Source: Patescibacteria group bacterium (GTDB lineage Bacteria > Patescibacteriota > Gracilibacteria > UBA1369 > GCA-2718715). From it: a stretch of DNA of 64,000 bases. Both the position numbers and the translations under genes were made by a program. Positions 1-64,000 of this stretch are shown here, piece after piece. A model generated the notes under the pieces. The model did no database searches and was not told the origin of the DNA. It worked only from the letters and a program-made list of their open reading frames with translations. The stretch lies in the NCBI GenBank assembly GCA_965660075.1, contig CBFHYO010000065.1, positions 538 through 64,537 on the forward strand. The letters are read 5' to 3'. Positions within the stretch are counted from its first letter, which is position 1; each line of letters begins with the position of its first letter.

Positions 1-299
1 TTATGTATCTGGGATTTTTTCCAGCAAAAAAAGGCCGACAAACCCTCGCTAAAAAAATGGCAGAATCCGAATATACCTGTGTGTTTTTGGAGTCTGTACA
101 TAGGATAGGAAAAACTTTGCAATTGGTTTCTGAGCATTTTGACGACGAACGTTTAATTTGTGTTGCGCGTGAAATTACAAAAATTCACGAGGAATTCAAA
201 ATTTTTCAAGTAAAAGATTTAGAAAATGAATTAAAATCACTAACACTTAAGGGCGAATTTGTTATAATGGTAGCACCTAGTGGTTTTAATTTTATTTAA
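1..299 (+). CDS. rsmI: 16S rRNA 2'-O-methyltransferase RsmI, C-terminal fragment (5' end lies outside the window)
   Basis: The ORF is open to the window edge. GFFPAKKGRQ...VFLESVHRIGKTL...VAREITKIHEEF...KGEFVIMV parallels the C-terminal half of E. coli RsmI as recalled (GFLPAK...FYESTHRL...LARELTK...KGEMVLIV). Confidence 0.8.
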   Translation, partial: MYLGFFPAKKGRQTLAKKMAESEYTCVFLESVHRIGKTLQLVSEHFDDERLICVAREITKIHEEFKIFQVKDLENELKSLTLKGEFVIMVAPSGFNFI

Positions 300-856
300 T
301 GAGAAGTGGTTTTACCCTTTTAGAACTTGTAATTGTGATAGCCTTAATTGGCACTCTAACAACAACTATGTTTGGGTCTTTTACTACGAGTTTTAATAAT
401 ATTGGTTCTAGTTCCGATATGAGCCGTATGGCAACAGCTATTGATCAGATGAAGTCACTGGCTTACTCGGCTTTTAGTATTGATGATCCGGGAGTTTCAC
501 ATAATTTCAACTTGTATATCGACGATACCAAACTTGAAATGTATGAAAATCTTGATGGTAACTATTTATTTGATTCAGAAAATGATCGGATGCTTTTTAA
601 TTTAGATTTTACAGACCCAGCTAATAGCTTAAAGACAGATACAGCAACTAAAGAAGATCAAGAGCAACAAGTTTACAATATTGATAACCCAATTGTCTTT
701 GGTTACAAAGAAGGTGCACTTGACTGCGACTCTAACCTTGCGGAGGCATTGAGTATTGAATTGGAAAATGTGAAAAATGAACTTGTGGTTGGATATTTAT
801 ACATCAATCCTGATTCGTGCCATTTAGAAATAACAACAAATAATTTACATGATTAA
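299..856 (+). CDS. Type IV pilin/pseudopilin-like protein with prepilin-type N-terminal cleavage/methylation motif
   Basis: The N-terminus MRSG|FTLLELVIVIALIG has Gly at -1, Phe at +1, Glu at +5 and a hydrophobic helix. The start overlaps the rsmI stop (TAATG). Confidence 0.75.
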   Translation: MRSGFTLLELVIVIALIGTLTTTMFGSFTTSFNNIGSSSDMSRMATAIDQMKSLAYSAFSIDDPGVSHNFNLYIDDTKLEMYENLDGNYLFDSENDRMLFNLDFTDPANSLKTDTATKEDQEQQVYNIDNPIVFGYKEGALDCDSNLAEALSIELENVKNELVVGYLYINPDSCHLEITTNNLHD

Positions 857-1472
857 AAAAGCATATTCTATATTGGAGGCTATTGTGGCTGTGAGTATTG
901 TGAGTATGATTATCACAATTTCTGTGAGTGTTATAAACTCTTCACTTCAGAGTTTAGACGAAAATGGCTCGAATTTAATGGCAACAAGTTTGGCACAAGA
1001 AGGTTTGGATTATTTTGAACAAGTTGTACAAACAAACAAACTCAAATTTAACAATAACCCTGCTTGTAAATTTAACAGTTTAGAGGCTATTGAGTGTAAC
1101 TCGCCTATTGCAGATGATGAATATGATTTGTCATGGAGCTTTGAGCCGCTTAAAAGAACTCTGATTGAAAGCTCAGATAGTATTAATAACGATAAAACTG
1201 AAGGAATTAATTTTGATGATAATCAACTTAAAGTTTACCAAACTTGCTTTAATGTACTTGCTTTAGCTGGTGATAATCCAGTCGATGAAGCTGAGCCAAA
1301 TTGTTTTGAATTTTACTCCCCCTTTGCTCAAATTGAAGGGGCTGAGCAGCAGTCTCAAACTAAGTTTGTACGTGTAATCAAAAAAACAAACGATAATATA
1401 AGCTCTAAAGTATATTTTTATGTAGTTGGTAAAACTGAACTACAATCTATTGAATTAACTAAAGTATTTTAA
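849..1472 (+). CDS. Pseudopilin-like protein (minor pilin candidate)
   Basis: The N-terminus MIKKA|YSILEAIVAVSIVSM has the same Glu+5 and hydrophobic helix layout, but Ala replaces Gly at -1. It overlaps the upstream pilin gene by 8 nt (ATGATTAA). Confidence 0.6.
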   Translation: MIKKAYSILEAIVAVSIVSMIITISVSVINSSLQSLDENGSNLMATSLAQEGLDYFEQVVQTNKLKFNNNPACKFNSLEAIECNSPIADDEYDLSWSFEPLKRTLIESSDSINNDKTEGINFDDNQLKVYQTCFNVLALAGDNPVDEAEPNCFEFYSPFAQIEGAEQQSQTKFVRVIKKTNDNISSKVYFYVVGKTELQSIELTKVF

Positions 1473-2521
1473 TGAAAAAAGGTTTCACATTAGTCGAAAT
1501 ATTGGTTGTAATGTCGATATTTTCATTGGTATCGATGGTAGCTTTGAATGCATTTTTTAGTACTTACAAAGTACAAATACAATCTAGCTCAACCAATGCA
1601 TTAATTTCTGAATCTAGGGTTTTAATGGATAAGGTAGTACGTATTGTTGAAAAGAATAAACTTGACTATGAGGAATACTTTTACCAATGCAATGTTCAAA
1701 AAAAATGTCCATTGATTAACTATGAAAATAAAGTTGTGGCAGGGTCTGAATTTGGTCGTGAAGATGGACTTTATACTTGGCAATTTTACGATCCTGGATT
1801 TAGGGATGCAGCATTAAGAACTCGTGATAGCTATGGATTAGTTTGTCAAAATGCAGGCGGTGCTATTTTAGATTACCCGAGTGATGCTTGTGCTAGTGGA
1901 CCTTTGAGATTTTCTGAGGATATTCATATTGGTAGTTTTTATCAGGACAACGGAATCAATAATGCTTTTAGTATCCAAAGTAACTACAATCAAAATAATG
2001 TAAATGGTCCTGCTACCCCTGCTGCTGGTAAACTATATGTATTACCTGATACTGATTCTGTAATTGTTTCGGAGCTATACTTAAAAAGTATGGATGAAAA
2101 TAAAAAAACAATTATTGGTCGTGAATTAAATGGTGATAACAATATGCTTTCAGTACTCGAACTAATTTCGGGCGACAACGAACTGGATGGTGCAAACAAA
2201 AAAAACTCTAAAAAATTTACATGCGCCCCAAACTACGACTGTGGAGTTGGAAATGTGGGTCTTAGAAATGATTTCTACGATAACGAAAATCTTTTTGAGC
2301 AAGCTAAACCAATCTCCCCTTTTAGATTAAATGTAGAAAGTTTGTGGTTTCAACTCAGCCCTCTTAATGATCGAGAGCAGAATTTTGCTGCAAATATAAA
2401 AACTCCTCAAACTGTCACAATTAGCATGGTTCTCACAGCTAGCAATCAAAACAACCTAAACTTGTTTAACAACTCGCCTTTTAGGTATGTACTTACAAAA
2501 ACTGTAGTGTTGAGTGACTAA
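1472..2521 (+). CDS. Large type IV pilin/pseudopilin-like protein
   Basis: The N-terminus MKKG|FTLVEILVVMSIFSLV is a prepilin motif. A TAATG overlap couples it to the upstream gene. Confidence 0.75.
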   Translation: MKKGFTLVEILVVMSIFSLVSMVALNAFFSTYKVQIQSSSTNALISESRVLMDKVVRIVEKNKLDYEEYFYQCNVQKKCPLINYENKVVAGSEFGREDGLYTWQFYDPGFRDAALRTRDSYGLVCQNAGGAILDYPSDACASGPLRFSEDIHIGSFYQDNGINNAFSIQSNYNQNNVNGPATPAAGKLYVLPDTDSVIVSELYLKSMDENKKTIIGRELNGDNNMLSVLELISGDNELDGANKKNSKKFTCAPNYDCGVGNVGLRNDFYDNENLFEQAKPISPFRLNVESLWFQLSPLNDREQNFAANIKTPQTVTISMVLTASNQNNLNLFNNSPFRYVLTKTVVLSD

Positions 2522-2524
2522 TAA

Positions 2525-2674
2525 CTAAGGTAAAACACTTTGTGCATGAATAGAGCTGGCCTTTGAATAAGTCAGACCATCTTTAGCATAGGAAATAACT
2601 ATTAAGGATCCAACAAGAAAAACCATCGAAGATAAAAATAAAACCAATTTGTAGTGCTTGTGAGTGATATTCAT
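2525..2674 (-). CDS. Possible 49-aa single-pass membrane protein (below the ORF-track size cutoff)
   Basis: Hand translation gives ATG at 2674 and TAG at 2525-2527. The peptide MNITHKHYKLVLFLSSMVFLVGSLIVISYAKDG... has one hydrophobic helix and lies on the same strand as the next small gene. Confidence 0.25.
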   Translation of the reverse strand: MNITHKHYKLVLFLSSMVFLVGSLIVISYAKDGLTYSKASSIHAQSVLP

Positions 2675-2744
2675 TTAATAATTATTTAAATTATTAAATT
2701 ATACACCTTTTTGCAATTTTGGTCAAATACTTTAAAGAGATTTA

Positions 2745-2981
2745 TTATTCTGCGTCACACTGGTTGTCTTCCGCATCTTTGTAGACAGGAATTGTTTGCC
2801 CATTAACTTCTGCTGTAGCCAAGTACACTTTCCTACCAGATCCTAAGTCGATACATTCTATGTCTTCACCAGAGGAAATTATTAGAGAACCCTTAAAAAG
2901 ATCTGAGTTTGAAAGAAATGGAAGGGCAAAAGCCGAAACTGCCAAAACGGCAATAATTATGAGAACTTGTTTTTTTGGCAT
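2745..2981 (-). CDS. Small secreted or membrane-anchored protein, unknown function
   Basis: This 78-aa ORF begins with a signal-like N-terminus, MPKKQVLIIIAVLAVSAFALPF, and contains two cysteines. I recognise no family. Confidence 0.5.
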   Translation of the reverse strand: MPKKQVLIIIAVLAVSAFALPFLSNSDLFKGSLIISSGEDIECIDLGSGRKVYLATAEVNGQTIPVYKDAEDNQCDAE

Positions 2982-3798
2982 GTTTTTGGGATTAGGACTA
3001 AGTTTATTGTAAAGCGAAAAAAAGTTTGAGAAAAGTAATGTTTATATTCTTTGCAATGTTTGTGGTGATTGCGCAAGTCTTTTTGTTAAATTACTGTTGT
3101 TTTGTAGACATACAAAAAAAAGAAATACAAAAAAAAGGTAATTTTTCTTAAATGTTCCGTGCGATTGGTATTAATAATCGAGGAAATCTAGCTTAAGAAA
3201 GACTACCTTTGTGTGCTAAACCAAACACTAATCTCTTGCCTTATTTCGGTTAGTTTTAAGTCTTACCTAGAGAAGAATCTCATGCACGGACCGCTTGTTT
3301 TGGTGTGAGTTATCTGATAGGATAGAAATGTTGAATCGCTATGCAGTAAATCACCAAGCTTGGGGTTTCTGCGGATTGAGTTGGTTTAATTCTCAATCCC
3401 ATCATAAAGCAAAAGAGGAAAACTAAGTTTGGATATTTTGGTGCCAAGCTTAGTCTCGGCTTTTTTGCTCTATTGTAATAATAGAAGGGGGCTCACTTTA
3501 ATCTCCTTTGTTTAATTTTGTTGGGCGGAGAGAGCCTTGGATTCAAGGTTCCGCGTGTAATTCATTGGAGATTGATTTGCTGTATGTCAATGTACTTATA
3601 GTATCTTGTTGAAAACCTTTTTCTTTTTTAGTTTTCATATCACTATACACCCACTATTTTTTTTGTGCAAACACTATGACTTGCGTCAAATAATAATTTG
3701 AATTCTAATTCGATCGAGAGAAGATTTTCAAATCACAAAAAAGTCTTGGAAAACTGCTTATAATAAAGTAAAATCGTCTTAATTGATAATCAAATAAA

Positions 3799-5169
3799 AT
3801 GTCTAAAGTTTTAGATTTAAAATACAAAGTAATGACCTATGGTTGCCAAATGAACCATAGTGACTCTGAAAGACTATCAAAAGTTTTAGAAAATTATGGC
3901 TATAGCGAGTGCGAAGATATGCTAGATGCAGACCTAGTTTTGTTTAACACTTGCTCAATCAAACAAAAGGCCGAAGATAAAGTTCTTGGACAAATGACCA
4001 AAATTGCAGAAATGAAAAAGGACAGACCAAATTTACTACTTGGGATTACTGGTTGTATGACCAGAATTACATCTACGAGAGTATCTGATAAAAAAGATAA
4101 ATTATTTCGACAGGTTAAAAATCTAGATCTGTGTTTTCAGATTCAAGACATGACAAAACTGGGTGGTATGCTTTCTGAACTCAACCCAGAGTTTAACAAA
4201 CTCGAAATGCAAGAGGCAGAACTAGGTAACTATTTCGAAATTCAACCTAAATACAAAACCGCCTTTCAGGCTTATATTCCGATTATGACTGGGTGCGATA
4301 AGTTCTGTACTTACTGTATTGTTCCCTACTCTCGTGGGCGGGAAGTTTCGCGACCTATCGAAGAAATTTACAAAGAAGCTGTAAAACTTGTAGAGAATGG
4401 ATGTATAGAAATCACTTTACTTGGTCAAAATGTAAACAGTTATGGTCTTAGCTGGGAAGATAAAAAGGTTGATGGTAAATTTAATTACGAGACTCCGCCT
4501 TTTGTTCAACTGATGCGTAAACTCGATACAATTGAGGGACTTGAGCGTGTACGATGGACTTCTCCGCACCCTCAAGATATGACAAACGAGGTTATCGATG
4601 CCGTTTATGAACTTCGGACTCAAATGCCATATATCCATATGCCCTTGCAAGCTGGTAACGATAGGGTTTTAAAAAAGATGAATAGAAACTACGACAAACA
4701 AAAATTCAGAGAAATTGTTGAATATATAAGAAAGAAAATGCCAGATTGTTCGATTTCGACCGATATGATTGTAGGATTTTGTGGCGAAACCCCAGAAGAA
4801 TTTGCTGAAACTTGCGAGTTTTTCGAAGAAATGGGCTTTGATCTAGCTTTTATTTCTCAGTACTCAACTCGTGAAGGTACAACAGCAGCGATGCTTAAGA
4901 AAGACGATGTGAGTCGAGAAGAAAAGAAAAGAAGATTTCATGCACTCAATGAAGTGCTTAAACGTACTAGCTTTGCTCGTAACAAGTTTTTTGAAGGCAA
5001 GACAGTACAAGTGTTAGTCGAAAAAGTCTTGGACTCAGGTGAGCTTTCTGGAAGAAGTGAACACTACAAAGAAGTAGTTTTTGAAGGGTCTCATGACTTG
5101 ATTGGTAAAATCATACCAGTGAGAATAGATAGTTCGCTTGAATGGAGGCTTGAAGGAACTATGGTTTAG
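3799..5169 (+). CDS. miaB: tRNA-i6A37 methylthiotransferase MiaB (radical SAM)
   Basis: It has an N-terminal UPF0004 region (YGCQMNHSDSE) and the radical-SAM motif GCDKFCTYCIVPYSRGRE. The length and a C-terminal TRAM-like part fit MiaB. Confidence 0.9.
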   Translation: MSKVLDLKYKVMTYGCQMNHSDSERLSKVLENYGYSECEDMLDADLVLFNTCSIKQKAEDKVLGQMTKIAEMKKDRPNLLLGITGCMTRITSTRVSDKKDKLFRQVKNLDLCFQIQDMTKLGGMLSELNPEFNKLEMQEAELGNYFEIQPKYKTAFQAYIPIMTGCDKFCTYCIVPYSRGREVSRPIEEIYKEAVKLVENGCIEITLLGQNVNSYGLSWEDKKVDGKFNYETPPFVQLMRKLDTIEGLERVRWTSPHPQDMTNEVIDAVYELRTQMPYIHMPLQAGNDRVLKKMNRNYDKQKFREIVEYIRKKMPDCSISTDMIVGFCGETPEEFAETCEFFEEMGFDLAFISQYSTREGTTAAMLKKDDVSREEKKRRFHALNEVLKRTSFARNKFFEGKTVQVLVEKVLDSGELSGRSEHYKEVVFEGSHDLIGKIIPVRIDSSLEWRLEGTMV

Positions 5170-5172
5170 TTC

Positions 5173-7002
5173 TTATTGTTGTGGACTTATTAAAAATTCC
5201 GCTTTGTAATCGCTCGTAAAACTCTGAGTGTTTATAAGGCGGTTATTTTTTAATTTATAATTCTTTGGTGAAAAGGCGTGCAGATTTGTATTTTCCAGAT
5301 CAACAATGTGTGTGATTTGAGTGTTGTTCAAGCCTGATTGAAATAAATTCTCAAACTTAAAACTAGTTGCGCTATTTAATTTGTAACTAATGGGCGTTTG
5401 ATACGTAAAACTAAATCTAGTGATCTTATCTGGAGTTATTCCAAATCCGGCAACTTGATTGGGCCTGGAATTATATGGATCAGCAACTTCGAAGAACTTT
5501 AAGTCTGAATCAATTAACTTGGAGTCTCCTGGCAAATACGATCTAATAAAAGCTTGATAATCTCCCCTACCCAGGATGTATCTAATATCTCCGCGCATAG
5601 GATTTAAATCGTAAGATTTTAGTAATGAATTTAGTAGCCATTCAGTTTGATCTGTATATGTATGCTCTAAATTAATTGTAACTTCTGTTGTAACATGCGT
5701 GTCATTGAAAGTGTGTAAAAAAGTCATGTGACGATCAATAAAACGATCCCCCTTGGTTCCAGAAACAGAGTTGAAAGTATGCATTTGCGCAAAGGGTTCT
5801 AAGTTGGATAAATCTTGCCGAAAATCAAGATCAGAAAGTGCTTTATCTAAGGTGGTGTTTTTTGAATAAACTTGAATATTTCTAGATTCGATTTGAGAAA
5901 TAAGAAATTTTACTAATTTTTCTGGATTGGCAGATTGTAATATTTTATTGGGTAGTGATGTGAGCATTTCTGAAATTTTGTTTTTTGAAGAACTATCACC
6001 ATGAGCTTTTGATTCAACCAAAAAAGAAAGAATAAAATCCAAATCCTTGGAAAATTTATAAGTATTGTTATTAATTTTTACTTCATCTATAAATGGTCCA
6101 AGCTGGCTAAAAACATTATGATTAATAGAAACTATTGTCTCGAATGACGGGGCTTTGTTTTGCTGAAGGAACTTTTCAATTTGTGTTGCTACCGCTGGAA
6201 AATCAGGTGAAAAATTAAAATCACGAATAAAAAGTTTTTGATTATCATCCTGAAATTCTATAGGTACATTTGATAAGCCTTCAAATGAGCCATCGAAATC
6301 ATAAATATCTCGAAACTCTAAAGATTTGATCTGTGCATTATCAACTTCTAAAAAACCTAGTAGTCCAATGAAACCGCCCGTTGCACGAATTTCATTATTG
6401 TTTTGAATTAAAAGCAGGATTGTATGAGGTTTTGATAATCCAAGTGAATTATTTAATATTGAAACAAAATTGTTTGCCCGAGACACTGTATTAAAAATAT
6501 CTTGGTTGTGAGTTTTCAAAAAACGAAAAGCTAGATTTAAACTAGAAAAAGGCTGTAAAGTTGGTAGCTTTTTGATATTTGTTTGGTTACTTGCAAGAAT
6601 ATACTCGGTTTTATTTAACAAGTCCCCTAACTCTAATAAGAGATTTTGGATTTCTGCAAAATCATTTGAATTCAAGATGTCTTGAAAATTCTGTGTATCC
6701 AACGCGGGCTTTAATTTCAAGGCGTGTGAATAAGTATCTAAGAGACTTGGAAGAATTTCGATAAGCTGGTCTAAGGGTTTATACATAGATAAAACAGCAG
6801 TTAGACTATCGATATTATTTTCAAGTAACTCATGAGCTGTTTGCACATTTTTAGAGTCTGTAAAAAAATCATGATTTCTTTGTTCATAATTGTGAATTAC
6901 AGAATCTACAAAATCTAAATCAACGTTGTTAATTCGACTACCAATCAATACCGAAATAGCAATAGGTATCCCAACAATAAACCCAAAAAAAACTTTTTGC
7001 AT
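5173..7002 (-). CDS. DUF4012-like membrane-anchored protein
   Basis: It has an N-terminal TM helix. The segment LLLIQNNNEIRATGGFIGLLGF resembles the NxxExRxTGGFIG core I associate with DUF4012. The family call is from memory only. Confidence 0.6.
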   Translation of the reverse strand: MQKVFFGFIVGIPIAISVLIGSRINNVDLDFVDSVIHNYEQRNHDFFTDSKNVQTAHELLENNIDSLTAVLSMYKPLDQLIEILPSLLDTYSHALKLKPALDTQNFQDILNSNDFAEIQNLLLELGDLLNKTEYILASNQTNIKKLPTLQPFSSLNLAFRFLKTHNQDIFNTVSRANNFVSILNNSLGLSKPHTILLLIQNNNEIRATGGFIGLLGFLEVDNAQIKSLEFRDIYDFDGSFEGLSNVPIEFQDDNQKLFIRDFNFSPDFPAVATQIEKFLQQNKAPSFETIVSINHNVFSQLGPFIDEVKINNNTYKFSKDLDFILSFLVESKAHGDSSSKNKISEMLTSLPNKILQSANPEKLVKFLISQIESRNIQVYSKNTTLDKALSDLDFRQDLSNLEPFAQMHTFNSVSGTKGDRFIDRHMTFLHTFNDTHVTTEVTINLEHTYTDQTEWLLNSLLKSYDLNPMRGDIRYILGRGDYQAFIRSYLPGDSKLIDSDLKFFEVADPYNSRPNQVAGFGITPDKITRFSFTYQTPISYKLNSATSFKFENLFQSGLNNTQITHIVDLENTNLHAFSPKNYKLKNNRLINTQSFTSDYKAEFLISPQQ

Positions 7003-8363
7003 TATTCAATAACTATTAAAGTATGGGTGCCGAAATTGTAATCTCTTTGGAAGATTTCTACTGCATAAGATGGTAACTTTGGACCAAACAAAGAACTTAA
7101 AAAATCCAGTCTAAATTTTGAATAATCAATAACCTTTTCGAATGCAGAAACTGTACTTGGAATAAAATTCAACTCAGGTTTTATATAGTGTGTGTTAAAA
7201 TTAAACATGTTAAATTGCCAAGTTTTTGGAGATATATTTACAACTTGTAAGCGTTTATTGAGTGATATCAAATCGATAGTGTTATTTTCTATAACAGAGT
7301 CGGAATTAGTAATTGAAACATTTAGAGAAGCTTTTTGATTTGTTTTAAGTACTCTGCTTGTGCTTGTTGGGTTGAAATATCGAGATAAAAAGTTGAGTGT
7401 TTCTTTTAAGTCTTTGTCACTTAGATCTTCTTTTGAATTAAGGACTAATTGCCATTGATTGTTGTTATCTAAAGAAGTTGTAATACTTGAATTAAGTAAT
7501 TTTTGATAAAGGTTTTGTGAAACTCCAAAATTTTGCAAAATATGTTCTAAAGATTTGTTCAGGATTTTTGGCATTCTAGATTCTAAACTACTAAGACTCA
7601 AATGAAATTTTGTTTGGGATGGAGATTGGTTTAGATCTTCTAACAATAAATGGTTTTGAGTTGAACTGTTTGATTCTAAATAATTAGAAATATATAACTT
7701 ATTTGAGTCGCTTTCGATATTGAAAAATATATTATCGTATTTTTTTAAAAGAGACTCCAATGCTTTTTGAGAGGGTGTGAGTAATTTGTTTTTAAAGATA
7801 GTTTCTTGAAAATTCTTTGGACTCAATGCTACATATCCAAAAGAATTACCGGGGTGGTTTTTTATTTGAGTCAAAATAGAGTTTTGATCAAATGGACTAG
7901 TTAAACTTTCGTTAAACTTTGATGTAGAAATTAATTTTTGATTATTTGGAAGTGCGTACTGATTGAACTTATTTGAGTCATCAAGATTGGAATTGTCACT
8001 AATAACAACTCCTGAGTTTACCTGTCCATCATTGTTTAGAAAAACCAAAGATATAGGTTGTTTCGTATGAATAAATTCGTCTATGAGGGATTGATCAAAA
8101 TTCAAATCACGAAAGACTCCAAACAACTTAGTGTTTTGAACGGGTTGATAAGAATGTGTATTGAGTTTGACTGCAAAAACAGTTTGACTAGGCAAGAAAT
8201 CAAACCATTGATTATTTTTAGCTTGGTAGTACCTCAGAGTGTTAAAGCTCATAAAAACAAGGCAAATCAAGGACAACAAAACTGCTAGCGAAACTACGGG
8301 GAATGTGAAAATATTTTTTATTTTTTTAATGACAATCAAAATCTTTGAATTAGATACATTCAT
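7002..8363 (-). CDS. Membrane-anchored hypothetical protein, co-transcribed with the DUF4012 gene
   Basis: The long ORF has its stop abutting the DUF4012 start codon (both at 7002). The track start at 8390 is TTG, so the first ATG (8363, MNVSNSKILIV...) is more likely. One TM helix is present (VVSLAVLLSLICLVFMSF). The protein is Asn/Ser-rich and I recognise no family. Confidence 0.55.
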   Translation of the reverse strand: MNVSNSKILIVIKKIKNIFTFPVVSLAVLLSLICLVFMSFNTLRYYQAKNNQWFDFLPSQTVFAVKLNTHSYQPVQNTKLFGVFRDLNFDQSLIDEFIHTKQPISLVFLNNDGQVNSGVVISDNSNLDDSNKFNQYALPNNQKLISTSKFNESLTSPFDQNSILTQIKNHPGNSFGYVALSPKNFQETIFKNKLLTPSQKALESLLKKYDNIFFNIESDSNKLYISNYLESNSSTQNHLLLEDLNQSPSQTKFHLSLSSLESRMPKILNKSLEHILQNFGVSQNLYQKLLNSSITTSLDNNNQWQLVLNSKEDLSDKDLKETLNFLSRYFNPTSTSRVLKTNQKASLNVSITNSDSVIENNTIDLISLNKRLQVVNISPKTWQFNMFNFNTHYIKPELNFIPSTVSAFEKVIDYSKFRLDFLSSLFGPKLPSYAVEIFQRDYNFGTHTLIVIE

Positions 8364-8475
8364 TCTATGAAAAATATGAAAGTTTTCCAAGTGTTACCAA
8401 GAAAATTTTAACAAATTTTTATTGCAAAAAAGCCATTAAAAGGCTAAATTATGAGTGATTTAAGTTAATAAAATT

Positions 8476-10299
8476 ATGAAATTGACACCGAATGAAATTA
8501 GAAAAAGATATTTAGAATTTTTTATTAAAAAATGTGCCCACGCCGAAATTCAAAATAGCTCAATTATTCCAGAAAACGACTCATCTTCTTTATTTGTAAT
8601 TGCCGGGATGCAACCGTTAGTTCCATATCTTACTGGTGAGACTCACCCACAAGGTACTAGACTTGTGAACTCGCAACGTTGTATTAGAACAAATGATATC
8701 GAAGAAGTTGGTGATAATACTCACAATACATTCTTTGAAATGCTTGGAAATTGGTCGCTTGGTGATTATTTTAAAGAAGAGTCAATAAGATGGAGCTGGG
8801 AATTTTTAACTGGACCAATCGAAGAAGGTTGCATGGGTATGGATAAGCAAAGATTTTGTGTAACACTATACGAAGGCGATAACGATGTAGACCGCGATGA
8901 TGAAGGTGCGGATATTTGGAGAGAACTCGGATTTAAAACTGTTGAGGAAGCTTCGGATGAGGATTTTATGAGAATTCATTTCTGTGGTAAAGATAACTGG
9001 TGGAAGTTGGGTGCAACTGGACCTTGCGGACCATCTACAGAAATTTTCTACTATCAAGGTGACCTAAACGATCCTAAGTACTTAAACAAAGAATACAAAC
9101 CAAACGATGAAGCTGATTTATATGTAGAAATTTGGAACAATGTATTTATGAGCTACTTTCGAATGGAAGACGGCTCCTTAGAGCTTCTTAAAAACAGAAA
9201 TGTAGATACCGGAATGGGATTTGAAAGACTGGTTTCTGCTGTAAATGGAGTGAGTTCTGCTTATGAAACTGAAATTTTCTCGCCAGTTATAGAAATGCTT
9301 GGTAACGCTGCTCAAAGTGATTTTGCTGAATCCATTATTTCGAAGAGAATAATTGCTGATCACACTCGAGCTGCAATCATTTTAATGGGTGATAAATATG
9401 GAATTGAACCATCTAATACCGATCAAGGATATGTTCTTAGAAAACTTATTCGTCGTGCATATAGACACCTTAGAAAACTTGAAATTGATGACTCGGTAAT
9501 GATTAAAGTTGCAGAATTTTTTATAGATTCATACAAGGATCACTATACAGAAATTGCTGAGAGCGCTGATGTTATTCGAAATGCTATGAGTCAAGAAATA
9601 GAACAGTTTGCAAAAACTCTAAAAACTGGAGAAAAAGAATTTGCAAAAATTATTTCAGAATTACCTGCTGGAAGTAAAATTAATGGTAAAGATTGCTTTA
9701 AGCTGTACGACACTTATGGTTTTCCTTTGGAAATGACTGTGGAGTTAGCTAAAGAACATGGTTTCACGGCTGATGAAGCTGGATTTGAAGAAGCATTCAA
9801 GGCCCATCAAGAATTGTCGAGAGCTGGGGCAGAACAAAAGTTTAAAGGTGGTTTAGCTGATCACTCAGAAGAAACAACTAAATTACACACTGCAACTCAC
9901 CTACTTCACCAAGCACTTAGAAATATTCTTGGTGATCATGTAGAGCAAAAAGGATCGAATATCACTCAAGAAAGACTTAGATTTGATTTTAATCATGACG
10001 AAAAAGTAAATCCAGAACAATTGGCTCAGGTTGAAGAAATGGTAAATTATCAAATCCAAAGAAACCTACATATCACTCACGATGTAATGACAGTAAACGA
10101 AGCAAAAGAAAATGGTGCCATTGGGTTATTTGAAGACAGATATGGAGATCAGATTAAAGTGTATCGAATTGGTGATTTCTCGCTTGAAATTTGTGGAGGA
10201 CCTCATGTTGCTGCGACTGGAGAAATGGGAACTTTTAAAATTAAAAAAGAAGAAAGTTGCGGGAAAGGGATTAGAAGAATAAAAGCAGTTTTAATTTAA
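8476..10299 (+). CDS. alaS: Alanine--tRNA ligase, short form (catalytic and editing domains, no C-Ala domain)
   Basis: The N-terminus is YLEFFIKKCAHAEIQNSSIIPENDSSSLFVIAGMQ. The editing-domain motifs HTATHLLHQAL and CGGPHV are present. The protein is 607 aa and ends soon after the editing domain. Confidence 0.9.
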   Translation: MKLTPNEIRKRYLEFFIKKCAHAEIQNSSIIPENDSSSLFVIAGMQPLVPYLTGETHPQGTRLVNSQRCIRTNDIEEVGDNTHNTFFEMLGNWSLGDYFKEESIRWSWEFLTGPIEEGCMGMDKQRFCVTLYEGDNDVDRDDEGADIWRELGFKTVEEASDEDFMRIHFCGKDNWWKLGATGPCGPSTEIFYYQGDLNDPKYLNKEYKPNDEADLYVEIWNNVFMSYFRMEDGSLELLKNRNVDTGMGFERLVSAVNGVSSAYETEIFSPVIEMLGNAAQSDFAESIISKRIIADHTRAAIILMGDKYGIEPSNTDQGYVLRKLIRRAYRHLRKLEIDDSVMIKVAEFFIDSYKDHYTEIAESADVIRNAMSQEIEQFAKTLKTGEKEFAKIISELPAGSKINGKDCFKLYDTYGFPLEMTVELAKEHGFTADEAGFEEAFKAHQELSRAGAEQKFKGGLADHSEETTKLHTATHLLHQALRNILGDHVEQKGSNITQERLRFDFNHDEKVNPEQLAQVEEMVNYQIQRNLHITHDVMTVNEAKENGAIGLFEDRYGDQIKVYRIGDFSLEICGGPHVAATGEMGTFKIKKEESCGKGIRRIKAVLI

Positions 10300-11357
10300 T
10301 GAATACAATTGTAATCACAAGGCTACCCTTAAACAGCCAACTTGGTGGAGAAGAGCTACATACCCTAGATGTAGCTCTGTTTTTGCGTAAACAAGGGTTT
10401 AGAGTAATTTTTTTGTCTAAGTGCCCAGTACTCGAAACACTTGCTCAAAAACATGATTTTAAATATATAAAAACTAAAAACCTACCCGCTTCGCCAACGA
10501 GTAAAAAGAGTTTATTTGTTTTTGGATTGTCATTTGTTTTTTCGCTTATCGAAAGTTTATTTTGGATAACTTGGATTCGAATAGGCTATGGCAAATTTAA
10601 GTTCTACAACTTAAACCTTGGAGACAAATTACTTTTTGGATTTTGGGCTAAAATACTTGGTATTAAATCAGTTTTTGTAGAACATGCAACCATTGGAAAA
10701 TGGCTTATGAAAAATCCTTTTTTGATTATCCTAAAGTGGATATGCCGATCTGAAAATATCCATATTGTGACAGTATCAAGACGAATGCAACAATCACTTC
10801 AAGAAATATTAAAGGTAAATGTTGTAGAGATTCGTAATGGTGTCAGATTGCAAAAAAAACTGGATTTGGAGCATGTGAATTCTAAACAAATTTTATTTGT
10901 TGGAAGACTCGAAAAAGATAAAGGCTTTGATATATTTTGTGAAATAGCAAAAAACAATCCCGATCTCGAATTTGTTTGTGCAGGTGTGGGAAGTCTTTCT
11001 CGATTGGCAAAAAACATTTCAAACATGAAACTATTGGGTTTTATGGAACATCAAAAATTAGCAGAGCTCTATAAATCTAGTGCACTATTACTACTACCTT
11101 CCACCACACAAGACCCATTTGGTTTAGTGGTTTGTGAATCATTGAGTTACGGGTGTCCGGTAATGTGTTCTGACATGGTTAATGCATCTGACTACCTAGA
11201 TTCTAAATTTGTTTGTAGGATTCAGGATTTTCAATTTAGATTTAGCAACTTCTATAAAAACTCGGCACGGCTAAGACAACGATCTTTTGAATGCAGTAAA
11301 GAGTTTGATCAGCAAATTATGCTTAAAAACTATGCAAGTTTCTTAAACTCTTTGTAA
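10299..11357 (+). CDS. Glycosyltransferase, GT-B fold (family 1/4-like)
   Basis: The C-terminal half has the typical GRLEKDKGFD...LLLPSTTQDPFGLVVCESLSYGCPVM signature (E-x7-E region). The start overlaps the alaS stop (TAATG). Confidence 0.75.
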   Translation: MNTIVITRLPLNSQLGGEELHTLDVALFLRKQGFRVIFLSKCPVLETLAQKHDFKYIKTKNLPASPTSKKSLFVFGLSFVFSLIESLFWITWIRIGYGKFKFYNLNLGDKLLFGFWAKILGIKSVFVEHATIGKWLMKNPFLIILKWICRSENIHIVTVSRRMQQSLQEILKVNVVEIRNGVRLQKKLDLEHVNSKQILFVGRLEKDKGFDIFCEIAKNNPDLEFVCAGVGSLSRLAKNISNMKLLGFMEHQKLAELYKSSALLLLPSTTQDPFGLVVCESLSYGCPVMCSDMVNASDYLDSKFVCRIQDFQFRFSNFYKNSARLRQRSFECSKEFDQQIMLKNYASFLNSL

Positions 11358-12385
11358 ACTTTAGAAGCTGTATTATTCCACGTGTACTTATCTAAAATAC
11401 GCCTAGAATTTTGCAAAAGGATTTGTTGTAATTCTTTATTACCAGCTAAGTATTTAATTTGAAATGCAAGATCTGTAGTCTTGGAGGCATCGAAGTAAAT
11501 GGCTGCATCTTCGCAGACTTCTTGCATAACAGTGTTTTTGGTAGTTATAACTGGGGTATTCTGACTAACTGATTCAAGTAATGGAATTCCAAAACCTTCA
11601 TATAAAGATGGATAAATACTAAATTCAGCCTCTTGAATTAAACGGTCTTTATGACTCTTAGAAATAAAACCAGTGATAAAAACTCTGTCTTGAAGTTTCA
11701 ATTCGTAAATTAGGTTTTTAACTTTGTTCATATAAGATGGATCCCCTCCGCCAATCAAGTATAAATTATGCGGTATCTCGTCTTTGATTAATGAAAATTC
11801 ATAAACTAAAGATAGCTGATTTTTTCTTTCTAAAAAGGTAGAAACACAAACAATCTTTGGAGAATTATCTACAATTGCAGATTTGTTCACTTGGTTAAGT
11901 GTACGATTGTAATTAAATCCAAGTGGAGTCACACTGACTCTAGATGAATCAAGCTTGAAATAATTACAAAATTGATCTTTGGTGAAATTTGAGACACAAA
12001 AAAACTTAATTTTTGATAGCTTTACAAGAATTGGTAGAAATAATCTCTCAACAAGCAGAGGTTTTAGAAAGTGCCCCTTGGAAAAATTAAATGCAACCAT
12101 ATCATGAATGGTCACAACTACTTTATGTTGCGTGAATAATGAGACGAATACAGGAGTGATAAAACTTTCCGGGTCAAAATAAATCGCGTTTTTGTCACTT
12201 CTAAGTTTTAGGGCGGTAGCGATATGCCAAAGACCTAATTTTGACCAAAAATTGTTAGTTAGCTCTACAACCTCCAGGTCTTTTTTTGTTTTAAGATAGT
12301 CAATAATCGCACGAGCATAAACACCCTTACCTGTTTTCAAAGAGTTGTTTGCCTGTCTGGAATTTATAAAAACTTTTATTGACAT
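11330..12385 (-). CDS. Glycosyltransferase, GT-B fold (family 1/4-like)
   Basis: It carries YPSLYEGFGIPLLESVSQNTPVITT. It is convergent with the previous glycosyltransferase and their 3' ends overlap by 28 nt. Confidence 0.75.
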   Translation of the reverse strand: MSIKVFINSRQANNSLKTGKGVYARAIIDYLKTKKDLEVVELTNNFWSKLGLWHIATALKLRSDKNAIYFDPESFITPVFVSLFTQHKVVVTIHDMVAFNFSKGHFLKPLLVERLFLPILVKLSKIKFFCVSNFTKDQFCNYFKLDSSRVSVTPLGFNYNRTLNQVNKSAIVDNSPKIVCVSTFLERKNQLSLVYEFSLIKDEIPHNLYLIGGGDPSYMNKVKNLIYELKLQDRVFITGFISKSHKDRLIQEAEFSIYPSLYEGFGIPLLESVSQNTPVITTKNTVMQEVCEDAAIYFDASKTTDLAFQIKYLAGNKELQQILLQNSRRILDKYTWNNTASKVYKEFKKLA

Positions 12386-12398
12386 TCCTGATATTAAA

Positions 12399-12427
12399 TT
12401 GACAAAGATTATGCAAAAGCAATAATA
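12399..12427 (+). promoter_or_regulatory. Sigma70-like promoter candidate (TTGACA-17-ATAATA)
   Basis: TTGACA lies at 12399-12404, followed by a 17-nt spacer and ATAATA at 12422-12427. This is 23 nt upstream of the ATG at 12450. Confidence 0.4.
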
Positions 12428-12449
12428 GAGTTGTACTTATTTTAAATTC

Positions 12450-13091
12450 ATGCACAAGAAATTGCAAGAAAAGCTAGTAACAATCTACACTCGATTTAAG
12501 AAACTTGAAAAAATCGAGAAGTTAGTATGTGCTGCGGCATTACTTTCTGTAGTAGGATTTTTTCTCCCATGGTATTCGGATTTTGACATTTACTCCAATG
12601 GAGTTTTGTATCGTGGTTTCGAAGGACCTGCATCATTTAACAGTTTTGCCATTGTTTTTGCCAATGGACTTTTGATCTTAAATTTTTTAAGTGTAAAATT
12701 CAAAGAATTATTCAGTAAACTCGAACTATCTCTTAAAAAAACATTGTATTACAATGTTGGATTTGTAGGATTTAACTTTGTAAGTTACCTTGCAACATCG
12801 TTGCATCACGATGTTGGAGTGAATCCAAATTACAAATCATTTGGTATTGGATTTGATATAAATATTTTATGTTTGTTTTACTTTTGTTTGTTAAGCTTTA
12901 AGTACTTAAAAGCTAACCCAATAGAAGTGTCAAAATATGTAATGATGGATAAAGATCTTAAGATTGAAGATGTTGTCCAAAACAATTCTCCTGATTTCTC
13001 TCTTGAGTATCGTAAACAGCAAGATCTGGCTAATAAAATTCAGGAAAAAGAACAGGAGTTTATTGCAAAACTAAACACACAAGATAGTTAA
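12450..13091 (+). CDS. Multi-pass membrane protein, unknown function
   Basis: This 213-aa ORF has several hydrophobic helices and a charged C-terminal tail. I recognise no family. Confidence 0.55.
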   Translation: MHKKLQEKLVTIYTRFKKLEKIEKLVCAAALLSVVGFFLPWYSDFDIYSNGVLYRGFEGPASFNSFAIVFANGLLILNFLSVKFKELFSKLELSLKKTLYYNVGFVGFNFVSYLATSLHHDVGVNPNYKSFGIGFDINILCLFYFCLLSFKYLKANPIEVSKYVMMDKDLKIEDVVQNNSPDFSLEYRKQQDLANKIQEKEQEFIAKLNTQDS

Positions 13092-13135
13092 AAAATAAAA
13101 ATTACTATCAAACAAGTACTAATTCGAAAATTGAA

Positions 13136-13164
13136 TTGACGGTGAGTTAACACTCACCTATTAT
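13136..13164 (+). promoter_or_regulatory. recA promoter candidate with an inverted repeat filling the spacer (putative operator)
   Basis: TTGACG lies at 13136-13141, followed by a 17-nt spacer and TATTAT at 13159-13164. Positions 13141-13158 read GGTGAGT-TAAC-ACTCACC, a repeat with perfect 7-bp arms. Confidence 0.45.
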
Positions 13165-13197
13165 TGAAATATAAAATGTTAAGTTAATAAAAACATT

Positions 13198-14211
13198 ATG
13201 AAAAACGCAGATGCAAATAAATTAAAATCCATGGAAATGGCCATGGCTCAAATCGAGAAAAGTTTTGGTAAAGGCTCGATTATGAAACTTGGTGACAATA
13301 AAAAAGCTCAAATTGAAACTTATCCAACTGGCTCTATGTCATTAGATATAGCATTAGGTGGAGGTATTCCAAAAGGAAGAATTTGTGAAATATATGGACC
13401 AGAGAGTTCGGGTAAAACAACACTAACTCTACATGTTATTGCAGAATGTCAGAAGAAAGGTGGTATTGCAGCATTTATAGATGCTGAACACGCTTTAGAT
13501 CCGGAATATGCAAAAAAAGTTGGAGTCGATATTGATAACTTATTAGTATCTCAACCAGACAGTGGTGAGCAAGCACTTGAAATAGTTGAAACCCTTGTAC
13601 GCTCTAGCGCGGTAGACTTGATAATTGTAGATTCTGTAGCGGCGCTCACACCACGTGCAGAAATCGAAGGTGATATGGGAGATGCACACATGGGTCTACA
13701 AGCAAGACTTATGAGTCAGGCCCTTAGAAAACTTACAGCTATCGCATCTAGATCGAATGTGAGTATCATATTCATCAACCAAATCAGAATGAAAATTGGC
13801 GTAATGTTTGGTAATCCAGAAACAACTACTGGTGGTAATGCATTAAAATTCTACTCATCTGTGAGAATGGAAATCAGAAGTGCTGGTAAGATTGAGGCTA
13901 CTGCCGTAGATGGTAAAGAACTAGTTGGTAATAAAGTTAAGGTTAAGGTTGTTAAAAATAAAATTGCACCACCATTTAGAATTGCTGAATTTGATATTAT
14001 GTACAATAAAGGTATTTCTTCGGAAGGTGACATTTTAAATCTATGTGAAAAATATGAAGTAATTCGTAAAAATGGTTCCTTCTATAATTATAAAGACGCG
14101 AATATTGGTCAGGGTCGAGAAAATGCTAAGAAATATATGATCGAAAATCCAAAAGTAATAGAAGAAATGAAGAAAGAAATTATGAAAGCGATTCAAACAC
14201 GTGAATCATAA
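13198..14211 (+). CDS. recA: Recombinase RecA
   Basis: It has the Walker A motif [12 protein letters not shown] plus [10 protein letters not shown] and [29 protein letters not shown], and is full length. Confidence 0.97.
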
Positions 14212-14669
14212 TGTCAAAACCAATTAACAAGCAGCTCTACGGAGCTGCTTGTAGTTATCTGGCCATGCGAGAGCATGGCGCTGTAGAACTATTTAAGAAG
14301 CTCAAAAAAAAATATCCAGAGGTAATGGAATCAGAAATCAACAATCTGATTGACTTTCTTAAAGATAAGAATTTTCAGAGTGATAAGAGATATCTAGAAA
14401 TGCTTATTAAATCAAGATACAACAAAGGTTATGGCATGAATATGATACGGGCCTATGTAATGAATAAAGATGTAAGCATGAATATGTTTGATCAAATTTT
14501 TTACTCACTTAACTTGGATTTAGAATCTTCCTGCTATAGTTTTCTAGAAAAATATTCACACAAAGATCGTGATAAACTTATTAGAAAGGCTGTGAACCGA
14601 GGATTTAGTTACGAACAAGTCAAAAACAATCTTAAAAAACTTGATAATGAAGCAAATGATATGCTATAG
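14211..14669 (+). CDS. recX: RecA regulator RecX
   Basis: It lies immediately after recA with an ATAATG junction. This 152-aa helical-repeat protein contains DKRYLEMLIKSRYNKGYGMNMIRAYVMNK, typical of RecX. Confidence 0.75.
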   Translation: MSKPINKQLYGAACSYLAMREHGAVELFKKLKKKYPEVMESEINNLIDFLKDKNFQSDKRYLEMLIKSRYNKGYGMNMIRAYVMNKDVSMNMFDQIFYSLNLDLESSCYSFLEKYSHKDRDKLIRKAVNRGFSYEQVKNNLKKLDNEANDML

Positions 14670-14742
14670 TTTAACTAATAGAGACTAGTTTTTGTAAAGA
14701 GCTGGTCGTTTTATTTTATGTTTAAAAATTAATTTCCAACAA

Positions 14743-16032
14743 ATGCAATCACAATTTAACGCAGCTATAAACCAGTTGGTTTCTGAAAAGAATCTACCAA
14801 GGGATATAGTTGAAGACATTATTAAATCAGCCTTTAAGGCAGCCTACAAAAAGGACTTTGGAACCCGGGAACAAAATATAGATGTAGAACTGTCTGAATC
14901 TGGTGAGATGGCAACTGTATTTCAAATATTAACTGTTGTTGAGTCTGTAGAGGATCCAGATTTAGAAATTTCTCCAGAAGAAGCTTTGAAATACGTTAAA
15001 ACAGCTAAAATCGGGGATGAAATCAGAATCGATGTAACTCCAATGGAGTATGGTAGAATTGCTGCACAATCAGCTAAACAAGTGATTATTCAAAAATTAC
15101 AAGAAGCTGAACGTGAAATTCTTTATACTAATTTTAAAGATCGTGAAAATGAATTAATTCACGCTCAAGTTCATAGAGTACAAAATGACCATGTGTTTAT
15201 TGACCTAGGTAAAATTATTATTGAATTACCACGTGAATCTCAAATTAGAGGAGAAAAATATTATGCAGGGCAAAGATTAAAACTTTACTTAGATAAAGTA
15301 GTTAAAACTTCTAAAGGTCCTAAATTGATGATTTCGAGAACTCACCCAAACTTAGTTCGTAAATTACTAGAAATTGAAATTCCAGAAATTACAGAAGGTA
15401 CTGTTGTTGTTCACAAAATTGCTCGTGATCCAGGTGTTAGATGTAAAATCACTGTAAGTTCTACAGACCCTAAAATAGACCCAATTGGTTCTTGTGTTGG
15501 ACAAAAAGGTGTACGTATTCAAAGTGTAATGGATGAGATAGCTGGTGAACGTATCGATGTATTAATTCACACAGATGACAATGAACAATTACTAAGATCT
15601 GCACTTGCTCCTGCAGAAGTTAACGTTATAAAATTTTTAGAAGACGACAGAGTGGAAGCTTACGTAGAAGAAGAACAAAGACCGTTGGCAATTGGTAGAA
15701 AAGGTCAAAATGTGAGATTGGCTTCTAAACTTTTAGATATGGAACTAGACATTAAAAACTTTGACGATTTAACAGATAAAGAAAAACAAGAATTCTTGGA
15801 TAAGAAAGCAAAAGCTCAAGCTAAGGCAGAACAACAAGTTCAAGAAGCTGAAAATAAACAAGAAGAATCAGATGTTGATGGTTTAGAAATTGACCAACAA
15901 TACAAAGATGCTCTTATGGATGCTAACTTAAATCAATCTATGCAATTGAAAGGTTTAAGTGTAGTTGACTTGCAAACTATCGAAGGAATTGACGAAGAAG
16001 GTGCTCAACAAATTTACAACGCCGTAAACTAA
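14743..16032 (+). CDS. nusA: Transcription termination/antitermination factor NusA
   Basis: The layout is N-terminal domain, S1 and two KH domains (IGSCVGQKGVRIQSV, AIGRKGQNVRLASKL), followed by an acidic/lysine-rich tail. Confidence 0.92.
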   Translation: MQSQFNAAINQLVSEKNLPRDIVEDIIKSAFKAAYKKDFGTREQNIDVELSESGEMATVFQILTVVESVEDPDLEISPEEALKYVKTAKIGDEIRIDVTPMEYGRIAAQSAKQVIIQKLQEAEREILYTNFKDRENELIHAQVHRVQNDHVFIDLGKIIIELPRESQIRGEKYYAGQRLKLYLDKVVKTSKGPKLMISRTHPNLVRKLLEIEIPEITEGTVVVHKIARDPGVRCKITVSSTDPKIDPIGSCVGQKGVRIQSVMDEIAGERIDVLIHTDDNEQLLRSALAPAEVNVIKFLEDDRVEAYVEEEQRPLAIGRKGQNVRLASKLLDMELDIKNFDDLTDKEKQEFLDKKAKAQAKAEQQVQEAENKQEESDVDGLEIDQQYKDALMDANLNQSMQLKGLSVVDLQTIEGIDEEGAQQIYNAVN

Positions 16033-16061
16033 GTTCTGCTGATTTTCATTAAACTTATTAG

Positions 16062-16085
16062 CCCTAGAGAAATCTAGGGTTTTTG
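16062..16085 (+). terminator. Rho-independent terminator after nusA
   Basis: The hairpin is CCCTAGA-GAAA-TCTAGGG followed by TTTTTG. Confidence 0.8.
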
Positions 16086-16087
16086 TA

Positions 16088-16117
16088 TGTGACTTTTGTG
16101 TGATTTTTTGGTATAAT
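16088..16117 (+). promoter_or_regulatory. Extended -10 promoter candidate for the PilB-like gene
   Basis: TGgTATAAT lies at 16109-16117, with a weak -35-like TGTGAC at 16088-16093. The ATG is at 16138. Confidence 0.4.
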
Positions 16118-16137
16118 AAAGTGAATTAATTAAAAAC

Positions 16138-17835
16138 ATGGTAGATTCGGCTAATTTACAGGGTGCATTTAAGGGAGATAACCACTCACAAAGAGACAAC
16201 AAAGGAAGTCTTTTAGATGTTAGTGCTGGGATTAATAAAGAGTTCAAAGAGAAGGCTGTGAAAGATAAAGCTTCTGCAAGTGGTGGTAAATATGGCTATA
16301 TAGACATTGCTGCAACTCCGATAAATCCAGATCTGTATTCTATGGTAGATGCAGATATTCTAAAGCAATCTCAAACTATCCCCTTTTTTAGACTAGGATC
16401 GCAACTTAGAATTGCTGTTGTGAATCCAGATTCTGAAAATACTAAATTAGTAATCGAAAAATTGACAAAGGCTGGCTACTCATTGCAAATCAATTTGTGT
16501 TCACTGGATGGTTTCAATGTTGCAATAAACCCTTTTTTAGCTTTTAAAGCTGAACATGTACAATCTGAAAATGTTCTTGAAAAAAAGGATATAGAAGAAT
16601 ATCAAAAGGAATTAGAAAACCTTGCTAAACTAACAGAGCAAATGAAAGTGTCTTCTGCGAAAGATGGTCTTTTGACTTTGCTAGTAGGTGCAATAAGAAC
16701 TAAAGCTTCGGATATTCATATGCAGCCCGAGGAAGATTCTGTTAAATTAAGATTTAGAATCGATGGTATTTTACAAACAGTTTCTAAATTGGACTCAAAG
16801 ATTTACGATCAACTTTGTAAGCAAATAAAATACGATGCTGGGATGAAATTAAATGTAACAGACGTTCCACAAGATGGTCGTCTAATGTTCGAAACTCAAA
16901 ATAGACAAGTAGATGTTCGTGTTTCTGTACTACCTACAGACAATGGTGAGACTGTCGTAATGCGTTTGCTGGATTCTGGTAAAAAGTTTTTGTCTTTGGA
17001 ACAACTAGGTTTTAACGAGGATCATCTAAAGATTTTTGAAAAGATTTGTAAACTATCTCAAGGTATGATTTTGGTAACTGGTCCAACTGGATCTGGTAAA
17101 ACTACTTCTTTGTACTCGATGCTTTCAAACTATAACACACCAGATAAAAAAATTATTACACTAGAAGATCCTGTTGAGTATCATTTAGATAATATTGTTC
17201 AAAGTCAAATTCATGCTGACAAAGGTTACACATTTGCATCTGGACTTGAATCTATTTTAAGGCAAGATCCTGATGTTGTAATGATTGGTGAGATCCGTGA
17301 ATATGACACCGCTAACACCGCCCTACAAGCAAGTTTAACCGGTCACGTTGTACTTTCTACAATACATACAAATAGTGCGCTTGAAAGCGTGTCTAGACTT
17401 ATGAACATTGGTATTGAACCTTATTTGATTGCTCCAAGTTTGGACACTGTTATCGCCCAAAGACTAGCAAGAACATTCTGCCCTAAATGTGTTAAACAAG
17501 AAACAGTTAATGATCAAGAACGTGCTAAGCTTACAGAATACTTACAAAGCGTAACTGCTGTAACAAAAAAAGAATATCAAGTGCCAGACTCTCTGCCAAA
17601 AGCACAAGGATGTGAAGTATGTAATCATACCGGTTATCTTGGACGTGTTGTTTTGGCCGAAGTTATCCGTTTAGATGAAGATCTTAAGGAGATGATTTTG
17701 CAAAAAGATTCAACTTACAAATTACAGAAGAAAGCATTTGAAAAAGGAATTATTTCTATGTTTATGGATGGTATTATAAAAGTTGTCACAGGGAAAACTT
17801 CTTTAGAAGAAGTGTTAAGGGTGTGTTCTAGGTAA
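16138..17835 (+). CDS. pilB: Type II/IV secretion ATPase (PilB/GspE family)
   Basis: It has Walker A GPTGSGKTT, an Asp box and Walker B (DPDVVMIGEIRE), the His box GHVVLSTIHTN and the C-terminal tetracysteine CPKC...CEVC. Confidence 0.9.
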   Translation: MVDSANLQGAFKGDNHSQRDNKGSLLDVSAGINKEFKEKAVKDKASASGGKYGYIDIAATPINPDLYSMVDADILKQSQTIPFFRLGSQLRIAVVNPDSENTKLVIEKLTKAGYSLQINLCSLDGFNVAINPFLAFKAEHVQSENVLEKKDIEEYQKELENLAKLTEQMKVSSAKDGLLTLLVGAIRTKASDIHMQPEEDSVKLRFRIDGILQTVSKLDSKIYDQLCKQIKYDAGMKLNVTDVPQDGRLMFETQNRQVDVRVSVLPTDNGETVVMRLLDSGKKFLSLEQLGFNEDHLKIFEKICKLSQGMILVTGPTGSGKTTSLYSMLSNYNTPDKKIITLEDPVEYHLDNIVQSQIHADKGYTFASGLESILRQDPDVVMIGEIREYDTANTALQASLTGHVVLSTIHTNSALESVSRLMNIGIEPYLIAPSLDTVIAQRLARTFCPKCVKQETVNDQERAKLTEYLQSVTAVTKKEYQVPDSLPKAQGCEVCNHTGYLGRVVLAEVIRLDEDLKEMILQKDSTYKLQKKAFEKGIISMFMDGIIKVVTGKTSLEEVLRVCSR

Positions 17836-17837
17836 CA

Positions 17838-18596
17838 TCAAAGCCCAATCTGATCTGTAAGTTTATCTATGATCTGAATAGAATTAAATTTATGGGAGTT
17901 TTTTACACGTGGTCTAAGCGGCTCGACATGTTTTTCGAGATATTTATCATATAAATGTAGTATGGGTTGATGCAATAATAAATCACGAAAATCACCTAGT
18001 ACATGGGCACCTTTTCTTATTAATTCTAAATTACCCATAAAAGGTACATCGAAGATTCTAGCTGGTAGCACAAAAACTGGTTTGTTTTTTGTAAGTGCAT
18101 ACTCCCCTGTTTTAAGCGTTCCACTTTTTAACTGAGCTTGTGGAATTATAATAATATCAGCTAAATCCACCAGCATTTTATTGCGATCTAAAAACATGTA
18201 TTTTTTGGGAGTTATGAATGGTGCTTGAGTGCTTAGTAAAATACCGTTTTTTGAGACCTGTTCCAAAACAAGCTGATTTTCTTTAGGGGTAATATTATTT
18301 AGGGGGCTAGCTAGAAAACTAATATTAGACAAACCATAATCTAGTGCATTTTTATGAGCAAGAATATCGACTCCTAGTGCTCCACCAGAAATAATTGTGG
18401 CGTTTATTTTTTTTAAAAATGTCATCAAATAAGGAAAAACCTCCTGGGTGTAAAAGGTAAGTTTGCGTGATCCAATTATGGCAACTTTTGGACTGTTTTC
18501 TGAGATTTTTTTAAGTGAACCTTTATAAAAAAGCTCTGCAGAGTTTTTGGGGTTTATCTTGGTATAAAGCCAGTGATCTTTTTTTAGTGTTTTCAT
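17838..18596 (-). CDS. dprA: DNA-processing protein DprA/Smf
   Basis: The Rossmann-like core reads VAIIGSRKLT...ISGGALGVDILAHKNAL...QAQLKSGTLKTGEYALTKNKPVFVLP. The track start at 18614 is GTG, and the first ATG is at 18596. Confidence 0.8.
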   Translation of the reverse strand: MKTLKKDHWLYTKINPKNSAELFYKGSLKKISENSPKVAIIGSRKLTFYTQEVFPYLMTFLKKINATIISGGALGVDILAHKNALDYGLSNISFLASPLNNITPKENQLVLEQVSKNGILLSTQAPFITPKKYMFLDRNKMLVDLADIIIIPQAQLKSGTLKTGEYALTKNKPVFVLPARIFDVPFMGNLELIRKGAHVLGDFRDLLLHQPILHLYDKYLEKHVEPLRPRVKNSHKFNSIQIIDKLTDQIGL

Positions 18597-18651
18597 TTTG
18601 ATTGTTAGAAACACTTAAAGATAGCACTAAAATCTAAATAAATATTAAATT

Positions 18652-19332
18652 TTAATGATGAATATAACCTGAGTTAGGTATATCTTTTTTAACTTCGCCA
18701 TTTTTTAATAAAACAACTCTACGGTTAACTTGATTGACTAGGTTTTGATCATGTGTGACCAAAACGACTGTCATTCCACTTTGGTTGATGTCTGTAAGTA
18801 GTTCAAGGATTTCATTTGAGCTTTTTGGATCTAAATTACCAGTTGGTTCATCTGCAATTACTAAGTATGGATTGTTTACAATGGCTCTAGCAATAGCACA
18901 TCGTTGCCTTTCCCCCCCAGATAATTGATGGATCTTATGGTGTGCTTTGCCTGTTAAATTTACTCGATCTAGGGCTTGCATGACTAGATTTGTTTGCTTG
19001 ATTTTGTTGTAACCAAAAATCTGTGCGGCAAAATTTACATTTTCGTATACAGATTGTCCAGGAAGCAAATGAAAATGTTGCCAAATCATGCCGATTCTTC
19101 GACGATAAATTTGTAAGGCTTGGGGTTTTAAATACTTTATATTTACATTGTTTACAAACACATCCCCTTTGGAAGGCTTGCAAGCTCCAATAAGCAAATT
19201 AAGTACTGTAGATTTTCCAGCACCAGAAGGCCCCACAATAGATAAAAAATCTTGCGGGTTAATTTCTAGATTAATATTTTTAAGGATGTTTTTTTGATCG
19301 ATATTGTAATTTACCGAATCTAACTTTATCAC
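18652..19332 (-). CDS. ftsE: ABC transporter ATP-binding protein, FtsE-like
   Basis: It has Walker A GPSGAGKST, the signature LSGGERQRCAIARA and Walker B LVIADEPTGNLD. Its 226 aa is FtsE-sized. It uses a GTG start, and no ftsX is adjacent. Confidence 0.7.
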   Translation of the reverse strand: MIKLDSVNYNIDQKNILKNINLEINPQDFLSIVGPSGAGKSTVLNLLIGACKPSKGDVFVNNVNIKYLKPQALQIYRRRIGMIWQHFHLLPGQSVYENVNFAAQIFGYNKIKQTNLVMQALDRVNLTGKAHHKIHQLSGGERQRCAIARAIVNNPYLVIADEPTGNLDPKSSNEILELLTDINQSGMTVVLVTHDQNLVNQVNRRVVLLKNGEVKKDIPNSGYIHH

Positions 19333-19394
19333 TTTTGATTGTTTATCAACTATTTTAGTTTATCATAGAATAAAAGAGACCTAACTAGAAGCCA

Positions 19395-20606
19395 ATGTAT
19401 GATTTTTTAACTGACAAGATTTTACAAAACTATGCTGATTTAATGGTAAATTTTGCTGCAAATGAGAGAAAGGGTATAAATCCAAACGACGTTTGTTGTG
19501 TAAGAGTTCCAGAAAGTGCCAGCGTCATGCTTAAATATTTTCAAAAATCTATTTTAAAAGCTGGAGCAATTGCTGTACTTGAAATTATACCAGAAGGTCT
19601 GTCAGCTGACTTTTATGAGTTGGCTAACGAAACCCAACTTAAATATCACAATCCAGAAGTTATCCGAGCAAAAAACAATCAATTTGACCATATAATATCT
19701 GTTTCTGGCACTCAGTTTCCGTTGGAACTAAAAGATGCAGACACTAAAAAAATTGCTATCAGAAAAAAAGCCTTAGCCCCTTTTTATAAAGAAATGTGGC
19801 AAAGATTTGATAAAAATGAAGCATCATGGACACTTTGCTTGTTTGGAACTGCTGCAATGGCTGAGCAAGCGTCTATGAGTCTTACAGAATACTGGGATCA
19901 GATTATCCATGCATGTTTTTTAGATACTGATAATCCTGTGGAACATTTTCAGGATATTTTCAATAAAATTGATAAGGTTTCTAATTGGCTTAATGATCTA
20001 GAAATTGAACATGTGCATATTCAATCTGAAAACATAGATTTGAAAATTAAAATTGGGGCAAATAGAAAATGGGTTGGTGGATCTGGTCATAATATTCCCT
20101 CTTTTGAGGTTTTTACATCGCCTGATTTTCGTGACGTGAATGGAACTATTAAATTCAACCAACCACTTTATTATTCTGGCAATGTAATACGTGATATTGA
20201 ATTAAAATTCGAAAATGGCACAGTGGTTGAGTACAATGCATCTCAAAATAAACACGTGTTAGATGAGATGCTTTCTCACAAAGGAGCTACAGAAATTGGA
20301 GAATTTAGTTTGACTGACAGTAGATTTTCTAGAATCACTAAGTTTATGGCAAATACGCTTTACGATGAAAATGTTGGTGGTGAATTTGGAAACACACATA
20401 TTGCTGTTGGAAACTCGTATAAGAACTGTTTCAAAGGAGATTACAAATCTAAAACCCAAGAACAATGGCTTGAACTTGGGTATAATGATTCGGATATTCA
20501 TACAGACATTGTATCTACAGAAGATAGAACTGTGACTGCAATCTTACAAGATGGATCCGAACTGGTTATTTATAGAGACGGTATGTTTACCCTCGATCTC
20601 GAGTAA
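19395..20606 (+). CDS. Aminopeptidase, M29 (AmpS/PepS) family
   Basis: The N-terminus YADLMVNFAAN, the length (403 aa) and the C-terminal YDENVGGEFGNTHIAVGNSY...DSDIHTDIV are typical of M29 thermophilic metalloproteases. Confidence 0.75.
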   Translation: MYDFLTDKILQNYADLMVNFAANERKGINPNDVCCVRVPESASVMLKYFQKSILKAGAIAVLEIIPEGLSADFYELANETQLKYHNPEVIRAKNNQFDHIISVSGTQFPLELKDADTKKIAIRKKALAPFYKEMWQRFDKNEASWTLCLFGTAAMAEQASMSLTEYWDQIIHACFLDTDNPVEHFQDIFNKIDKVSNWLNDLEIEHVHIQSENIDLKIKIGANRKWVGGSGHNIPSFEVFTSPDFRDVNGTIKFNQPLYYSGNVIRDIELKFENGTVVEYNASQNKHVLDEMLSHKGATEIGEFSLTDSRFSRITKFMANTLYDENVGGEFGNTHIAVGNSYKNCFKGDYKSKTQEQWLELGYNDSDIHTDIVSTEDRTVTAILQDGSELVIYRDGMFTLDLE

Positions 20607-21987
20607 AAACTGATACTATTTCTAAATGCTTAGTATGAGGAAATTGATCTACCGGAGTAAGTTTTTGCAGTTTAAAACCATTGTCTTCTAGTGCGCGTGC
20701 GTCGTTCGCAAAGGTTTTAAGATTGCACGAAACATAAACTAAAATATCCGCAGTAGAATCTTCTATCAACTCTATAGTTTTTGGTTCTAAACCTTTTCTT
20801 GGTGGATCTATGAGAATCAAATCTGGATTTGGCCAAGGATAGTCTTGAAGGTGTTTGAAAATATCATCAGCTACGTATAAGGCTTCGGAGATATTGTTTT
20901 GTTCAGCATTGTGCCGGGCTAGCTCTATGGAACTTTCTACAATATCCATTCCAAAAATCTTAGCATCTTTGGAAGCCGAAACTATTCCAAGAGTTCCTGT
21001 ACCACAGAATAGATCATAGATTACTTTGGAATTGTATTTAGATGTAATGTCTTGAACTATTTCAAATATTTTTGTTGCTTGTTTTGGATTTGGTTGAAAA
21101 AATGAGTCTGGAAAAATATCAAACTTATACTCCTTTGAATTAATTAGAAGAGTTTCTGAAATATACTCGCTGCCCTGAATATGGGTGATTGTTTTAAGAG
21201 TTCTTCTACCCTTGAGCACATCTGTAACTTGTAGATATACAGATACTGGATTTTGATAAAAACTTTGAATCTCATTTGAAAATTCTTTGAGTCTTTCAAT
21301 GATTGCATCTTGTTGATCTGTTTTAGAAATTTCTAAAATGATCATCAGCTGATCATGATTTTGAGTTTGCTTGAAAGTCAACGTTCTTAACTCACCCTTA
21401 TTACAACTAAATTGGTAAGGCGCAAATTTACTCAGAAACGTTTTTCTAGCAACATCTAAAAACTGTCCAGAGTTTTGATTAAACAAATGACAACTAGTTA
21501 CATCTACAATGTCGAAGCGTCTATTTTTTACATGAAATCCAATTACAGGATTAAAATCTGCATCGAATCCAAAGCTGTATTCTACTTTATTTCTGTAATA
21601 CCATGGGTTTTGCATTGCTTGGATTGGGGCAATTTCTACATTTGTTAGCAGGTTTAAGTTGCCAAGTATACGAGTAACTTCGTTTTGCTTTAGTTCTAAT
21701 TGTTTTTCGTATTTTAGAGCCTCAAGCGGTGTCGCGTTAGAAATTCCAAAATAATTATTTTTAGTTTCAACTCTCAAATCTGAATATTCTAAAACTTCTT
21801 CTGGCTCGGCTTCGAGAAAGTTTTTTTTGATTTTAGTTAACTTTACGTTTGCTATATCACCTGGGTATAAATCAGTACAAACCAGGTTATATTCTGTTCC
21901 ATCTATTTCGACTTTAGTGTGAGCTTGTCCAAAAGAGGTTAAGCTTGTGAACTCTGCTTTTAAAATAGTGCCTTTTTTTAATTGCAT
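20587..21987 (-). CDS. rlmD: RNA (uracil-5-)-methyltransferase, RlmD/RumA/TrmA family, with N-terminal TRAM domain
   Basis: It has a TRAM-like N-terminus, the SAM motif DLFCGTGTLG and the catalytic region DPPRKG...YVSCN. The track start at 22008 is TTG, and the first ATG is at 21987. Confidence 0.8.
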   Translation of the reverse strand: MQLKKGTILKAEFTSLTSFGQAHTKVEIDGTEYNLVCTDLYPGDIANVKLTKIKKNFLEAEPEEVLEYSDLRVETKNNYFGISNATPLEALKYEKQLELKQNEVTRILGNLNLLTNVEIAPIQAMQNPWYYRNKVEYSFGFDADFNPVIGFHVKNRRFDIVDVTSCHLFNQNSGQFLDVARKTFLSKFAPYQFSCNKGELRTLTFKQTQNHDQLMIILEISKTDQQDAIIERLKEFSNEIQSFYQNPVSVYLQVTDVLKGRRTLKTITHIQGSEYISETLLINSKEYKFDIFPDSFFQPNPKQATKIFEIVQDITSKYNSKVIYDLFCGTGTLGIVSASKDAKIFGMDIVESSIELARHNAEQNNISEALYVADDIFKHLQDYPWPNPDLILIDPPRKGLEPKTIELIEDSTADILVYVSCNLKTFANDARALEDNGFKLQKLTPVDQFPHTKHLEIVSVFTRDRG

Positions 21988-22027
21988 ATAATTAGTTATT
22001 TTAGACAAATCTAAGCTAAATTAATAG

Positions 22028-23338
22028 CTAAGTAAAGTTTTTAAGTAAATACTCAACTGCTTGATTTTTGCTAGTTATTTTAGATTCTAACTGTAAATCA
22101 TAAATTAATTCTTTTATTTCACCAATCCTTGGTCCAGGTTCTATGTTTAAATGTTCGCAAATTTCGCTTCCAGAGAGATATGGTTTAGGAAGTGATGGAA
22201 TAAGTGAAACAGTTTTCTGGTATAACTCCAATAATTCATCATGCTTTGTCAAATCGACTGGAGACTGACCTTGGGTATCGTACTTATGTAATAAAAGTAA
22301 ATCCAAAAACCAAGGGTGCAAAAACCATTTAATCTGTGTTGCTTTTGGCATGTCAAAAATTTGAAATAAACTCATGTGTCTTTCGACTAACCATACTACG
22401 TGTTCGATAAACTGATTAGAAAATCGTAATCGGCTTAGTATTGATTTTGCTATTTCACCAGACTTTTTAGCATGGCCATAGAATGTGATTCTCTGATTTG
22501 TAACATTAAAAGTTAATGCTTTTCCTACGTCGTGTAAAAAAACAGCCCAAATAACACTTAATTTTTCATTGGTTTTAATTTGGTTTAGTGATTTAAGAGT
22601 GTGATTAAACACGTCTCCTTCTGCGTGAGTTGATTTTGACTGACCAACACCTTTTAAATCTTGAATCTCTGGAAGTAAAACTTTTAGCAAACCAAGATCT
22701 TCCAGGTCGTTTAGAGCATCTATTCTGCGTGGACATTGGAGCATTTTATTTAGCTCTGTCTGCACTCGTTCAGCTGAAATATTTGCGGCTAAATTAGCGT
22801 GTTCCAAAACGGCTTTGTAAGTATTTGGTTCGTACTGAAACTCTAGAGTGTTTTTAAATCTTACAGCCCTTAACAGTCGAAGGTTGTCTTCTTTTATTCT
22901 TTCATTTGGATCTCCTATAAACTTTACCAAGCCTAAAGTTAAATCTCGCTGGCCATTTACATGATCGATAATTTCATCTGTCACTGGATTATAAAACATG
23001 CCATTGATAGTAAAGTCGCGCCTATGAGCATCTTCGTAGGCATCTGTAAATTCTACTGTAGTTGGTCTACGCCCATCTTTGTAATCTGATTCTTTTCTGA
23101 AAGTAGCAATCTCAAACTCGTGATCATTGTGATGAACCATAATAATACCAAACTGTTTGCCAATTGGAATTGTTTTATCGAATATGTTTTCTACCTCGGT
23201 TGGTGGAGCGTCTGTGACAATATCAAAATCTTTAGGGTGCTTGCTCAGTAACATATCGCGCACACAGCCTCCTGCCCATAAGGCTTGATAACCTTTGGAG
23301 TGCAGAGTTTTGATTATTTCAATACTGTTTATTTTCAT
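22028..23338 (-). CDS. cca: CCA-adding tRNA nucleotidyltransferase with HD domain
   Basis: It has GGCVRDMLL, DFDIVT, RDFTINGMFY and the HD motif FLHDVGK. Confidence 0.9.
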   Translation of the reverse strand: MKINSIEIIKTLHSKGYQALWAGGCVRDMLLSKHPKDFDIVTDAPPTEVENIFDKTIPIGKQFGIIMVHHNDHEFEIATFRKESDYKDGRRPTTVEFTDAYEDAHRRDFTINGMFYNPVTDEIIDHVNGQRDLTLGLVKFIGDPNERIKEDNLRLLRAVRFKNTLEFQYEPNTYKAVLEHANLAANISAERVQTELNKMLQCPRRIDALNDLEDLGLLKVLLPEIQDLKGVGQSKSTHAEGDVFNHTLKSLNQIKTNEKLSVIWAVFLHDVGKALTFNVTNQRITFYGHAKKSGEIAKSILSRLRFSNQFIEHVVWLVERHMSLFQIFDMPKATQIKWFLHPWFLDLLLLHKYDTQGQSPVDLTKHDELLELYQKTVSLIPSLPKPYLSGSEICEHLNIEPGPRIGEIKELIYDLQLESKITSKNQAVEYLLKNFT

Positions 23339-23395
23339 GAGTGGGATTTATTTGTAATCATTTTAATTCATTTTATTTTGAAAATTAAGGGGGTC

Positions 23396-23423
23396 TTGAC
23401 TATTTTTAAGTTTTTTTTAAAAT
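23396..23423 (+). promoter_or_regulatory. Promoter candidate placing the transcription start at or next to the tsaD ATG (possible leaderless mRNA)
   Basis: TTGACT lies at 23396-23401, followed by a 16-nt spacer and TAAAAT at 23418-23423. The ATG is at 23430, 7 nt after the -10 element. Confidence 0.3.
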
Positions 23424-23429
23424 AATTTT

Positions 23430-24419
23430 ATGAAAATATTAGCTTTTGAATCATCGTGCGACGAAACAGCATGCGCAATTGTAGAAAATGGGCGTGTGGT
23501 TTTTAGCAATGTAATTGCCTCGCAGATTCTGACTCATCAAAAAACTCAAGGTGTGGTTCCAGAAGTTGCTGCTAGAAAGCATGTACCAAAACTTTTAGCG
23601 GTCTACACAGAAGCTTTAAAACAGGCTGGTCTGACTATGAATGATATAGATGCTATAGCCTGTTCAGTTAAACCTGGGCTGGTTAACTGCCTGATTACTG
23701 GTGCTAGTATGGCAAGTACACTAGCTATGATTCATAAAAAACCATTGATTCCGGTAAATCACAAGCTTGGTCATGTGCTTTCTTGCATGCTCAATAATGA
23801 GGATGATTTTGAGTATCCAGTTGTGGTTTTGTCTGTTTCTGGAGGGCATAACGAACTATATTTCATGCAGAGTCCTACAGAAATTGAACTGCTTGGCTCA
23901 ACCCTAGATGACGCTGCGGGAGAAGCCTACGATAAAGTAGCTAAAATGCTAGGAATGAAATACCCAGGAGGTCCGGAAATCTCTAGAGCGGCAACCAATG
24001 GTGATCCAAAAAAATACAAACTACCGTACCCTTTGCCCACTCAAAAGTTGAACTTTAGCTTCTCTGGATTGAAAACTAATGTTAAATATCTTATTCAAGA
24101 ATTATCTAAAACAGCACCACTTAATGAATTTCGAGATGATGTTGCTGCTAGCTTCCAATGGACAATAAATAATAATCTTTCTCGAAAACTGGTAGAATGT
24201 GCAATAGAAAAAAAAGCTCTAGAAATTCACTTGGTTGGCGGGGTGTCTGCAAACCTTGATTTGCGGGAACAGATTTCAAATCGCAAACCTTCGAATATAA
24301 CATTCCGAAGACCTTTAGATTTTAGTTTTTGCACAGATAATGCTGCAATGATCGCTTCTGCTGCATTTTTTGTTCCTAAAGCTGAATGGAAAAACCCTGG
24401 TGAGTCTTTGGAGGTTTAG
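23430..24419 (+). CDS. tsaD: tRNA N6-adenosine threonylcarbamoyltransferase TsaD
   Basis: It has ILAFESSCDETACAIV, the metal site NHKLGHV, SGGHNELY and GGVSAN. Confidence 0.92.
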   Translation: MKILAFESSCDETACAIVENGRVVFSNVIASQILTHQKTQGVVPEVAARKHVPKLLAVYTEALKQAGLTMNDIDAIACSVKPGLVNCLITGASMASTLAMIHKKPLIPVNHKLGHVLSCMLNNEDDFEYPVVVLSVSGGHNELYFMQSPTEIELLGSTLDDAAGEAYDKVAKMLGMKYPGGPEISRAATNGDPKKYKLPYPLPTQKLNFSFSGLKTNVKYLIQELSKTAPLNEFRDDVAASFQWTINNNLSRKLVECAIEKKALEIHLVGGVSANLDLREQISNRKPSNITFRRPLDFSFCTDNAAMIASAAFFVPKAEWKNPGESLEV

Positions 24420-24490
24420 TAAATAGCATCAGGTTGCTTTTTGTGAATTATTGACTTATAATGCTTTCAGTTTTTTAAGTTATTTTATTA

Positions 24491-25816
24491 ATGGACACAA
24501 GAGAAATTAAGGCGCCAGTGGGAATGTCGGACATGTTACCGAAAGACCATGATTATTTTACGTATTTAAAAAAGGTAATCAGGCACAGAGGAAGACAAGC
24601 TGGTTTTAGAAGAATATCAACTCCAATGCTAGAACGAACAGACGTATTAAAGCTAGCTTTAGCAGAAGATGCAGATAGAATTGAAAAAAGAATGTATTCT
24701 CTTCGTGATCCAGACGGAACAGATCTAACAGTAAGATCAGGTAATACAATTGGTATTGCTAGGGCTTATGTTGAAAAAGGGCTTAAGGACTTACCTCAAC
24801 CAATATCTTTGTACTATATCGAACAACAAGCTCGTTTTTCTCATGTTGGACCTGGTTACTACAGACATTTTCACCAGTTTGGACTTGAAGTGATTGGTCA
24901 ATCAGATGCAGCTTTGGATGCTCAGGTTATTTATCTTGCACATTCAATCCATAAAGATCTTGGCATAGACGATAGACTAGAATTGAATGTGAATACTTTT
25001 GGAAACAATGAAATCAAAGAAGCCTTTATTGCAGATTTAAAAGAATTTTTCAAAGAAAAACAAAGATCCGTGCCAAGTGAATACCATAGATTTATTGAAA
25101 AAGATCCAATTCAACTATTCTTAATTGAAGATGAAGATTTGGAAATTCTCTGCCAAATGGCACCATCTATTGAAAACTACTTAGATAAAGAATCAAAAGA
25201 ATACTTTACTGATTTATGTGAATACTTAGAAGAGCTATCTGTTCCTTTTAAAGTCAATCATAGAATGTTTAGAAAACTACCTTATTACTCTGGAGTAATG
25301 TTTGAGTTCTGGGAAAAAAACCGGGGTCGCAAAAAGGCTGTAGGTGGAGGTGGTCGCTATGACAACCTAATTGAAAGATTATCTGGCACTCCAACTCCTG
25401 CTGTAAATTACATTGCTGGTGTTGAAAGAACTATTGCTCAAATGAAAATTAACAAGGTTATCGCTCCATCTAAAGATGATCTACATGTGTTTGTGGCTCA
25501 ACTTGGGAAAGAAGCAAAAAAGAAATGTTTATTACAGCTGGCACTAATGCATGATGCAGGTATCAAAGCTGTGGGTGCGATTGGTAAATCTTCTATGAAA
25601 GAACAAATTGCTATGGCTGAAAGTTTTAAAGTGCCATACATGGTTCTTATGGGACTCACGGAAGTTCGAGAAGGTAAAGCAATAATTCGTGAAATGTCTA
25701 AAGGTACACAGTCTAGTGTTATGCTCGAGGATCTTGTGTCTGAATTGGAAAAACTTATTGGCAAAGATAATTTAGACAATTACAACCCGATCAAAGGTTT
25801 AATTAAAAAACAATAA
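24491..25816 (+). CDS. Bacterial-type histidyl-tRNA synthetase-like protein with degenerate active-site motifs
   Basis: It is collinear with E. coli HisRS as recalled (GMSDMLPKD, EKRMYSL, GGGGRYDNLIE, anticodon-binding domain). However, LRPEGT is VRSGNT, FRHERPQKGRYRQFHQ is ARFSHVGPGYYRHFHQ, and RGLDYY is RKLPYY. Confidence 0.7.
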   Translation: MDTREIKAPVGMSDMLPKDHDYFTYLKKVIRHRGRQAGFRRISTPMLERTDVLKLALAEDADRIEKRMYSLRDPDGTDLTVRSGNTIGIARAYVEKGLKDLPQPISLYYIEQQARFSHVGPGYYRHFHQFGLEVIGQSDAALDAQVIYLAHSIHKDLGIDDRLELNVNTFGNNEIKEAFIADLKEFFKEKQRSVPSEYHRFIEKDPIQLFLIEDEDLEILCQMAPSIENYLDKESKEYFTDLCEYLEELSVPFKVNHRMFRKLPYYSGVMFEFWEKNRGRKKAVGGGGRYDNLIERLSGTPTPAVNYIAGVERTIAQMKINKVIAPSKDDLHVFVAQLGKEAKKKCLLQLALMHDAGIKAVGAIGKSSMKEQIAMAESFKVPYMVLMGLTEVREGKAIIREMSKGTQSSVMLEDLVSELEKLIGKDNLDNYNPIKGLIKKQ

Positions 25817-25884
25817 ACTTTACGACAAGTTGAATTAATTTGAATATCTTTTTATTGAGTTAAAATATTCATATAAATTTTATT

Positions 25885-27084
25885 ATGGATTTTGAATCAA
25901 AATTTAAATCGTACGACAAAAGAAAACTTGTAAAACAACTAGAACGACATGGGATTTCTGCGAATGTTACTCAATCTAAGACTGAGCTTGTTCGCATGCT
26001 AATTCTTGCTAAAAAGGCAAACCAACCTACTAAAAAGCATTTTTCTAACGCCAGCAAAGATAAGTTTTATAAGATCCTGGCCAACTTTCTAGGTTTTTGT
26101 TTACTTATATTCACAATTAATTTTGTATACCAACAATATCTAGAGAGGTTAGAATCGGAAATGCAAATAGATGTTACAAGTAAAGAACCTCAAATTTTTG
26201 AAAAAGGTAATCAAACTTTTGTAGTTTACAATCACCCGCTTGTTCGAGTTCAGGCAATTTATGATGAAAATTGCAAGAGGCCTGAATGTGATATAAATCA
26301 AAATCTTGATCAAATTAAATCGTCGATCACTCCCCTGTTTGAACCAGAATTGATTCATTTTGATTCTCGAAAAGGCAAACATCTTGCCGAAGAATACGAC
26401 TTGAATTTACTACCGGTTTTCTTGTTTGATCAAACGGTACGTGAATTATATGACTTTGAGAAAAAAGTAGATTTTTTTACACAAAATAAAGATGTGTTTC
26501 AGTTGCAAACCACTCCAAATCGAGTTCTAGAAGGTCCGGAGTTAGTTGACTCTAAAATAATTACTGAAAACTCTAGTATAGATAGTTCAATAAAAATTAT
26601 AGTGTATATGAGTCCTAGTTCTGTACAATCAAGCGAAGCGTTGCCTATACTCGAGGATTTAGCTGCGAAATTTGGTGACAAAATGCTCATTGCAATTAAA
26701 TATTACAACACTGGTGGTAACGACTTTCTAGCCGCTACAGCTTTAGAATGCTTCTATCAACAAGATGCATTCTTACCTGGTTTAAGAACCACGTTTAACG
26801 ATCAAAACAACTGGACTGGATCTTCTGAGGCGCAGGTTAGAAGCAGATTCAAAACTTATGCTCGTAAACTTGTAAATTATAATGAATTTGTAGACTGTTT
26901 TGAGAATCCTCAGACTGAACAGATTGTTCGAAACCATTTTCAGGAATCTGGTGAACTAGGTGTTATTGGTGCACCAACTTTCTTTATTAACAATCAAATT
27001 TTGGTTGGTAACTACGAATTGGATGACTTTGCTGAACTTGTTGACCAAATTTTGAGATCTGAAAAGGTTGACTTGAGCGAATAA
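25885..27084 (+). CDS. Membrane-anchored DsbA/thioredoxin-fold protein lacking the CxxC active site
   Basis: The N-terminal part KLVKQLERHGIS...SKTELVRML is HeH/SAP-like, followed by one TM helix. The C-terminal DsbA-like fold (GAPTFFINNQILVGN) has SPSS where CPxC is expected (IIVYMSPSSVQS). Confidence 0.6.
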   Translation: MDFESKFKSYDKRKLVKQLERHGISANVTQSKTELVRMLILAKKANQPTKKHFSNASKDKFYKILANFLGFCLLIFTINFVYQQYLERLESEMQIDVTSKEPQIFEKGNQTFVVYNHPLVRVQAIYDENCKRPECDINQNLDQIKSSITPLFEPELIHFDSRKGKHLAEEYDLNLLPVFLFDQTVRELYDFEKKVDFFTQNKDVFQLQTTPNRVLEGPELVDSKIITENSSIDSSIKIIVYMSPSSVQSSEALPILEDLAAKFGDKMLIAIKYYNTGGNDFLAATALECFYQQDAFLPGLRTTFNDQNNWTGSSEAQVRSRFKTYARKLVNYNEFVDCFENPQTEQIVRNHFQESGELGVIGAPTFFINNQILVGNYELDDFAELVDQILRSEKVDLSE

Positions 27085-27242
27085 TGTTTATTAGAATACT
27101 TGCAATATTATTAATGACCTGGTGGATATTTGGAGCTTTTTTGACGTCTTTTGATGAATCAACTATGACTCCTCCAAAATTTAAAGGACCTGTAGAGGCA
27201 CCAAACATAACTGCACCTAACTACCCGCCACCAAATAACTAA
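27084..27242 (+). CDS. Possible 52-aa membrane protein (below the ORF-track cutoff)
   Basis: Hand translation gives MFIRILAILLMTWWIFGAFLTSF...PPPNN. The ATG overlaps the upstream stop (TAATG). Confidence 0.3.
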   Translation: MFIRILAILLMTWWIFGAFLTSFDESTMTPPKFKGPVEAPNITAPNYPPPNN

Positions 27243-27248
27243 AACATT

Positions 27249-28379
27249 ATGCAAGAACAATCTTTAAAGTTTCATTCGGAACTTAATGGTAAAATTAAAA
27301 TCACTCCTACTCATGAATTTAAAGATCATGAGGATTTAAAAATGGTATATACCCCTGGCATGGCTTATGCAGTTGAAGAAATTGCGCGAGATCCAAAGCT
27401 TTCATTTAAATACACTTGGAGAAGCAAGTCTGTTGCAATTTTGTGCGATGGGACTGCTGTTCTGGGATATGGAAATATTGGACCAGAGGCAGCTATTCCA
27501 GTTATGGAAGGTAAAAGTGTGATCTTTGAACACTTTGCTGGATTATCTGCTATTCCAATGTGTGTAAGAACTCAATCAGCAGAAGAAGTTATTAAACTTG
27601 CTAAACAAATTGAGCCAAGTTTTGGAGCGATTCAACTAGAAGACATCAAAGCTCCAGAATGTTTTGAAATAGAGAGAACTCTCAAAAAAGAACTATCCAT
27701 CCCTGTTTTTCATGATGATCAACATGGAACTGCTGTGGTTACTTTGGCAGGTCTTATAAATAGTTTACCACTGGTAAATAAAACTAAAGAAGATATTAAA
27801 ATTGTAATCAATGGTGCTGGTGCTGCTGGATTAGCTACTGCTAAACTATTAGACAAATATGGATTTAAAAACATCATTATTTTGGATTCTCGAGGCATCT
27901 TAAGTTCTGACAGAAATGATTTAAACAAATATAAAATTGAGGCTTTAGAATTTTCAAACCCAGAAAACATATCTGGTGATTTAGACTTAGCCCTTCAAAA
28001 TGCCGATGTTTTTATAGGTGTAAGTGTGCGTGATTTACTAACAAAAAAACATATTGAATCAATGAATTCAAAACCTATCATTTTTGCTTTGGCGAATCCT
28101 GTTCCAGAAATCATGCCAGAGAAAGCATTGGAATATGGTGCTTTTATAATTGGAACTGGTCGGGCTGATTATCCAAATCAGGTAAATAATGTTTTGGCTT
28201 TTCCTGGGATTGTAAAGGGTGCTATGGATTCGAATTCACAAATTAGTGAAGAGCTTTTGGTTAATGCAGCAATTGGGTTGGCTAAATGCGTTGAAAATCC
28301 AACACCAGAAAAAATTATTCCTGGTGCTTTTGACAAAGGGGTATTCGAATCTGTTTATAACGAAATTGTAAAAAATTAA
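27249..28379 (+). CDS. NAD(P)-dependent malic enzyme (short form)
   Basis: It has LKMVYTPGMAYAVEEI, PVMEGKSVIF, FHDDQHGTAVV and the dinucleotide fold INGAGAAG. Confidence 0.88.
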   Translation: MQEQSLKFHSELNGKIKITPTHEFKDHEDLKMVYTPGMAYAVEEIARDPKLSFKYTWRSKSVAILCDGTAVLGYGNIGPEAAIPVMEGKSVIFEHFAGLSAIPMCVRTQSAEEVIKLAKQIEPSFGAIQLEDIKAPECFEIERTLKKELSIPVFHDDQHGTAVVTLAGLINSLPLVNKTKEDIKIVINGAGAAGLATAKLLDKYGFKNIIILDSRGILSSDRNDLNKYKIEALEFSNPENISGDLDLALQNADVFIGVSVRDLLTKKHIESMNSKPIIFALANPVPEIMPEKALEYGAFIIGTGRADYPNQVNNVLAFPGIVKGAMDSNSQISEELLVNAAIGLAKCVENPTPEKIIPGAFDKGVFESVYNEIVKN

Positions 28380-28831
28380 GAGCTTTTATTATCTAAGCGT
28401 GCTAATTCACTTTTAAACGAATCGATATCATCGAAGTCTTTATAGACTGATGCAAATCTAATGTAGGCAACCTGATCAAGCTCCAATAGACTGTCCATAA
28501 TATCTTGGCCGATTATCTTGGAGCTGATTTTTTTGCCGTGAGATAGCCACTTGTGCTCTAAAAGTTTAATTAGATTTGCTACTTGTTCAGATTCAACAGG
28601 ACGTTTTTGAAGTGCTCGTAAGATACCTCTTTCAACTTTTTGTCTATTGTAAGGCTCTAGGCAGTTTTCTCTTTTTTCTACCATGAAAGATGGTGTCTCG
28701 TAACGTTCAAAAGTATTAAATCTGTAGTTACAATTTTCGCAACTTCGACGTCGTCTTATAGCGGTTTTTTCATCGTAGTCTCTTGAGTCGATAACTTTTG
28801 TATCAAGGCTACTGCATTTTGGACATTGCAT
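28376..28831 (-). CDS. nrdR: Transcriptional repressor NrdR
   Basis: It has the zinc ribbon MQCPKCSSLDTKVIDSR...CENCNYRFNTFE followed by an ATP-cone. Confidence 0.92.
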   Translation of the reverse strand: MQCPKCSSLDTKVIDSRDYDEKTAIRRRRSCENCNYRFNTFERYETPSFMVEKRENCLEPYNRQKVERGILRALQKRPVESEQVANLIKLLEHKWLSHGKKISSKIIGQDIMDSLLELDQVAYIRFASVYKDFDDIDSFKSELARLDNKSS

Positions 28832-28921
28832 AAAAATTTTTATTTAAGCAAATTGATTTTAATATTTAAAATTATTCAAGACAACGGTAGAATATAAAAA
28901 GAACTTGTCTATTCCCCTATT

Positions 28922-29821
28922 ATGAAACTTAATACATGCATTCATAAATTTCTAATTTATTTAGAAGTTGAAAAAAACAAATCGGCTAAAACTATAGAAA
29001 ACTACCAACACTATTTAAAAAGATTTGTAGGATTTTTTGGTGATGTGGATATTACCTCTATTGATTATGATAAAATGCAAAGTTATAGATTATATTTAAA
29101 CAGAACTAAATTTGAGCCATTAATGCAAATGCTTTCGAAAAAAACTCAGAATTATCACATGATTGCTGTTCGAGCATTGTTAAAATACTTAGCAAAAGTG
29201 GATATAGAATGTATGTCAGCAGAAAAAATTGAATTAATGGCAACTCCTAAACGAGTAGTAGATTTTTTAGAACCAAAGGAAATTCAGAAACTACTCTCAA
29301 GTTTTGATGTAGACTCAGATATTGGTCTTCGAAACAAAGCAATTTGCGAAGTGCTTTTTGCAACGGGCTTGCGTGTTTCGGAGCTTCGAAGCTTGAATCG
29401 AAAACAATTTGATAACGACATGGAAAGTGTAACAATTACTGGTAAAGGTCGTAAGTCTCGGATTGTGTTTTTTTCTCCACGTGCACTTGAGGCAATTCAT
29501 AAATATTTAAATTTACGAACTGACAATGATCCTGCTTTGTTTATAAGCCATAGAGCAGCTGAGAACAAGGATATGAGACTATCGGCTTATTCAATTCAAG
29601 AAATGATAAGAAAACAATCTTTAAAAGCTGGAATTAGTAAAAAGGTTACACCGCATACTTTGCGGCATAGTTTTGCTACCTACTTGCTTGATAACGGAGC
29701 TGATTTGCGAGGAGTTCAAGAATTACTGGGTCATAGCTCGATTACAACAACTCAAATTTATACTCACTTGACCAACAGAAAATTGCAGCAGGTGCACGCA
29801 AAAATCAACAACTTTGGTTGA
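28922..29821 (+). CDS. xerC: Tyrosine recombinase, XerC/XerD family
   Basis: It has an N-terminal SAM-like domain. The catalytic residues appear in ATGLRVSEL (R), HTLRHSFAT (HxxR) and LGHSSITTTQIYTH (H, Y). It ends with a TGA stop. Confidence 0.85.
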   Translation: MKLNTCIHKFLIYLEVEKNKSAKTIENYQHYLKRFVGFFGDVDITSIDYDKMQSYRLYLNRTKFEPLMQMLSKKTQNYHMIAVRALLKYLAKVDIECMSAEKIELMATPKRVVDFLEPKEIQKLLSSFDVDSDIGLRNKAICEVLFATGLRVSELRSLNRKQFDNDMESVTITGKGRKSRIVFFSPRALEAIHKYLNLRTDNDPALFISHRAAENKDMRLSAYSIQEMIRKQSLKAGISKKVTPHTLRHSFATYLLDNGADLRGVQELLGHSSITTTQIYTHLTNRKLQQVHAKINNFG

Positions 29822-29865
29822 CACAACAGCATGGTTTGAGTATGGTAATCTCCATAAATATATTT

Positions 29866-30867
29866 ATGCGTAAATCTTTTCTGCTTATTGTTATAACAAT
29901 TGTAAATCTGATTATTTCAGGTTTTGGCAGTTATGTTTTTGATACTACTATTCAACAGCCATTTTTTTATAGTGATGATCAGATTAAGTTTGCTTTGAAA
30001 TACACAAACAGATCTTTGGAGACTCGTTTGTTGAAACTTAACGATCGTTGCCACTCTAGTTTTAGAATGTTTGATAATAACTTTAACCAAGTATACCCAC
30101 TTAATAGATCCGAAGTTTTATGCAACAACTACTACGAAAATTTTGTTTATTTAGCACCAAAACAAAGTGTTATTTTTAGGTTTACTTTAGATGCTAAAAT
30201 ATTTAAACCTGGAAAATATTACGTGCAAGGTTTATTGAGCAACTTTGCCCCTGGACAACAAATTCCATTTGAAATTATAGAAAAACCCACTTTATACGCT
30301 GGTTTAAACCAAGCTTGTGGAAGTGCGATAAACAAAACATGTGACATTGGTTTGGAGTGCAACTTGAAAGTTTCTCACGTTAAAAACATGGGGGTGTGTG
30401 TGAATGCAGGATCAAACCCTATTTTGAACCCTAAAAAACAATTTTTTGGAGACCCGGTCTTATCTACCACACTTCCATCTGCTGGAATAGATTCTAATTC
30501 TGGTAAAATTTTGAATGTTAGCGACCTGGATTTTTACTCAAATGACTTAGTTACTGCATCTGATTTTAAGCAATTGGTTTTTAATAAAGCATTGGTTCAA
30601 ATAGACTTAGCTGATTCGAATAAAAATCTTACTAAACAGCAGGCTGTATTTTTGCTTTACTATTATTTATATTCAAAACAACAACCGATGAGTTTAACCG
30701 GTTTATTTTTCCTAGATACAATTGGCTCAAATTATAGCAAATATATAGACGCAGCCTACTCGCTTGGGGTTCTAGATTCTAAAGAAAAATATTTTTATCC
30801 AAATAGGCTTGTTACACGTTCAGAAGTTATGATTTGGATAAATAAGTTTTTAAAAATTAAACAATAA
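29866..30867 (+). CDS. Secreted Cys-containing protein with a C-terminal SLH domain
   Basis: The signal-like N-terminus is MRKSFLLIVITIVNLIISGFG. The C-terminus FLDTIGSNYSKYIDAAYSLGVLDSKEKYFYPNRLVTRSEVMIWINKFL fits the S-layer-homology pattern. The track start at 29818 is TTG, and the ATG at 29866 is preferred. Confidence 0.6.
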   Translation: MRKSFLLIVITIVNLIISGFGSYVFDTTIQQPFFYSDDQIKFALKYTNRSLETRLLKLNDRCHSSFRMFDNNFNQVYPLNRSEVLCNNYYENFVYLAPKQSVIFRFTLDAKIFKPGKYYVQGLLSNFAPGQQIPFEIIEKPTLYAGLNQACGSAINKTCDIGLECNLKVSHVKNMGVCVNAGSNPILNPKKQFFGDPVLSTTLPSAGIDSNSGKILNVSDLDFYSNDLVTASDFKQLVFNKALVQIDLADSNKNLTKQQAVFLLYYYLYSKQQPMSLTGLFFLDTIGSNYSKYIDAAYSLGVLDSKEKYFYPNRLVTRSEVMIWINKFLKIKQ

Positions 30868-30904
30868 TCTTTTAGATTTTAACAAAATTTGTTAAAATAG
30901 GATT

Positions 30905-31816
30905 ATGAAAAAACTTATCCCTCTACTTATCGTTCTTGCTTTTGTTTCTGGTGGTGTTTACTATCAGGAGCAACTCATCGATATGTTTTTGGGTTCTGGC
31001 AACTCATCTAATCAAGGCCCTGGAGCATCTTCTGGTCCTCCTAGTATGCCTGCTTTTGATTTTGGTCCTAGTGATCAAACACAGGCTGATGACCAATCAA
31101 CTGATACGAAAAGTTTAACAGAAGATACCACTTCTGAGACTCAGGATAGTGATTTAAATAGCTTAGATTTTGATACTACAGAATTAGATTCTTTGGACGT
31201 ATCCGAATTAGATGATTTGGATTTAGGGGGTGAGGATCAACTCGAACAAGAAGAAAGTTCAGAACAAGAACAAACTAGTCCTGCCATAACTTCTGGTCCT
31301 CCTAGTATGCCTGCATTTAATTTTGGACCGCCTGTAGAGCCGGCACCGCTAGAAGTTGCTAGTCAAGAAGCAATGCCTATGGAGGTTGTAGCTTTGAATT
31401 CTGAGAAAATTAAAACACCAGATTTGTCTCCGCAAGAATTTAAAAATTCTTTTTTAAAGTTTGATTACCCTGTCAATATTACAGCTCAAAGTGTGAGTTT
31501 GAGTTCTGTGGATCTTAATAGTATCGAAGATAAACTATTGAATTTAAGCTTTTTTAACAATCAAGACAGGTTATCTGTTAAGGAATTTGTAGCAGAGTCC
31601 TCTAATGTGACCGACTTTTTTGAAAATTTACAACCAGAGAGTCTAGAAATAGAAAATGTAGATGAGGTTTTTGTAGTCGCAGATGTTGCCTTGGCTACTA
31701 AATTTTATTTAATCAAAGCTGATAATATTTTTGTACTGATAGAAATGGATATTGATAAAAACTATGAATTTATTGAACAGATAATTATTCCTTCAATAGA
31801 ATCACAAATACTATAA
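30905..31816 (+). CDS. Anchored or secreted acidic low-complexity protein with duplicated SGPPSMPAF(D/N)FGP motif
   Basis: It has an N-terminal hydrophobic helix and D/E/S/T-rich tracts. A 39-nt DNA repeat lies at 31031-31069 and 31292-31330. I recognise no family. Confidence 0.55.
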   Translation: MKKLIPLLIVLAFVSGGVYYQEQLIDMFLGSGNSSNQGPGASSGPPSMPAFDFGPSDQTQADDQSTDTKSLTEDTTSETQDSDLNSLDFDTTELDSLDVSELDDLDLGGEDQLEQEESSEQEQTSPAITSGPPSMPAFNFGPPVEPAPLEVASQEAMPMEVVALNSEKIKTPDLSPQEFKNSFLKFDYPVNITAQSVSLSSVDLNSIEDKLLNLSFFNNQDRLSVKEFVAESSNVTDFFENLQPESLEIENVDEVFVVADVALATKFYLIKADNIFVLIEMDIDKNYEFIEQIIIPSIESQIL

Positions 31817-31825
31817 TTTTCAGAT

Positions 31826-33229
31826 ATGAAACTCTCTTTTTATGGAGCCGCCCGAGAGGTTACTGGTTCTAAACATTTACTAACAATTAACGGCAAGAAG
31901 ATACTCTTGGATTGTGGTATTTTCCAGGGTCATAGAGACAAGTCCGCCGCTAAAAATAAGGATTTAATGTTTGAATCTAAGACAGTAGATTATGTGATTC
32001 TTTCACATGCTCACATGGATCATAGTGGACTACTGCCTTTGCTTGTAAAAAAGGGCTTTGGTGGACCTATTATCACAACTTCTGCAACTCGAGAGTTATG
32101 TACATTTATGCTGCAAGACTCTGCAATCATTCAAGAAAACGATGTGGCTTGGCTTCTTAAGCACAAAAAAGAGGTTGTCGAACCACTTTATACTACTGAA
32201 GATGTAATCCCAACTCTGAATCAAATGCTAACCGTACCATACAATATGGGTTATCAAATTTGTGAAGGTGTTCGCGTTACATTTTTAGATGCGGGACATA
32301 TTCTTGGATCCTCAATTACAGTATTAGACATTATAGAAGATGGAGTGGAATATAGACTTACATTCACTGGTGATCTTGGTCGAAAAGGCTTACCTATTCT
32401 GCGCGATCCCCAATTGGTTGATTCCACAGATATATTGATTACAGAGTCAACTTATGGGAATAGATTTCATAAGTTTATTGATGATGTAGATGTCTATCTT
32501 GAAGAAGTTTTAAACAAAGCAATTAAACGAGGTGGTAAAATCATTATTCCAGCGTTTGCGCTCGAGAGAACTCAAGAAGTAGTTTACTATCTACATTTAC
32601 TAATCAAACAAGGTCGGATACCGCAGATTCCAATTTTTGTAGATTCACCTTTGGCAACTGATGTTACAGATGTTTTTCGAGCTCATCCAGAATGTTTTGA
32701 CAAAGAAGTTTACGATGAATTCTGCAGTGACAACTCAAATCCTTTTGGTTTTGGTATGCTTAAATACACTCGAAGTGTAGAAGAATCAAAATCGTTAAAT
32801 CACAAACATGGACCCTTTGTAATTGTATCTGCGTCTGGTATGTGTGAATTTGGACGGGTTGTGCATCATTTAAAAAATAACATAACAGATCCAAATAATT
32901 TGGTTTTGATTGTTGGTTTTCAAGCTGAAAATACACTTGGACGTAAACTTGTTGATGGAGATAAGGCTGTGAGAATACATGGAGAGATATTCCCTGTGAA
33001 AGCTGAAATTGTTGTTGTAGATGCATTTAGTGGGCATGCTGATAGATCTGACTTAATGACTTTTGTTTCAAATATTAAAGACCTTAAAAAGGCATTCATT
33101 GTGCATGGAGAAGAAACTCAAGCGGAAACATTCTCTAAGATTCTTTCTGAAACACATCCAGAAGTTGAGAGTTTTGTTCCTAGTCGTGGGGAGAGTTTTG
33201 AAATTGATCCAAAACAATTTAAAAAATAA
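31826..33229 (+). CDS. Metallo-beta-lactamase / beta-CASP family ribonuclease
   Basis: It has the HxHxDH motif (SHAHMDHSG), its length is about 467 aa, and the C-terminal region (SGHAD) is typical of bacterial CPSF73/RNase J-like beta-CASP proteins. Confidence 0.8.
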   Translation: MKLSFYGAAREVTGSKHLLTINGKKILLDCGIFQGHRDKSAAKNKDLMFESKTVDYVILSHAHMDHSGLLPLLVKKGFGGPIITTSATRELCTFMLQDSAIIQENDVAWLLKHKKEVVEPLYTTEDVIPTLNQMLTVPYNMGYQICEGVRVTFLDAGHILGSSITVLDIIEDGVEYRLTFTGDLGRKGLPILRDPQLVDSTDILITESTYGNRFHKFIDDVDVYLEEVLNKAIKRGGKIIIPAFALERTQEVVYYLHLLIKQGRIPQIPIFVDSPLATDVTDVFRAHPECFDKEVYDEFCSDNSNPFGFGMLKYTRSVEESKSLNHKHGPFVIVSASGMCEFGRVVHHLKNNITDPNNLVLIVGFQAENTLGRKLVDGDKAVRIHGEIFPVKAEIVVVDAFSGHADRSDLMTFVSNIKDLKKAFIVHGEETQAETFSKILSETHPEVESFVPSRGESFEIDPKQFKK

Positions 33230-33276
33230 ATTTGACTTTTTAGACTGGTTGATTAGAATGGTAACACAAATCAATT

Positions 33277-33352
33277 GCGGGTGTCGTATAGTGGCTTATT
33301 ATGTCGGCCTTCCAAGCCGAAGAGGTGGGTTCGATTCCCATCACCCGCTCCA
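33277..33352 (+). tRNA. tRNA-Gly (anticodon UCC), CCA encoded
   Basis: It folds by hand. The acceptor stem is GCGGGTG/CACCCGC. The anticodon stem TCGGC/GCCGA carries the loop CTTCCAA. The T arm is GTGGG-TTCGATT-CCCAT, and the 3' end is TCCA. Confidence 0.9.
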
Positions 33353-33356
33353 CTTT

Positions 33357-33381
33357 CTCATCTACATGGTGAGTTTTTTTT
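33357..33381 (+). terminator. Rho-independent terminator after tRNA-Gly
   Basis: The hairpin is CTCATC-TACAT-GGTGAG followed by T8. Confidence 0.7.
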
Positions 33382-33444
33382 GTTTCTACCAAATTCTCGT
33401 CTTGGCTACTGGCTTATTTGTTTCGACCTTACCTAGCCATTGAT

Positions 33445-33473
33445 GTGGGTTTTGATTCCACACACCTGCTCCA
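33445..33473 (+). pseudogene. Degenerate tRNA 3' fragment (T-arm and acceptor remnant)
   Basis: GTGGGTTTTGATTCCACACACCTGCTCCA aligns to the tRNA-Gly 3' end GTGGGTTCGATTCCCATCACCCGCTCCA. The T stem no longer pairs. Confidence 0.6.
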
Positions 33474-33636
33474 CTTTCTCATCTACATGGTGAGTTTTTT
33501 TTGTTTCTACCAAATTCTCGTCTTGGCTAGTGGCTTATTTGTTTCGACCTTGGATATTTAGGTGTAAAATCACTTTCACTTGAGAGTAAAACTGTTTTAT
33601 ATTAGAGTGTGAACAAAATAATTATACTAAATTCAA

Positions 33637-34695
33637 ATGGCCAAAAAAGTTGCTCTATTGGCATCGGGTGGAGTTGATAGCTCTGTAGCTATGGGTTTGC
33701 TGAAACAGCAGGGGTATATTGTTGAGGCATTTTATCTGAAAATTTGGCTCGAAGACGAATTGAGATTTCTGGGAGATTGCCCTTGGGCCCAAGATGTGGA
33801 GTATTTAGAACAGGTCTGCAAACAACTAGATGTACCTTTGCATATATTACCAATGCAAAAAGAATACTTCGAAAGAGTTGTTGGCTACACTATTGATTCA
33901 GTAAAAAAGGGCCTCACCCCAAATCCAGACGTTATGTGCAATAATCATATTAAATTTGGTTTTTTTCTGGAAACCTTACCCGAAGGATTCGACTATGTGG
34001 CTTCTGGACACTATGCTCAGACTGGTGAGTTTGCAGGTGAAAAGTGTTTAAAGCAAGCGGTGGACCCTATTAAAGATCAAACTTATTTTTTGTCTCAGGT
34101 TCCCTTTGAACTTTTACCAAAAATTTTATTTCCAATTGGTCACTTGAGCAAGCCTCAAGTTCGAACGGAGGCAGAAAAACTCAACCTACCGAACAAAGAT
34201 CGAAAAGATTCACAAGGGATTTGTTTTCTGGGAAAACTTAAATTTAATGAATTTATTAATCATTATTTAGGAGATAAGACTGGAGACATTGTTGAGTTTG
34301 AATCTGGAGAAAAAGTTGGTGAGCACAAAGGTTTCTATTATCACACTCGTGGTCAACGCAAGGGCCTGGGTTTGTCTGGAGGACCTTGGTATGTGGTTTC
34401 TAAGGATATCGAAAAAAACATCGTCTATGTATCTAAAAACTATGAATTACTATCCGAAAGCCGAAAATTGTTTTGTGTAGAGAGCGGGAATTTTATAAAT
34501 GACAACTGGTTTATGAATCCAAATATTAAAGTTAAACTTCGGCATGGTCCAAAAATGTATGGCTGTAAAATTGAACAATTGGAAAATGGTTACAAGATAG
34601 AAATAGACTCAGCAGATCAAGGAATTTCGCCTGGTCAGTTTGCAGTTTTTTATTTAGATCAAATGGTGCTTGGGTCTGCAACCATTAAAGAATAA
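33637..34695 (+). CDS. mnmA: tRNA 2-thiouridine(34) synthase MnmA
   Basis: It has the PP-loop LASGGVDSSVA, plus TPNPDVMCNNHIKF and KDSQGICFLG. Confidence 0.92.
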   Translation: MAKKVALLASGGVDSSVAMGLLKQQGYIVEAFYLKIWLEDELRFLGDCPWAQDVEYLEQVCKQLDVPLHILPMQKEYFERVVGYTIDSVKKGLTPNPDVMCNNHIKFGFFLETLPEGFDYVASGHYAQTGEFAGEKCLKQAVDPIKDQTYFLSQVPFELLPKILFPIGHLSKPQVRTEAEKLNLPNKDRKDSQGICFLGKLKFNEFINHYLGDKTGDIVEFESGEKVGEHKGFYYHTRGQRKGLGLSGGPWYVVSKDIEKNIVYVSKNYELLSESRKLFCVESGNFINDNWFMNPNIKVKLRHGPKMYGCKIEQLENGYKIEIDSADQGISPGQFAVFYLDQMVLGSATIKE

Positions 34696-34759
34696 AAACA
34701 TTTGCTCAATTTTTAGTTGGGATTTAAAATGTAGATAATTAACATTAATCCCCTGCTCT

Positions 34760-35524
34760 GTGGCAACAAAAGATTCTAAAGACAAAAAAACAACTACAAA
34801 AAAAGTGGTAAAAAAATCATCTGAGGCAAAAGCTCCTCTAAAAAAGTCTCCAACTAAAACAAAAACTACTGCTAAAAAGCCAGATGGTGTGTTGGTTGCT
34901 ATTGGTGCATTTGTTGCATTGACATTGTTGGCGATTGCTCTTTCTGTGAGCATGGTACTTCAGAACTCAAATCAAGATGACTCTGTAGCTGCTGTTGTAT
35001 CTGAGGTTTCAGTAGAAAATGACTCTGTGCTTGGAGATCCTAATGCTCCAATTACTATTGTAGAATTTTCTGATTATAGTTGCCCGTTTTGTGCTAGACA
35101 CTTTACTGAGACTCTTCCACAAATTAAATCTGAATACATTGATTCGGGAATGGTAAAGTTAGTTTATCGTGATTTTGCTTTTAAAGGAGAAAAAAGTCAG
35201 AATTTAGCAGCAAGTGCTGAGTGTGCTGGAGAAAAAAGTGATGCAGACTTTTATAAGGTGCATGACTATATTTTTAGCAACCCTGGCGCTGATACAGAGG
35301 GTGTAATTGCATTTGGTGCAGAAAATGGACTAGGAGCTGACTTTGCAGAATGTGTTCGTAATGGTGACATGCTGAGTGAAGTACAGGCAGACATGGCAGA
35401 TGCTCAAAGTTATGGCGTTAATTCTACTCCAACATTCTTTATTAATGGAGAAAAAATTGTTGGCGCACAAGCTTTTGAGGCATTTAAGCAAGTGATTGAT
35501 AAAAAATTAGCAGAAATGGAATAA
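34760..35524 (+). CDS. Membrane-anchored DsbA-like thiol:disulfide oxidoreductase (CPFC active site)
   Basis: It uses a GTG start. The layout is a Lys-rich N-terminus, one TM helix, then a thioredoxin fold with FSDYSCPFCARHF and STPTFFINGEKIVG. Confidence 0.8.
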   Translation: MATKDSKDKKTTTKKVVKKSSEAKAPLKKSPTKTKTTAKKPDGVLVAIGAFVALTLLAIALSVSMVLQNSNQDDSVAAVVSEVSVENDSVLGDPNAPITIVEFSDYSCPFCARHFTETLPQIKSEYIDSGMVKLVYRDFAFKGEKSQNLAASAECAGEKSDADFYKVHDYIFSNPGADTEGVIAFGAENGLGADFAECVRNGDMLSEVQADMADAQSYGVNSTPTFFINGEKIVGAQAFEAFKQVIDKKLAEME

Positions 35525-35973
35525 TGCATTACTTCTCTTTACGAAACATCTCAGTTTTTTCTGGGATGTTTCTTTTGTTTTTTAGTCTTACAACTTGGAT
35601 GCTTACAAGCTTACCAGGCTCTAATAATATGGCGTGTGTTGTTGGTGCGTACTTAACTACTGGTAATATATTTATAAATCTCATCTTGTCTGTGGTTATC
35701 GCCCTGAGTATTGTGAATATGGTTGAATTTTCTGGTGTTCGCAAAAGATTTGTTTCAAAATCTGGGGTGATTGGTACGATATTAGCCTTTTTGACAAGCT
35801 TCTGTGCTGCGTGCACCCTTCCGATATTAGCTAGCCTTGGTATTGGAGGCTTGTTTAATTTTATCTCTTTGAATCATGGTGTTTTTCAGATGCTGGCTAT
35901 TTGTATGTGTTTATATGCGTTGTATTCAAGTCACAAGAAAGTCGTTTCTGAATGTAAAATGTGTCTGCAATGA
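35524..35973 (+). CDS. Cysteine-rich four-helix membrane protein (candidate redox partner of the DsbA-like protein)
   Basis: A TAATG overlap couples it to the upstream gene. Four hydrophobic segments and seven Cys are present, including FCAACTLPIL inside a helix, CMC, and a C-terminal CKMC. Confidence 0.55.
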   Translation: MHYFSLRNISVFSGMFLLFFSLTTWMLTSLPGSNNMACVVGAYLTTGNIFINLILSVVIALSIVNMVEFSGVRKRFVSKSGVIGTILAFLTSFCAACTLPILASLGIGGLFNFISLNHGVFQMLAICMCLYALYSSHKKVVSECKMCLQ

Positions 35974-36215
35974 ATTTAATTTTAAGCACTTTAGGTTTTT
36001 TGATTTTTTTTGCTTTGACTATGGCTTGTGCAGGAGTGTTATTGGTTAGATTGCTTTCGACTAAAGTGCTTACTTGGTTATTTGTTATAACTGTTGTAAT
36101 GACTACTTATTTTGGCAGCAGCGTATATTTACAAACACATGAACTAATAGATAAATTTTCACCAATGAATTTGATTAAATCTACCGATTTGTTTTCTAAA
36201 TTTGCTGAAAATTAA
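35970..36215 (+). CDS. Small membrane protein, unknown function
   Basis: An ATGA overlap couples it to the upstream gene. It has two or three hydrophobic helices. The track start at 35961 is GTG, and the ATG is at 35970. Confidence 0.5.
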   Translation: MNLILSTLGFLIFFALTMACAGVLLVRLLSTKVLTWLFVITVVMTTYFGSSVYLQTHELIDKFSPMNLIKSTDLFSKFAEN

Positions 36216-36263
36216 AAAACTTTTGACGAAAGCCAAAAGTTGGTGTAAAGTAGTTTTACAAAT

Positions 36264-36338
36264 CGCGGAGTAGAGCAGTGGCAGCTCGTCAGGCTCATAA
36301 CCTGAAGGTCGGTGGTTCGAATCCACCCTCCGCAACCA
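36264..36338 (+). tRNA. Initiator tRNA-fMet (anticodon CAU), CCA encoded
   Basis: It is near-collinear with E. coli tRNA-fMet as recalled. It has the C1xA72 mismatch (CGCGGAG...CTCCGCAACCA), the A11:U24 pair and the anticodon loop CTCATAA. Only two of the three anticodon-stem G:C pairs are present. Confidence 0.85.
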
Positions 36339-36352
36339 AATAGATTCAAAAA

Positions 36353-36377
36353 CCCTAGATTAGTCTAGGGATTTTTT
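36353..36377. terminator. Bidirectional rho-independent terminator between tRNA-fMet and the convergent 660-aa gene
   Basis: The hairpin CCCTAGA-TTAG-TCTAGGG is flanked by an A-run upstream and ATTTTTT downstream. Confidence 0.8.
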
Positions 36378-38358
36378 ATTTTAGATACTCTGTAACTGCT
36401 TTGTGAAGATCTTCTTTAGACATATTGTGAGTACGATACAAATCAGTTATAAATTTTTTGACAGGTAATTTACCAAGGGAGCTCATTGCAAATGGAATGC
36501 TTAAATCTCCTATGCATAAATCTAAATGGCCCGACCCACTGTTACGGGTTCTAAGCTCCATTCCAAGTAATTTTGCCATCTTTGTTACTTGTCGGATATT
36601 AACAAAAGTTGGGTTTTCTCCATTAAAAGCTGATTTGATATATTCTATGTCTTGACTTTCTTGAACCTCGAAAATCTCTACAGGTGGGAGCGAATCGCTA
36701 TCGGCTGGGCGATCTAAGGTACCTTTGAATAATCTTCGGATTACAATTTCTAATGTTTGTAATTTAGAATTTATCTCTGATACAACATGGTTAATTTTGA
36801 ACTCAATTGAGTTAAATTCAATTGATTGTTGGTTGATCAATTCTTCTGCAAACTTTTTATTTTTTTGTGTAATAGACTCTGAATCAAAACCTTCGAAAAG
36901 ATCGGTAAACTCAGTAGTTAGAGTATCTGGAATAAATTCGGGTACTTGATCTGCTTTGCTTTCTTCTAAAGACTTTTGATACCAATCTAAAACCTCTGGA
37001 CTAGATATTTGAGACTGATTATCTAAACAATCTTCTATACTTTCATATAAGTTGTTTAGAGTATCTAGATGCATTAATTGACCCTTGATTTTGGAAGTAA
37101 TAAGTAAATAAGCACTTTGTAGTCGAATAAACTCACCCGCAGAAACCTTAGGTTCTAACCTAACCATGTTCAGTTTGTTTGGATTTTGATAAGAAGGTAT
37201 CGGAGTGGATTCAGCTTTAGTTTTTTTACTCGGGTTGATAAATCTTTTTTTCTTTTTAGGCTTTTTAGGTATTACTCTTGGATTTGTCAGAATATCGGTA
37301 TGTAATTTGGTTAACTCAGCCGAAGACAAGCTAGTTTCAATAGTCAGTAAGTCTCGAATTTGAGTAAAAGCACTTACGCTATAATGCACCTTAATATCCC
37401 TTGCTAAAGTTGAATATGTATCATGGTTGACTCTGGGTAAAAGCACATGCTTGAATACAATCAAGGTGGCTAGCTCTATAAAAGTTGACTCTATTGTTGC
37501 AAGTAACTCTTTATTTATAGAGAGTGGTTCTATGTCATCAAATAGTTTAATTAAGTTAGATGGAATATATGTTTTTTCATTTGGATCAACAAATTCTAAG
37601 GAAGAATCCCTAAACTTTCTAGTAAAAAAGTTCAAATAGGACTTTTCTAAATCAAAAAAGATAGTTGTGACAAATGCCTTTGGAGATAAATTTGCATACT
37701 TAGATCTATATTGAATATCTCGAAAATCCCAATCTAATTCAAATACTGGCGCAAAACTAATGAAAAAATTTAGTATTAAATTGTGAAATATAGATAAGAA
37801 TAATTTGGCAACTTTTTCAATTTCTGGATCTTTAACAACTGTCATATCGTGTAACTCAATCAAGAAATGCTCTAGATTTTGTAAAACGTCATCTGAATTA
37901 GAGTTGATTGATTTTGTAAAATCTTCAAAAATATCGTTAAAAACAGGGTTCACTGCAAAAATCTCATCATCAATTGGCAAGCAGGCATATTCAATCTCGC
38001 ATAATGAAATAGCGGCAAGCATTAGTATTTCCTCATACCGCGCTTTAACTCTAGTTACAATATTAGAGATTGTTTCTGTGGTTTGTACCACTTCGCAAAA
38101 TAAATTGTCACCTGATTTCAGTTGCATTTCTCGAACTGTGTCTGTTGTAAGTGAGGGTAAAGTTGCAGGTTTGAAACGTGTTAAATCCATCGGAGATGCA
38201 AGTCTTATAAACTTCCCATACAAAAAATAGTTTGGCTGATGAACAACTTTAATTGCATCTCCAATTATAGTTGTTGAGTCATCTGGTAGCATGTACCTAC
38301 CAGCTTCTAGGTTTCTATACTGGGCTTCTCTTAATTGTGAAGGTGAAATTTTTTTCAA
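36376..38358 (-). CDS. Large hypothetical protein with a C-terminal HicA/YcfA-like domain
   Basis: This is a 660-aa ORF. The track start is TTG at 38358, and the first ATG is at 38292. The N-terminal region of about 370 aa has no recognisable family. A basic linker (PKKPKKKKRFINPSKKTK) follows. The last 76 aa or so, KMAKLLGMELRTRNSGSGHLDL...SIPF...KLPVKKFITDLYR, fit the HicA pattern G(F/W)xxxRxxGSH...vP.H...l..iLk. Confidence 0.5.
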   Translation of the reverse strand: MKKISPSQLREAQYRNLEAGRYMLPDDSTTIIGDAIKVVHQPNYFLYGKFIRLASPMDLTRFKPATLPSLTTDTVREMQLKSGDNLFCEVVQTTETISNIVTRVKARYEEILMLAAISLCEIEYACLPIDDEIFAVNPVFNDIFEDFTKSINSNSDDVLQNLEHFLIELHDMTVVKDPEIEKVAKLFLSIFHNLILNFFISFAPVFELDWDFRDIQYRSKYANLSPKAFVTTIFFDLEKSYLNFFTRKFRDSSLEFVDPNEKTYIPSNLIKLFDDIEPLSINKELLATIESTFIELATLIVFKHVLLPRVNHDTYSTLARDIKVHYSVSAFTQIRDLLTIETSLSSAELTKLHTDILTNPRVIPKKPKKKKRFINPSKKTKAESTPIPSYQNPNKLNMVRLEPKVSAGEFIRLQSAYLLITSKIKGQLMHLDTLNNLYESIEDCLDNQSQISSPEVLDWYQKSLEESKADQVPEFIPDTLTTEFTDLFEGFDSESITQKNKKFAEELINQQSIEFNSIEFKINHVVSEINSKLQTLEIVIRRLFKGTLDRPADSDSLPPVEIFEVQESQDIEYIKSAFNGENPTFVNIRQVTKMAKLLGMELRTRNSGSGHLDLCIGDLSIPFAMSSLGKLPVKKFITDLYRTHNMSKEDLHKAVTEYLK

Positions 38359-38476
38359 ATTACTGACAGTTAACTTGTTTTGATTTTAGAAAACTTTTCT
38401 TGTTATGTCAATATGTTGTTTTTGGTTGATTAAAGTAGTTTTTGATCTTAAAATAAAGAAAATTAAATGTTAAGTT

Positions 38477-39748
38477 ATGAATCTCATCCAACCAAGACTA
38501 CTCAAAGGCTTTCGAGACTTTGGTCCCAAAGAATCTATGCGTAGAACCCAAATAATTGAAACTATTAGATCTGTATATGAAAAATATGGCTTTGATGAAA
38601 TCGAAACTCCTATTCTTGAATATTCCGAGATATTGTTTGGAAAAATGGGTGGAGAGGCAGAAAAACTAACTTATAACTTTGAGGACCATGGTGGTCGTGG
38701 GGTTTGTATGAAATATGACCATACTGTGAGTTTTACAAGATACTATGCTCAAAATTTTAGTAAACTTGCTTCACCGTTTAAGAGATATCAGTTTGGACCT
38801 GTTTTTCGTGCAGATAAAAATCAGAAAAATCGATATAGACAATTATATCAATTCGATGCAGATGTGATTGGAGCAAACACCTTGCACTCAGAAATTGAAT
38901 TAATTGCGATGATGATAAATGCCTACAAAGCTTGCGGACTTAAAGATTTTAAGGTGAGACTTAATGATCGTGTGCTTGTGGATGGATTACTAGAAGCCAT
39001 TGGAATTGACCATGGGCATAAATATCAAGTAATTGGTGTTATAGATAGAGTGCATAAAATAGGGCTGGAAAATACTTTCGAGGAGTTTAAGAAAATTGGT
39101 GTTTCTAAGGACAAAGCTTTGAAACTTATCGATGCTATTGATGTTCATGGTAATCAATTATCACAATTGCAAAAAATTCATGGTGTTAACACTCTAAGAC
39201 TAGAAAAAATAATAGAAACATTGGACAACCTAGGATTGTCAGAGTTTATAGAATTCGATTTTAGTATCGTGCGCGGATTAGATTATTATACTGGTGTTGT
39301 TTTAGAAGTAACTGTTGATGAAGTTGCGGGTTCGATTGGGGCTGGTGGCAGATACGATGATCTATGCTCTTTATTTACCAGACAGCAATTTAGTGGATTT
39401 GGCTTGTCTATTGGAATAGATAGACTTTATGATGGACTAGAGGCTCAAGGATACTTTGATGAGTCTTCAACCAAAACTAAAGTATTAATTTCTGTTTATG
39501 GTGAAGGAACTTATTTAAAGAGCTTGCAATTGCAAAAAACTTTACATGAAAATGGTATTGCAGCAGAGGTGTATCCTGATGAAGATAAACTAAAGAAACA
39601 ATTAAAATATGCTGATCGAAAAGGTATTGGTTTTGTTTTGCTTGCTGGTCCACAAGAAATTGCAAATGGAGAATATGTTTTAAAAGATATGTTCTCGGGT
39701 GAGCAAGAACATGTGAATGAAAAAAAGCTAATCGAAAGATTAGCTTAG
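38477..39748 (+). CDS. hisS: Histidine--tRNA ligase, archaeal/eukaryal-like type
   Basis: MKYDHTVSFTRYYA resembles LRYDLTVPFARY. FRADKNQKNRYRQLYQFDADVIG resembles the eukaryal RGRYREFYQCDFDIAG. The motifs RGLDYYTGVV and GAGGRYDDL are canonical, and an anticodon-binding domain is present. Confidence 0.85.
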   Translation: MNLIQPRLLKGFRDFGPKESMRRTQIIETIRSVYEKYGFDEIETPILEYSEILFGKMGGEAEKLTYNFEDHGGRGVCMKYDHTVSFTRYYAQNFSKLASPFKRYQFGPVFRADKNQKNRYRQLYQFDADVIGANTLHSEIELIAMMINAYKACGLKDFKVRLNDRVLVDGLLEAIGIDHGHKYQVIGVIDRVHKIGLENTFEEFKKIGVSKDKALKLIDAIDVHGNQLSQLQKIHGVNTLRLEKIIETLDNLGLSEFIEFDFSIVRGLDYYTGVVLEVTVDEVAGSIGAGGRYDDLCSLFTRQQFSGFGLSIGIDRLYDGLEAQGYFDESSTKTKVLISVYGEGTYLKSLQLQKTLHENGIAAEVYPDEDKLKKQLKYADRKGIGFVLLAGPQEIANGEYVLKDMFSGEQEHVNEKKLIERLA

Positions 39749-39765
39749 ATCATAAATTTAAATAC

Positions 39766-41016
39766 TTAAGAGTTGAGTAGTTGCTCGATTCTGAGTAATC
39801 GATTGTATTTACAAGTTCGTTCTGATCTACAGAGCGAACCTGTTTTTATTTGACCTGTCTGCATTCCGACTGCTAAATCTGCAATAAGACTATCTTCTGA
39901 ATCTCCAGATCTATGAGAAACAACTGTGTTCCAGGCGTTGTTTTTTGCTACATTAATAGCATCTACTGTTTCTGTAATTGTGCCTATTTGGTTTGGTTTG
40001 ATTAGCACTGCGTTACATGAATTATTTTCGATTGCATCTACAATTAAATCTGGATTTGTAACCAGGTAGTCATCCCCTACAACCTGGATTTTATCTCCAA
40101 GTTTTTGCATAAACTCTATCCAACCTTGAGTATCTGATTCATCCATAGGATCTTCGATAGAAAATATTGGGTAGTCCTCACACATTTTTGCAAAGTAATC
40201 AACCAGTTGAGACGAGGAAAACTCTTGCATTTGATTGTCTACCATCATTTTATAAACACCATCACTATAAAACTCTGATGCAGCTACATCTAAACAAATA
40301 TAAACATCGACACCTGGTGTATACCCAGACTCATTGATTGCTTGAACCAAAAAATCCAAAGCATGCTCGTTACTTTCAAGGTTGGGTGCAAATCCCCCCT
40401 CGTCTCCGACAGAAACTTTATAACCTGCATTTTTAAGTAGCTTTTTAAGCGTGTGAAAAATTTCCGAGCCAACTCGAATTTGTTCAGCTGTAGTTTGCAG
40501 ACCCAAAGGCATAATCATGAATTCTTGGATACTCAATCCTGAATCAGCATGAGCTCCTCCATTGATTAAATTCATCATTGGAATAGGCATCATAAAATTT
40601 TGTGCATCTATGTCAAAATATTCAAACAATGCCAAGTTTTGAGAACTGGCAGATAGTTTTGCATAAGCCATAGAACAAGCTAAAATAGCATTAGCACCAA
40701 GTTTGGACTTGTTTGGTGTACCATCTAACTGCTTTAAGATTTCATCAAATTCTCGCTGTTGACCAAGTTTAAAATTGAGGATTTTGGGTACAATGGTTTG
40801 CTCTATGTTTTTAATGGCTTTTGTGACAGATTTACCATGATAAATAGTTGGATCATTATCTCTAAGCTCTACAGCTTCGCGTGTGCCTGTAGATGCGCCA
40901 GATGGGACAATTGATGACTCCATATGGCCACTAGATGAATACATAAAAACCTGAATCGTTGGATTCCCTCTCGAATCTAAAACTTGCAGGGCTTGAACTT
41001 TTGAAATTTCTGACAT
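39766..41016 (-). CDS. eno: Enolase
   Basis: It has ALQVLDSRGNPT, GGAHAD, DDYLVTN and SHRSGDSEDSLIADLAV. Confidence 0.95.
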   Translation of the reverse strand: MSEISKVQALQVLDSRGNPTIQVFMYSSSGHMESSIVPSGASTGTREAVELRDNDPTIYHGKSVTKAIKNIEQTIVPKILNFKLGQQREFDEILKQLDGTPNKSKLGANAILACSMAYAKLSASSQNLALFEYFDIDAQNFMMPIPMMNLINGGAHADSGLSIQEFMIMPLGLQTTAEQIRVGSEIFHTLKKLLKNAGYKVSVGDEGGFAPNLESNEHALDFLVQAINESGYTPGVDVYICLDVAASEFYSDGVYKMMVDNQMQEFSSSQLVDYFAKMCEDYPIFSIEDPMDESDTQGWIEFMQKLGDKIQVVGDDYLVTNPDLIVDAIENNSCNAVLIKPNQIGTITETVDAINVAKNNAWNTVVSHRSGDSEDSLIADLAVGMQTGQIKTGSLCRSERTCKYNRLLRIEQLLNS

Positions 41017-41113
41017 TTTGATAGTTTATTAATAGCTGAACTAATTGTAGACTCAAAAAAAGCTTTATTCAAATGTAGTTTTTTGCTAGAGTGATGGCAT
41101 GTAAAAAGAAACT

Positions 41114-41701
41114 ATGGAAATTAAATTTTTAAACGCTGATACTCTTAATATCAAAACAAAAGAGGTGAACATTCTTTTGGATCCAAGCATGGATGAATTA
41201 AAAGCTAATAAAGCTGATATAGCTATTACAACTACAGATAAATTCGATATTGCGAAAAGTGACATTTTAAAATTCGACTGGCCTGGAGAATACGAAGCAA
41301 AAAATGTTTTGGTTAAATCGATTGCTACAGAAGATCAAAACAAACAAGAAGTTCGAATTGTAACTATGGAAATAGACGGTGTAAATACAGCTTACATTGG
41401 GTCTATTGATACTATCCCAAGTAACAAAAAATTGTTTGAAGAACTTTCAATAGTAGAAGTTTTAATTTTAAATTCAAACCTTAGTAGTAAACAAAGTTTA
41501 GAAATAATTGAAGAAATAGAACCAAAAATTGTTGTATTAGCAGCAAATAATTCACACGTTGATGAAAGTGGAGTTTCTATATTTGAAAAAATACGTAAGG
41601 AAATTGGTAAATTAGAATCTGAAATTGAAGAAAAAACTGTTATCAAAATTGATCCAGACGCTTTGGATTCTCAAATAGAATACAAGTTTATTTCTATTTA
41701 A
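41114..41701 (+). CDS. Hypothetical protein, possibly a degenerate beta-lactamase-fold (UPF0173-like) protein
   Basis: This 195-aa protein has an N-terminal beta-strand pattern, MEIKFLNADTLNIKTKEVNILLDP, that resembles MBL-fold proteins. No HxHxDH motif is present. Confidence 0.35.
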   Translation: MEIKFLNADTLNIKTKEVNILLDPSMDELKANKADIAITTTDKFDIAKSDILKFDWPGEYEAKNVLVKSIATEDQNKQEVRIVTMEIDGVNTAYIGSIDTIPSNKKLFEELSIVEVLILNSNLSSKQSLEIIEEIEPKIVVLAANNSHVDESGVSIFEKIRKEIGKLESEIEEKTVIKIDPDALDSQIEYKFISI

Positions 41702-41715
41702 ATTAGCGGATAAAC

Positions 41716-41790
41716 GTCCTCATAGTTCAATGGATAGAACGAAAGCCTCCTAAGCTTTAGATTCAGGTTCGATTCCTGATGGGGACACCA
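41716..41790 (+). tRNA. tRNA-Arg (anticodon CCU), CCA encoded
   Basis: It folds by hand. The acceptor stem is GTCCTCA/TGGGGAC and the D stem is GTTC/GAAC. The anticodon stem AAAGC/GCTTT carries the loop CTCCTAA. The T arm is TCAGG-TTCGATT-CCTGA. Confidence 0.9.
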
Positions 41791-41834
41791 GTTCGTTCGT
41801 CGGCTTCGGTCCGAAAACACTCGATACTCTTTCA

Positions 41835-42085
41835 AGCATCTCGTGATTCTCCCTTGCCTCCTCTCTCACCAGAAACGGGGCTTTTTTTTAATTAAGTTTG
41901 TTTTAAAGACTATGTCTGAACACAATTCGTTTGTCTAGCTTTACTCCAAAAACTCACGTCTCTTTATTTGAGCATCTCGTGATTCTCATATGCCTCCTCT
42001 CTCACCAGAAACGGGGCTTTTTTTTAATGGGCACAAAAATACGTCTGAACACAATTCGTTTATTCAGCTTTAATCCAAAAAACTT
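41835..42085 (+). repeat. Two-copy tandem duplication of non-coding sequence 3' of tRNA-Arg
   Basis: Module A (57 nt ending GGGGC-T8-AA) lies at 41835-41891 and 41971-42027, with 3 mismatches. Module B (GTCTGAACACAATTCGTTT...CCAAAAAC) starts at 41914 and 42043, with several mismatches. The spacers between the modules differ. Confidence 0.9.
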
Positions 42086-42109
42086 TCGCAAATCTAGAAT
42101 AAGCCATTT

Positions 42110-43012
42110 TTAGTTGCGGTCGTTGAGTTCTAAGAATGTGAAGGTCCAAACTGCCTGCGTGAAAATACGAAGAGCTCCTCCAAGCTTTCCAATAAAATAC
42201 AAAAACAATGCGGTTATTATATAAATTAGCGCTAGCTTGTATTGCATTAAATTTAAAGCTGTTAGAGCAGTTACAATATAGCTAAATAGAATTGGAATCA
42301 GGACCACAATAACAAGGTTGAGCAAAATTCGAAGACCTATAAGTGCTAGTAAGAAAAGGATTAGTACAGTTTCTTTAAGGTTTTCAAGCACTAGGCTTGA
42401 AGATTTTTTAAGACTGGTAAATACATCTTCCCCATCTATAACAATGTAATTTTCTGCATAGGTAAACAAAAAACTAAATATCAAACCAATCAGAAATAAA
42501 AGTATTAAAAATGGCGCAAAAAGTTTGAGTGCATCTGGGGTAAGATAAATATAAATATAACCTGCAACTCTTAGGATAGTGAAAGAAGAAAAAGCAAACA
42601 AAACACCGTGATACTCTGTAAGTTTAACAAAATTCAACCATCCATATTTGATACCAGATGAGAGTTTAACTGGTTCCTGATTGTACTTTTTGGCAATAAT
42701 TTGAATAGATGCACCTTCGCAGAAAATTGGTAGAAATAACTCTAAGACAAACACAACCAATCCTCCGCCCATTAAAATCCAAAACAAATCTGGATTTGTT
42801 TGAAAAGTGTTTTTAACAAAACCTATTAAATCTTCATATAAGTGAATGTCTGCTCGTCCGGCTTTGGTTAGAACACTTGTAGACTGAAAAATAAGGACTA
42901 GCATGGTCGATGCTGTTGCAAATATTGCTGGCCAGAAAGCGTAGTATGTGACTAGCTTTTTGTTTGAGAGGGTAAAGTCCCAAGCTTGCGATATTAGCTT
43001 TTTATAATTCAT
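42110..43012 (-). CDS. Multi-pass membrane protein, unknown function
   Basis: It has about 6-7 hydrophobic helices. The track start at 43024 is TTG, and the ATG at 43012 (MNYKKLISQAW) is preferred. I recognise no family. Confidence 0.55.
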   Translation of the reverse strand: MNYKKLISQAWDFTLSNKKLVTYYAFWPAIFATASTMLVLIFQSTSVLTKAGRADIHLYEDLIGFVKNTFQTNPDLFWILMGGGLVVFVLELFLPIFCEGASIQIIAKKYNQEPVKLSSGIKYGWLNFVKLTEYHGVLFAFSSFTILRVAGYIYIYLTPDALKLFAPFLILLFLIGLIFSFLFTYAENYIVIDGEDVFTSLKKSSSLVLENLKETVLILFLLALIGLRILLNLVIVVLIPILFSYIVTALTALNLMQYKLALIYIITALFLYFIGKLGGALRIFTQAVWTFTFLELNDRN

Positions 43013-43098
43013 GAAAATTCTCAAATTTAGGTTTAATATAACAGGTGTATTGTTGATTTGAAATTGTCACAAGCGGATTTTTATGCTATACTAAGAGC

Positions 43099-44019
43099 AT
43101 GAAAACAGAAATGCAAACTATCAACGGTCATAATATCAAATGGGTTAATATTCCAAACCCATCAACAGATGATATTAATTTACTTGAAAAAGAGTATAAA
43201 TTTCACCATTTAGATCTAGAAGACTGCCTTACAGAAAACCAAAGGGCGAAAATAGATCGATATGATGATTATACTTTCTTGATTTTGCATCTGCCTACTT
43301 TGCATAAAAAAACTAAAAGAATTGTCTACAAGGAGATTGATATTTTTATTTCAAACGATTTTTTGATTTGCTTGCATGAAGACCATGGTTTTTTGAATGA
43401 CATTTTTGATTCTGCTCAAAACAACGACATTGTTGCTAATGATTATATGGCTAGTGGACCTGGGTATCTTTTATACAAAATTCTGAACCAAATGTTTGAG
43501 GATTTGTTTAAGATAGTTGATGATTTATCTCGTGAAGTTAATAAAATTGAAAAGGAAGTTTTTCAAACAGAAAACAATCGCGATATGCTAAAAGATATCT
43601 TGCTATTAAAAAAAGACATTATCAATTTTAGAAGAATTATTTTACCACAAAGAACTATCATTGCTCAGTTAGAACACATGACATTCTCTAATCGAGATGA
43701 TGATCTAGAAGTCTATTTTGATAATGTGGTAGATAAAATCGAAAAGATTTTTGCGACTCTGGAAAACTTATATGAACTGGTCGAAAGTTTGCATCAAACA
43801 AATGAGTCGATTATTTTTCACAATACAAACAATGTTATTAAGGTATTAACTGTGTTCTCGGTTGTAATGTTGCCGCTAACTTTTGTGACTGGTTTTTATG
43901 GGATGAATGTCGCCTTGCCACTTCAGAATTCGGAGAATTCAGTTATGTGGATTGTGTTTTTCATGCTTACAATCCTTGGTTCTATGCTTGGATATTTTAA
44001 ATATAAAGATTGGATTTAA
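43099..44019 (+). CDS. corA: Magnesium/cobalt transporter CorA
   Basis: It has a cytoplasmic N-domain, two C-terminal TM helices and the signature FYGMNV. Confidence 0.9.
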   Translation: MKTEMQTINGHNIKWVNIPNPSTDDINLLEKEYKFHHLDLEDCLTENQRAKIDRYDDYTFLILHLPTLHKKTKRIVYKEIDIFISNDFLICLHEDHGFLNDIFDSAQNNDIVANDYMASGPGYLLYKILNQMFEDLFKIVDDLSREVNKIEKEVFQTENNRDMLKDILLLKKDIINFRRIILPQRTIIAQLEHMTFSNRDDDLEVYFDNVVDKIEKIFATLENLYELVESLHQTNESIIFHNTNNVIKVLTVFSVVMLPLTFVTGFYGMNVALPLQNSENSVMWIVFFMLTILGSMLGYFKYKDWI

Positions 44020-44096
44020 TAATTTAAAAGTTTTTCTATTGCCAAAATTTGGGTTATATGCTAGATTGGTTACGCTTTTAATAATGAATATTAAAT

Positions 44097-44360
44097 ATGA
44101 ACGGCCAAAAGAAAAAAGTTATAATGGGTAAATACGGAACTCATTCAAATGACACTGGTTCATCTGTTGTACAAGTTGCTATTTTAACTCAAAGAATTGT
44201 AGAGTTATCAGACCATTTAAAACAACATCCTAAAGACAAAGATTCTAGACGTGGATTGTTAGGTTTAGTTGCTAAAAGAAGAAGACATCTAAACTACCTT
44301 AAGTTTAATAACGAAGAAGCTTATAAAAAGCTTACAGAAGAATTAACTTTGAAAAGCTAA
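44097..44360 (+). CDS. rpsO: 30S ribosomal protein S15
   Basis: It has NDTGSSVVQVAILTQRI..L..HLKQHPKDKDSRRGLLGLVAKRRRHLNYL. Confidence 0.95.
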   Translation: MNGQKKKVIMGKYGTHSNDTGSSVVQVAILTQRIVELSDHLKQHPKDKDSRRGLLGLVAKRRRHLNYLKFNNEEAYKKLTEELTLKS

Positions 44361-44368
44361 AAAATTAG

Positions 44369-44400
44369 CCCTCACGAATTGTGAGGGTTTCTTTTTTTTT
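44369..44400 (+). terminator. Rho-independent terminator or attenuator between rpsO and pnp
   Basis: The hairpin is CCCTCAC-GAATT-GTGAGGG followed by TTTCTTTTTTTTT. Confidence 0.8.
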
Positions 44401-44445
44401 AGAAATAAATATACTATTACAGAAGAAATTATAAAAAAATAAAAT

Positions 44446-46557
44446 ATGACATATTTCAGAGAAGCCCAAGAAATCAGAGTAGAGGTTTTTGGGAAAGAGT
44501 TCGTGATGCGAACAAATGACTACGCCTACCAAGCAGACGGTAATGCAACTGTCGCATGTGGCGACACAATTTTACTTGCAACTGCTGGAATGGGTGATGC
44601 CCGTGCAGATGCTGGATTTTTTCCACTTATGGTAGATTTTCAAGAAAGATATTCTGCTGCTGGGAAATTAAAACACTCAAAAGTAAATAAAAGAGAAGGT
44701 AGACCTTCTGACCAAGCAATTTTAAATTCGAGAATTATTGACAGACCTATCCGTCCCCTATTTCCAAAAGGAATGGTGAACGATGTTCAACTAATTATTT
44801 CGCCATTAGCTTACGACAAAACACACGAAATGTCGGCTATGGGTATTACAGCTGCATCGCTTGCATTAGTACTTTCTGGTATGCCATTTGATGGTCCTGC
44901 TGCAGGTGTAAGAATGGGGTTAATAGATGGTGAACTAGTTGTTAACCCAACTTTAGACCAATTAGAAAATTCTGCACTAGACTTAGTGGTTGCTGGTACT
45001 GCAAATGCAATTACAATGGTAGAATCTCGAGCAGACGAAGTACCTTTCGATAAAATGTTAGAGGCTTTAGAAATGGCTTTTGAGGCAATTCAAAAACTAT
45101 GTGCTGCTCAATTAGAACTGGCTGCAAAAATTGATATCGAGAAAAAAGAACCAACTCTAAATTTACCAGATGAAAACCTTGTAAGTATTGTGGAATCTAA
45201 AGTTGATTACGATGCAATTCTTGCTATTCGTGGTTTAACTAAAAAAGAACTCAAGAAACAAATCAAAGAACAAATTACGCTACTTCAAGAAAGACTTGCT
45301 TCTGAAATAGAAGAACACGATATTTCTTTTGGATTAATTCATGATGTTTTCCAAAAACACTTAGAAAAAGCAATGCGACAAAACATTATCGATAACGATA
45401 TTCGTATCGATGGTCGTGACGCTAAAAAAGTTCGTGACTTACGAGTAAACGTAGGTGTTCTACCTCGTGTACATGGTACTGGTTTATTCCAACGTGGAGA
45501 AACACAAGTTCTATCGACTGTAACATTGGCTGGACCATCATCTAAATTATTAGTTGAAACTATGCAAGAAGATGGCGAAAGACGTTACATGCACCATTAT
45601 AACTTCCCTCCTTACTCTGTAGGAGATGTAAAACCACTTCGTGGAACATCACGACGTGAAATTGGTCATGGTAACTTAGCCGAACGTGCTTTACTTGCTG
45701 TATTACCATCTGAAGAAGAATTTGGATACACTGTACGTGTAGTGAGTGACGTAATGACTTGTAATGGTTCGTCTTCTATGGCTTCTGTTTGTGGTTCTAC
45801 TTTGAGTCTTATGGATGCAGGTGTGCCAATTAAAAAACCTGTTTCTGGGATTGCTATGGGTCTTGTAACTAATAAAAACGGTTACAGAATTCTTTCTGAT
45901 ATTCAAGGGATGGAAGACGGCTGTGGAGATATGGACTTTAAAGTAACTGCAACAGATACTGGTATTACTGCACTGCAAATGGATATCAAACTTAAAGGTT
46001 TAGATATGAACTTACTAAAAGAAGCTCTAAATCAAGCTAAAGAAGGTTTAGACACAATTATGTCTGCGATGATGGATGTTATTTCTGCTCCGCGTGAACA
46101 ATTGTCTGAATATGCTCCGATTATCGAAACAATCAAAATTAATCCTGATTATATTCGTGATGTTATTGGTAAGGGTGGTGAAACTATCCAAAGAATTACT
46201 GCCGAAACTGAAACAGAAATTTCTATTGAACAAGATGGTTCTGTTGTTATTACAGCTCCAGACCGTGAAGCTTTCCAAAAAGCAGAGGCACAAATTATGC
46301 TTATTGCTTTTGAACCAGAAGCTGGTGAAATTTTTGAAGCAAAAGTAGAAAGAGTAGAAGCCTATGGCGCATTTGTAGAGTTTGCACCTGGTCGTTCTGG
46401 TTTAGTTCATGTATCTAAATTTGCACCTGAAAGAATTGAAAACCTTGCTGACTTTGTAACTGTAGGAGATACTATTAAAGTACGCCTGCTTGAAAAAGAT
46501 CGTGAAGGTCGATACAACCTAAGTCATAAGGAATTCTTTAAGAAAAAGGACGCTTAG
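44446..46557 (+). CDS. pnp: Polyribonucleotide nucleotidyltransferase (PNPase)
   Basis: It has two RNase PH domains, a KH domain (VIGKGGETIQRI) and an S1 domain (GEIFEAKVERVEAYGAFVEF). Its length is 703 aa. Confidence 0.96.
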   Translation: MTYFREAQEIRVEVFGKEFVMRTNDYAYQADGNATVACGDTILLATAGMGDARADAGFFPLMVDFQERYSAAGKLKHSKVNKREGRPSDQAILNSRIIDRPIRPLFPKGMVNDVQLIISPLAYDKTHEMSAMGITAASLALVLSGMPFDGPAAGVRMGLIDGELVVNPTLDQLENSALDLVVAGTANAITMVESRADEVPFDKMLEALEMAFEAIQKLCAAQLELAAKIDIEKKEPTLNLPDENLVSIVESKVDYDAILAIRGLTKKELKKQIKEQITLLQERLASEIEEHDISFGLIHDVFQKHLEKAMRQNIIDNDIRIDGRDAKKVRDLRVNVGVLPRVHGTGLFQRGETQVLSTVTLAGPSSKLLVETMQEDGERRYMHHYNFPPYSVGDVKPLRGTSRREIGHGNLAERALLAVLPSEEEFGYTVRVVSDVMTCNGSSSMASVCGSTLSLMDAGVPIKKPVSGIAMGLVTNKNGYRILSDIQGMEDGCGDMDFKVTATDTGITALQMDIKLKGLDMNLLKEALNQAKEGLDTIMSAMMDVISAPREQLSEYAPIIETIKINPDYIRDVIGKGGETIQRITAETETEISIEQDGSVVITAPDREAFQKAEAQIMLIAFEPEAGEIFEAKVERVEAYGAFVEFAPGRSGLVHVSKFAPERIENLADFVTVGDTIKVRLLEKDREGRYNLSHKEFFKKKDA

Positions 46558-46581
46558 TTTTGGGTTTTATAATAACTTTCA

Positions 46582-46609
46582 ACCACTACTGTCTCGGTAG
46601 TGGTTTTTA
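46582..46609. terminator. Terminator hairpin between convergent pnp and uppP
   Basis: The hairpin is ACCACTAC-TGTCTCG-GTAGTGGT followed by TTTT, and it overlaps the uppP stop region. Confidence 0.7.
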
Positions 46610-47383
46610 TATAAGCAATAACGTTGCTAGTCCAAATAAATAATATGCAAAGGCACTCAATGAGTGCTTTTTGTATAGCTGCATGAGAAATCGGATTGAA
46701 ATATAGCCGGCTATTAGTGCAGATAAAAAGCCTGTTGTGAGTGATGCTAGTGGGACCGCGGTAAAGCCTTCGGATTTAAATAAAAGTGTGTAGACCAGGG
46801 CCCCAAGAATGGCAGGGATGGCGATTAAAAATGAAAACTTAGCAGAAATCTCTCTACTTTGGCCAGTAAGCATACTTGTTGCTAAGGTTGTACCAGAGCG
46901 AGATATGCCGGGAAGCATAGCGAAGACTTGTGAGAGTCCGACTAATAGTGCGTAAACAGGGCTTGGGTACTCAAGTTTGTGTTTGATTTTGGGTGCGAGT
47001 TTTTCGGATGCAAGAAAATAAACACCTGTAGCGAGCATGAGGTAGGCTACTGTTTGTGGATTGTGAATAGACTCGAAAAATTCACCGTAGAGCACGCCTG
47101 CAATGACTGCGGGTATCGTTGCTATGACTAATGCTAAAAACAGCTGTAGGCTTGTTTTTTGGCGTGAGAACATGCCTTTTACAAGGCTGATTAGGTCTGA
47201 TTTAAAGTACCACACAACTGCAATTAGAGTGGCAAAGTGGATTGTTACATTGAAAGCTAGAAGTTCTGCTGGTACAAAGCCAAAAAGTGTTTCGGCCAGC
47301 ACTAGGTGGCCCGATGATGATATGGGAAAAAACTCGGTAATACCTTGTAGGATACCAAGTAGTAAAGCTTGTAGAATACTCAT
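46607..47383 (-). CDS. uppP: Undecaprenyl-diphosphate phosphatase UppP/BacA
   Basis: It has LLGILQGITEFFPISSSGHL and PGISRSGTTL, and is a multi-pass membrane protein. Confidence 0.92.
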   Translation of the reverse strand: MSILQALLLGILQGITEFFPISSSGHLVLAETLFGFVPAELLAFNVTIHFATLIAVVWYFKSDLISLVKGMFSRQKTSLQLFLALVIATIPAVIAGVLYGEFFESIHNPQTVAYLMLATGVYFLASEKLAPKIKHKLEYPSPVYALLVGLSQVFAMLPGISRSGTTLATSMLTGQSREISAKFSFLIAIPAILGALVYTLLFKSEGFTAVPLASLTTGFLSALIAGYISIRFLMQLYKKHSLSAFAYYLFGLATLLLI

Positions 47384-47393
47384 GAGTGAGAGG

Positions 47394-48665
47394 TTAAGGC
47401 ATACATTTGTATGGATTTATTCTAACACCGCCTTTGTGACATTCATAGTGCAAGTGAATACCTGTAGCACCACGTACACGACCGGTTCGACCCATTCTTG
47501 CAATTGGTTGGCCTTTAGCGACCATATCGCCTGGTTTTACGTAAAGTGTTTCGTTGTGGGCGTAGAGAGTTTTGTAACCGTTTTTGTGGTTGATAATCAC
47601 ATAATTACCATATCCTCCGTTCCATCCATATTTGGCGATTTCAACAACTCCATCAGCTGCTGCCCAGATTGGTGGTTTTGAAGTATCCGCTATATCTAGA
47701 GCGTAGTGAGAACGACTATAACCTTGGGTTACTGCACCAAGAGTTGGTCTTCCCCACTGCCCACTCGATGCTGGGGCACGTTTAGAAAGTACCTCAGAGA
47801 CTACCTTATTTGTGTTGATTGGACTTAATGGTTGAATAGTGAAGTTTTGGATTGAATCAATTTTTAGCTGTGATGGCATTTGTGCTTGGTTGATTTCATC
47901 TGGAGAAGTTTTAGGTTCCGGAAGATTTGGTAGCACAGAGGCATCGATATCGGTTGCTAAATTTGCTACTTTGGCAGATGTTGGGGTTGGCTGAATAGTG
48001 TTATCTACAGATATTCTTTTGGTTACACGAGTTGCACCAGGAATAAACAACTGCGTACCTACAGATAATGCTTTTGTGTTTACTACGTTGTATTTTTCGA
48101 TTTCATAAAAATCTACTTTGTACTTGTTAGCAATGGATGAAAGAGTTTCACGCTTGGCTACAGTGTGTGTTAGACCATCGATTGGTGGAATTGAAAGTTC
48201 GTCGCCTGGCTGAACATCGTCTATGTTTACAATTGAGTTTTCGGCAACAATAGTATCTACTGATAAACCATAGGCTTTTGCTATGTCTTTAAGAGCTTCG
48301 TTCTGTTTGACAGTATGAATTTGAAATTGAATTCTTTCGTCTGATTGAGTTAGATCGAACGGATTGTTTTTTACTAAAAATCCTTCTTGTGTGGCAATAA
48401 TTTGTGATTGATTATAGGCAATATCTTCTTGTGTAAGATACGGATTGTAAGATCCATCTAAGTCAAAATTACTGGCAATTAATGGTTCTGCTGGAGTTAT
48501 AGAACTTAGAATCAACAAAATTGAGCAAACTGCAGTGGTTCTTTTAAGTATTGTATGTTCTGGATTGGCAATAATATGTTTTCGAGAAAGATGCTTAAGT
48601 GTAGATTTATAATTAGATTTTGGTGAATACTTAGATTTCACAAAATTAGCACGAATAAATCTCAC
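47394..48665 (-). CDS. Peptidoglycan hydrolase with LysM repeats and a C-terminal M23 peptidase domain
   Basis: It has LysM-like HTVKQNEALKDIAKAYGLSVDTI and HTVAKRETLSSIANKYKVD. The M23 core is HYALDIA...YAHNETLYVKPGDMVAKGQPIARMGRTG...GIHLHYE. It uses a GTG start. Confidence 0.85.
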   Translation of the reverse strand: MRFIRANFVKSKYSPKSNYKSTLKHLSRKHIIANPEHTILKRTTAVCSILLILSSITPAEPLIASNFDLDGSYNPYLTQEDIAYNQSQIIATQEGFLVKNNPFDLTQSDERIQFQIHTVKQNEALKDIAKAYGLSVDTIVAENSIVNIDDVQPGDELSIPPIDGLTHTVAKRETLSSIANKYKVDFYEIEKYNVVNTKALSVGTQLFIPGATRVTKRISVDNTIQPTPTSAKVANLATDIDASVLPNLPEPKTSPDEINQAQMPSQLKIDSIQNFTIQPLSPINTNKVVSEVLSKRAPASSGQWGRPTLGAVTQGYSRSHYALDIADTSKPPIWAAADGVVEIAKYGWNGGYGNYVIINHKNGYKTLYAHNETLYVKPGDMVAKGQPIARMGRTGRVRGATGIHLHYECHKGGVRINPYKCMP

Positions 48666-48907
48666 ATAACTTGCTTGAATATGAGATAAAATTGGTAAAA
48701 TTTTACTCTTTTGCCTACGACTATAATGTTTTTTTCTTTTTATAATGGGAAGAGCTCCTTTAAACTTGTTACTACGCTAATCTTAATCGCTTCTGAAAAT
48801 GTAAGATTAAAACATAGGGCAGACATTGCCTTGATAAAGTTCTTGGTGATTGTATATTATAAATCAGAAAAATGCAAGTTTATCATTTATTTTACAACCT
48901 TTTTAAT

Positions 48908-50053
48908 ATGCGTAAAGCACTACAGTTTTTTATCAGTATTCTAATAGCATCCACTTTAATAGCTAACATTGGCTTTGCGATAGGGATTGAAGAAATAAAA
49001 TTTTTGAAAGAAGTAGTCTTCTTGATACTTTTTGCTTTTGCTACAAGATTTGGAAAAATTGAATATAAAAGCTGTGCTACTGCCTTTATTGCCTGGGCCT
49101 TATTAAGCTATAGCTGGTCAGATTCGAGTCTAAGTAGTTTTATATACGGCTTAAAATACGAAATAAGTTTTGTGGGTATTTATTTAATAAGTAAAACCTT
49201 TAAACTGCAAGCAAGACAGGTTAAACGCTTAAATAAAACGTTTTTATGGGGCTTTTTAATAACAAGTCTTAGCTACTTAGCTATCTATATAATAGATATT
49301 GAACTACTCACTAAACTGGGATACAGAATGGACTGGTCGACTTTTATTAAATTAGATGCAACTGCATTTTGCCAAAAAATCGAAAATTTAAATCTATGTC
49401 GTGCACAAGGGTTTTTATCTGGTCCAAATGTTTATGCACTTACAAGCTTGTTTGCGATAGTTATTGCTAAATTAATCAACTTTAAAAATCGAAAACTTGT
49501 GTATATCGTGGCCCTTTTAAATATTCTCCTAAGCTTTTCTAGATCTGGAGTTCTCGCATTAATCGCACTATTAACTTTATATAGATTTGGTGCAAACTTA
49601 TTAAGCACAAAGTTTTACAAACAACACTGGGTGGTAATTACTGCAGCTTTAGTGGTTTTGATCGGACTAGTTTTTGGTTTTCGACCAGAATCAAACATGG
49701 AACATCTGGCAGCTTTAAAAACTGGAATTGAGAACTTCTTGGCTTCTCCATTTATTGGGCAGGGTGTTAATTTTAGTGGCCCTGGAAGCAGATTTGGAAG
49801 TGAGACTTTTATTCCTGAGAGCTGGATTTTACAAGTTTTAAACAACCTTGGAATTATTGGCCTGGGTCTTTTTATTGGCTTTGGAGTTGAAGTTTATAAA
49901 AAATCGCCAAAGATGATTGGGTACTTTTTGATCGCTTTGCTTATTCCACTTAACGTGTTGCACCCCCTGGAAGATGCAGGGTTTGCTTACTTATTTGCCT
50001 TGCTTGCGGCTATTAATTCTACTGATTTTTTACAACAGTCTCCAAATGAGTAA
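48908..50053 (+). CDS. O-antigen ligase-like (Wzy_C) polytopic membrane protein
   Basis: It has many TM helices and the loop SFSRSGVLALIALL typical of the family. The ATG at 48908 (MRKALQFF) is preferred to the track start at 48872. Confidence 0.65.
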   Translation: MRKALQFFISILIASTLIANIGFAIGIEEIKFLKEVVFLILFAFATRFGKIEYKSCATAFIAWALLSYSWSDSSLSSFIYGLKYEISFVGIYLISKTFKLQARQVKRLNKTFLWGFLITSLSYLAIYIIDIELLTKLGYRMDWSTFIKLDATAFCQKIENLNLCRAQGFLSGPNVYALTSLFAIVIAKLINFKNRKLVYIVALLNILLSFSRSGVLALIALLTLYRFGANLLSTKFYKQHWVVITAALVVLIGLVFGFRPESNMEHLAALKTGIENFLASPFIGQGVNFSGPGSRFGSETFIPESWILQVLNNLGIIGLGLFIGFGVEVYKKSPKMIGYFLIALLIPLNVLHPLEDAGFAYLFALLAAINSTDFLQQSPNE

Positions 50054-51071
50054 GAAAAACTTTGTTTAACAAATTAGCTTGGTGTGGGGTGTGTGATCTA
50101 AGGCTTTGAATTTGTTTAAGTTTTTTTAAGCAGTTTTCTAGATTTAGGTCTTTTTCTTCTAGAATCATTCCAAGTTTTTTGTCTGCAAATATCTTGGCGT
50201 TTTCGATTTGGTCACCTCGGCTTTGATCTATTGGCAATGGAACCAATAGCGCGTTGAGACCTAAAAATTCATACTCAGACAATGAAATAGCTCCTGCTCT
50301 GGATAAGACAAGGTCGGTTGCAGCATAAATATCTGCTAAGTTATTTACATATTCAAATTGTAGGTAATTTTTAATTTTGTTTTTGTTTTCTAAAATGGAA
50401 TTTATTTTTCCGGTAATATGAATCACGTTGTAGGAATCTGTGAGTTTTTGTAGGTTTTGTTGTACGAATTCATTGAGCACCTTGGCACCAGAGCTACCAC
50501 CCATGATTAATAGGGTTTGTTTTTGGCTATCTATATTTTGTATACCAGGAACTTGACTAGAAACACCAGAGGACAATGATTGAGAGTGAGGAGTTTTGAC
50601 TTTTTTAAAGTTTGGTTTTGGAGAAATAAATCTATCACTCGAATACCAAACATGTTTTGTAAAAAGAGAGCAGATTTTATTGGCTAAACCAAGTGACGAA
50701 TCTGATTCGTGTAATATAAGTTTTTTTCGTAACACAAATGCTGCTATAGCTACTGGAACCGAAGTGAATCCCCCTTTGGCAAAAATAACATCTGGTTTAA
50801 ACCTCCAAATGATTTTGATTGATTGAAAAACCCCAAGGAGAATTTTAAAGGGATCTGTAAAATTTTGAATGTCGAAATAACGCCTTAATTTACCTGAAGC
50901 AATATAATACACTTTCACGTTTTTGTCCTGAAAAAGAGACTTCTCGAAACTACTCTTGGAGGTAATGAAAACCACTCGAGAATCTTTGTAATGCTTTTTT
51001 AGCAGATCGTAAATCGCAAAATTAGGATTTACGTGGCCTGCGGTTCCGCCACCTACTAGGATTACTTTCAT
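50019..51071 (-). CDS. murG: Lipid II synthase MurG (UDP-GlcNAc transferase)
   Basis: It has the N-terminal MKVILVGGGTAGHVNP and the C-terminal domain SRAGAISLSEYEFLGLNALLVPLP. Confidence 0.9.
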   Translation of the reverse strand: MKVILVGGGTAGHVNPNFAIYDLLKKHYKDSRVVFITSKSSFEKSLFQDKNVKVYYIASGKLRRYFDIQNFTDPFKILLGVFQSIKIIWRFKPDVIFAKGGFTSVPVAIAAFVLRKKLILHESDSSLGLANKICSLFTKHVWYSSDRFISPKPNFKKVKTPHSQSLSSGVSSQVPGIQNIDSQKQTLLIMGGSSGAKVLNEFVQQNLQKLTDSYNVIHITGKINSILENKNKIKNYLQFEYVNNLADIYAATDLVLSRAGAISLSEYEFLGLNALLVPLPIDQSRGDQIENAKIFADKKLGMILEEKDLNLENCLKKLKQIQSLRSHTPHQANLLNKVFLTHLETVVKNQ

Positions 51072-52236
51072 AATTATAACTTGTATACTGCGATAAGTTT
51101 AGCAAAATACCAACTCCAAGACAACTTGCCAAAAGTGAAGATCCTCCGTAGGAAATAAATGGCAATGTAATACCAGTTACAGGCAGTAACCCAATATTTA
51201 CAGCTATATTTGTAAACGCCTGTGAAACTAACCAAATTGTAATCCCACTCGCTAAGAAAAAGGCAAATCTATCTTGACTAAACTTGGCTACTAAAAATCC
51301 ACGCACAGCTAGAAACAAATACAAGAAAACAAGCATCGTAATTCGGACAAAACCAAGCTCTTCTGCAGATGCTGCAAAAATAAAATCATCAGAAGCTTGA
51401 GGTAACCAGTAAGACTTTTGAACTCCTTTAGTTAATCCCCTACCAAAAAAGCCACCAGATGCAACAGCAATATTTGCCTGATGAGTTTGCCAGCAATAAT
51501 CTTTACGATTTCCTGACTGAGACTCTACCTGGCAATTATTATCAGATGGGTTTATATAAGCTTTAAACCTGTGTTTTAAATAACTACTGTTTGGTATTAA
51601 AAGAGATAAGAAAAACAATACTGCCACGGCACCAATTGCTAAGTGCTTATATATAGCTCCTGCTAAATAGTACATTCCAACTGCTACAAAGGCGAATATC
51701 ATTGTAGATCCTAAATCTGGCTGTAAAACTACAGGTAAAATTATTGCCCCAGCAAGAATTGAGAATGAAATAAAACCTTTTTGAAAATCTTGAATGTCTG
51801 AACCTTTTCTCTCAAACCAAATCGCCAGATAGAAAATCAGACATAACTTAGCTATTTCTGCTGGTTGAATGGAATTATTTGCAATTACAATCCATGATTT
51901 TGCAAAAGTGGTAAATTGGCTACCTGCAATAAGAACAGCTATCAAAGCTGACACAGCGCCAAGAAAAAGAAACACTGCGTATTTTTTCCAGATTTGGTAA
52001 TTGATTTTAAACCCGGCATATAAAAACCCAAGTGAAATCATGACACGAGTTAAATGTTTTTTTAAAACATAGTAGCAATCAACTCCATCTTGTCCGCAAA
52101 TTGGAAATCGCACACCATCTGGACGAGTTAAATCGATAGACTTTGGCACTCCAATACTGGCCATCATAACAATACCAAAAACAAGTAATGCTAGAGTGAT
52201 TGTTAGAAGCCATTTGTCATATTTTTTGATTCTCAT
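51022..52236 (-). CDS. ftsW: SEDS-family peptidoglycan polymerase FtsW/RodA
   Basis: It has about 10 TM helices and the motifs QPAEIAKL, DLGSTMI, SDDFIFAASAEELG and LPFISYGGSS. Its 3' end overlaps the murG start by 50 nt. Confidence 0.9.
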   Translation of the reverse strand: MRIKKYDKWLLTITLALLVFGIVMMASIGVPKSIDLTRPDGVRFPICGQDGVDCYYVLKKHLTRVMISLGFLYAGFKINYQIWKKYAVFLFLGAVSALIAVLIAGSQFTTFAKSWIVIANNSIQPAEIAKLCLIFYLAIWFERKGSDIQDFQKGFISFSILAGAIILPVVLQPDLGSTMIFAFVAVGMYYLAGAIYKHLAIGAVAVLFFLSLLIPNSSYLKHRFKAYINPSDNNCQVESQSGNRKDYCWQTHQANIAVASGGFFGRGLTKGVQKSYWLPQASDDFIFAASAEELGFVRITMLVFLYLFLAVRGFLVAKFSQDRFAFFLASGITIWLVSQAFTNIAVNIGLLPVTGITLPFISYGGSSLLASCLGVGILLNLSQYTSYNYESNPSRWRNRRPRKS

Positions 52237-52301
52237 GGATGGGATTAATCTTTGCTAAGTATACATTTTTCGCGTATTATTTAAAAGTAATAAAAATCAA
52301 A

Positions 52302-52703
52302 ATGAATCTCAAATCACTTGAAATATTAACAGCTTGCTTGGTTATTTTGGATCAATTGTCTAAATACGCCGCTGTTAAGTTTTTTCCTGAATTAGTATAT
52401 AAAAACTTTGGCTCTGCATTTTCGATGCCAATCCCTCAAAACTTTGTAATTCTACTCTCTTTTTTTGTTATTTTAAGCTGCGTTTATATTTTTAAAAAAC
52501 ACAGTTTTGGTCACGAATCTTTTTTGGTTTTAATGCTTAGTGGAACAGTTGGTAACCTTATCGACAGGATATATTTAGGTTACGTAGTTGACTTTATAAA
52601 CGTTGGATTTTGGCCAGTGTTTAACTTAGCCGACGTATATTTGTCGCTGGCCGTTATTTACCTTTTTTTATCATACTTTAAAAAGGATGAAATTAAATTT
52701 TAG
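52302..52703 (+). CDS. lspA: Lipoprotein signal peptidase (signal peptidase II)
   Basis: It has ILDQLSKY, NFGSAFSM, GNLIDR and VVDFINVGFWPVFNLAD. The track start at 52239 abuts the ftsW start, so the ATG at 52302 is preferred. Confidence 0.88.
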   Translation: MNLKSLEILTACLVILDQLSKYAAVKFFPELVYKNFGSAFSMPIPQNFVILLSFFVILSCVYIFKKHSFGHESFLVLMLSGTVGNLIDRIYLGYVVDFINVGFWPVFNLADVYLSLAVIYLFLSYFKKDEIKF

Positions 52704-52711
52704 TTTTAATT

Positions 52712-53497
52712 ATGGAAAATCAAAATACAGAATTACCAGATATGGCTAATTCGAACCTAGAAACACAAGCAACAGATGTGACTAATTCTCAAACAGAAGT
52801 AGAGTTAGATAGCAAGACAGAACCCGATGTGAAAGTAAACACTGACGATGTGACTGAGATTGAATCTCAAAACGTGAGTGAGAATGGGGCGCACGCAGTG
52901 CCTATGTTAACTCGCGTTAATCAAGTTGTAACCACATTAATTAGTGGTGTATTTGGAAGCTTGATTATTTTACTTTCTGTAGTGTTTTTAAGTAAGCTGG
53001 GACTTAATTTAAAGACCGAGACTGAATTGATTGGATTTCAGTCATTATTATTAGGTGTGGCGGTATTTAGCTTTGGGCTTACTTTTTCACAAATCTTGGA
53101 TGCTTACTTAACAAAACTTGCAGAAAAAGAAAATTTTAGTGGTGTGTCTTTTAAGGCTTATAAAAATATTTCTTCTCAGTTAATTTTACTTTTATTAAGC
53201 CTTCCCTTTTTATTCCTTAGTCTTGGATTGGAACCGATTGTTTCTATAATTTTTGTAGGAAATTTCACCATATTCTCGCACATTATTTTTTCACAAATAA
53301 TCTATTTCGAACATAAATACAGGCAACTTGGTAGTTTGTTTGGTTTGTTTTTATCTACAGTTATTTTGAATTTAATGATTTTTTATCTAGATTTAGAAAT
53401 GGCTCCACTACTACTTCTTCTGTCACAGCCTATTATTACTACACTTAGAGAGCTTGGTGCTCAGTGTGTTGATGGGCTTTCGAACTTCGAAATCTAG
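52712..53497 (+). CDS. Polytopic membrane protein with an acidic N-terminal tail, unknown function
   Basis: This 261-aa ORF has about 5-6 hydrophobic helices. I recognise no family. Confidence 0.5.
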   Translation: MENQNTELPDMANSNLETQATDVTNSQTEVELDSKTEPDVKVNTDDVTEIESQNVSENGAHAVPMLTRVNQVVTTLISGVFGSLIILLSVVFLSKLGLNLKTETELIGFQSLLLGVAVFSFGLTFSQILDAYLTKLAEKENFSGVSFKAYKNISSQLILLLLSLPFLFLSLGLEPIVSIIFVGNFTIFSHIIFSQIIYFEHKYRQLGSLFGLFLSTVILNLMIFYLDLEMAPLLLLLSQPIITTLRELGAQCVDGLSNFEI

Positions 53498-53520
53498 ATA
53501 GAGTAAAAAGTAAATAAAAA

Positions 53521-53553
53521 ACCACTCTGTGTTGATAGAGTGGTTTTATTTTT
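53521..53553. terminator. Bidirectional rho-independent terminator
   Basis: The hairpin ACCACTCT-GTGTTGAT-AGAGTGGT is flanked by an A-run (53512-53520) and TTTATTTTT. It lies between convergent genes. Confidence 0.8.
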
Positions 53554-53580
53554 GAGTGCTTTCTGAGTGAATTTAGATTT

Positions 53581-54330
53581 TTATTTTTTGAATGAATCAG
53601 CTATTTTCTCCATACCCCTTAGGATTTCAACTGGAACCATCCAGATTGTCGTATTAGACTGATCTGATGAAAGATCGTTAATAGACTGAAGAGTTCGAAG
53701 ATGCAAAGCACCAGGACTTTCTGCAAGCATGGCTGCTGCTTCTTTTAGGTTTTGGGCTGATTCTTTTTCTGCTGTAGCTTTAATCAAAACTGCACGTTTT
53801 TCACGTTCTGCTTCTGCTTCTTTGGCCATTGTTCTTTTTAGATCATCTGGCAGACGAATATCTTTTAATTCTACACTTTCAACCGAAATACCCCACTCAT
53901 CTGAAGCTTTTTCGACAATATTTCTAATATTTGTGGCAATATCATCACGAGATTTAAGTAGAGTGTCTAAATCGACAGTACCAACGATATTTCGCATCGT
54001 AGTTTGGGCTAGCTGGCTGATTGCATAATAGTAATTTTCTACTTCGATAATAGCTCGAGCTGCATCTTTTACTTTGTAATAAATAACAGCATTAATTCTG
54101 ATTGAAATATTATCTAAGGTGATTGCTTCTTGATCTGGAACATCTACAGCTTTGGTTCGAATATCTACCTTTTGCATTCCTTGGAAAACTGGTAGAACTA
54201 ATCGCCAGCCTGGATTTACAGTTTCGGAATATTTACCGATTGTAAACTTCACTCCTCTTTCGTATTCTTGAACTTGTCTTATTGAAGAAAGAAGAATGAC
54301 TCCAATAATTACTACTAATGACATTGGCAT
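53581..54330 (-). CDS. SPFH/Band 7 (stomatin/slipin-like) membrane scaffold protein
   Basis: It has an N-terminal TM helix followed by VQEYERGVKFTIGKY...DVRTKAVDVPDQEAITLDNISIRINAVIYYKV...AEAEREKRA. Confidence 0.88.
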   Translation of the reverse strand: MPMSLVVIIGVILLSSIRQVQEYERGVKFTIGKYSETVNPGWRLVLPVFQGMQKVDIRTKAVDVPDQEAITLDNISIRINAVIYYKVKDAARAIIEVENYYYAISQLAQTTMRNIVGTVDLDTLLKSRDDIATNIRNIVEKASDEWGISVESVELKDIRLPDDLKRTMAKEAEAEREKRAVLIKATAEKESAQNLKEAAAMLAESPGALHLRTLQSINDLSSDQSNTTIWMVPVEILRGMEKIADSFKK

Positions 54331-54341
54331 GGAAAAAATGG

Positions 54342-55616
54342 TTACTTACATTGGTTAGTATATACATGCTCGAAAATTTTGTCGAGACTGCGCTGCTGGC
54401 TAGTACCCTTAACAGCTTGTATACAATCTTGTATATAGTTTGAGGAAATAGAAGATGTAGCTTGAATCTGCAAAGCATATGCAGAGTGAATATCTGTGAG
54501 AATTTGCAATTTTTTGAATTCGATTTCTAGATTTGCTACAGTTTCAGCTTGTTGCTTTAGAGATTCAACAGATTGTGCGATTTGATTTAGGTTTAAACCA
54601 GATTGCAAGGCGTCTCTGAATGCATTTTGGTCGGATGTGAGTGATCTTTTAGAAAGAATATATTTCTTTAGGTTTTCATCAGATCCTGCGGTTAGGTTTG
54701 TTTTTAAGCGGTTATACTCTTTCGAAAAAGCTTGACCTACTTTCACAAAATCGCCGCCAACTGCTGCTGCTGAACCTTTTGTGACATTCCATAAATTCTT
54801 AAAGAAGCCATCTTCTTTGTTTGAGTTTTTCTCTAAGAATGCTAGTTCTTCTTTGAAAACTTTTTTTAGGTTTTTTTGAAAATTTTCGCTAAAACTGGTA
54901 ATGGATTTTATAAATTCTTTTAAGGCTTTGTTTAGAGCTACGATTTGCTGAGAATTGCCTTTTCCGAATTTATCAAGGGTTTCGCTCCAAGCTTGATAAG
55001 TTCTATTAAACCTATTGGAACACTCAGAATAAACACCAGTGGTTGTTACATTACCTTGTGGATCTATAATTTTTTGATTGAAGTTTTCTTCGTATTTATC
55101 CAAAATTAGATCTACCTCTGCTTTGATTTCTGTATAATTTCCATTAAAATCCTGTCTGTGAATATCAAATGCGGCAAGGTACATGGGTTCACGAGAATAA
55201 TTTGGATCGTTGAGTGGCACCAGCTCAAGCAAATCTAAGTTTCGAAGAACTGTTAGTTCTAAATCGAGATTTTTAAAGACACTTAATCTGGTTTTGGCAT
55301 CGTCTACAGAATAGGAGTTAATATTGTCTATAAGATCATCTAAAATGGCATCTTTTTTCTTTAAAATCTCCATTCTTTGTGCGTAATTACAATTGTTGGC
55401 TGAGTAGTTAGTTTGGAAATTAAAAAAACTCTGCCGAAATGTTTCGGAGTAATCAGAGCCATCGAAAGTTTCTTCGAGTACAGTAAAAAAAGTATCATAC
55501 CTTTGTTCAAAGCTATCTTGCCTTACGACAGGTGAAGTTTGTGCATATGCAAACGGACTACTTAATAAGTTAGTAATCATTATTACCAATAAAATTTTTG
55601 ATACTCTTATTCGCAT
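54342..55616 (-). CDS. Secreted helical protein, unknown family (ends ...YTNQCK)
   Basis: The signal peptide is MRIRVSKILLVIMITNLLSSPFAYA|Q. The 424-aa protein is rich in helix-forming residues. It overlaps the upstream gene by 10 nt and lies 11 nt from the SPFH gene. Confidence 0.6.
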   Translation of the reverse strand: MRIRVSKILLVIMITNLLSSPFAYAQTSPVVRQDSFEQRYDTFFTVLEETFDGSDYSETFRQSFFNFQTNYSANNCNYAQRMEILKKKDAILDDLIDNINSYSVDDAKTRLSVFKNLDLELTVLRNLDLLELVPLNDPNYSREPMYLAAFDIHRQDFNGNYTEIKAEVDLILDKYEENFNQKIIDPQGNVTTTGVYSECSNRFNRTYQAWSETLDKFGKGNSQQIVALNKALKEFIKSITSFSENFQKNLKKVFKEELAFLEKNSNKEDGFFKNLWNVTKGSAAAVGGDFVKVGQAFSKEYNRLKTNLTAGSDENLKKYILSKRSLTSDQNAFRDALQSGLNLNQIAQSVESLKQQAETVANLEIEFKKLQILTDIHSAYALQIQATSSISSNYIQDCIQAVKGTSQQRSLDKIFEHVYTNQCK

Positions 55617-57142
55617 TTACTTTTGTTTAATAATGGAGTTGCCGCTTCTCTTAAAGAAGCAATTGCTGTATGTAGGTTTTGCATGTGTCTGTTGAAAGTA
55701 TCCATTCTGCCTATTATATCATTGTAACCAAACTTTAAATCACTAATTTGATCTGATAACTCAGCTGATTGTTGATTTGCTTCTTGTAGTGCTTCTTGAA
55801 CTTGTTCTATTGCGATATCTCTTTCTAGAATATTTTGGGTAGATGAACTGATAATATCTTGCCTTGGAGGTGTTGGAAGAGACTGTGTTATTTGGGCTTC
55901 TCTAACTTCTCTGGTTGGGTCTGTAGGACGCAGGGGTTTGGAGAGAACTTTGAAATTAAACACAATTAAACTTTTCTTAAGTTCTTCTTTACAAAATGGA
56001 AACTCACCAATATTTCCAGTAACTTTTTGAGGAAGTAAGTTTACTGCTAAAATTTGATTCATGGCAGCTTTTATTTGTGAAACCTTGCAAGCTAAACAAT
56101 TTTGATCTGCGGGGATTACCAATCCAAAGCGCCCCATTACTTCTTCTACGCTTAGGCAGAACATTTGATCTTCTTCGCACTCAAATTCCATGGTTGGGTA
56201 GTCGGAAAATCCAAGAGGTGTGGTGGTGTTATTTTGACTACTCACAGGCTCATTTGTGGCTTGTGGATCGGGTTCTGGGCTTGGTTGTTGATTGGATTGT
56301 TGGTTGTCTTGTGGGTTTGTATTTTGGGACCCGGTTGGATTTGAATCGGAGGAACTATCGGTTTGAGGTGGTTGAATATTTTCGAGCTGCTGGGTGAGTT
56401 CCGGATCTGCATCGCAGCTGCTAGTTTCTGATTGTGAAATTACACTTGGAGTGGTTGGCTGAGTTCGATCTTGACTGTCTTGTTCTGTTTCGGCTTGATC
56501 ATCTGGCGGGGTTGTTTGACCAGGGTTTGGATTGGCTTGTTCTTGGGATTGAGGGGTTGGGTTAGTTGGGGTTGGGACATTCGAGAAGCCTGCAGGTAGA
56601 CCAGTTAAACTCTGTGTGTTAGACATTCCATCTAACAATATTTCTGATTGAGAATTGAATAAAACTTGTTCCAGAACGTTCAAGTCAACAATCAGGTCGA
56701 AAAATGAATCTTCGGTTGAATTATTCATAAATGCTTCTTTGGCAAATGTGTCTATTTTATTTTTTTGAACAGTCTTTAAATCCTTTGATGCTTGCTCGTA
56801 TCTGGCTCGAACATTGTCGTTGTTTAAATTTGGAATTTGCCTATTACTTTTAACAACTGCTACTACATCTGATTCAGAAATTGTAAATTCATCCGAAAGC
56901 ATTTGATAGACCAGTCTTTCTGCGTCACTCATAAAAAATTTACTGATTGAAAGGTATACATTTGGGTTTTGACTTGCCAAATTTACCTGGGTAACATCTT
57001 TAATTCTAGATTCTTGTGCTTTGTTTATGTAGTCAAAGATCAGCTGATCTGTGATTTGATTGTTAGCATTGGCTATTTGGTTTGTAAAAAATATAATCAA
57101 CAAACCAAAAAGTATGCTAGGTACACTCTGTAGTAGACGCAT
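55607..57142 (-). CDS. Secreted protein with a central P/Q/T/S/N-rich low-complexity region, unknown family (ends ...NKSKCE)
   Basis: The signal peptide ends ANA|N. The low-complexity tract lies at about 56230-56620. A Cys cluster follows (FECEEDQMFC...NCLAC...FPFC). It overlaps the upstream gene by 26 nt. Confidence 0.6.
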   Translation of the reverse strand: MRLLQSVPSILFGLLIIFFTNQIANANNQITDQLIFDYINKAQESRIKDVTQVNLASQNPNVYLSISKFFMSDAERLVYQMLSDEFTISESDVVAVVKSNRQIPNLNNDNVRARYEQASKDLKTVQKNKIDTFAKEAFMNNSTEDSFFDLIVDLNVLEQVLFNSQSEILLDGMSNTQSLTGLPAGFSNVPTPTNPTPQSQEQANPNPGQTTPPDDQAETEQDSQDRTQPTTPSVISQSETSSCDADPELTQQLENIQPPQTDSSSDSNPTGSQNTNPQDNQQSNQQPSPEPDPQATNEPVSSQNNTTTPLGFSDYPTMEFECEEDQMFCLSVEEVMGRFGLVIPADQNCLACKVSQIKAAMNQILAVNLLPQKVTGNIGEFPFCKEELKKSLIVFNFKVLSKPLRPTDPTREVREAQITQSLPTPPRQDIISSSTQNILERDIAIEQVQEALQEANQQSAELSDQISDLKFGYNDIIGRMDTFNRHMQNLHTAIASLREAATPLLNKSKCE

Positions 57143-57818
57143 TTTCGAATTTGTTAGGAATATTTTTTAGAATTTCTATAGATTTTGAAAGCTCAACATT
57201 TAATAAAGCTGCCTGAGACTGCATTTTAATTATGTTTTCGTGGATTGGGTAGCTCATAAAAACTTGATTGTAGAGAGTTACATTGGACTCAAGCATGTCT
57301 AAAATATCACTCCGGTGCTTGTTCCAATAAGTCTGAAAAGCAAGTGATTGAGATTGATTTGCAGGTGTTTGAATAAATGTTTGGATTTCTTGATCTGTCT
57401 TATAAAACTGTTCTAAACTCAGTGTTATTAAACATTGTGGGTTTATATTGGTTAATGTTTCGATTTCTAATTTACACTCACTCACAGCTTGCTCGCGAGC
57501 GGTTTGGTTTGAGTGCTCATAATGCTGTGTTGGTGCCATCAACACTTTTTGATTTTGGGATGAAATGTTTGGCAAGTTTGCATCACTAGGAGTTCTATTT
57601 GGACTAATAGACTGGTTGAATTTTTTGAGATTTGCGTACTGCTTGTTTGTAATATCGTTAACTTTGAGATGATAACAAGCGATAATGTGCTCGAAACTGC
57701 GATCTGTTGATGGATCACAATACTGTTCGGTAGTTTCTGCCTGTGCCGCAAAAAAACCTTGATGTAGAATCAAAAAAAGCGAAAGAATAGCTATCGTATA
57801 CAACTTTCTATGTAACAT
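57117..57818 (-). CDS. Secreted helical protein, unknown family (ends ...TTECT)
   Basis: The signal peptide ends AQA|E. The protein is 233 aa and overlaps the upstream gene by 28 nt. Confidence 0.6.
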   Translation of the reverse strand: MLHRKLYTIAILSLFLILHQGFFAAQAETTEQYCDPSTDRSFEHIIACYHLKVNDITNKQYANLKKFNQSISPNRTPSDANLPNISSQNQKVLMAPTQHYEHSNQTAREQAVSECKLEIETLTNINPQCLITLSLEQFYKTDQEIQTFIQTPANQSQSLAFQTYWNKHRSDILDMLESNVTLYNQVFMSYPIHENIIKMQSQAALLNVELSKSIEILKNIPNKFENASTTECT

Positions 57819-58384
57819 GGCACACGCGAGTTAAACGCAGATATTTGGTCTGCTATATAATTTACATCATTTACTAGTTGTTCTAGTTTGATATTAATTT
57901 GGTCAAATTTACTAACTAATGGCAAAGCACTTTTTTTAGATGTCGATTTGGCGACTGCCCGTGCTAGTACCAATTCCATTTCTGTGACTACGTCTGTTAT
58001 AAGTTGATCACAGGTGTTTAGGGTTCCTAAGTCGTATAAGCTTTGAACTTCTTCTCTGTAGGTGGCTATTTTGGTAGATCTGAGGGCTTCTGTTTTGGAT
58101 CGGTAGTTTAGATAATGATATTGTAAATCAACCAAATTTGTTGATACTGGTTGTTCTGCAGTTAAAAACTCTTGTACTTTTTCATAAAACCCATCTAGAT
58201 TTGCTTGCAACTGGGTGCTAATTAATTGATCACACTTAATTTGATCTGCAACTTGTTGTTGTGTTTGTGTTTGTGGAGATTGGCTTGTAGCAACTTCTGA
58301 GTTTGCTTGGGGGTTTGCAAAAAATGTAATCAGGCATGTAAAAACCAGCAAAAATGAAACAATATGGAGGGAGTTTTTATTCAT
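57791..58384 (-). CDS. Secreted helical protein, unknown family (ends ...PCYIESCIR)
   Basis: The signal peptide ends PQA|N. The protein is 197 aa and overlaps the giant gene by 8 nt (ATGAATAA). Confidence 0.6.
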   Translation of the reverse strand: MNKNSLHIVSFLLVFTCLITFFANPQANSEVATSQSPQTQTQQQVADQIKCDQLISTQLQANLDGFYEKVQEFLTAEQPVSTNLVDLQYHYLNYRSKTEALRSTKIATYREEVQSLYDLGTLNTCDQLITDVVTEMELVLARAVAKSTSKKSALPLVSKFDQINIKLEQLVNDVNYIADQISAFNSRVPCYIESCIR

Positions 58385-61300
58385 TTGTGATTGTTAGCGC
58401 ATTAGATTTATCGAGAACTAGTGTTTTATCTGGGTTTCTGAGAATTGCAAAGAAAACATCTGATTCTGATAAAAATTCTTCACTTTCAATTGTATACTGA
58501 CACGGGCACTGGTCACAAGCAATATCCTCTAAAATATTAGATTCTGGATTGATAGAAACTACAGATTGAGTATTATCTTGATCTGTTATTTCGATTTTTA
58601 CAGATGCAGAAATTTGCTCTAATTGCGACTGGATTGATTCTGCTTGTGCCTCTAACTGTTCGGCTTGAGATTGTTGTTTGAGTTGTGTTGAATCTAGAGC
58701 TTCTGAGTCTTGAGTGGTAGATGTAGGAGTTTGGGCTTGTTTGATAAGATCTGCTAATTGATTAGCAAGGGATTCTAACAGTGCCACTCTGTTTGGATCT
58801 TGTAGTAGTTTTTGTGCTTGTAAATCTTGAGTTGCTTGTATTTGATCTGCTGCAGATTGTTCGAAAATATCTTCTGTTGGAAGGTTTAACGCTTCCCTGT
58901 CGGCAATACAATTTCTGATATCTAGAGTTCTTTTGGCAATTTCTGCAAATTCGATACGAGTTAATTTTTTATCAGGATTTTTAGATTCAGTTTCGGTTAG
59001 CAAGAATGTTTGTTTTAAGTCACCTACTTGAATTGGCGTAAGATTTAATGAGTAATCAAGGTAGTTTTGGTACCAAGGTTCGACCTCTTTGAAATCTGAA
59101 GTGTCTATTACGTTCAATAAATCTAGGGCCTGCATAATAACTTTGACCGCCTCGATTTGGCTGATTGGATTAAGAGGCTTGAATGGAGTTAATAAAGAGC
59201 TTGTGTTTCTTTCGCCTTTGTAACCTTCGAAGAGACCTAGCAAGAATGTTTCTTTGGTTTCATCGTAGAACCATGGAATTAGTTCTCCAAAAGCAATGTC
59301 GTCGAATACAGAAGGCTGAAGATAACTCTCTGGTCTTGGCGAAATACAAAGTACCTTAAGAATGATTTTTGCATACTCCGCACGTGTAATTAATTTATTT
59401 GGGAAGAAATATCTTAAACCACCAACTTTTGAACCTTCTATAATACCTTTCTCTTGAAGATACCTAAGCGTTTGAGCTTCTTTTGAATTAGGATCAATAT
59501 CTGCAAAAGTCGGAGTTTTGTTTGCCAACTCATCTTTTGATTGGTCTGACAACATGGCTAAAATTTCAGCCATTTGGGCATCTGTTAAATTATGCTTGTT
59601 TTTAAACTGATTCAGAATGTCACTAATATCTTGCGTAAATACTTCTTGTTCTGTGGTGTTTGTGTCTGGATTTGACTGGGTTTGAACCACTGGTGCTTGG
59701 GTGTTTGAGCTTGAGAAAGGTTTCACAAGACTAGTTGGACTACTACTTTTAACTAGATAAGCTGCTACTATTTTGTTTTTATAACTTATAAATACTTTTT
59801 GATCTTGGTTAAGATCTGTAATTTTTTCCAATTCTAGTTTTATCTGAGGGTGACTTACAATATTGGAACCATTTGGTTTTAGAATAAATACAACTGTATT
59901 ATTACTGTCGTCTTTTATAAATACAGATCCTCTGAGTGCTGGATTTTCAAAACCGATTGATTCTAAATTGATTTGGTCATTGTTGTCCATATCGACAATG
60001 CTGACAGGATTTGTAGCAGATACAAGTTGCTCTAGAACTTCTAATTGATTTACAGAGAGATTATTATCCCCTGTTTTATGTATAGAAGTTAGATAATCAT
60101 CTTCGAAAAACAACTGATAGTTACTTGAATTTGTATCTGTAGAGTTGGATCGAACTTTGATACTTGCTTTTGGATGTTTACTAATTACATTCCCATTTGC
60201 CCGAGAAATATCGAATAGCTCCCCTACCTCTGGATTACTTATAATAATTGGAGTTTCTAATGGATTATTAATTAGTTGGTCGATTTGTTCTGGATTTAAA
60301 TCTGGATTTTGGTCACTTGCCACTTCGGACATGAGAATGGTAAATTCACCAGCAGAATTGGTTGATGTTTCGGCAAATATTTCTGATGAACCAGATTTCT
60401 TTTGAACAATCTCAAGAGGCATGTTTGCTGCAACTGGAGAAATTACACCTTTAATATGTGTTTTGTTTACTTCTGTAATATTTATCTTAGGTGTTTGGAT
60501 TGGGTAGTTGAATAAAGATTCTGATTTGTTATTAGCAAAATCACTGGCGTAAACCTTGAATGACTTATTGTTAAACTCTGTAAATGGTCCAAAGGTAAAT
60601 TCTTTTATTGGTGAATTTATATTAAAATTAATATTTTTATCGTTATCACGAATGCCATCATTATCGGAATCAACATCTAAATTAGTATCTACAAATAAAT
60701 CTTTGAGACCACTTTCTGAATCGAAAGATTCTGAGAGATCGAAATTATGAGTTGCTCTATAAACTAACTTTTGAACTTGTGGAGTGAGTGTTATGGTTGG
60801 AGGTGTTCTGTCTGCACAAATATCTACTGTAAAGTTGATGTTTCGTTGAAAGGCTTTGGTAGTTAGTTGATCTACAATAAACACATCATAAGAGTAAATA
60901 CCAAGGTCTAATGGAATATTGATACTACTTGGTGTTGATTGAATTGTTTGCATTTGAGCAAAATCATCACGGAGAATCTGAACTTGATTAATTCGTGCAG
61001 AAGACACGTTTTGATTGGATTCGACTTGATTTGAAACTACAATTTTCTTGTATGGGTTTCTGGCTTGCAATGAATTTTTATAAATTTCTACAACTACCGA
61101 ACTAGAACCCAATTCTGCTGGCAATTGAATTTGGACTGAATTGTGATTGGATGTAAAGGAAGTCTCGTTTGATTGCATATCTAACTTGCTGTTTTCTTGG
61201 AAAACATTTTCAAATTGGAAAACACTAGGTCTTTTTGCTCTTGAAATTCGCGAGGTTAGTTCTGAGTAATTTTCTTTTATATAGAACTCATTACCTGCTG

Positions 61301-64000
61301 AATATAATACATCGATATCTGTGTCTAAATCTAAATCGGCCATTGTAACTCTGATTTTTTCTTGTGTATGTGTTGAGTTTTTAATAATGTTTGTGACTTG
61401 GTTTTGATTGTCAGTAACGTATACACCAGTTTGCTGATCTTGGATTGGTTGAATCTCATCTACTCTATCTATATCAATATATTCAGTGAAAGCAATTGGC
61501 ATGGATGTGACAACGTTTTTAGAAATTACTTTGTTTGATACTTGAGGAGTTTGACTTGCAATTAATTTTGGTGCTACTTGTGTGTAATCGCCATGAATCT
61601 TATTGTTTTGTAAATAGTCTTGTAATTGAGCAAGGGTTTGTTTGGATTTAGGATCTAAATATTTATAGTTAGCAATTTTTTGAGAACTTGGAATTTCTGC
61701 TGCAAGTTTGTTAAGTGTCTCAAAATCAATAGGCTCTATTTGTGCTTTTAGATGAGTGTTAACTTTTTTATATTCGGCTATTTTATCAAGTGACTGATTG
61801 ATAGTTTCAATTTCTTGTGGCAACTCTGCTATTACATCTACTAAAGATTTATCTTGTGGCAATTTAGCCCCCAGGTCTTCTAACCCCGAAAGTACTTGAA
61901 TTTCTTGTGAGAGATCTTCTTCTACTTGGTCTACTAAGTTTTGATAAAACAGAAGTACGTTTTGCAAATTCTGATTCCAGCTACTTGCTGGTTGTTGCAC
62001 AAGATCGACAAGCTTATCGAAACCAAAATTAAGTTTGGATTGTAATGTTACTTTGTATTTTTCGACATACTCTCCAGAATACCCAGGATATGTGATCTTG
62101 AATGCTTTATCTATTGGTAAGACTGGTGTAAGAGGTCGATTTGTAATTGACTCGATAGATGCTCCCAATTTGTTTTCTGGAATAGGTGTGAGACCTTTTC
62201 TAATAATACACATTAGATCGAATACATTTTGGACAAACTCCATTGGTGCTTCGAGTCTACCAGCAAGATCTAAATCTAGCTGACTAATATCTGGTGGATT
62301 TGGTAACACAGGTAAAGAGAATGTGTTTAGGGGTGGGAATGGAGGCAACTCGATTTCTAGTTTTGGTGGCTCTGGAATTAGTGGAACTTCGATCCCCTCT
62401 ACAAAAGCAATAAAATCTAATCTTGGTGCATCTGGCCAGATAATAACTGGTTTAAATTCTGGCAACTCTACAATTTGTCTGGTGATTTTTGGTACAGGTA
62501 TGTCTATTTCTAACCCTCCTTGGATGTCTGTTAAATCTAGAACAAAATCCGGGAATACATCAAATCGTAGGACTGGAAGTTCTGGAGCTCCTAAAAGTAG
62601 ATTGAAAATAAGTTGTAATTCGGCATTACTTCTATCTGTTCGACAATCATCACATTGGCTAATAAAGTTAGCAGAAATATCTAATAATAAATTAAAATCT
62701 CTGATTAAATTTTGGACAGTTTGGATAGCACTTGTCCATGATTGAATTTGAGCTGTGTTTTTATCTATAAAAGATAACCACTCGCCTAGAACTACATCGA
62801 GATATTTTGCAGCTTGATCTGAATAAAAATATAGAATGTTTTCGATTTCGAAGATTTGTTTTGGAACATCTCTGTAGGCTCTTAGGATTTCGAGGTTTTC
62901 AGAAAGATTGCCAACAAACCCCTCAAATGCAAGACTCAGCTGAATACATGACTGGGCATTTGGATCTGGTGGAGTTTGTCTGAGTTTTCTTTCATTGGCA
63001 ATTTTTAGGAAATTGGTTAGTTCTTTGTTTTTTACCATGTCTTCGATCAGCTTTGTTGTACCTCCAGCAAATGAATAACCTTTGTAGGCTTGTTCTATGG
63101 CCCCTACATAATCTCTGAAGGTTGAGTAATCTCGTTTGTTGTATCTGAATACAACTCCTAAGTCAGTAAGATCACCTGGAATGTCTGTCTGATCCCAAGT
63201 TGTAAACAGTGAGCCAAATATTTTACCAAATTCAACTGTTTGTTGCTGCTCTTGAGTTAAACCACTAACAGGTATGTCTCTTAGAGACTCTGCTTCTTGG
63301 ACTTTTTCTGCAAACTGGTTGAATTTTTCTATATCTGCTTCTGGCAAACAACCCCACCGTGATAAAGCATTCAGAAAAGAAATCATATTAGCCTGCAAGG
63401 TAAGTAAAATATCTTTTTGATATTTTAATAAAATTTTTGGAGGCAACTCTGGAATATTAAAATTAACTGGAACTGTATTTAGGTTGATAGCTGGCATTTT
63501 AGAAAGCTCTGCGAGTAGATCTTCTGGTCTTTTGCTTAATTTGGTCCAGAAAGATTTTTTGGCTTGATTAAATTCTTGCTCTGTTTCGTAGCCACCACAT
63601 TCTTGTTTTTTAGCTTGAAAAACTGGACAGTTTGGAAATGGGTTGAATTTATCTACTTCGGGACCAGAAATCAGGTAACCAAATTCTTCTTTGGCTCCTT
63701 TGATAGGATCTGAAATACTAAAATCAGAATTAGGAGAAAAGTCTGGAATGATAATTGTTATATCTGGTACATCGAATGCTTTTACAATTTCTGAAACTTG
63801 ATTTACAAACCAATTAGAAACAAATCCTGGGAAACCAGGCAGGGTTATGTTTTTGTCTGCAGTACTCTCAAGTCCAATCCCTGTAGCTGACTCGATTCCA
63901 TTTGCAACAATATCTTGAGCACGATTGAGTATGCCAATTACAACTTGATTAATAGCGTCACAGGCTGGACCTAAATCAAATAAAGATGCAAACCAACATG
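58377..64000 (-). CDS. Giant cell-surface protein with three C-proximal SLH repeats (5' end outside the window)
   Basis: The track ORF 58377-63497 is 1706 aa. My hand translation of the same frame stays open with no stop and no Met from 63498 to the window edge, adding 167 codons. It contains three SLH-like repeats (about 58900-59530, e.g. FFPNKLITRAEYAKIILKVL and KKLTRIEFAEIAKRTL). A DxDxDGxxDxD calcium-type motif (VDSDNDGIRDNDKN) lies at about 60634-60690. Proline-rich and Q-rich coiled segments are also present. Confidence 0.75.
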   Translation of the reverse strand, partial: CWFASLFDLGPACDAINQVVIGILNRAQDIVANGIESATGIGLESTADKNITLPGFPGFVSNWFVNQVSEIVKAFDVPDITIIIPDFSPNSDFSISDPIKGAKEEFGYLISGPEVDKFNPFPNCPVFQAKKQECGGYETEQEFNQAKKSFWTKLSKRPEDLLAELSKMPAINLNTVPVNFNIPELPPKILLKYQKDILLTLQANMISFLNALSRWGCLPEADIEKFNQFAEKVQEAESLRDIPVSGLTQEQQQTVEFGKIFGSLFTTWDQTDIPGDLTDLGVVFRYNKRDYSTFRDYVGAIEQAYKGYSFAGGTTKLIEDMVKNKELTNFLKIANERKLRQTPPDPNAQSCIQLSLAFEGFVGNLSENLEILRAYRDVPKQIFEIENILYFYSDQAAKYLDVVLGEWLSFIDKNTAQIQSWTSAIQTVQNLIRDFNLLLDISANFISQCDDCRTDRSNAELQLIFNLLLGAPELPVLRFDVFPDFVLDLTDIQGGLEIDIPVPKITRQIVELPEFKPVIIWPDAPRLDFIAFVEGIEVPLIPEPPKLEIELPPFPPLNTFSLPVLPNPPDISQLDLDLAGRLEAPMEFVQNVFDLMCIIRKGLTPIPENKLGASIESITNRPLTPVLPIDKAFKITYPGYSGEYVEKYKVTLQSKLNFGFDKLVDLVQQPASSWNQNLQNVLLFYQNLVDQVEEDLSQEIQVLSGLEDLGAKLPQDKSLVDVIAELPQEIETINQSLDKIAEYKKVNTHLKAQIEPIDFETLNKLAAEIPSSQKIANYKYLDPKSKQTLAQLQDYLQNNKIHGDYTQVAPKLIASQTPQVSNKVISKNVVTSMPIAFTEYIDIDRVDEIQPIQDQQTGVYVTDNQNQVTNIIKNSTHTQEKIRVTMADLDLDTDIDVLYSAGNEFYIKENYSELTSRISRAKRPSVFQFENVFQENSKLDMQSNETSFTSNHNSVQIQLPAELGSSSVVVEIYKNSLQARNPYKKIVVSNQVESNQNVSSARINQVQILRDDFAQMQTIQSTPSSINIPLDLGIYSYDVFIVDQLTTKAFQRNINFTVDICADRTPPTITLTPQVQKLVYRATHNFDLSESFDSESGLKDLFVDTNLDVDSDNDGIRDNDKNINFNINSPIKEFTFGPFTEFNNKSFKVYASDFANNKSESLFNYPIQTPKINITEVNKTHIKGVISPVAANMPLEIVQKKSGSSEIFAETSTNSAGEFTILMSEVASDQNPDLNPEQIDQLINNPLETPIIISNPEVGELFDISRANGNVISKHPKASIKVRSNSTDTNSSNYQLFFEDDYLTSIHKTGDNNLSVNQLEVLEQLVSATNPVSIVDMDNNDQINLESIGFENPALRGSVFIKDDSNNTVVFILKPNGSNIVSHPQIKLELEKITDLNQDQKVFISYKNKIVAAYLVKSSSPTSLVKPFSSSNTQAPVVQTQSNPDTNTTEQEVFTQDISDILNQFKNKHNLTDAQMAEILAMLSDQSKDELANKTPTFADIDPNSKEAQTLRYLQEKGIIEGSKVGGLRYFFPNKLITRAEYAKIILKVLCISPRPESYLQPSVFDDIAFGELIPWFYDETKETFLLGLFEGYKGERNTSSLLTPFKPLNPISQIEAVKVIMQALDLLNVIDTSDFKEVEPWYQNYLDYSLNLTPIQVGDLKQTFLLTETESKNPDKKLTRIEFAEIAKRTLDIRNCIADREALNLPTEDIFEQSAADQIQATQDLQAQKLLQDPNRVALLESLANQLADLIKQAQTPTSTTQDSEALDSTQLKQQSQAEQLEAQAESIQSQLEQISASVKIEITDQDNTQSVVSINPESNILEDIACDQCPCQYTIESEEFLSESDVFFAILRNPDKTLVLDKSNALTITNE

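Follow-up and report, generated by a model that had tools for sequence, protein, structure and literature searches.

A giant SLH protein and four secreted proteins encoded beside type IV pilus genes: a candidate attachment cluster of ultra-small CPR bacteria

A tightly packed row of minus-strand genes closes a 64,000-nucleotide stretch of DNA (hereafter the window) from a Patescibacteria group bacterium, which raises the question of what these genes build and whether the row is complete. A sequence-only reading had described it as a translationally coupled six-gene envelope operon, made up of a giant S-layer homology (SLH) protein, four secreted helical proteins (here s1 to s4) and an SPFH scaffold. 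The six open reading frames are borne out by their coordinates (Table 1), and the junctions, recomputed from these, match the earlier figures exactly, with overlaps of 8, 28, 26 and 10 nt followed by an 11-nt gap. The earlier reading had also seen no terminator ahead of the operon end: the single strong hairpin is the shared end of the operon and a convergent 261-aa gene, and the minus strand of the interior holds two 5-bp stems only, both inside coding sequence (a hairpin scan of the region gave 10 sites, with 6.5 +/- 2.7 expected from shuffles). No Shine-Dalgarno-like motif was found ahead of the overlapping starts, and the geometry of the junctions by itself suggests translational coupling. 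The genes are co-oriented, tightly packed and encode exported proteins, which very likely cooperate at the cell surface.

Table 1. Features of the locus (positions in the window)
Feature	Position	Strand	Basis
Giant, C-terminal 1,873 codons + stop; gene leaves window	58377..64000	-	open frame
Giant ORF, window part with ATG	58377-63497+	-	ORF list
Giant block, residues 2380-2665, most widely conserved	62106..62963	-	homologue comparison, translation checked
Giant SLH region, residues 3530-3735	58896..59513	-	Pfam SLH, translation checked
Giant C-terminal tail 'CxxCPCx[SY][TA]I ... GDxIF ... SNxxxI'	58380..58523	-	conservation, translation checked
s1, 197 aa, secreted	57791-58384	-	ORF
s2, 233 aa, secreted	57117-57818	-	ORF
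s3, 511 aa, secreted	55607-57142	-	ORF
s4, 424 aa, secreted	54342-55616	-	ORF
SPFH/Band-7 membrane protein, 249 aa	53581-54330	-	ORF + Band_7 match
Bidirectional intrinsic-terminator-like hairpin	53518-53547	.	13-bp stem, T-runs both strands

Extent and conservation of the gene cluster

The view that these six genes form the whole unit could not be maintained. The window stops inside the giant gene, whose frame stays open from 63498 to 64000; the ATG at 63497 is an internal codon rather than its start. The full-length protein (P0001, 3,907 aa) is encoded on a contig of another strain that matches the window at 99.39% identity over 15.6 kb and carries the giant together with a gene for an identical s1 protein. 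Upstream of the giant on that contig, on the same strand, lie two PilN/O-like genes, PilB, PilC and two type IV pilins; gaps from the pilus genes through the giant are at most 118 nt, and 33 nt separate the last pilin from the giant. Domain matches comprise T2SSE, T2SSF and two N_methyl pilins with FTMIELL and GFTLIEIL N-termini. Of the PilN/O-like genes, the 195-aa one has an orthologue that matches Pfam PilO above the cut-off, and orthologues of the 446-aa one match PilN weakly. The linked cluster includes one ATPase, no retraction ATPase (PilT) and one or two pilins. These linked pilus genes lie beyond the window end and are known from the near-identical strain contig and relatives only. 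Judged by sequence, the stretch in the window is the 3' half of a predicted type IV filament cluster of roughly 12 genes and about 22 kb, in the order PilN-like, PilO-like, PilB ATPase, PilC platform, one or two type IV pilins, giant and s1 to s4, found in ultra-small CPR bacteria of the Peregrinibacteria/Gracilibacteria type. The window itself has, at other sites, a distinct MshEN-bearing PilB-like ATPase as well as three pilin-like genes that form a cluster of their own.

The gene order, whose lack of conservation among relatives had been named in advance as a refutation, is strongly conserved. The order giant, s1, s2, s3, s4 recurs in 18/18 giant-seeded genome loci that reach past the giant (19 GTDB loci in all), with s1 invariably the first and s2 the second gene after it. 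The 80 metagenome loci seeded with s3, about 13 of which apparently use genetic code 25, agree: s2 was found in 67/67, s1 in 58/58, s4 in 57/59 and the giant in 40/42. PilB and PilC followed by one or more pilin genes occur in 15 giant-seeded loci; in 12 they immediately precede the called giant ORF, and in the other three (L011, L022 and L026) the locus is cut where the giant match starts. In three other loci, whose upstream flank is short, pilin genes are the only pilus genes seen. In L008, toxin-antitoxin genes sit between pilin and giant and there is no PilB or PilC within 10 kb; near the code-25 giant of L009 there are no pilus genes and no s1-s4. The conserved core is the giant with s1, s2, s3 and s4.

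The giant and the four small secreted proteins

The giant has an N-terminal signal sequence and no internal transmembrane segment. Its family spans the 19 GTDB loci at 21-64% identity, and members in Peregrinibacteria and Gracilibacteria metagenome-assembled genomes carry SLH or FG-GAP protein annotations, the public names including 'S-layer homology domain-containing protein'. The N-terminus holds a Peptidase_C25-like domain without the catalytic Cys, and FG-GAP-like segments are accompanied by TSP3-like Asp-rich segments, the latter read by eye. The earlier statement that nothing outside the SLH repeats could be placed in a family has to be given up for the C25-like domain and for membership of this annotated giant family. 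The SLH assignment itself is real: residues 3520-3745 scanned alone score 31.3 bits (E 2e-7; cut-off 20.8), although the whole protein stays below the cut-off at 19.8 bits, Pfam scoring just the first repeat. At this position there are also weak matches to the SLH domain of Sap (PDB), and the part of P0008 that bears SLH shares 40% identity with the region. A further SLH protein is encoded at 29818-30867. Between the SLH region and the conserved Cys tail lies a coiled, Q-rich linker; the tail has exactly three Cys in 18/19 genome loci and is present in 35/40 metagenome giants. The sole block common to all 15 giant homologues (residues 2380-2665) contains a helical segment, a CDDC motif, a Pro-rich 'LPxLP' stretch and a 'TNRPLTPVLP' motif; an AF2 model of the core around it was unusable (mean pLDDT 45).

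The four middle proteins each begin with a hydrophobic core and have no further transmembrane-like segments. The Sec signal peptides ascribed to them were found, with contexts AYA/Q, ANA/N, AQA/E and PQA/N at which cleavage is predicted by a heuristic, and a small-residue-then-acidic/polar pattern recurs among s1 orthologues. s1 and s2 are paralogues (hhalign probability 96%, E 3.8e-9). In s1, Cys51, Cys125 and Cys195 are invariant and the C-terminus reads 'LPCYxxxC' (orthologue alignment A3); s2 has 'YPxH' as a conserved motif and 'TTxxC' at its C-terminus, where the final Cys is invariant (A4), and its mature Cys count is odd in 19/19 orthologues; s4 ends in an invariant 'QC' (A6). The last residues of s1, s2 and s4 thus each include an invariant Cys. 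s3 combines a helical N-domain, a disordered linker of ~150 aa, a small Cys-rich domain (CxxxxxxC...NCxAC...CK) and a long C-terminal helix, in a family of 236 clusters (E<=1e-3 among 1.84 billion representative proteins) whose members are all ~500-650 aa. Its AF2 model, from a 98-sequence alignment, has a mean pLDDT of 66.7, exceeding 90 at residues 70-120, with helices at 62-162 and 441-505 and about one third disordered; the description of all four proteins as largely helical was shown for s3 alone, and with that qualification.

Family and structure searches agree with the earlier view that the four proteins belong to no described family or fold. s1 had no match in Pfam, NCBIfam or PDB, s4 none in PDB or Pfam, and the s3 model found nothing at E<0.1 in Foldseek searches of PDB and BFVD; s1-s4 show no detectable similarity to pilins, PilN/O-like proteins or solved structures. 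Against the 99.4% identical strain, s4 is a SNP hotspot with 41 differing positions in 1,275 bp; its codons show 28 synonymous and 10 non-synonymous differences, and this mostly synonymous pattern is expected of a real gene under purifying selection.

Known systems and alternative explanations

Some type IV pili carry a large non-pilin tip adhesin (PilY1/PilC) together with four minor pilins of the FimU-PilVWX type. The present cluster resembles them in placing a large adhesin-like protein and exactly four small accessory proteins beside pilin, PilB and PilC genes, and in the attachment role inferred for both. However, s1-s4 have Sec-type rather than class III (prepilin) signal peptides, no N_methyl motif and no pilin similarity, and the giant lacks a PilY1/PilC domain match, is three times larger and carries an SLH wall anchor; the separate pilin-like genes in the window are another difference. 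With the SLH-anchored fibrillar adhesins and S-layer proteins of monoderm bacteria, the giant shares a Sec signal peptide, non-covalent SLH wall attachment and a long multidomain stalk, but its SLH region lies near the C-terminus, ahead of the linker and Cys tail, and it is obligately flanked by pilus genes before and four partner genes after.

In Omnitrophota, too, which are ultra-small and probably depend on a host, giant ORFs come right after GspE/GspF-type genes and small genes with class III signal peptides, and these giants are proposed to act in prey or host adhesion (West-Roberts et al., bioRxiv 10.1101/2023.11.21.568195). These belong to a different phylum and are unrelated to the present giant; they have numerous transmembrane regions and SecA-DEAD-like domains, whereas our giant has an N-terminal signal sequence only, and downstream of them the accessible text of the preprint lists pilZ genes and carbohydrate transport systems and mentions no s1-s4-like quartet. 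Closer in descent, within the broad clade of Absconditabacteria, Gracilibacteria and Peregrinibacteria, Vampirococcus lugosii and 'Ca. Peribacter riflensis' encode exported giants with integrin/FG-GAP-type domains and a proposed role in host recognition, in genomes that also carry type IV pili (PMC8080830, PMC4736985). The accessible text of these two papers treats giants and pili apart and describes neither a pilus-giant-four-gene module nor the s1-s4 families.

A different reading of the same genes is that PilB, PilC and pilin form a short pseudopilus that drives the Sec-exported giant, and perhaps s1-s4, through a thick wall or surface layer, the giant being cargo of a T2SS-like exporter. 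One ATPase, no PilT and one or two pilins make a minimal set like that of Com or T2SS pseudopili, the unrelated Omnitrophota giants also follow a conserved T2SS-like locus that includes genes with class III signal peptides (bioRxiv 10.1101/2023.11.21.568195), and the separate MshEN-bearing ATPase and pilin-like genes in the window mean that the 'real' pilus may be encoded elsewhere. Yet neither a secretin nor any other part of a dedicated conduit was noticed in the loci, the SLH anchor speaks for a giant that stays on the cell, and the four strictly conserved secreted partners are explained no better than by an adhesin complex; pseudopilus and pilus are indistinguishable here by sequence, and we regard export of this kind as unlikely. 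Less likely still is that the giant and s1-s4 make a constitutive coat or wall-spanning structure with no specific attachment role, their adjacency to pilus genes reflecting envelope co-regulation. SLH domains are typical of S-layer proteins, as the public names of relatives recall, the window encodes a second SLH protein, and the cluster has many wall-synthesis genes around it (ftsW, murG, lspA, a Wzy-like gene and a LysM-M23 peptidase among its neighbours). Those neighbours vary among loci, however, most having instead a convergent ~965-aa gene (with UvrA domains in L008), while the pilus genes are kept, and a single-copy giant with FG-GAP-like, TSP3-like and C25-like modules is of the fibrillar-adhesin type, not a lattice-forming S-layer.

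The original proposal of a self-contained six-gene apparatus, with the SPFH protein as membrane scaffold of an extracellular assembly, is very improbable and largely refuted by synteny counts. The SPFH domain is real (Band_7 E 1.7e-40, with an N-terminal hydrophobic anchor; one cluster member is named 'regulator of protease activity HflC' at source), and with so short a gap after s4 and no terminator between them the gene is probably co-transcribed with s4 in this genome. It adjoins s4, however, in the three closest genome loci only (L004, L007 and L010) and in 3/49 testable metagenome loci, with homologues 2-3.5 kb downstream of s4 in three more, and it is missing from the cluster of a relative at 26% giant identity; moreover, the unit runs upstream into pilus genes. 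These comparisons mark the SPFH gene as a lineage-specific addition outside the conserved core.

A candidate attachment device

Gene content and synteny lead us to favor, as reasonably likely, a model in which the cluster encodes a pilus-coupled, wall-anchored adhesin complex for attachment to a host or surface. We envision that Sec exports the giant and s1-s4, whose signal sequences were found and would be cleaved, and that the SLH region would hold the giant on the wall while its ~3,500 N-terminal residues project outward as an adhesive fibre with a non-catalytic C25-like head, FG-GAP-like segments and TSP3-like Asp-rich segments. We would guess that s1-s4 are partners of the giant; they could gather at its CxxCPC tail and wall-proximal end, in an assembly perhaps stabilised by disulfides through the conserved C-terminal Cys residues (two DsbA-like genes lie in the window, at 25885-27084 and 34760-35524). 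Because of the obligate synteny, we suggest that the co-encoded type IV filament draws cell and host or substrate together, or aids deployment of the fibre.

Giant surface proteins and type IV pili have each been proposed as attachment factors in this clade (accessible text of PMC8080830 and PMC4736985), and a saccharibacterium is cited in PMC11452946 as being unable to adhere to its host without type IV pili. The cluster described here, which would join the two, is probably an undescribed attachment device of these ultra-small bacteria.

Extent of the probable transcription unit and its upstream pilus genes

The sequence-only reading of this stretch had described six coupled minus-strand genes, encoding a giant surface protein, four small secreted proteins (s1, s2, s3 and s4, of 197, 233, 511 and 424 aa) and an SPFH protein, as a self-contained envelope operon. 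The ORF listing reproduced the six reading frames and their junctions exactly, with overlaps of 8, 28, 26 and 10 nt followed by an 11-nt gap. The claim that no terminator lies within the operon was similarly upheld: the only minus-strand candidates inside it are two 5-bp stems, both in coding sequence and not above shuffled-sequence level, and the sole strong terminator-like site, a bidirectional hairpin with a 13-bp stem, closes the operon where the SPFH gene and a 261-aa gene converge. The unit is not self-contained, however. The giant reading frame stays open up to base 64000 and the window therefore contains the giant in part only. Furthermore, pilus genes continue upstream on a sister-strain contig.

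An exact-match look-up of the s1 protein led to this 64,957-bp contig (L004), which is 99.39% identical to the window across 15,625 bp. Directly 5' of the giant and on the same strand, L004 encodes a 446-aa and a 195-aa bitopic protein, PilB, PilC and two pilins, separated by gaps of at most 118 nt, with 33 nt between the last pilin gene and the giant. PilB orthologues are present at 53-72% identity in 15 genome loci and PilC adjoins PilB consistently across them. The two pilins match N_methyl at 23.7 and 31.3 bits (cut-off 21.2) and have the N-termini ...AFTMIELLIV and ...GFTLIEILIV. The orthologue of the 195-aa gene at another genome locus, L028, matches PilO (24.4 bits against a cut-off of 22) and orthologues of the 446-aa gene match PilN weakly and below cut-off (E 0.003-0.04); this genome's own two bitopic proteins have no family match. 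No prepilin peptidase (PilD) is listed among the genes of the giant-bearing contigs that were tabulated. The cluster has the components that define a type IV filament system, an ATPase, a platform protein and pilins, with the PilN- and PilO-like components partly supported. Upstream, the cluster is bounded by a 261-nt gap and a divergent rplJ-rplL pair, so that the probable transcription unit comprises about 12 genes over 22.4 kb, and the six window genes are likely its 3' half.

Differences between the two strains are concentrated in s4, which carries 41 differences over 1,275 bp, or 32 per kb, where the giant has about 2 per kb. In s4, 28 codons are changed synonymously and 10 non-synonymously, and the hotspot suggests a recombined tract under purifying selection.

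Coordinates of features in the window and at related loci
Feature	Location	Strand	Remarks
Minor-pilin-like cluster, three genes (185, 207, 349 aa)	window 299-2521	+	first and third match N_methyl
Second PilB/T2SSE ATPase, 565 aa, MshEN domain	window 16138-17835	+	41% identical to the cluster's PilB
Two histidyl-tRNA-synthetase-family genes (441, 423 aa)	window 24491-25816, 38477-39748	+	within 14 kb
Two DsbA-like thioredoxin-fold proteins (Thioredoxin_4/DSBA)	window 25885-27084, 34760-35524	+	
Another SLH protein, 349 aa	window 29818-30867	+	SLH 26 bits; directly 3' of tyrosine recombinase gene 28922-29821
Terminator-like hairpin	window 53518-53547		bidirectional
SPFH gene, 249 aa	window 53581-54330	-	
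s4, 424 aa	window 54342-55616	-	L004 24485-25759
Giant, C-terminal 1,873 codons	window 58377-64000	-	
T2SSE/PilB ATPase, 547 aa	L004 6001-7644	as giant	PF00437; outside the window
T2SSF/PilC platform protein, 423 aa	L004 7647-8918	as giant	PF00482
C25-like head of the giant	L004 about 10091-10900	as giant	outside the window
SPFH homologues near s4	L042 6243-6995; L060 10751-11737; L089 6972-7739		

The window holds other genes of related kinds. Genes 1 and 3 of the three-gene group at its start have the classic prepilin N-termini MRSGFTLLELV... and MKKGFTLVEILV..., and the group as a whole probably encodes minor pilins and does not belong to the giant operon. The second PilB gene sits between NusA/RecA and a convergent DprA gene; the genome therefore encodes two or more type IV filament ATPases. 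The two DsbA-like genes fit with extracytoplasmic disulfide formation for Cys-bearing secreted proteins, and one of the two histidyl-tRNA-synthetase-family genes may be a paralogue with another role.

Features of the giant and the small secreted proteins

On L004 the full-length giant is 3,907 aa and begins with a Sec-type signal sequence; this hydrophobic segment alone is above threshold in the TM scan and no internal TM segment was detected. A word-indexed search returned 15 homologues, all of 3,700-5,650 aa, the named ones from 'Candidatus Gracilibacteria' MAGs, with public names such as 'S-layer homology domain-containing' or 'FG-GAP-like repeat-containing' protein. The non-SLH part of the giant had been judged unplaceable in any family, a judgment that is only partly borne out. 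Residues 31-300 match Peptidase_C25 (29.3 bits, cut-off 23; model positions 10-207 of 374), and all 15 giants share this C25-like head, of the gingipain family. It contains a conserved His-Gly, and the first 400 residues are free of Cys; the head is therefore apparently non-catalytic, and an active C25 peptidase was rejected on this ground. The middle contains FG-GAP-like segments, assigned from Pfam matches in relatives, and TSP3-like Asp-rich segments read by eye. Blocks at about residues 1957-2125 (Cys-rich) and 2380-2665 (helical and Pro-rich) are conserved across the homologues, and an AF2 model of the core (residues 1915-2720, 9 sequences) was unusable at pLDDT 45. Sequence and profile searches of the giant against the PDB yielded coiled-coil noise and weak SLH matches and nothing else.

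The SLH assignment proved sound when the region was scored by itself. Across the whole giant the SLH match is sub-threshold in Pfam (19.8 bits), whereas residues 3520-3745 alone reach 31.3 bits (E 2e-7), above threshold, and the corresponding regions of two homologues, P0007 and P0008, give 31-40 bits. The Pfam score comes from the first repeat alone; the SLH region of about 205 aa (residues 3530-3735) contains, by eye, repeated F-x-D-I and (I/L)-[TS]-R-x-E motifs. An untargeted family scan of window ORFs gave no CsaB-type match. The SLH region is followed by a Q-rich linker and a 45-residue tail, CxxCPCx[SY][TA]I...GDxIF...SNxxxI, which has exactly three Cys and is almost universal.

UGA recoding is ruled out in this genome, as the 3,907-aa ORF is intact under table 11. 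Several database giants (P0010-P0013) have W at positions occupied by G in relatives (for example TLTWWVGTAICYGWP versus TLTGGVGTAICFGGP) and look like proteins of code-25 (UGA=Gly) genomes that were translated under code 4. The giant at the genome locus L009 is intact under table 25 only.

The Sec-type N-termini attributed to s1-s4 were found as described: all four are basic and hydrophobic, end in AYA↓Q, ANA↓N, AQA↓E and PQA↓N and are followed by no further TM-like segment. The s1 alignment similarly has Sec-type h-regions followed by A↓Q/E/D, and by eye it lacks a conserved lipobox Cys, which argues against lipoproteins. The proteins are not pilins or minor pilins; they have no N_methyl match and no class III motif, and a pattern search placed class III-type N-termini in the whole window only at 299 and 1472. 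Nor are s1 or s2 PilO-like or s4 PilN-like (hhalign probability <4%).

The view that the four small proteins fall outside known families withstood the searches. None has a credible Pfam or NCBIfam match, and among all six proteins only the SPFH and, weakly, the SLH domain matched; profile searches with s1, s3 and s4 against PDB sequences gave no useful match, and public records call these proteins 'hypothetical' or leave them unnamed. Over their C-terminal ~105 residues s1 and s2 are paralogous (hhalign probability 96%, E 3.8e-9). The N-termini of s1 and s4 may share a motif (probability 42%), and s3 is unrelated to the others, so the four are not mutual paralogues. Each of s1, s2 and s4 has an invariant Cys within its last few residues, and the Cys count of mature s2 is odd in 19/19 orthologues. 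Word-based searches found six close relatives each for s3 and s4 and no more, and a search of 1.84 billion representative proteins gave 236 clusters (E<=1e-3) for the s3 family, each of ~500-650 aa. In an AF2 model of s3 built from 98 sequences, residues 62-162 form a confidently predicted helical N-domain and residues 441-505 a long C-terminal helix; between them lie a disordered linker (171-320) and a small Cys-rich domain (350-400). A Foldseek search with this model against the PDB and BFVD gave nothing with E<0.1. On these comparisons s3 is a stand-alone family, and s1-s4 represent four new protein families.

Conservation of the module

A giant-seeded scan of one genome per GTDB species identified 19 loci, at 21-64% identity, in Peribacteria, Peregrinibacteria, Gracilibacteria and Patescibacteria MAGs, almost all of which read as code 11. 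Using iterated local HMMs, we detected all four small genes in 18/18 loci that reach beyond the giant, always as s1, s2, s3, s4 and always co-oriented. PilB-PilC followed by one or more pilin genes is present in 15 loci, directly 5' of a called giant ORF in 12; at L011, L022 and L026 these genes are present and the locus is cut off where the giant match begins. A further three loci with short flanks have pilins only. The exceptions are L008, where the pilin lies 4 kb upstream of the giant with PIN toxin genes between, and L009, whose code-25 giant has no pilus genes or s1-s4 in its vicinity.

Because this synteny test was seeded with the giant, we ran a second scan seeded with s3 on metagenome contigs, which yielded 80 loci, of which about 13 appear to use code 25, and agreed with the first on gene order, the check proposed along with the original observation. 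Among testable loci, s2 lies upstream of s3 in 67/67, s1 upstream of s2 in 58/58 and s4 downstream of s3 in 57/59. A same-strand ORF of at least 800 aa ends at s1 in 40/42, and 35 of these 40 ORFs carry the CxxCxC tail motif.

The SPFH protein had been proposed as a scaffold member of the operon. The domain itself is secure (Band_7 PF01145, E 1.7e-40), the N-terminus is hydrophobic, as in a membrane anchor, and matches to HflK/HflC are partial and far under the equivalog cut-offs. Its place in the module did not hold up: an SPFH gene directly follows s4 in 3/49 testable metagenome loci and, among genome loci, only in the three closest relatives (L004, L007 and L010), and a relative whose giant is 26% identical has none in its cluster. 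From these counts, the conserved core consists of the pilus genes, the giant and s1-s4, and the SPFH gene is a lineage-specific addition outside it. At three otherwise distant loci (L042, L060 and L089) SPFH homologues, 60-64% identical, lie 2-3.5 kb 3' of s4, a loose recurring neighborhood. In the majority of distant relatives (L008, L013-L018 and many of L035-L107) a convergent gene of ~965 aa, with UvrA domains in L008, lies 3' of the module; in this lineage lspA, ftsW and murG take its place. The downstream neighborhood is thus not conserved, whereas the upstream pilus genes are.

Models of function and relation to known systems

We favor a model in which the module is a pilus-coupled, wall-anchored adhesin, and judge this somewhat probable. 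The model draws on what could be observed directly, namely gene content and order and their conservation, Sec-type N-termini, the SLH and C25-like domains, conserved Cys and the window's two DsbA-like genes; the function of the locus we infer solely from context. We envision a scenario in which the giant is exported and kept on the wall by the SLH region near its C terminus, with a fiber of ~3,500 residues projecting outward. The s1-s4 proteins would gather near the conserved tail, possibly via disulfides, and the co-encoded type IV filament would cooperate in contact or deployment.

A large adhesin plus four small proteins is reminiscent of PilY1 and its four minor pilins. The systems differ, however: the giant here is without a PilY1 domain and s1-s4 are not pilins. 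Neither the 1,706-aa nor the 3,335-aa giant fragment matched the C-terminal beta-propeller of PilY1/Neisseria PilC in Pfam or NCBIfam, and no PDB sequence match supports a tip adhesin of this type. The closest published analogue, as described in the available part of a preprint, is the pairing of Omnitrophota giant genes with T2SS-like loci (bioRxiv 10.1101/2023.11.21.568195), in which the giant ORF similarly lies directly 3' of GspE/GspF-type and class III signal peptide genes. In that text, the Omnitrophota giants are unrelated and have many TM regions and a SecA-DEAD-like domain; by TM scan and Pfam the giant here has neither. This analogy, the minimal pilus gene set in the cluster and the fact that the window encodes, at other sites, a second PilB and a separate group of pilins favor a T2SS-like pseudopilus that deploys the giant, an arrangement we consider rather unlikely. 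We give still less credence to a purely structural envelope layer built from the giant and s1-s4. A self-contained six-gene unit organized by an SPFH scaffold, as originally read, is highly improbable given the pilus genes upstream and the sporadic adjacency of SPFH to s4. The original observation is thus confirmed and its interpretation partly supported.

Extending the adhesin model, we speculate that the giant and s1-s4 could constitute a novel type of accessory complex for type IV filaments, disulfide-linked and wall-anchored, that physically couples a giant adhesive fiber to the pilus machine in place of PilY1 and minor pilins, and that acts as the main organelle by which the Peregrinibacteria-Gracilibacteria branch of CPR attaches to its hosts. 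We put this forward only tentatively.

Giant surface proteins and pili are mentioned for Vampirococcus (PMC8080830), Peribacteria (PMC4736985) and groundwater Gracilibacteria (PMC11452946) and in work on huge proteins (PMC11573180). The available portions of these four papers do not describe the pilus-giant-s1-s4 module, and term searches of the full-text literature, in the excerpts returned, gave no account of it. The locus is real, strongly conserved and apparently an undescribed type IV filament locus variant with four new protein families.

Outside Saccharibacteria, little is understood of how the ultra-small, host-dependent CPR bacteria recognize and hold their hosts; within that group, type IV pili are cited as essential for host adhesion of a Saccharibacterium (in PMC11452946). 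The locus provides a concrete, testable attachment candidate that would apply to an entire class of CPR. Its five-gene module, which is strictly conserved, and the dedicated pilus genes joined to it fill ~22 kb of a presumably small genome, the giant tail is a candidate to interact with s1-s4 and with the pilins, and the four new protein families can be used as markers. Finally, the parallel with Omnitrophota, whose giants are independently paired with T2SS-like loci as far as the available preprint text describes them, hints that predatory or episymbiotic nanobacteria may follow a general design.
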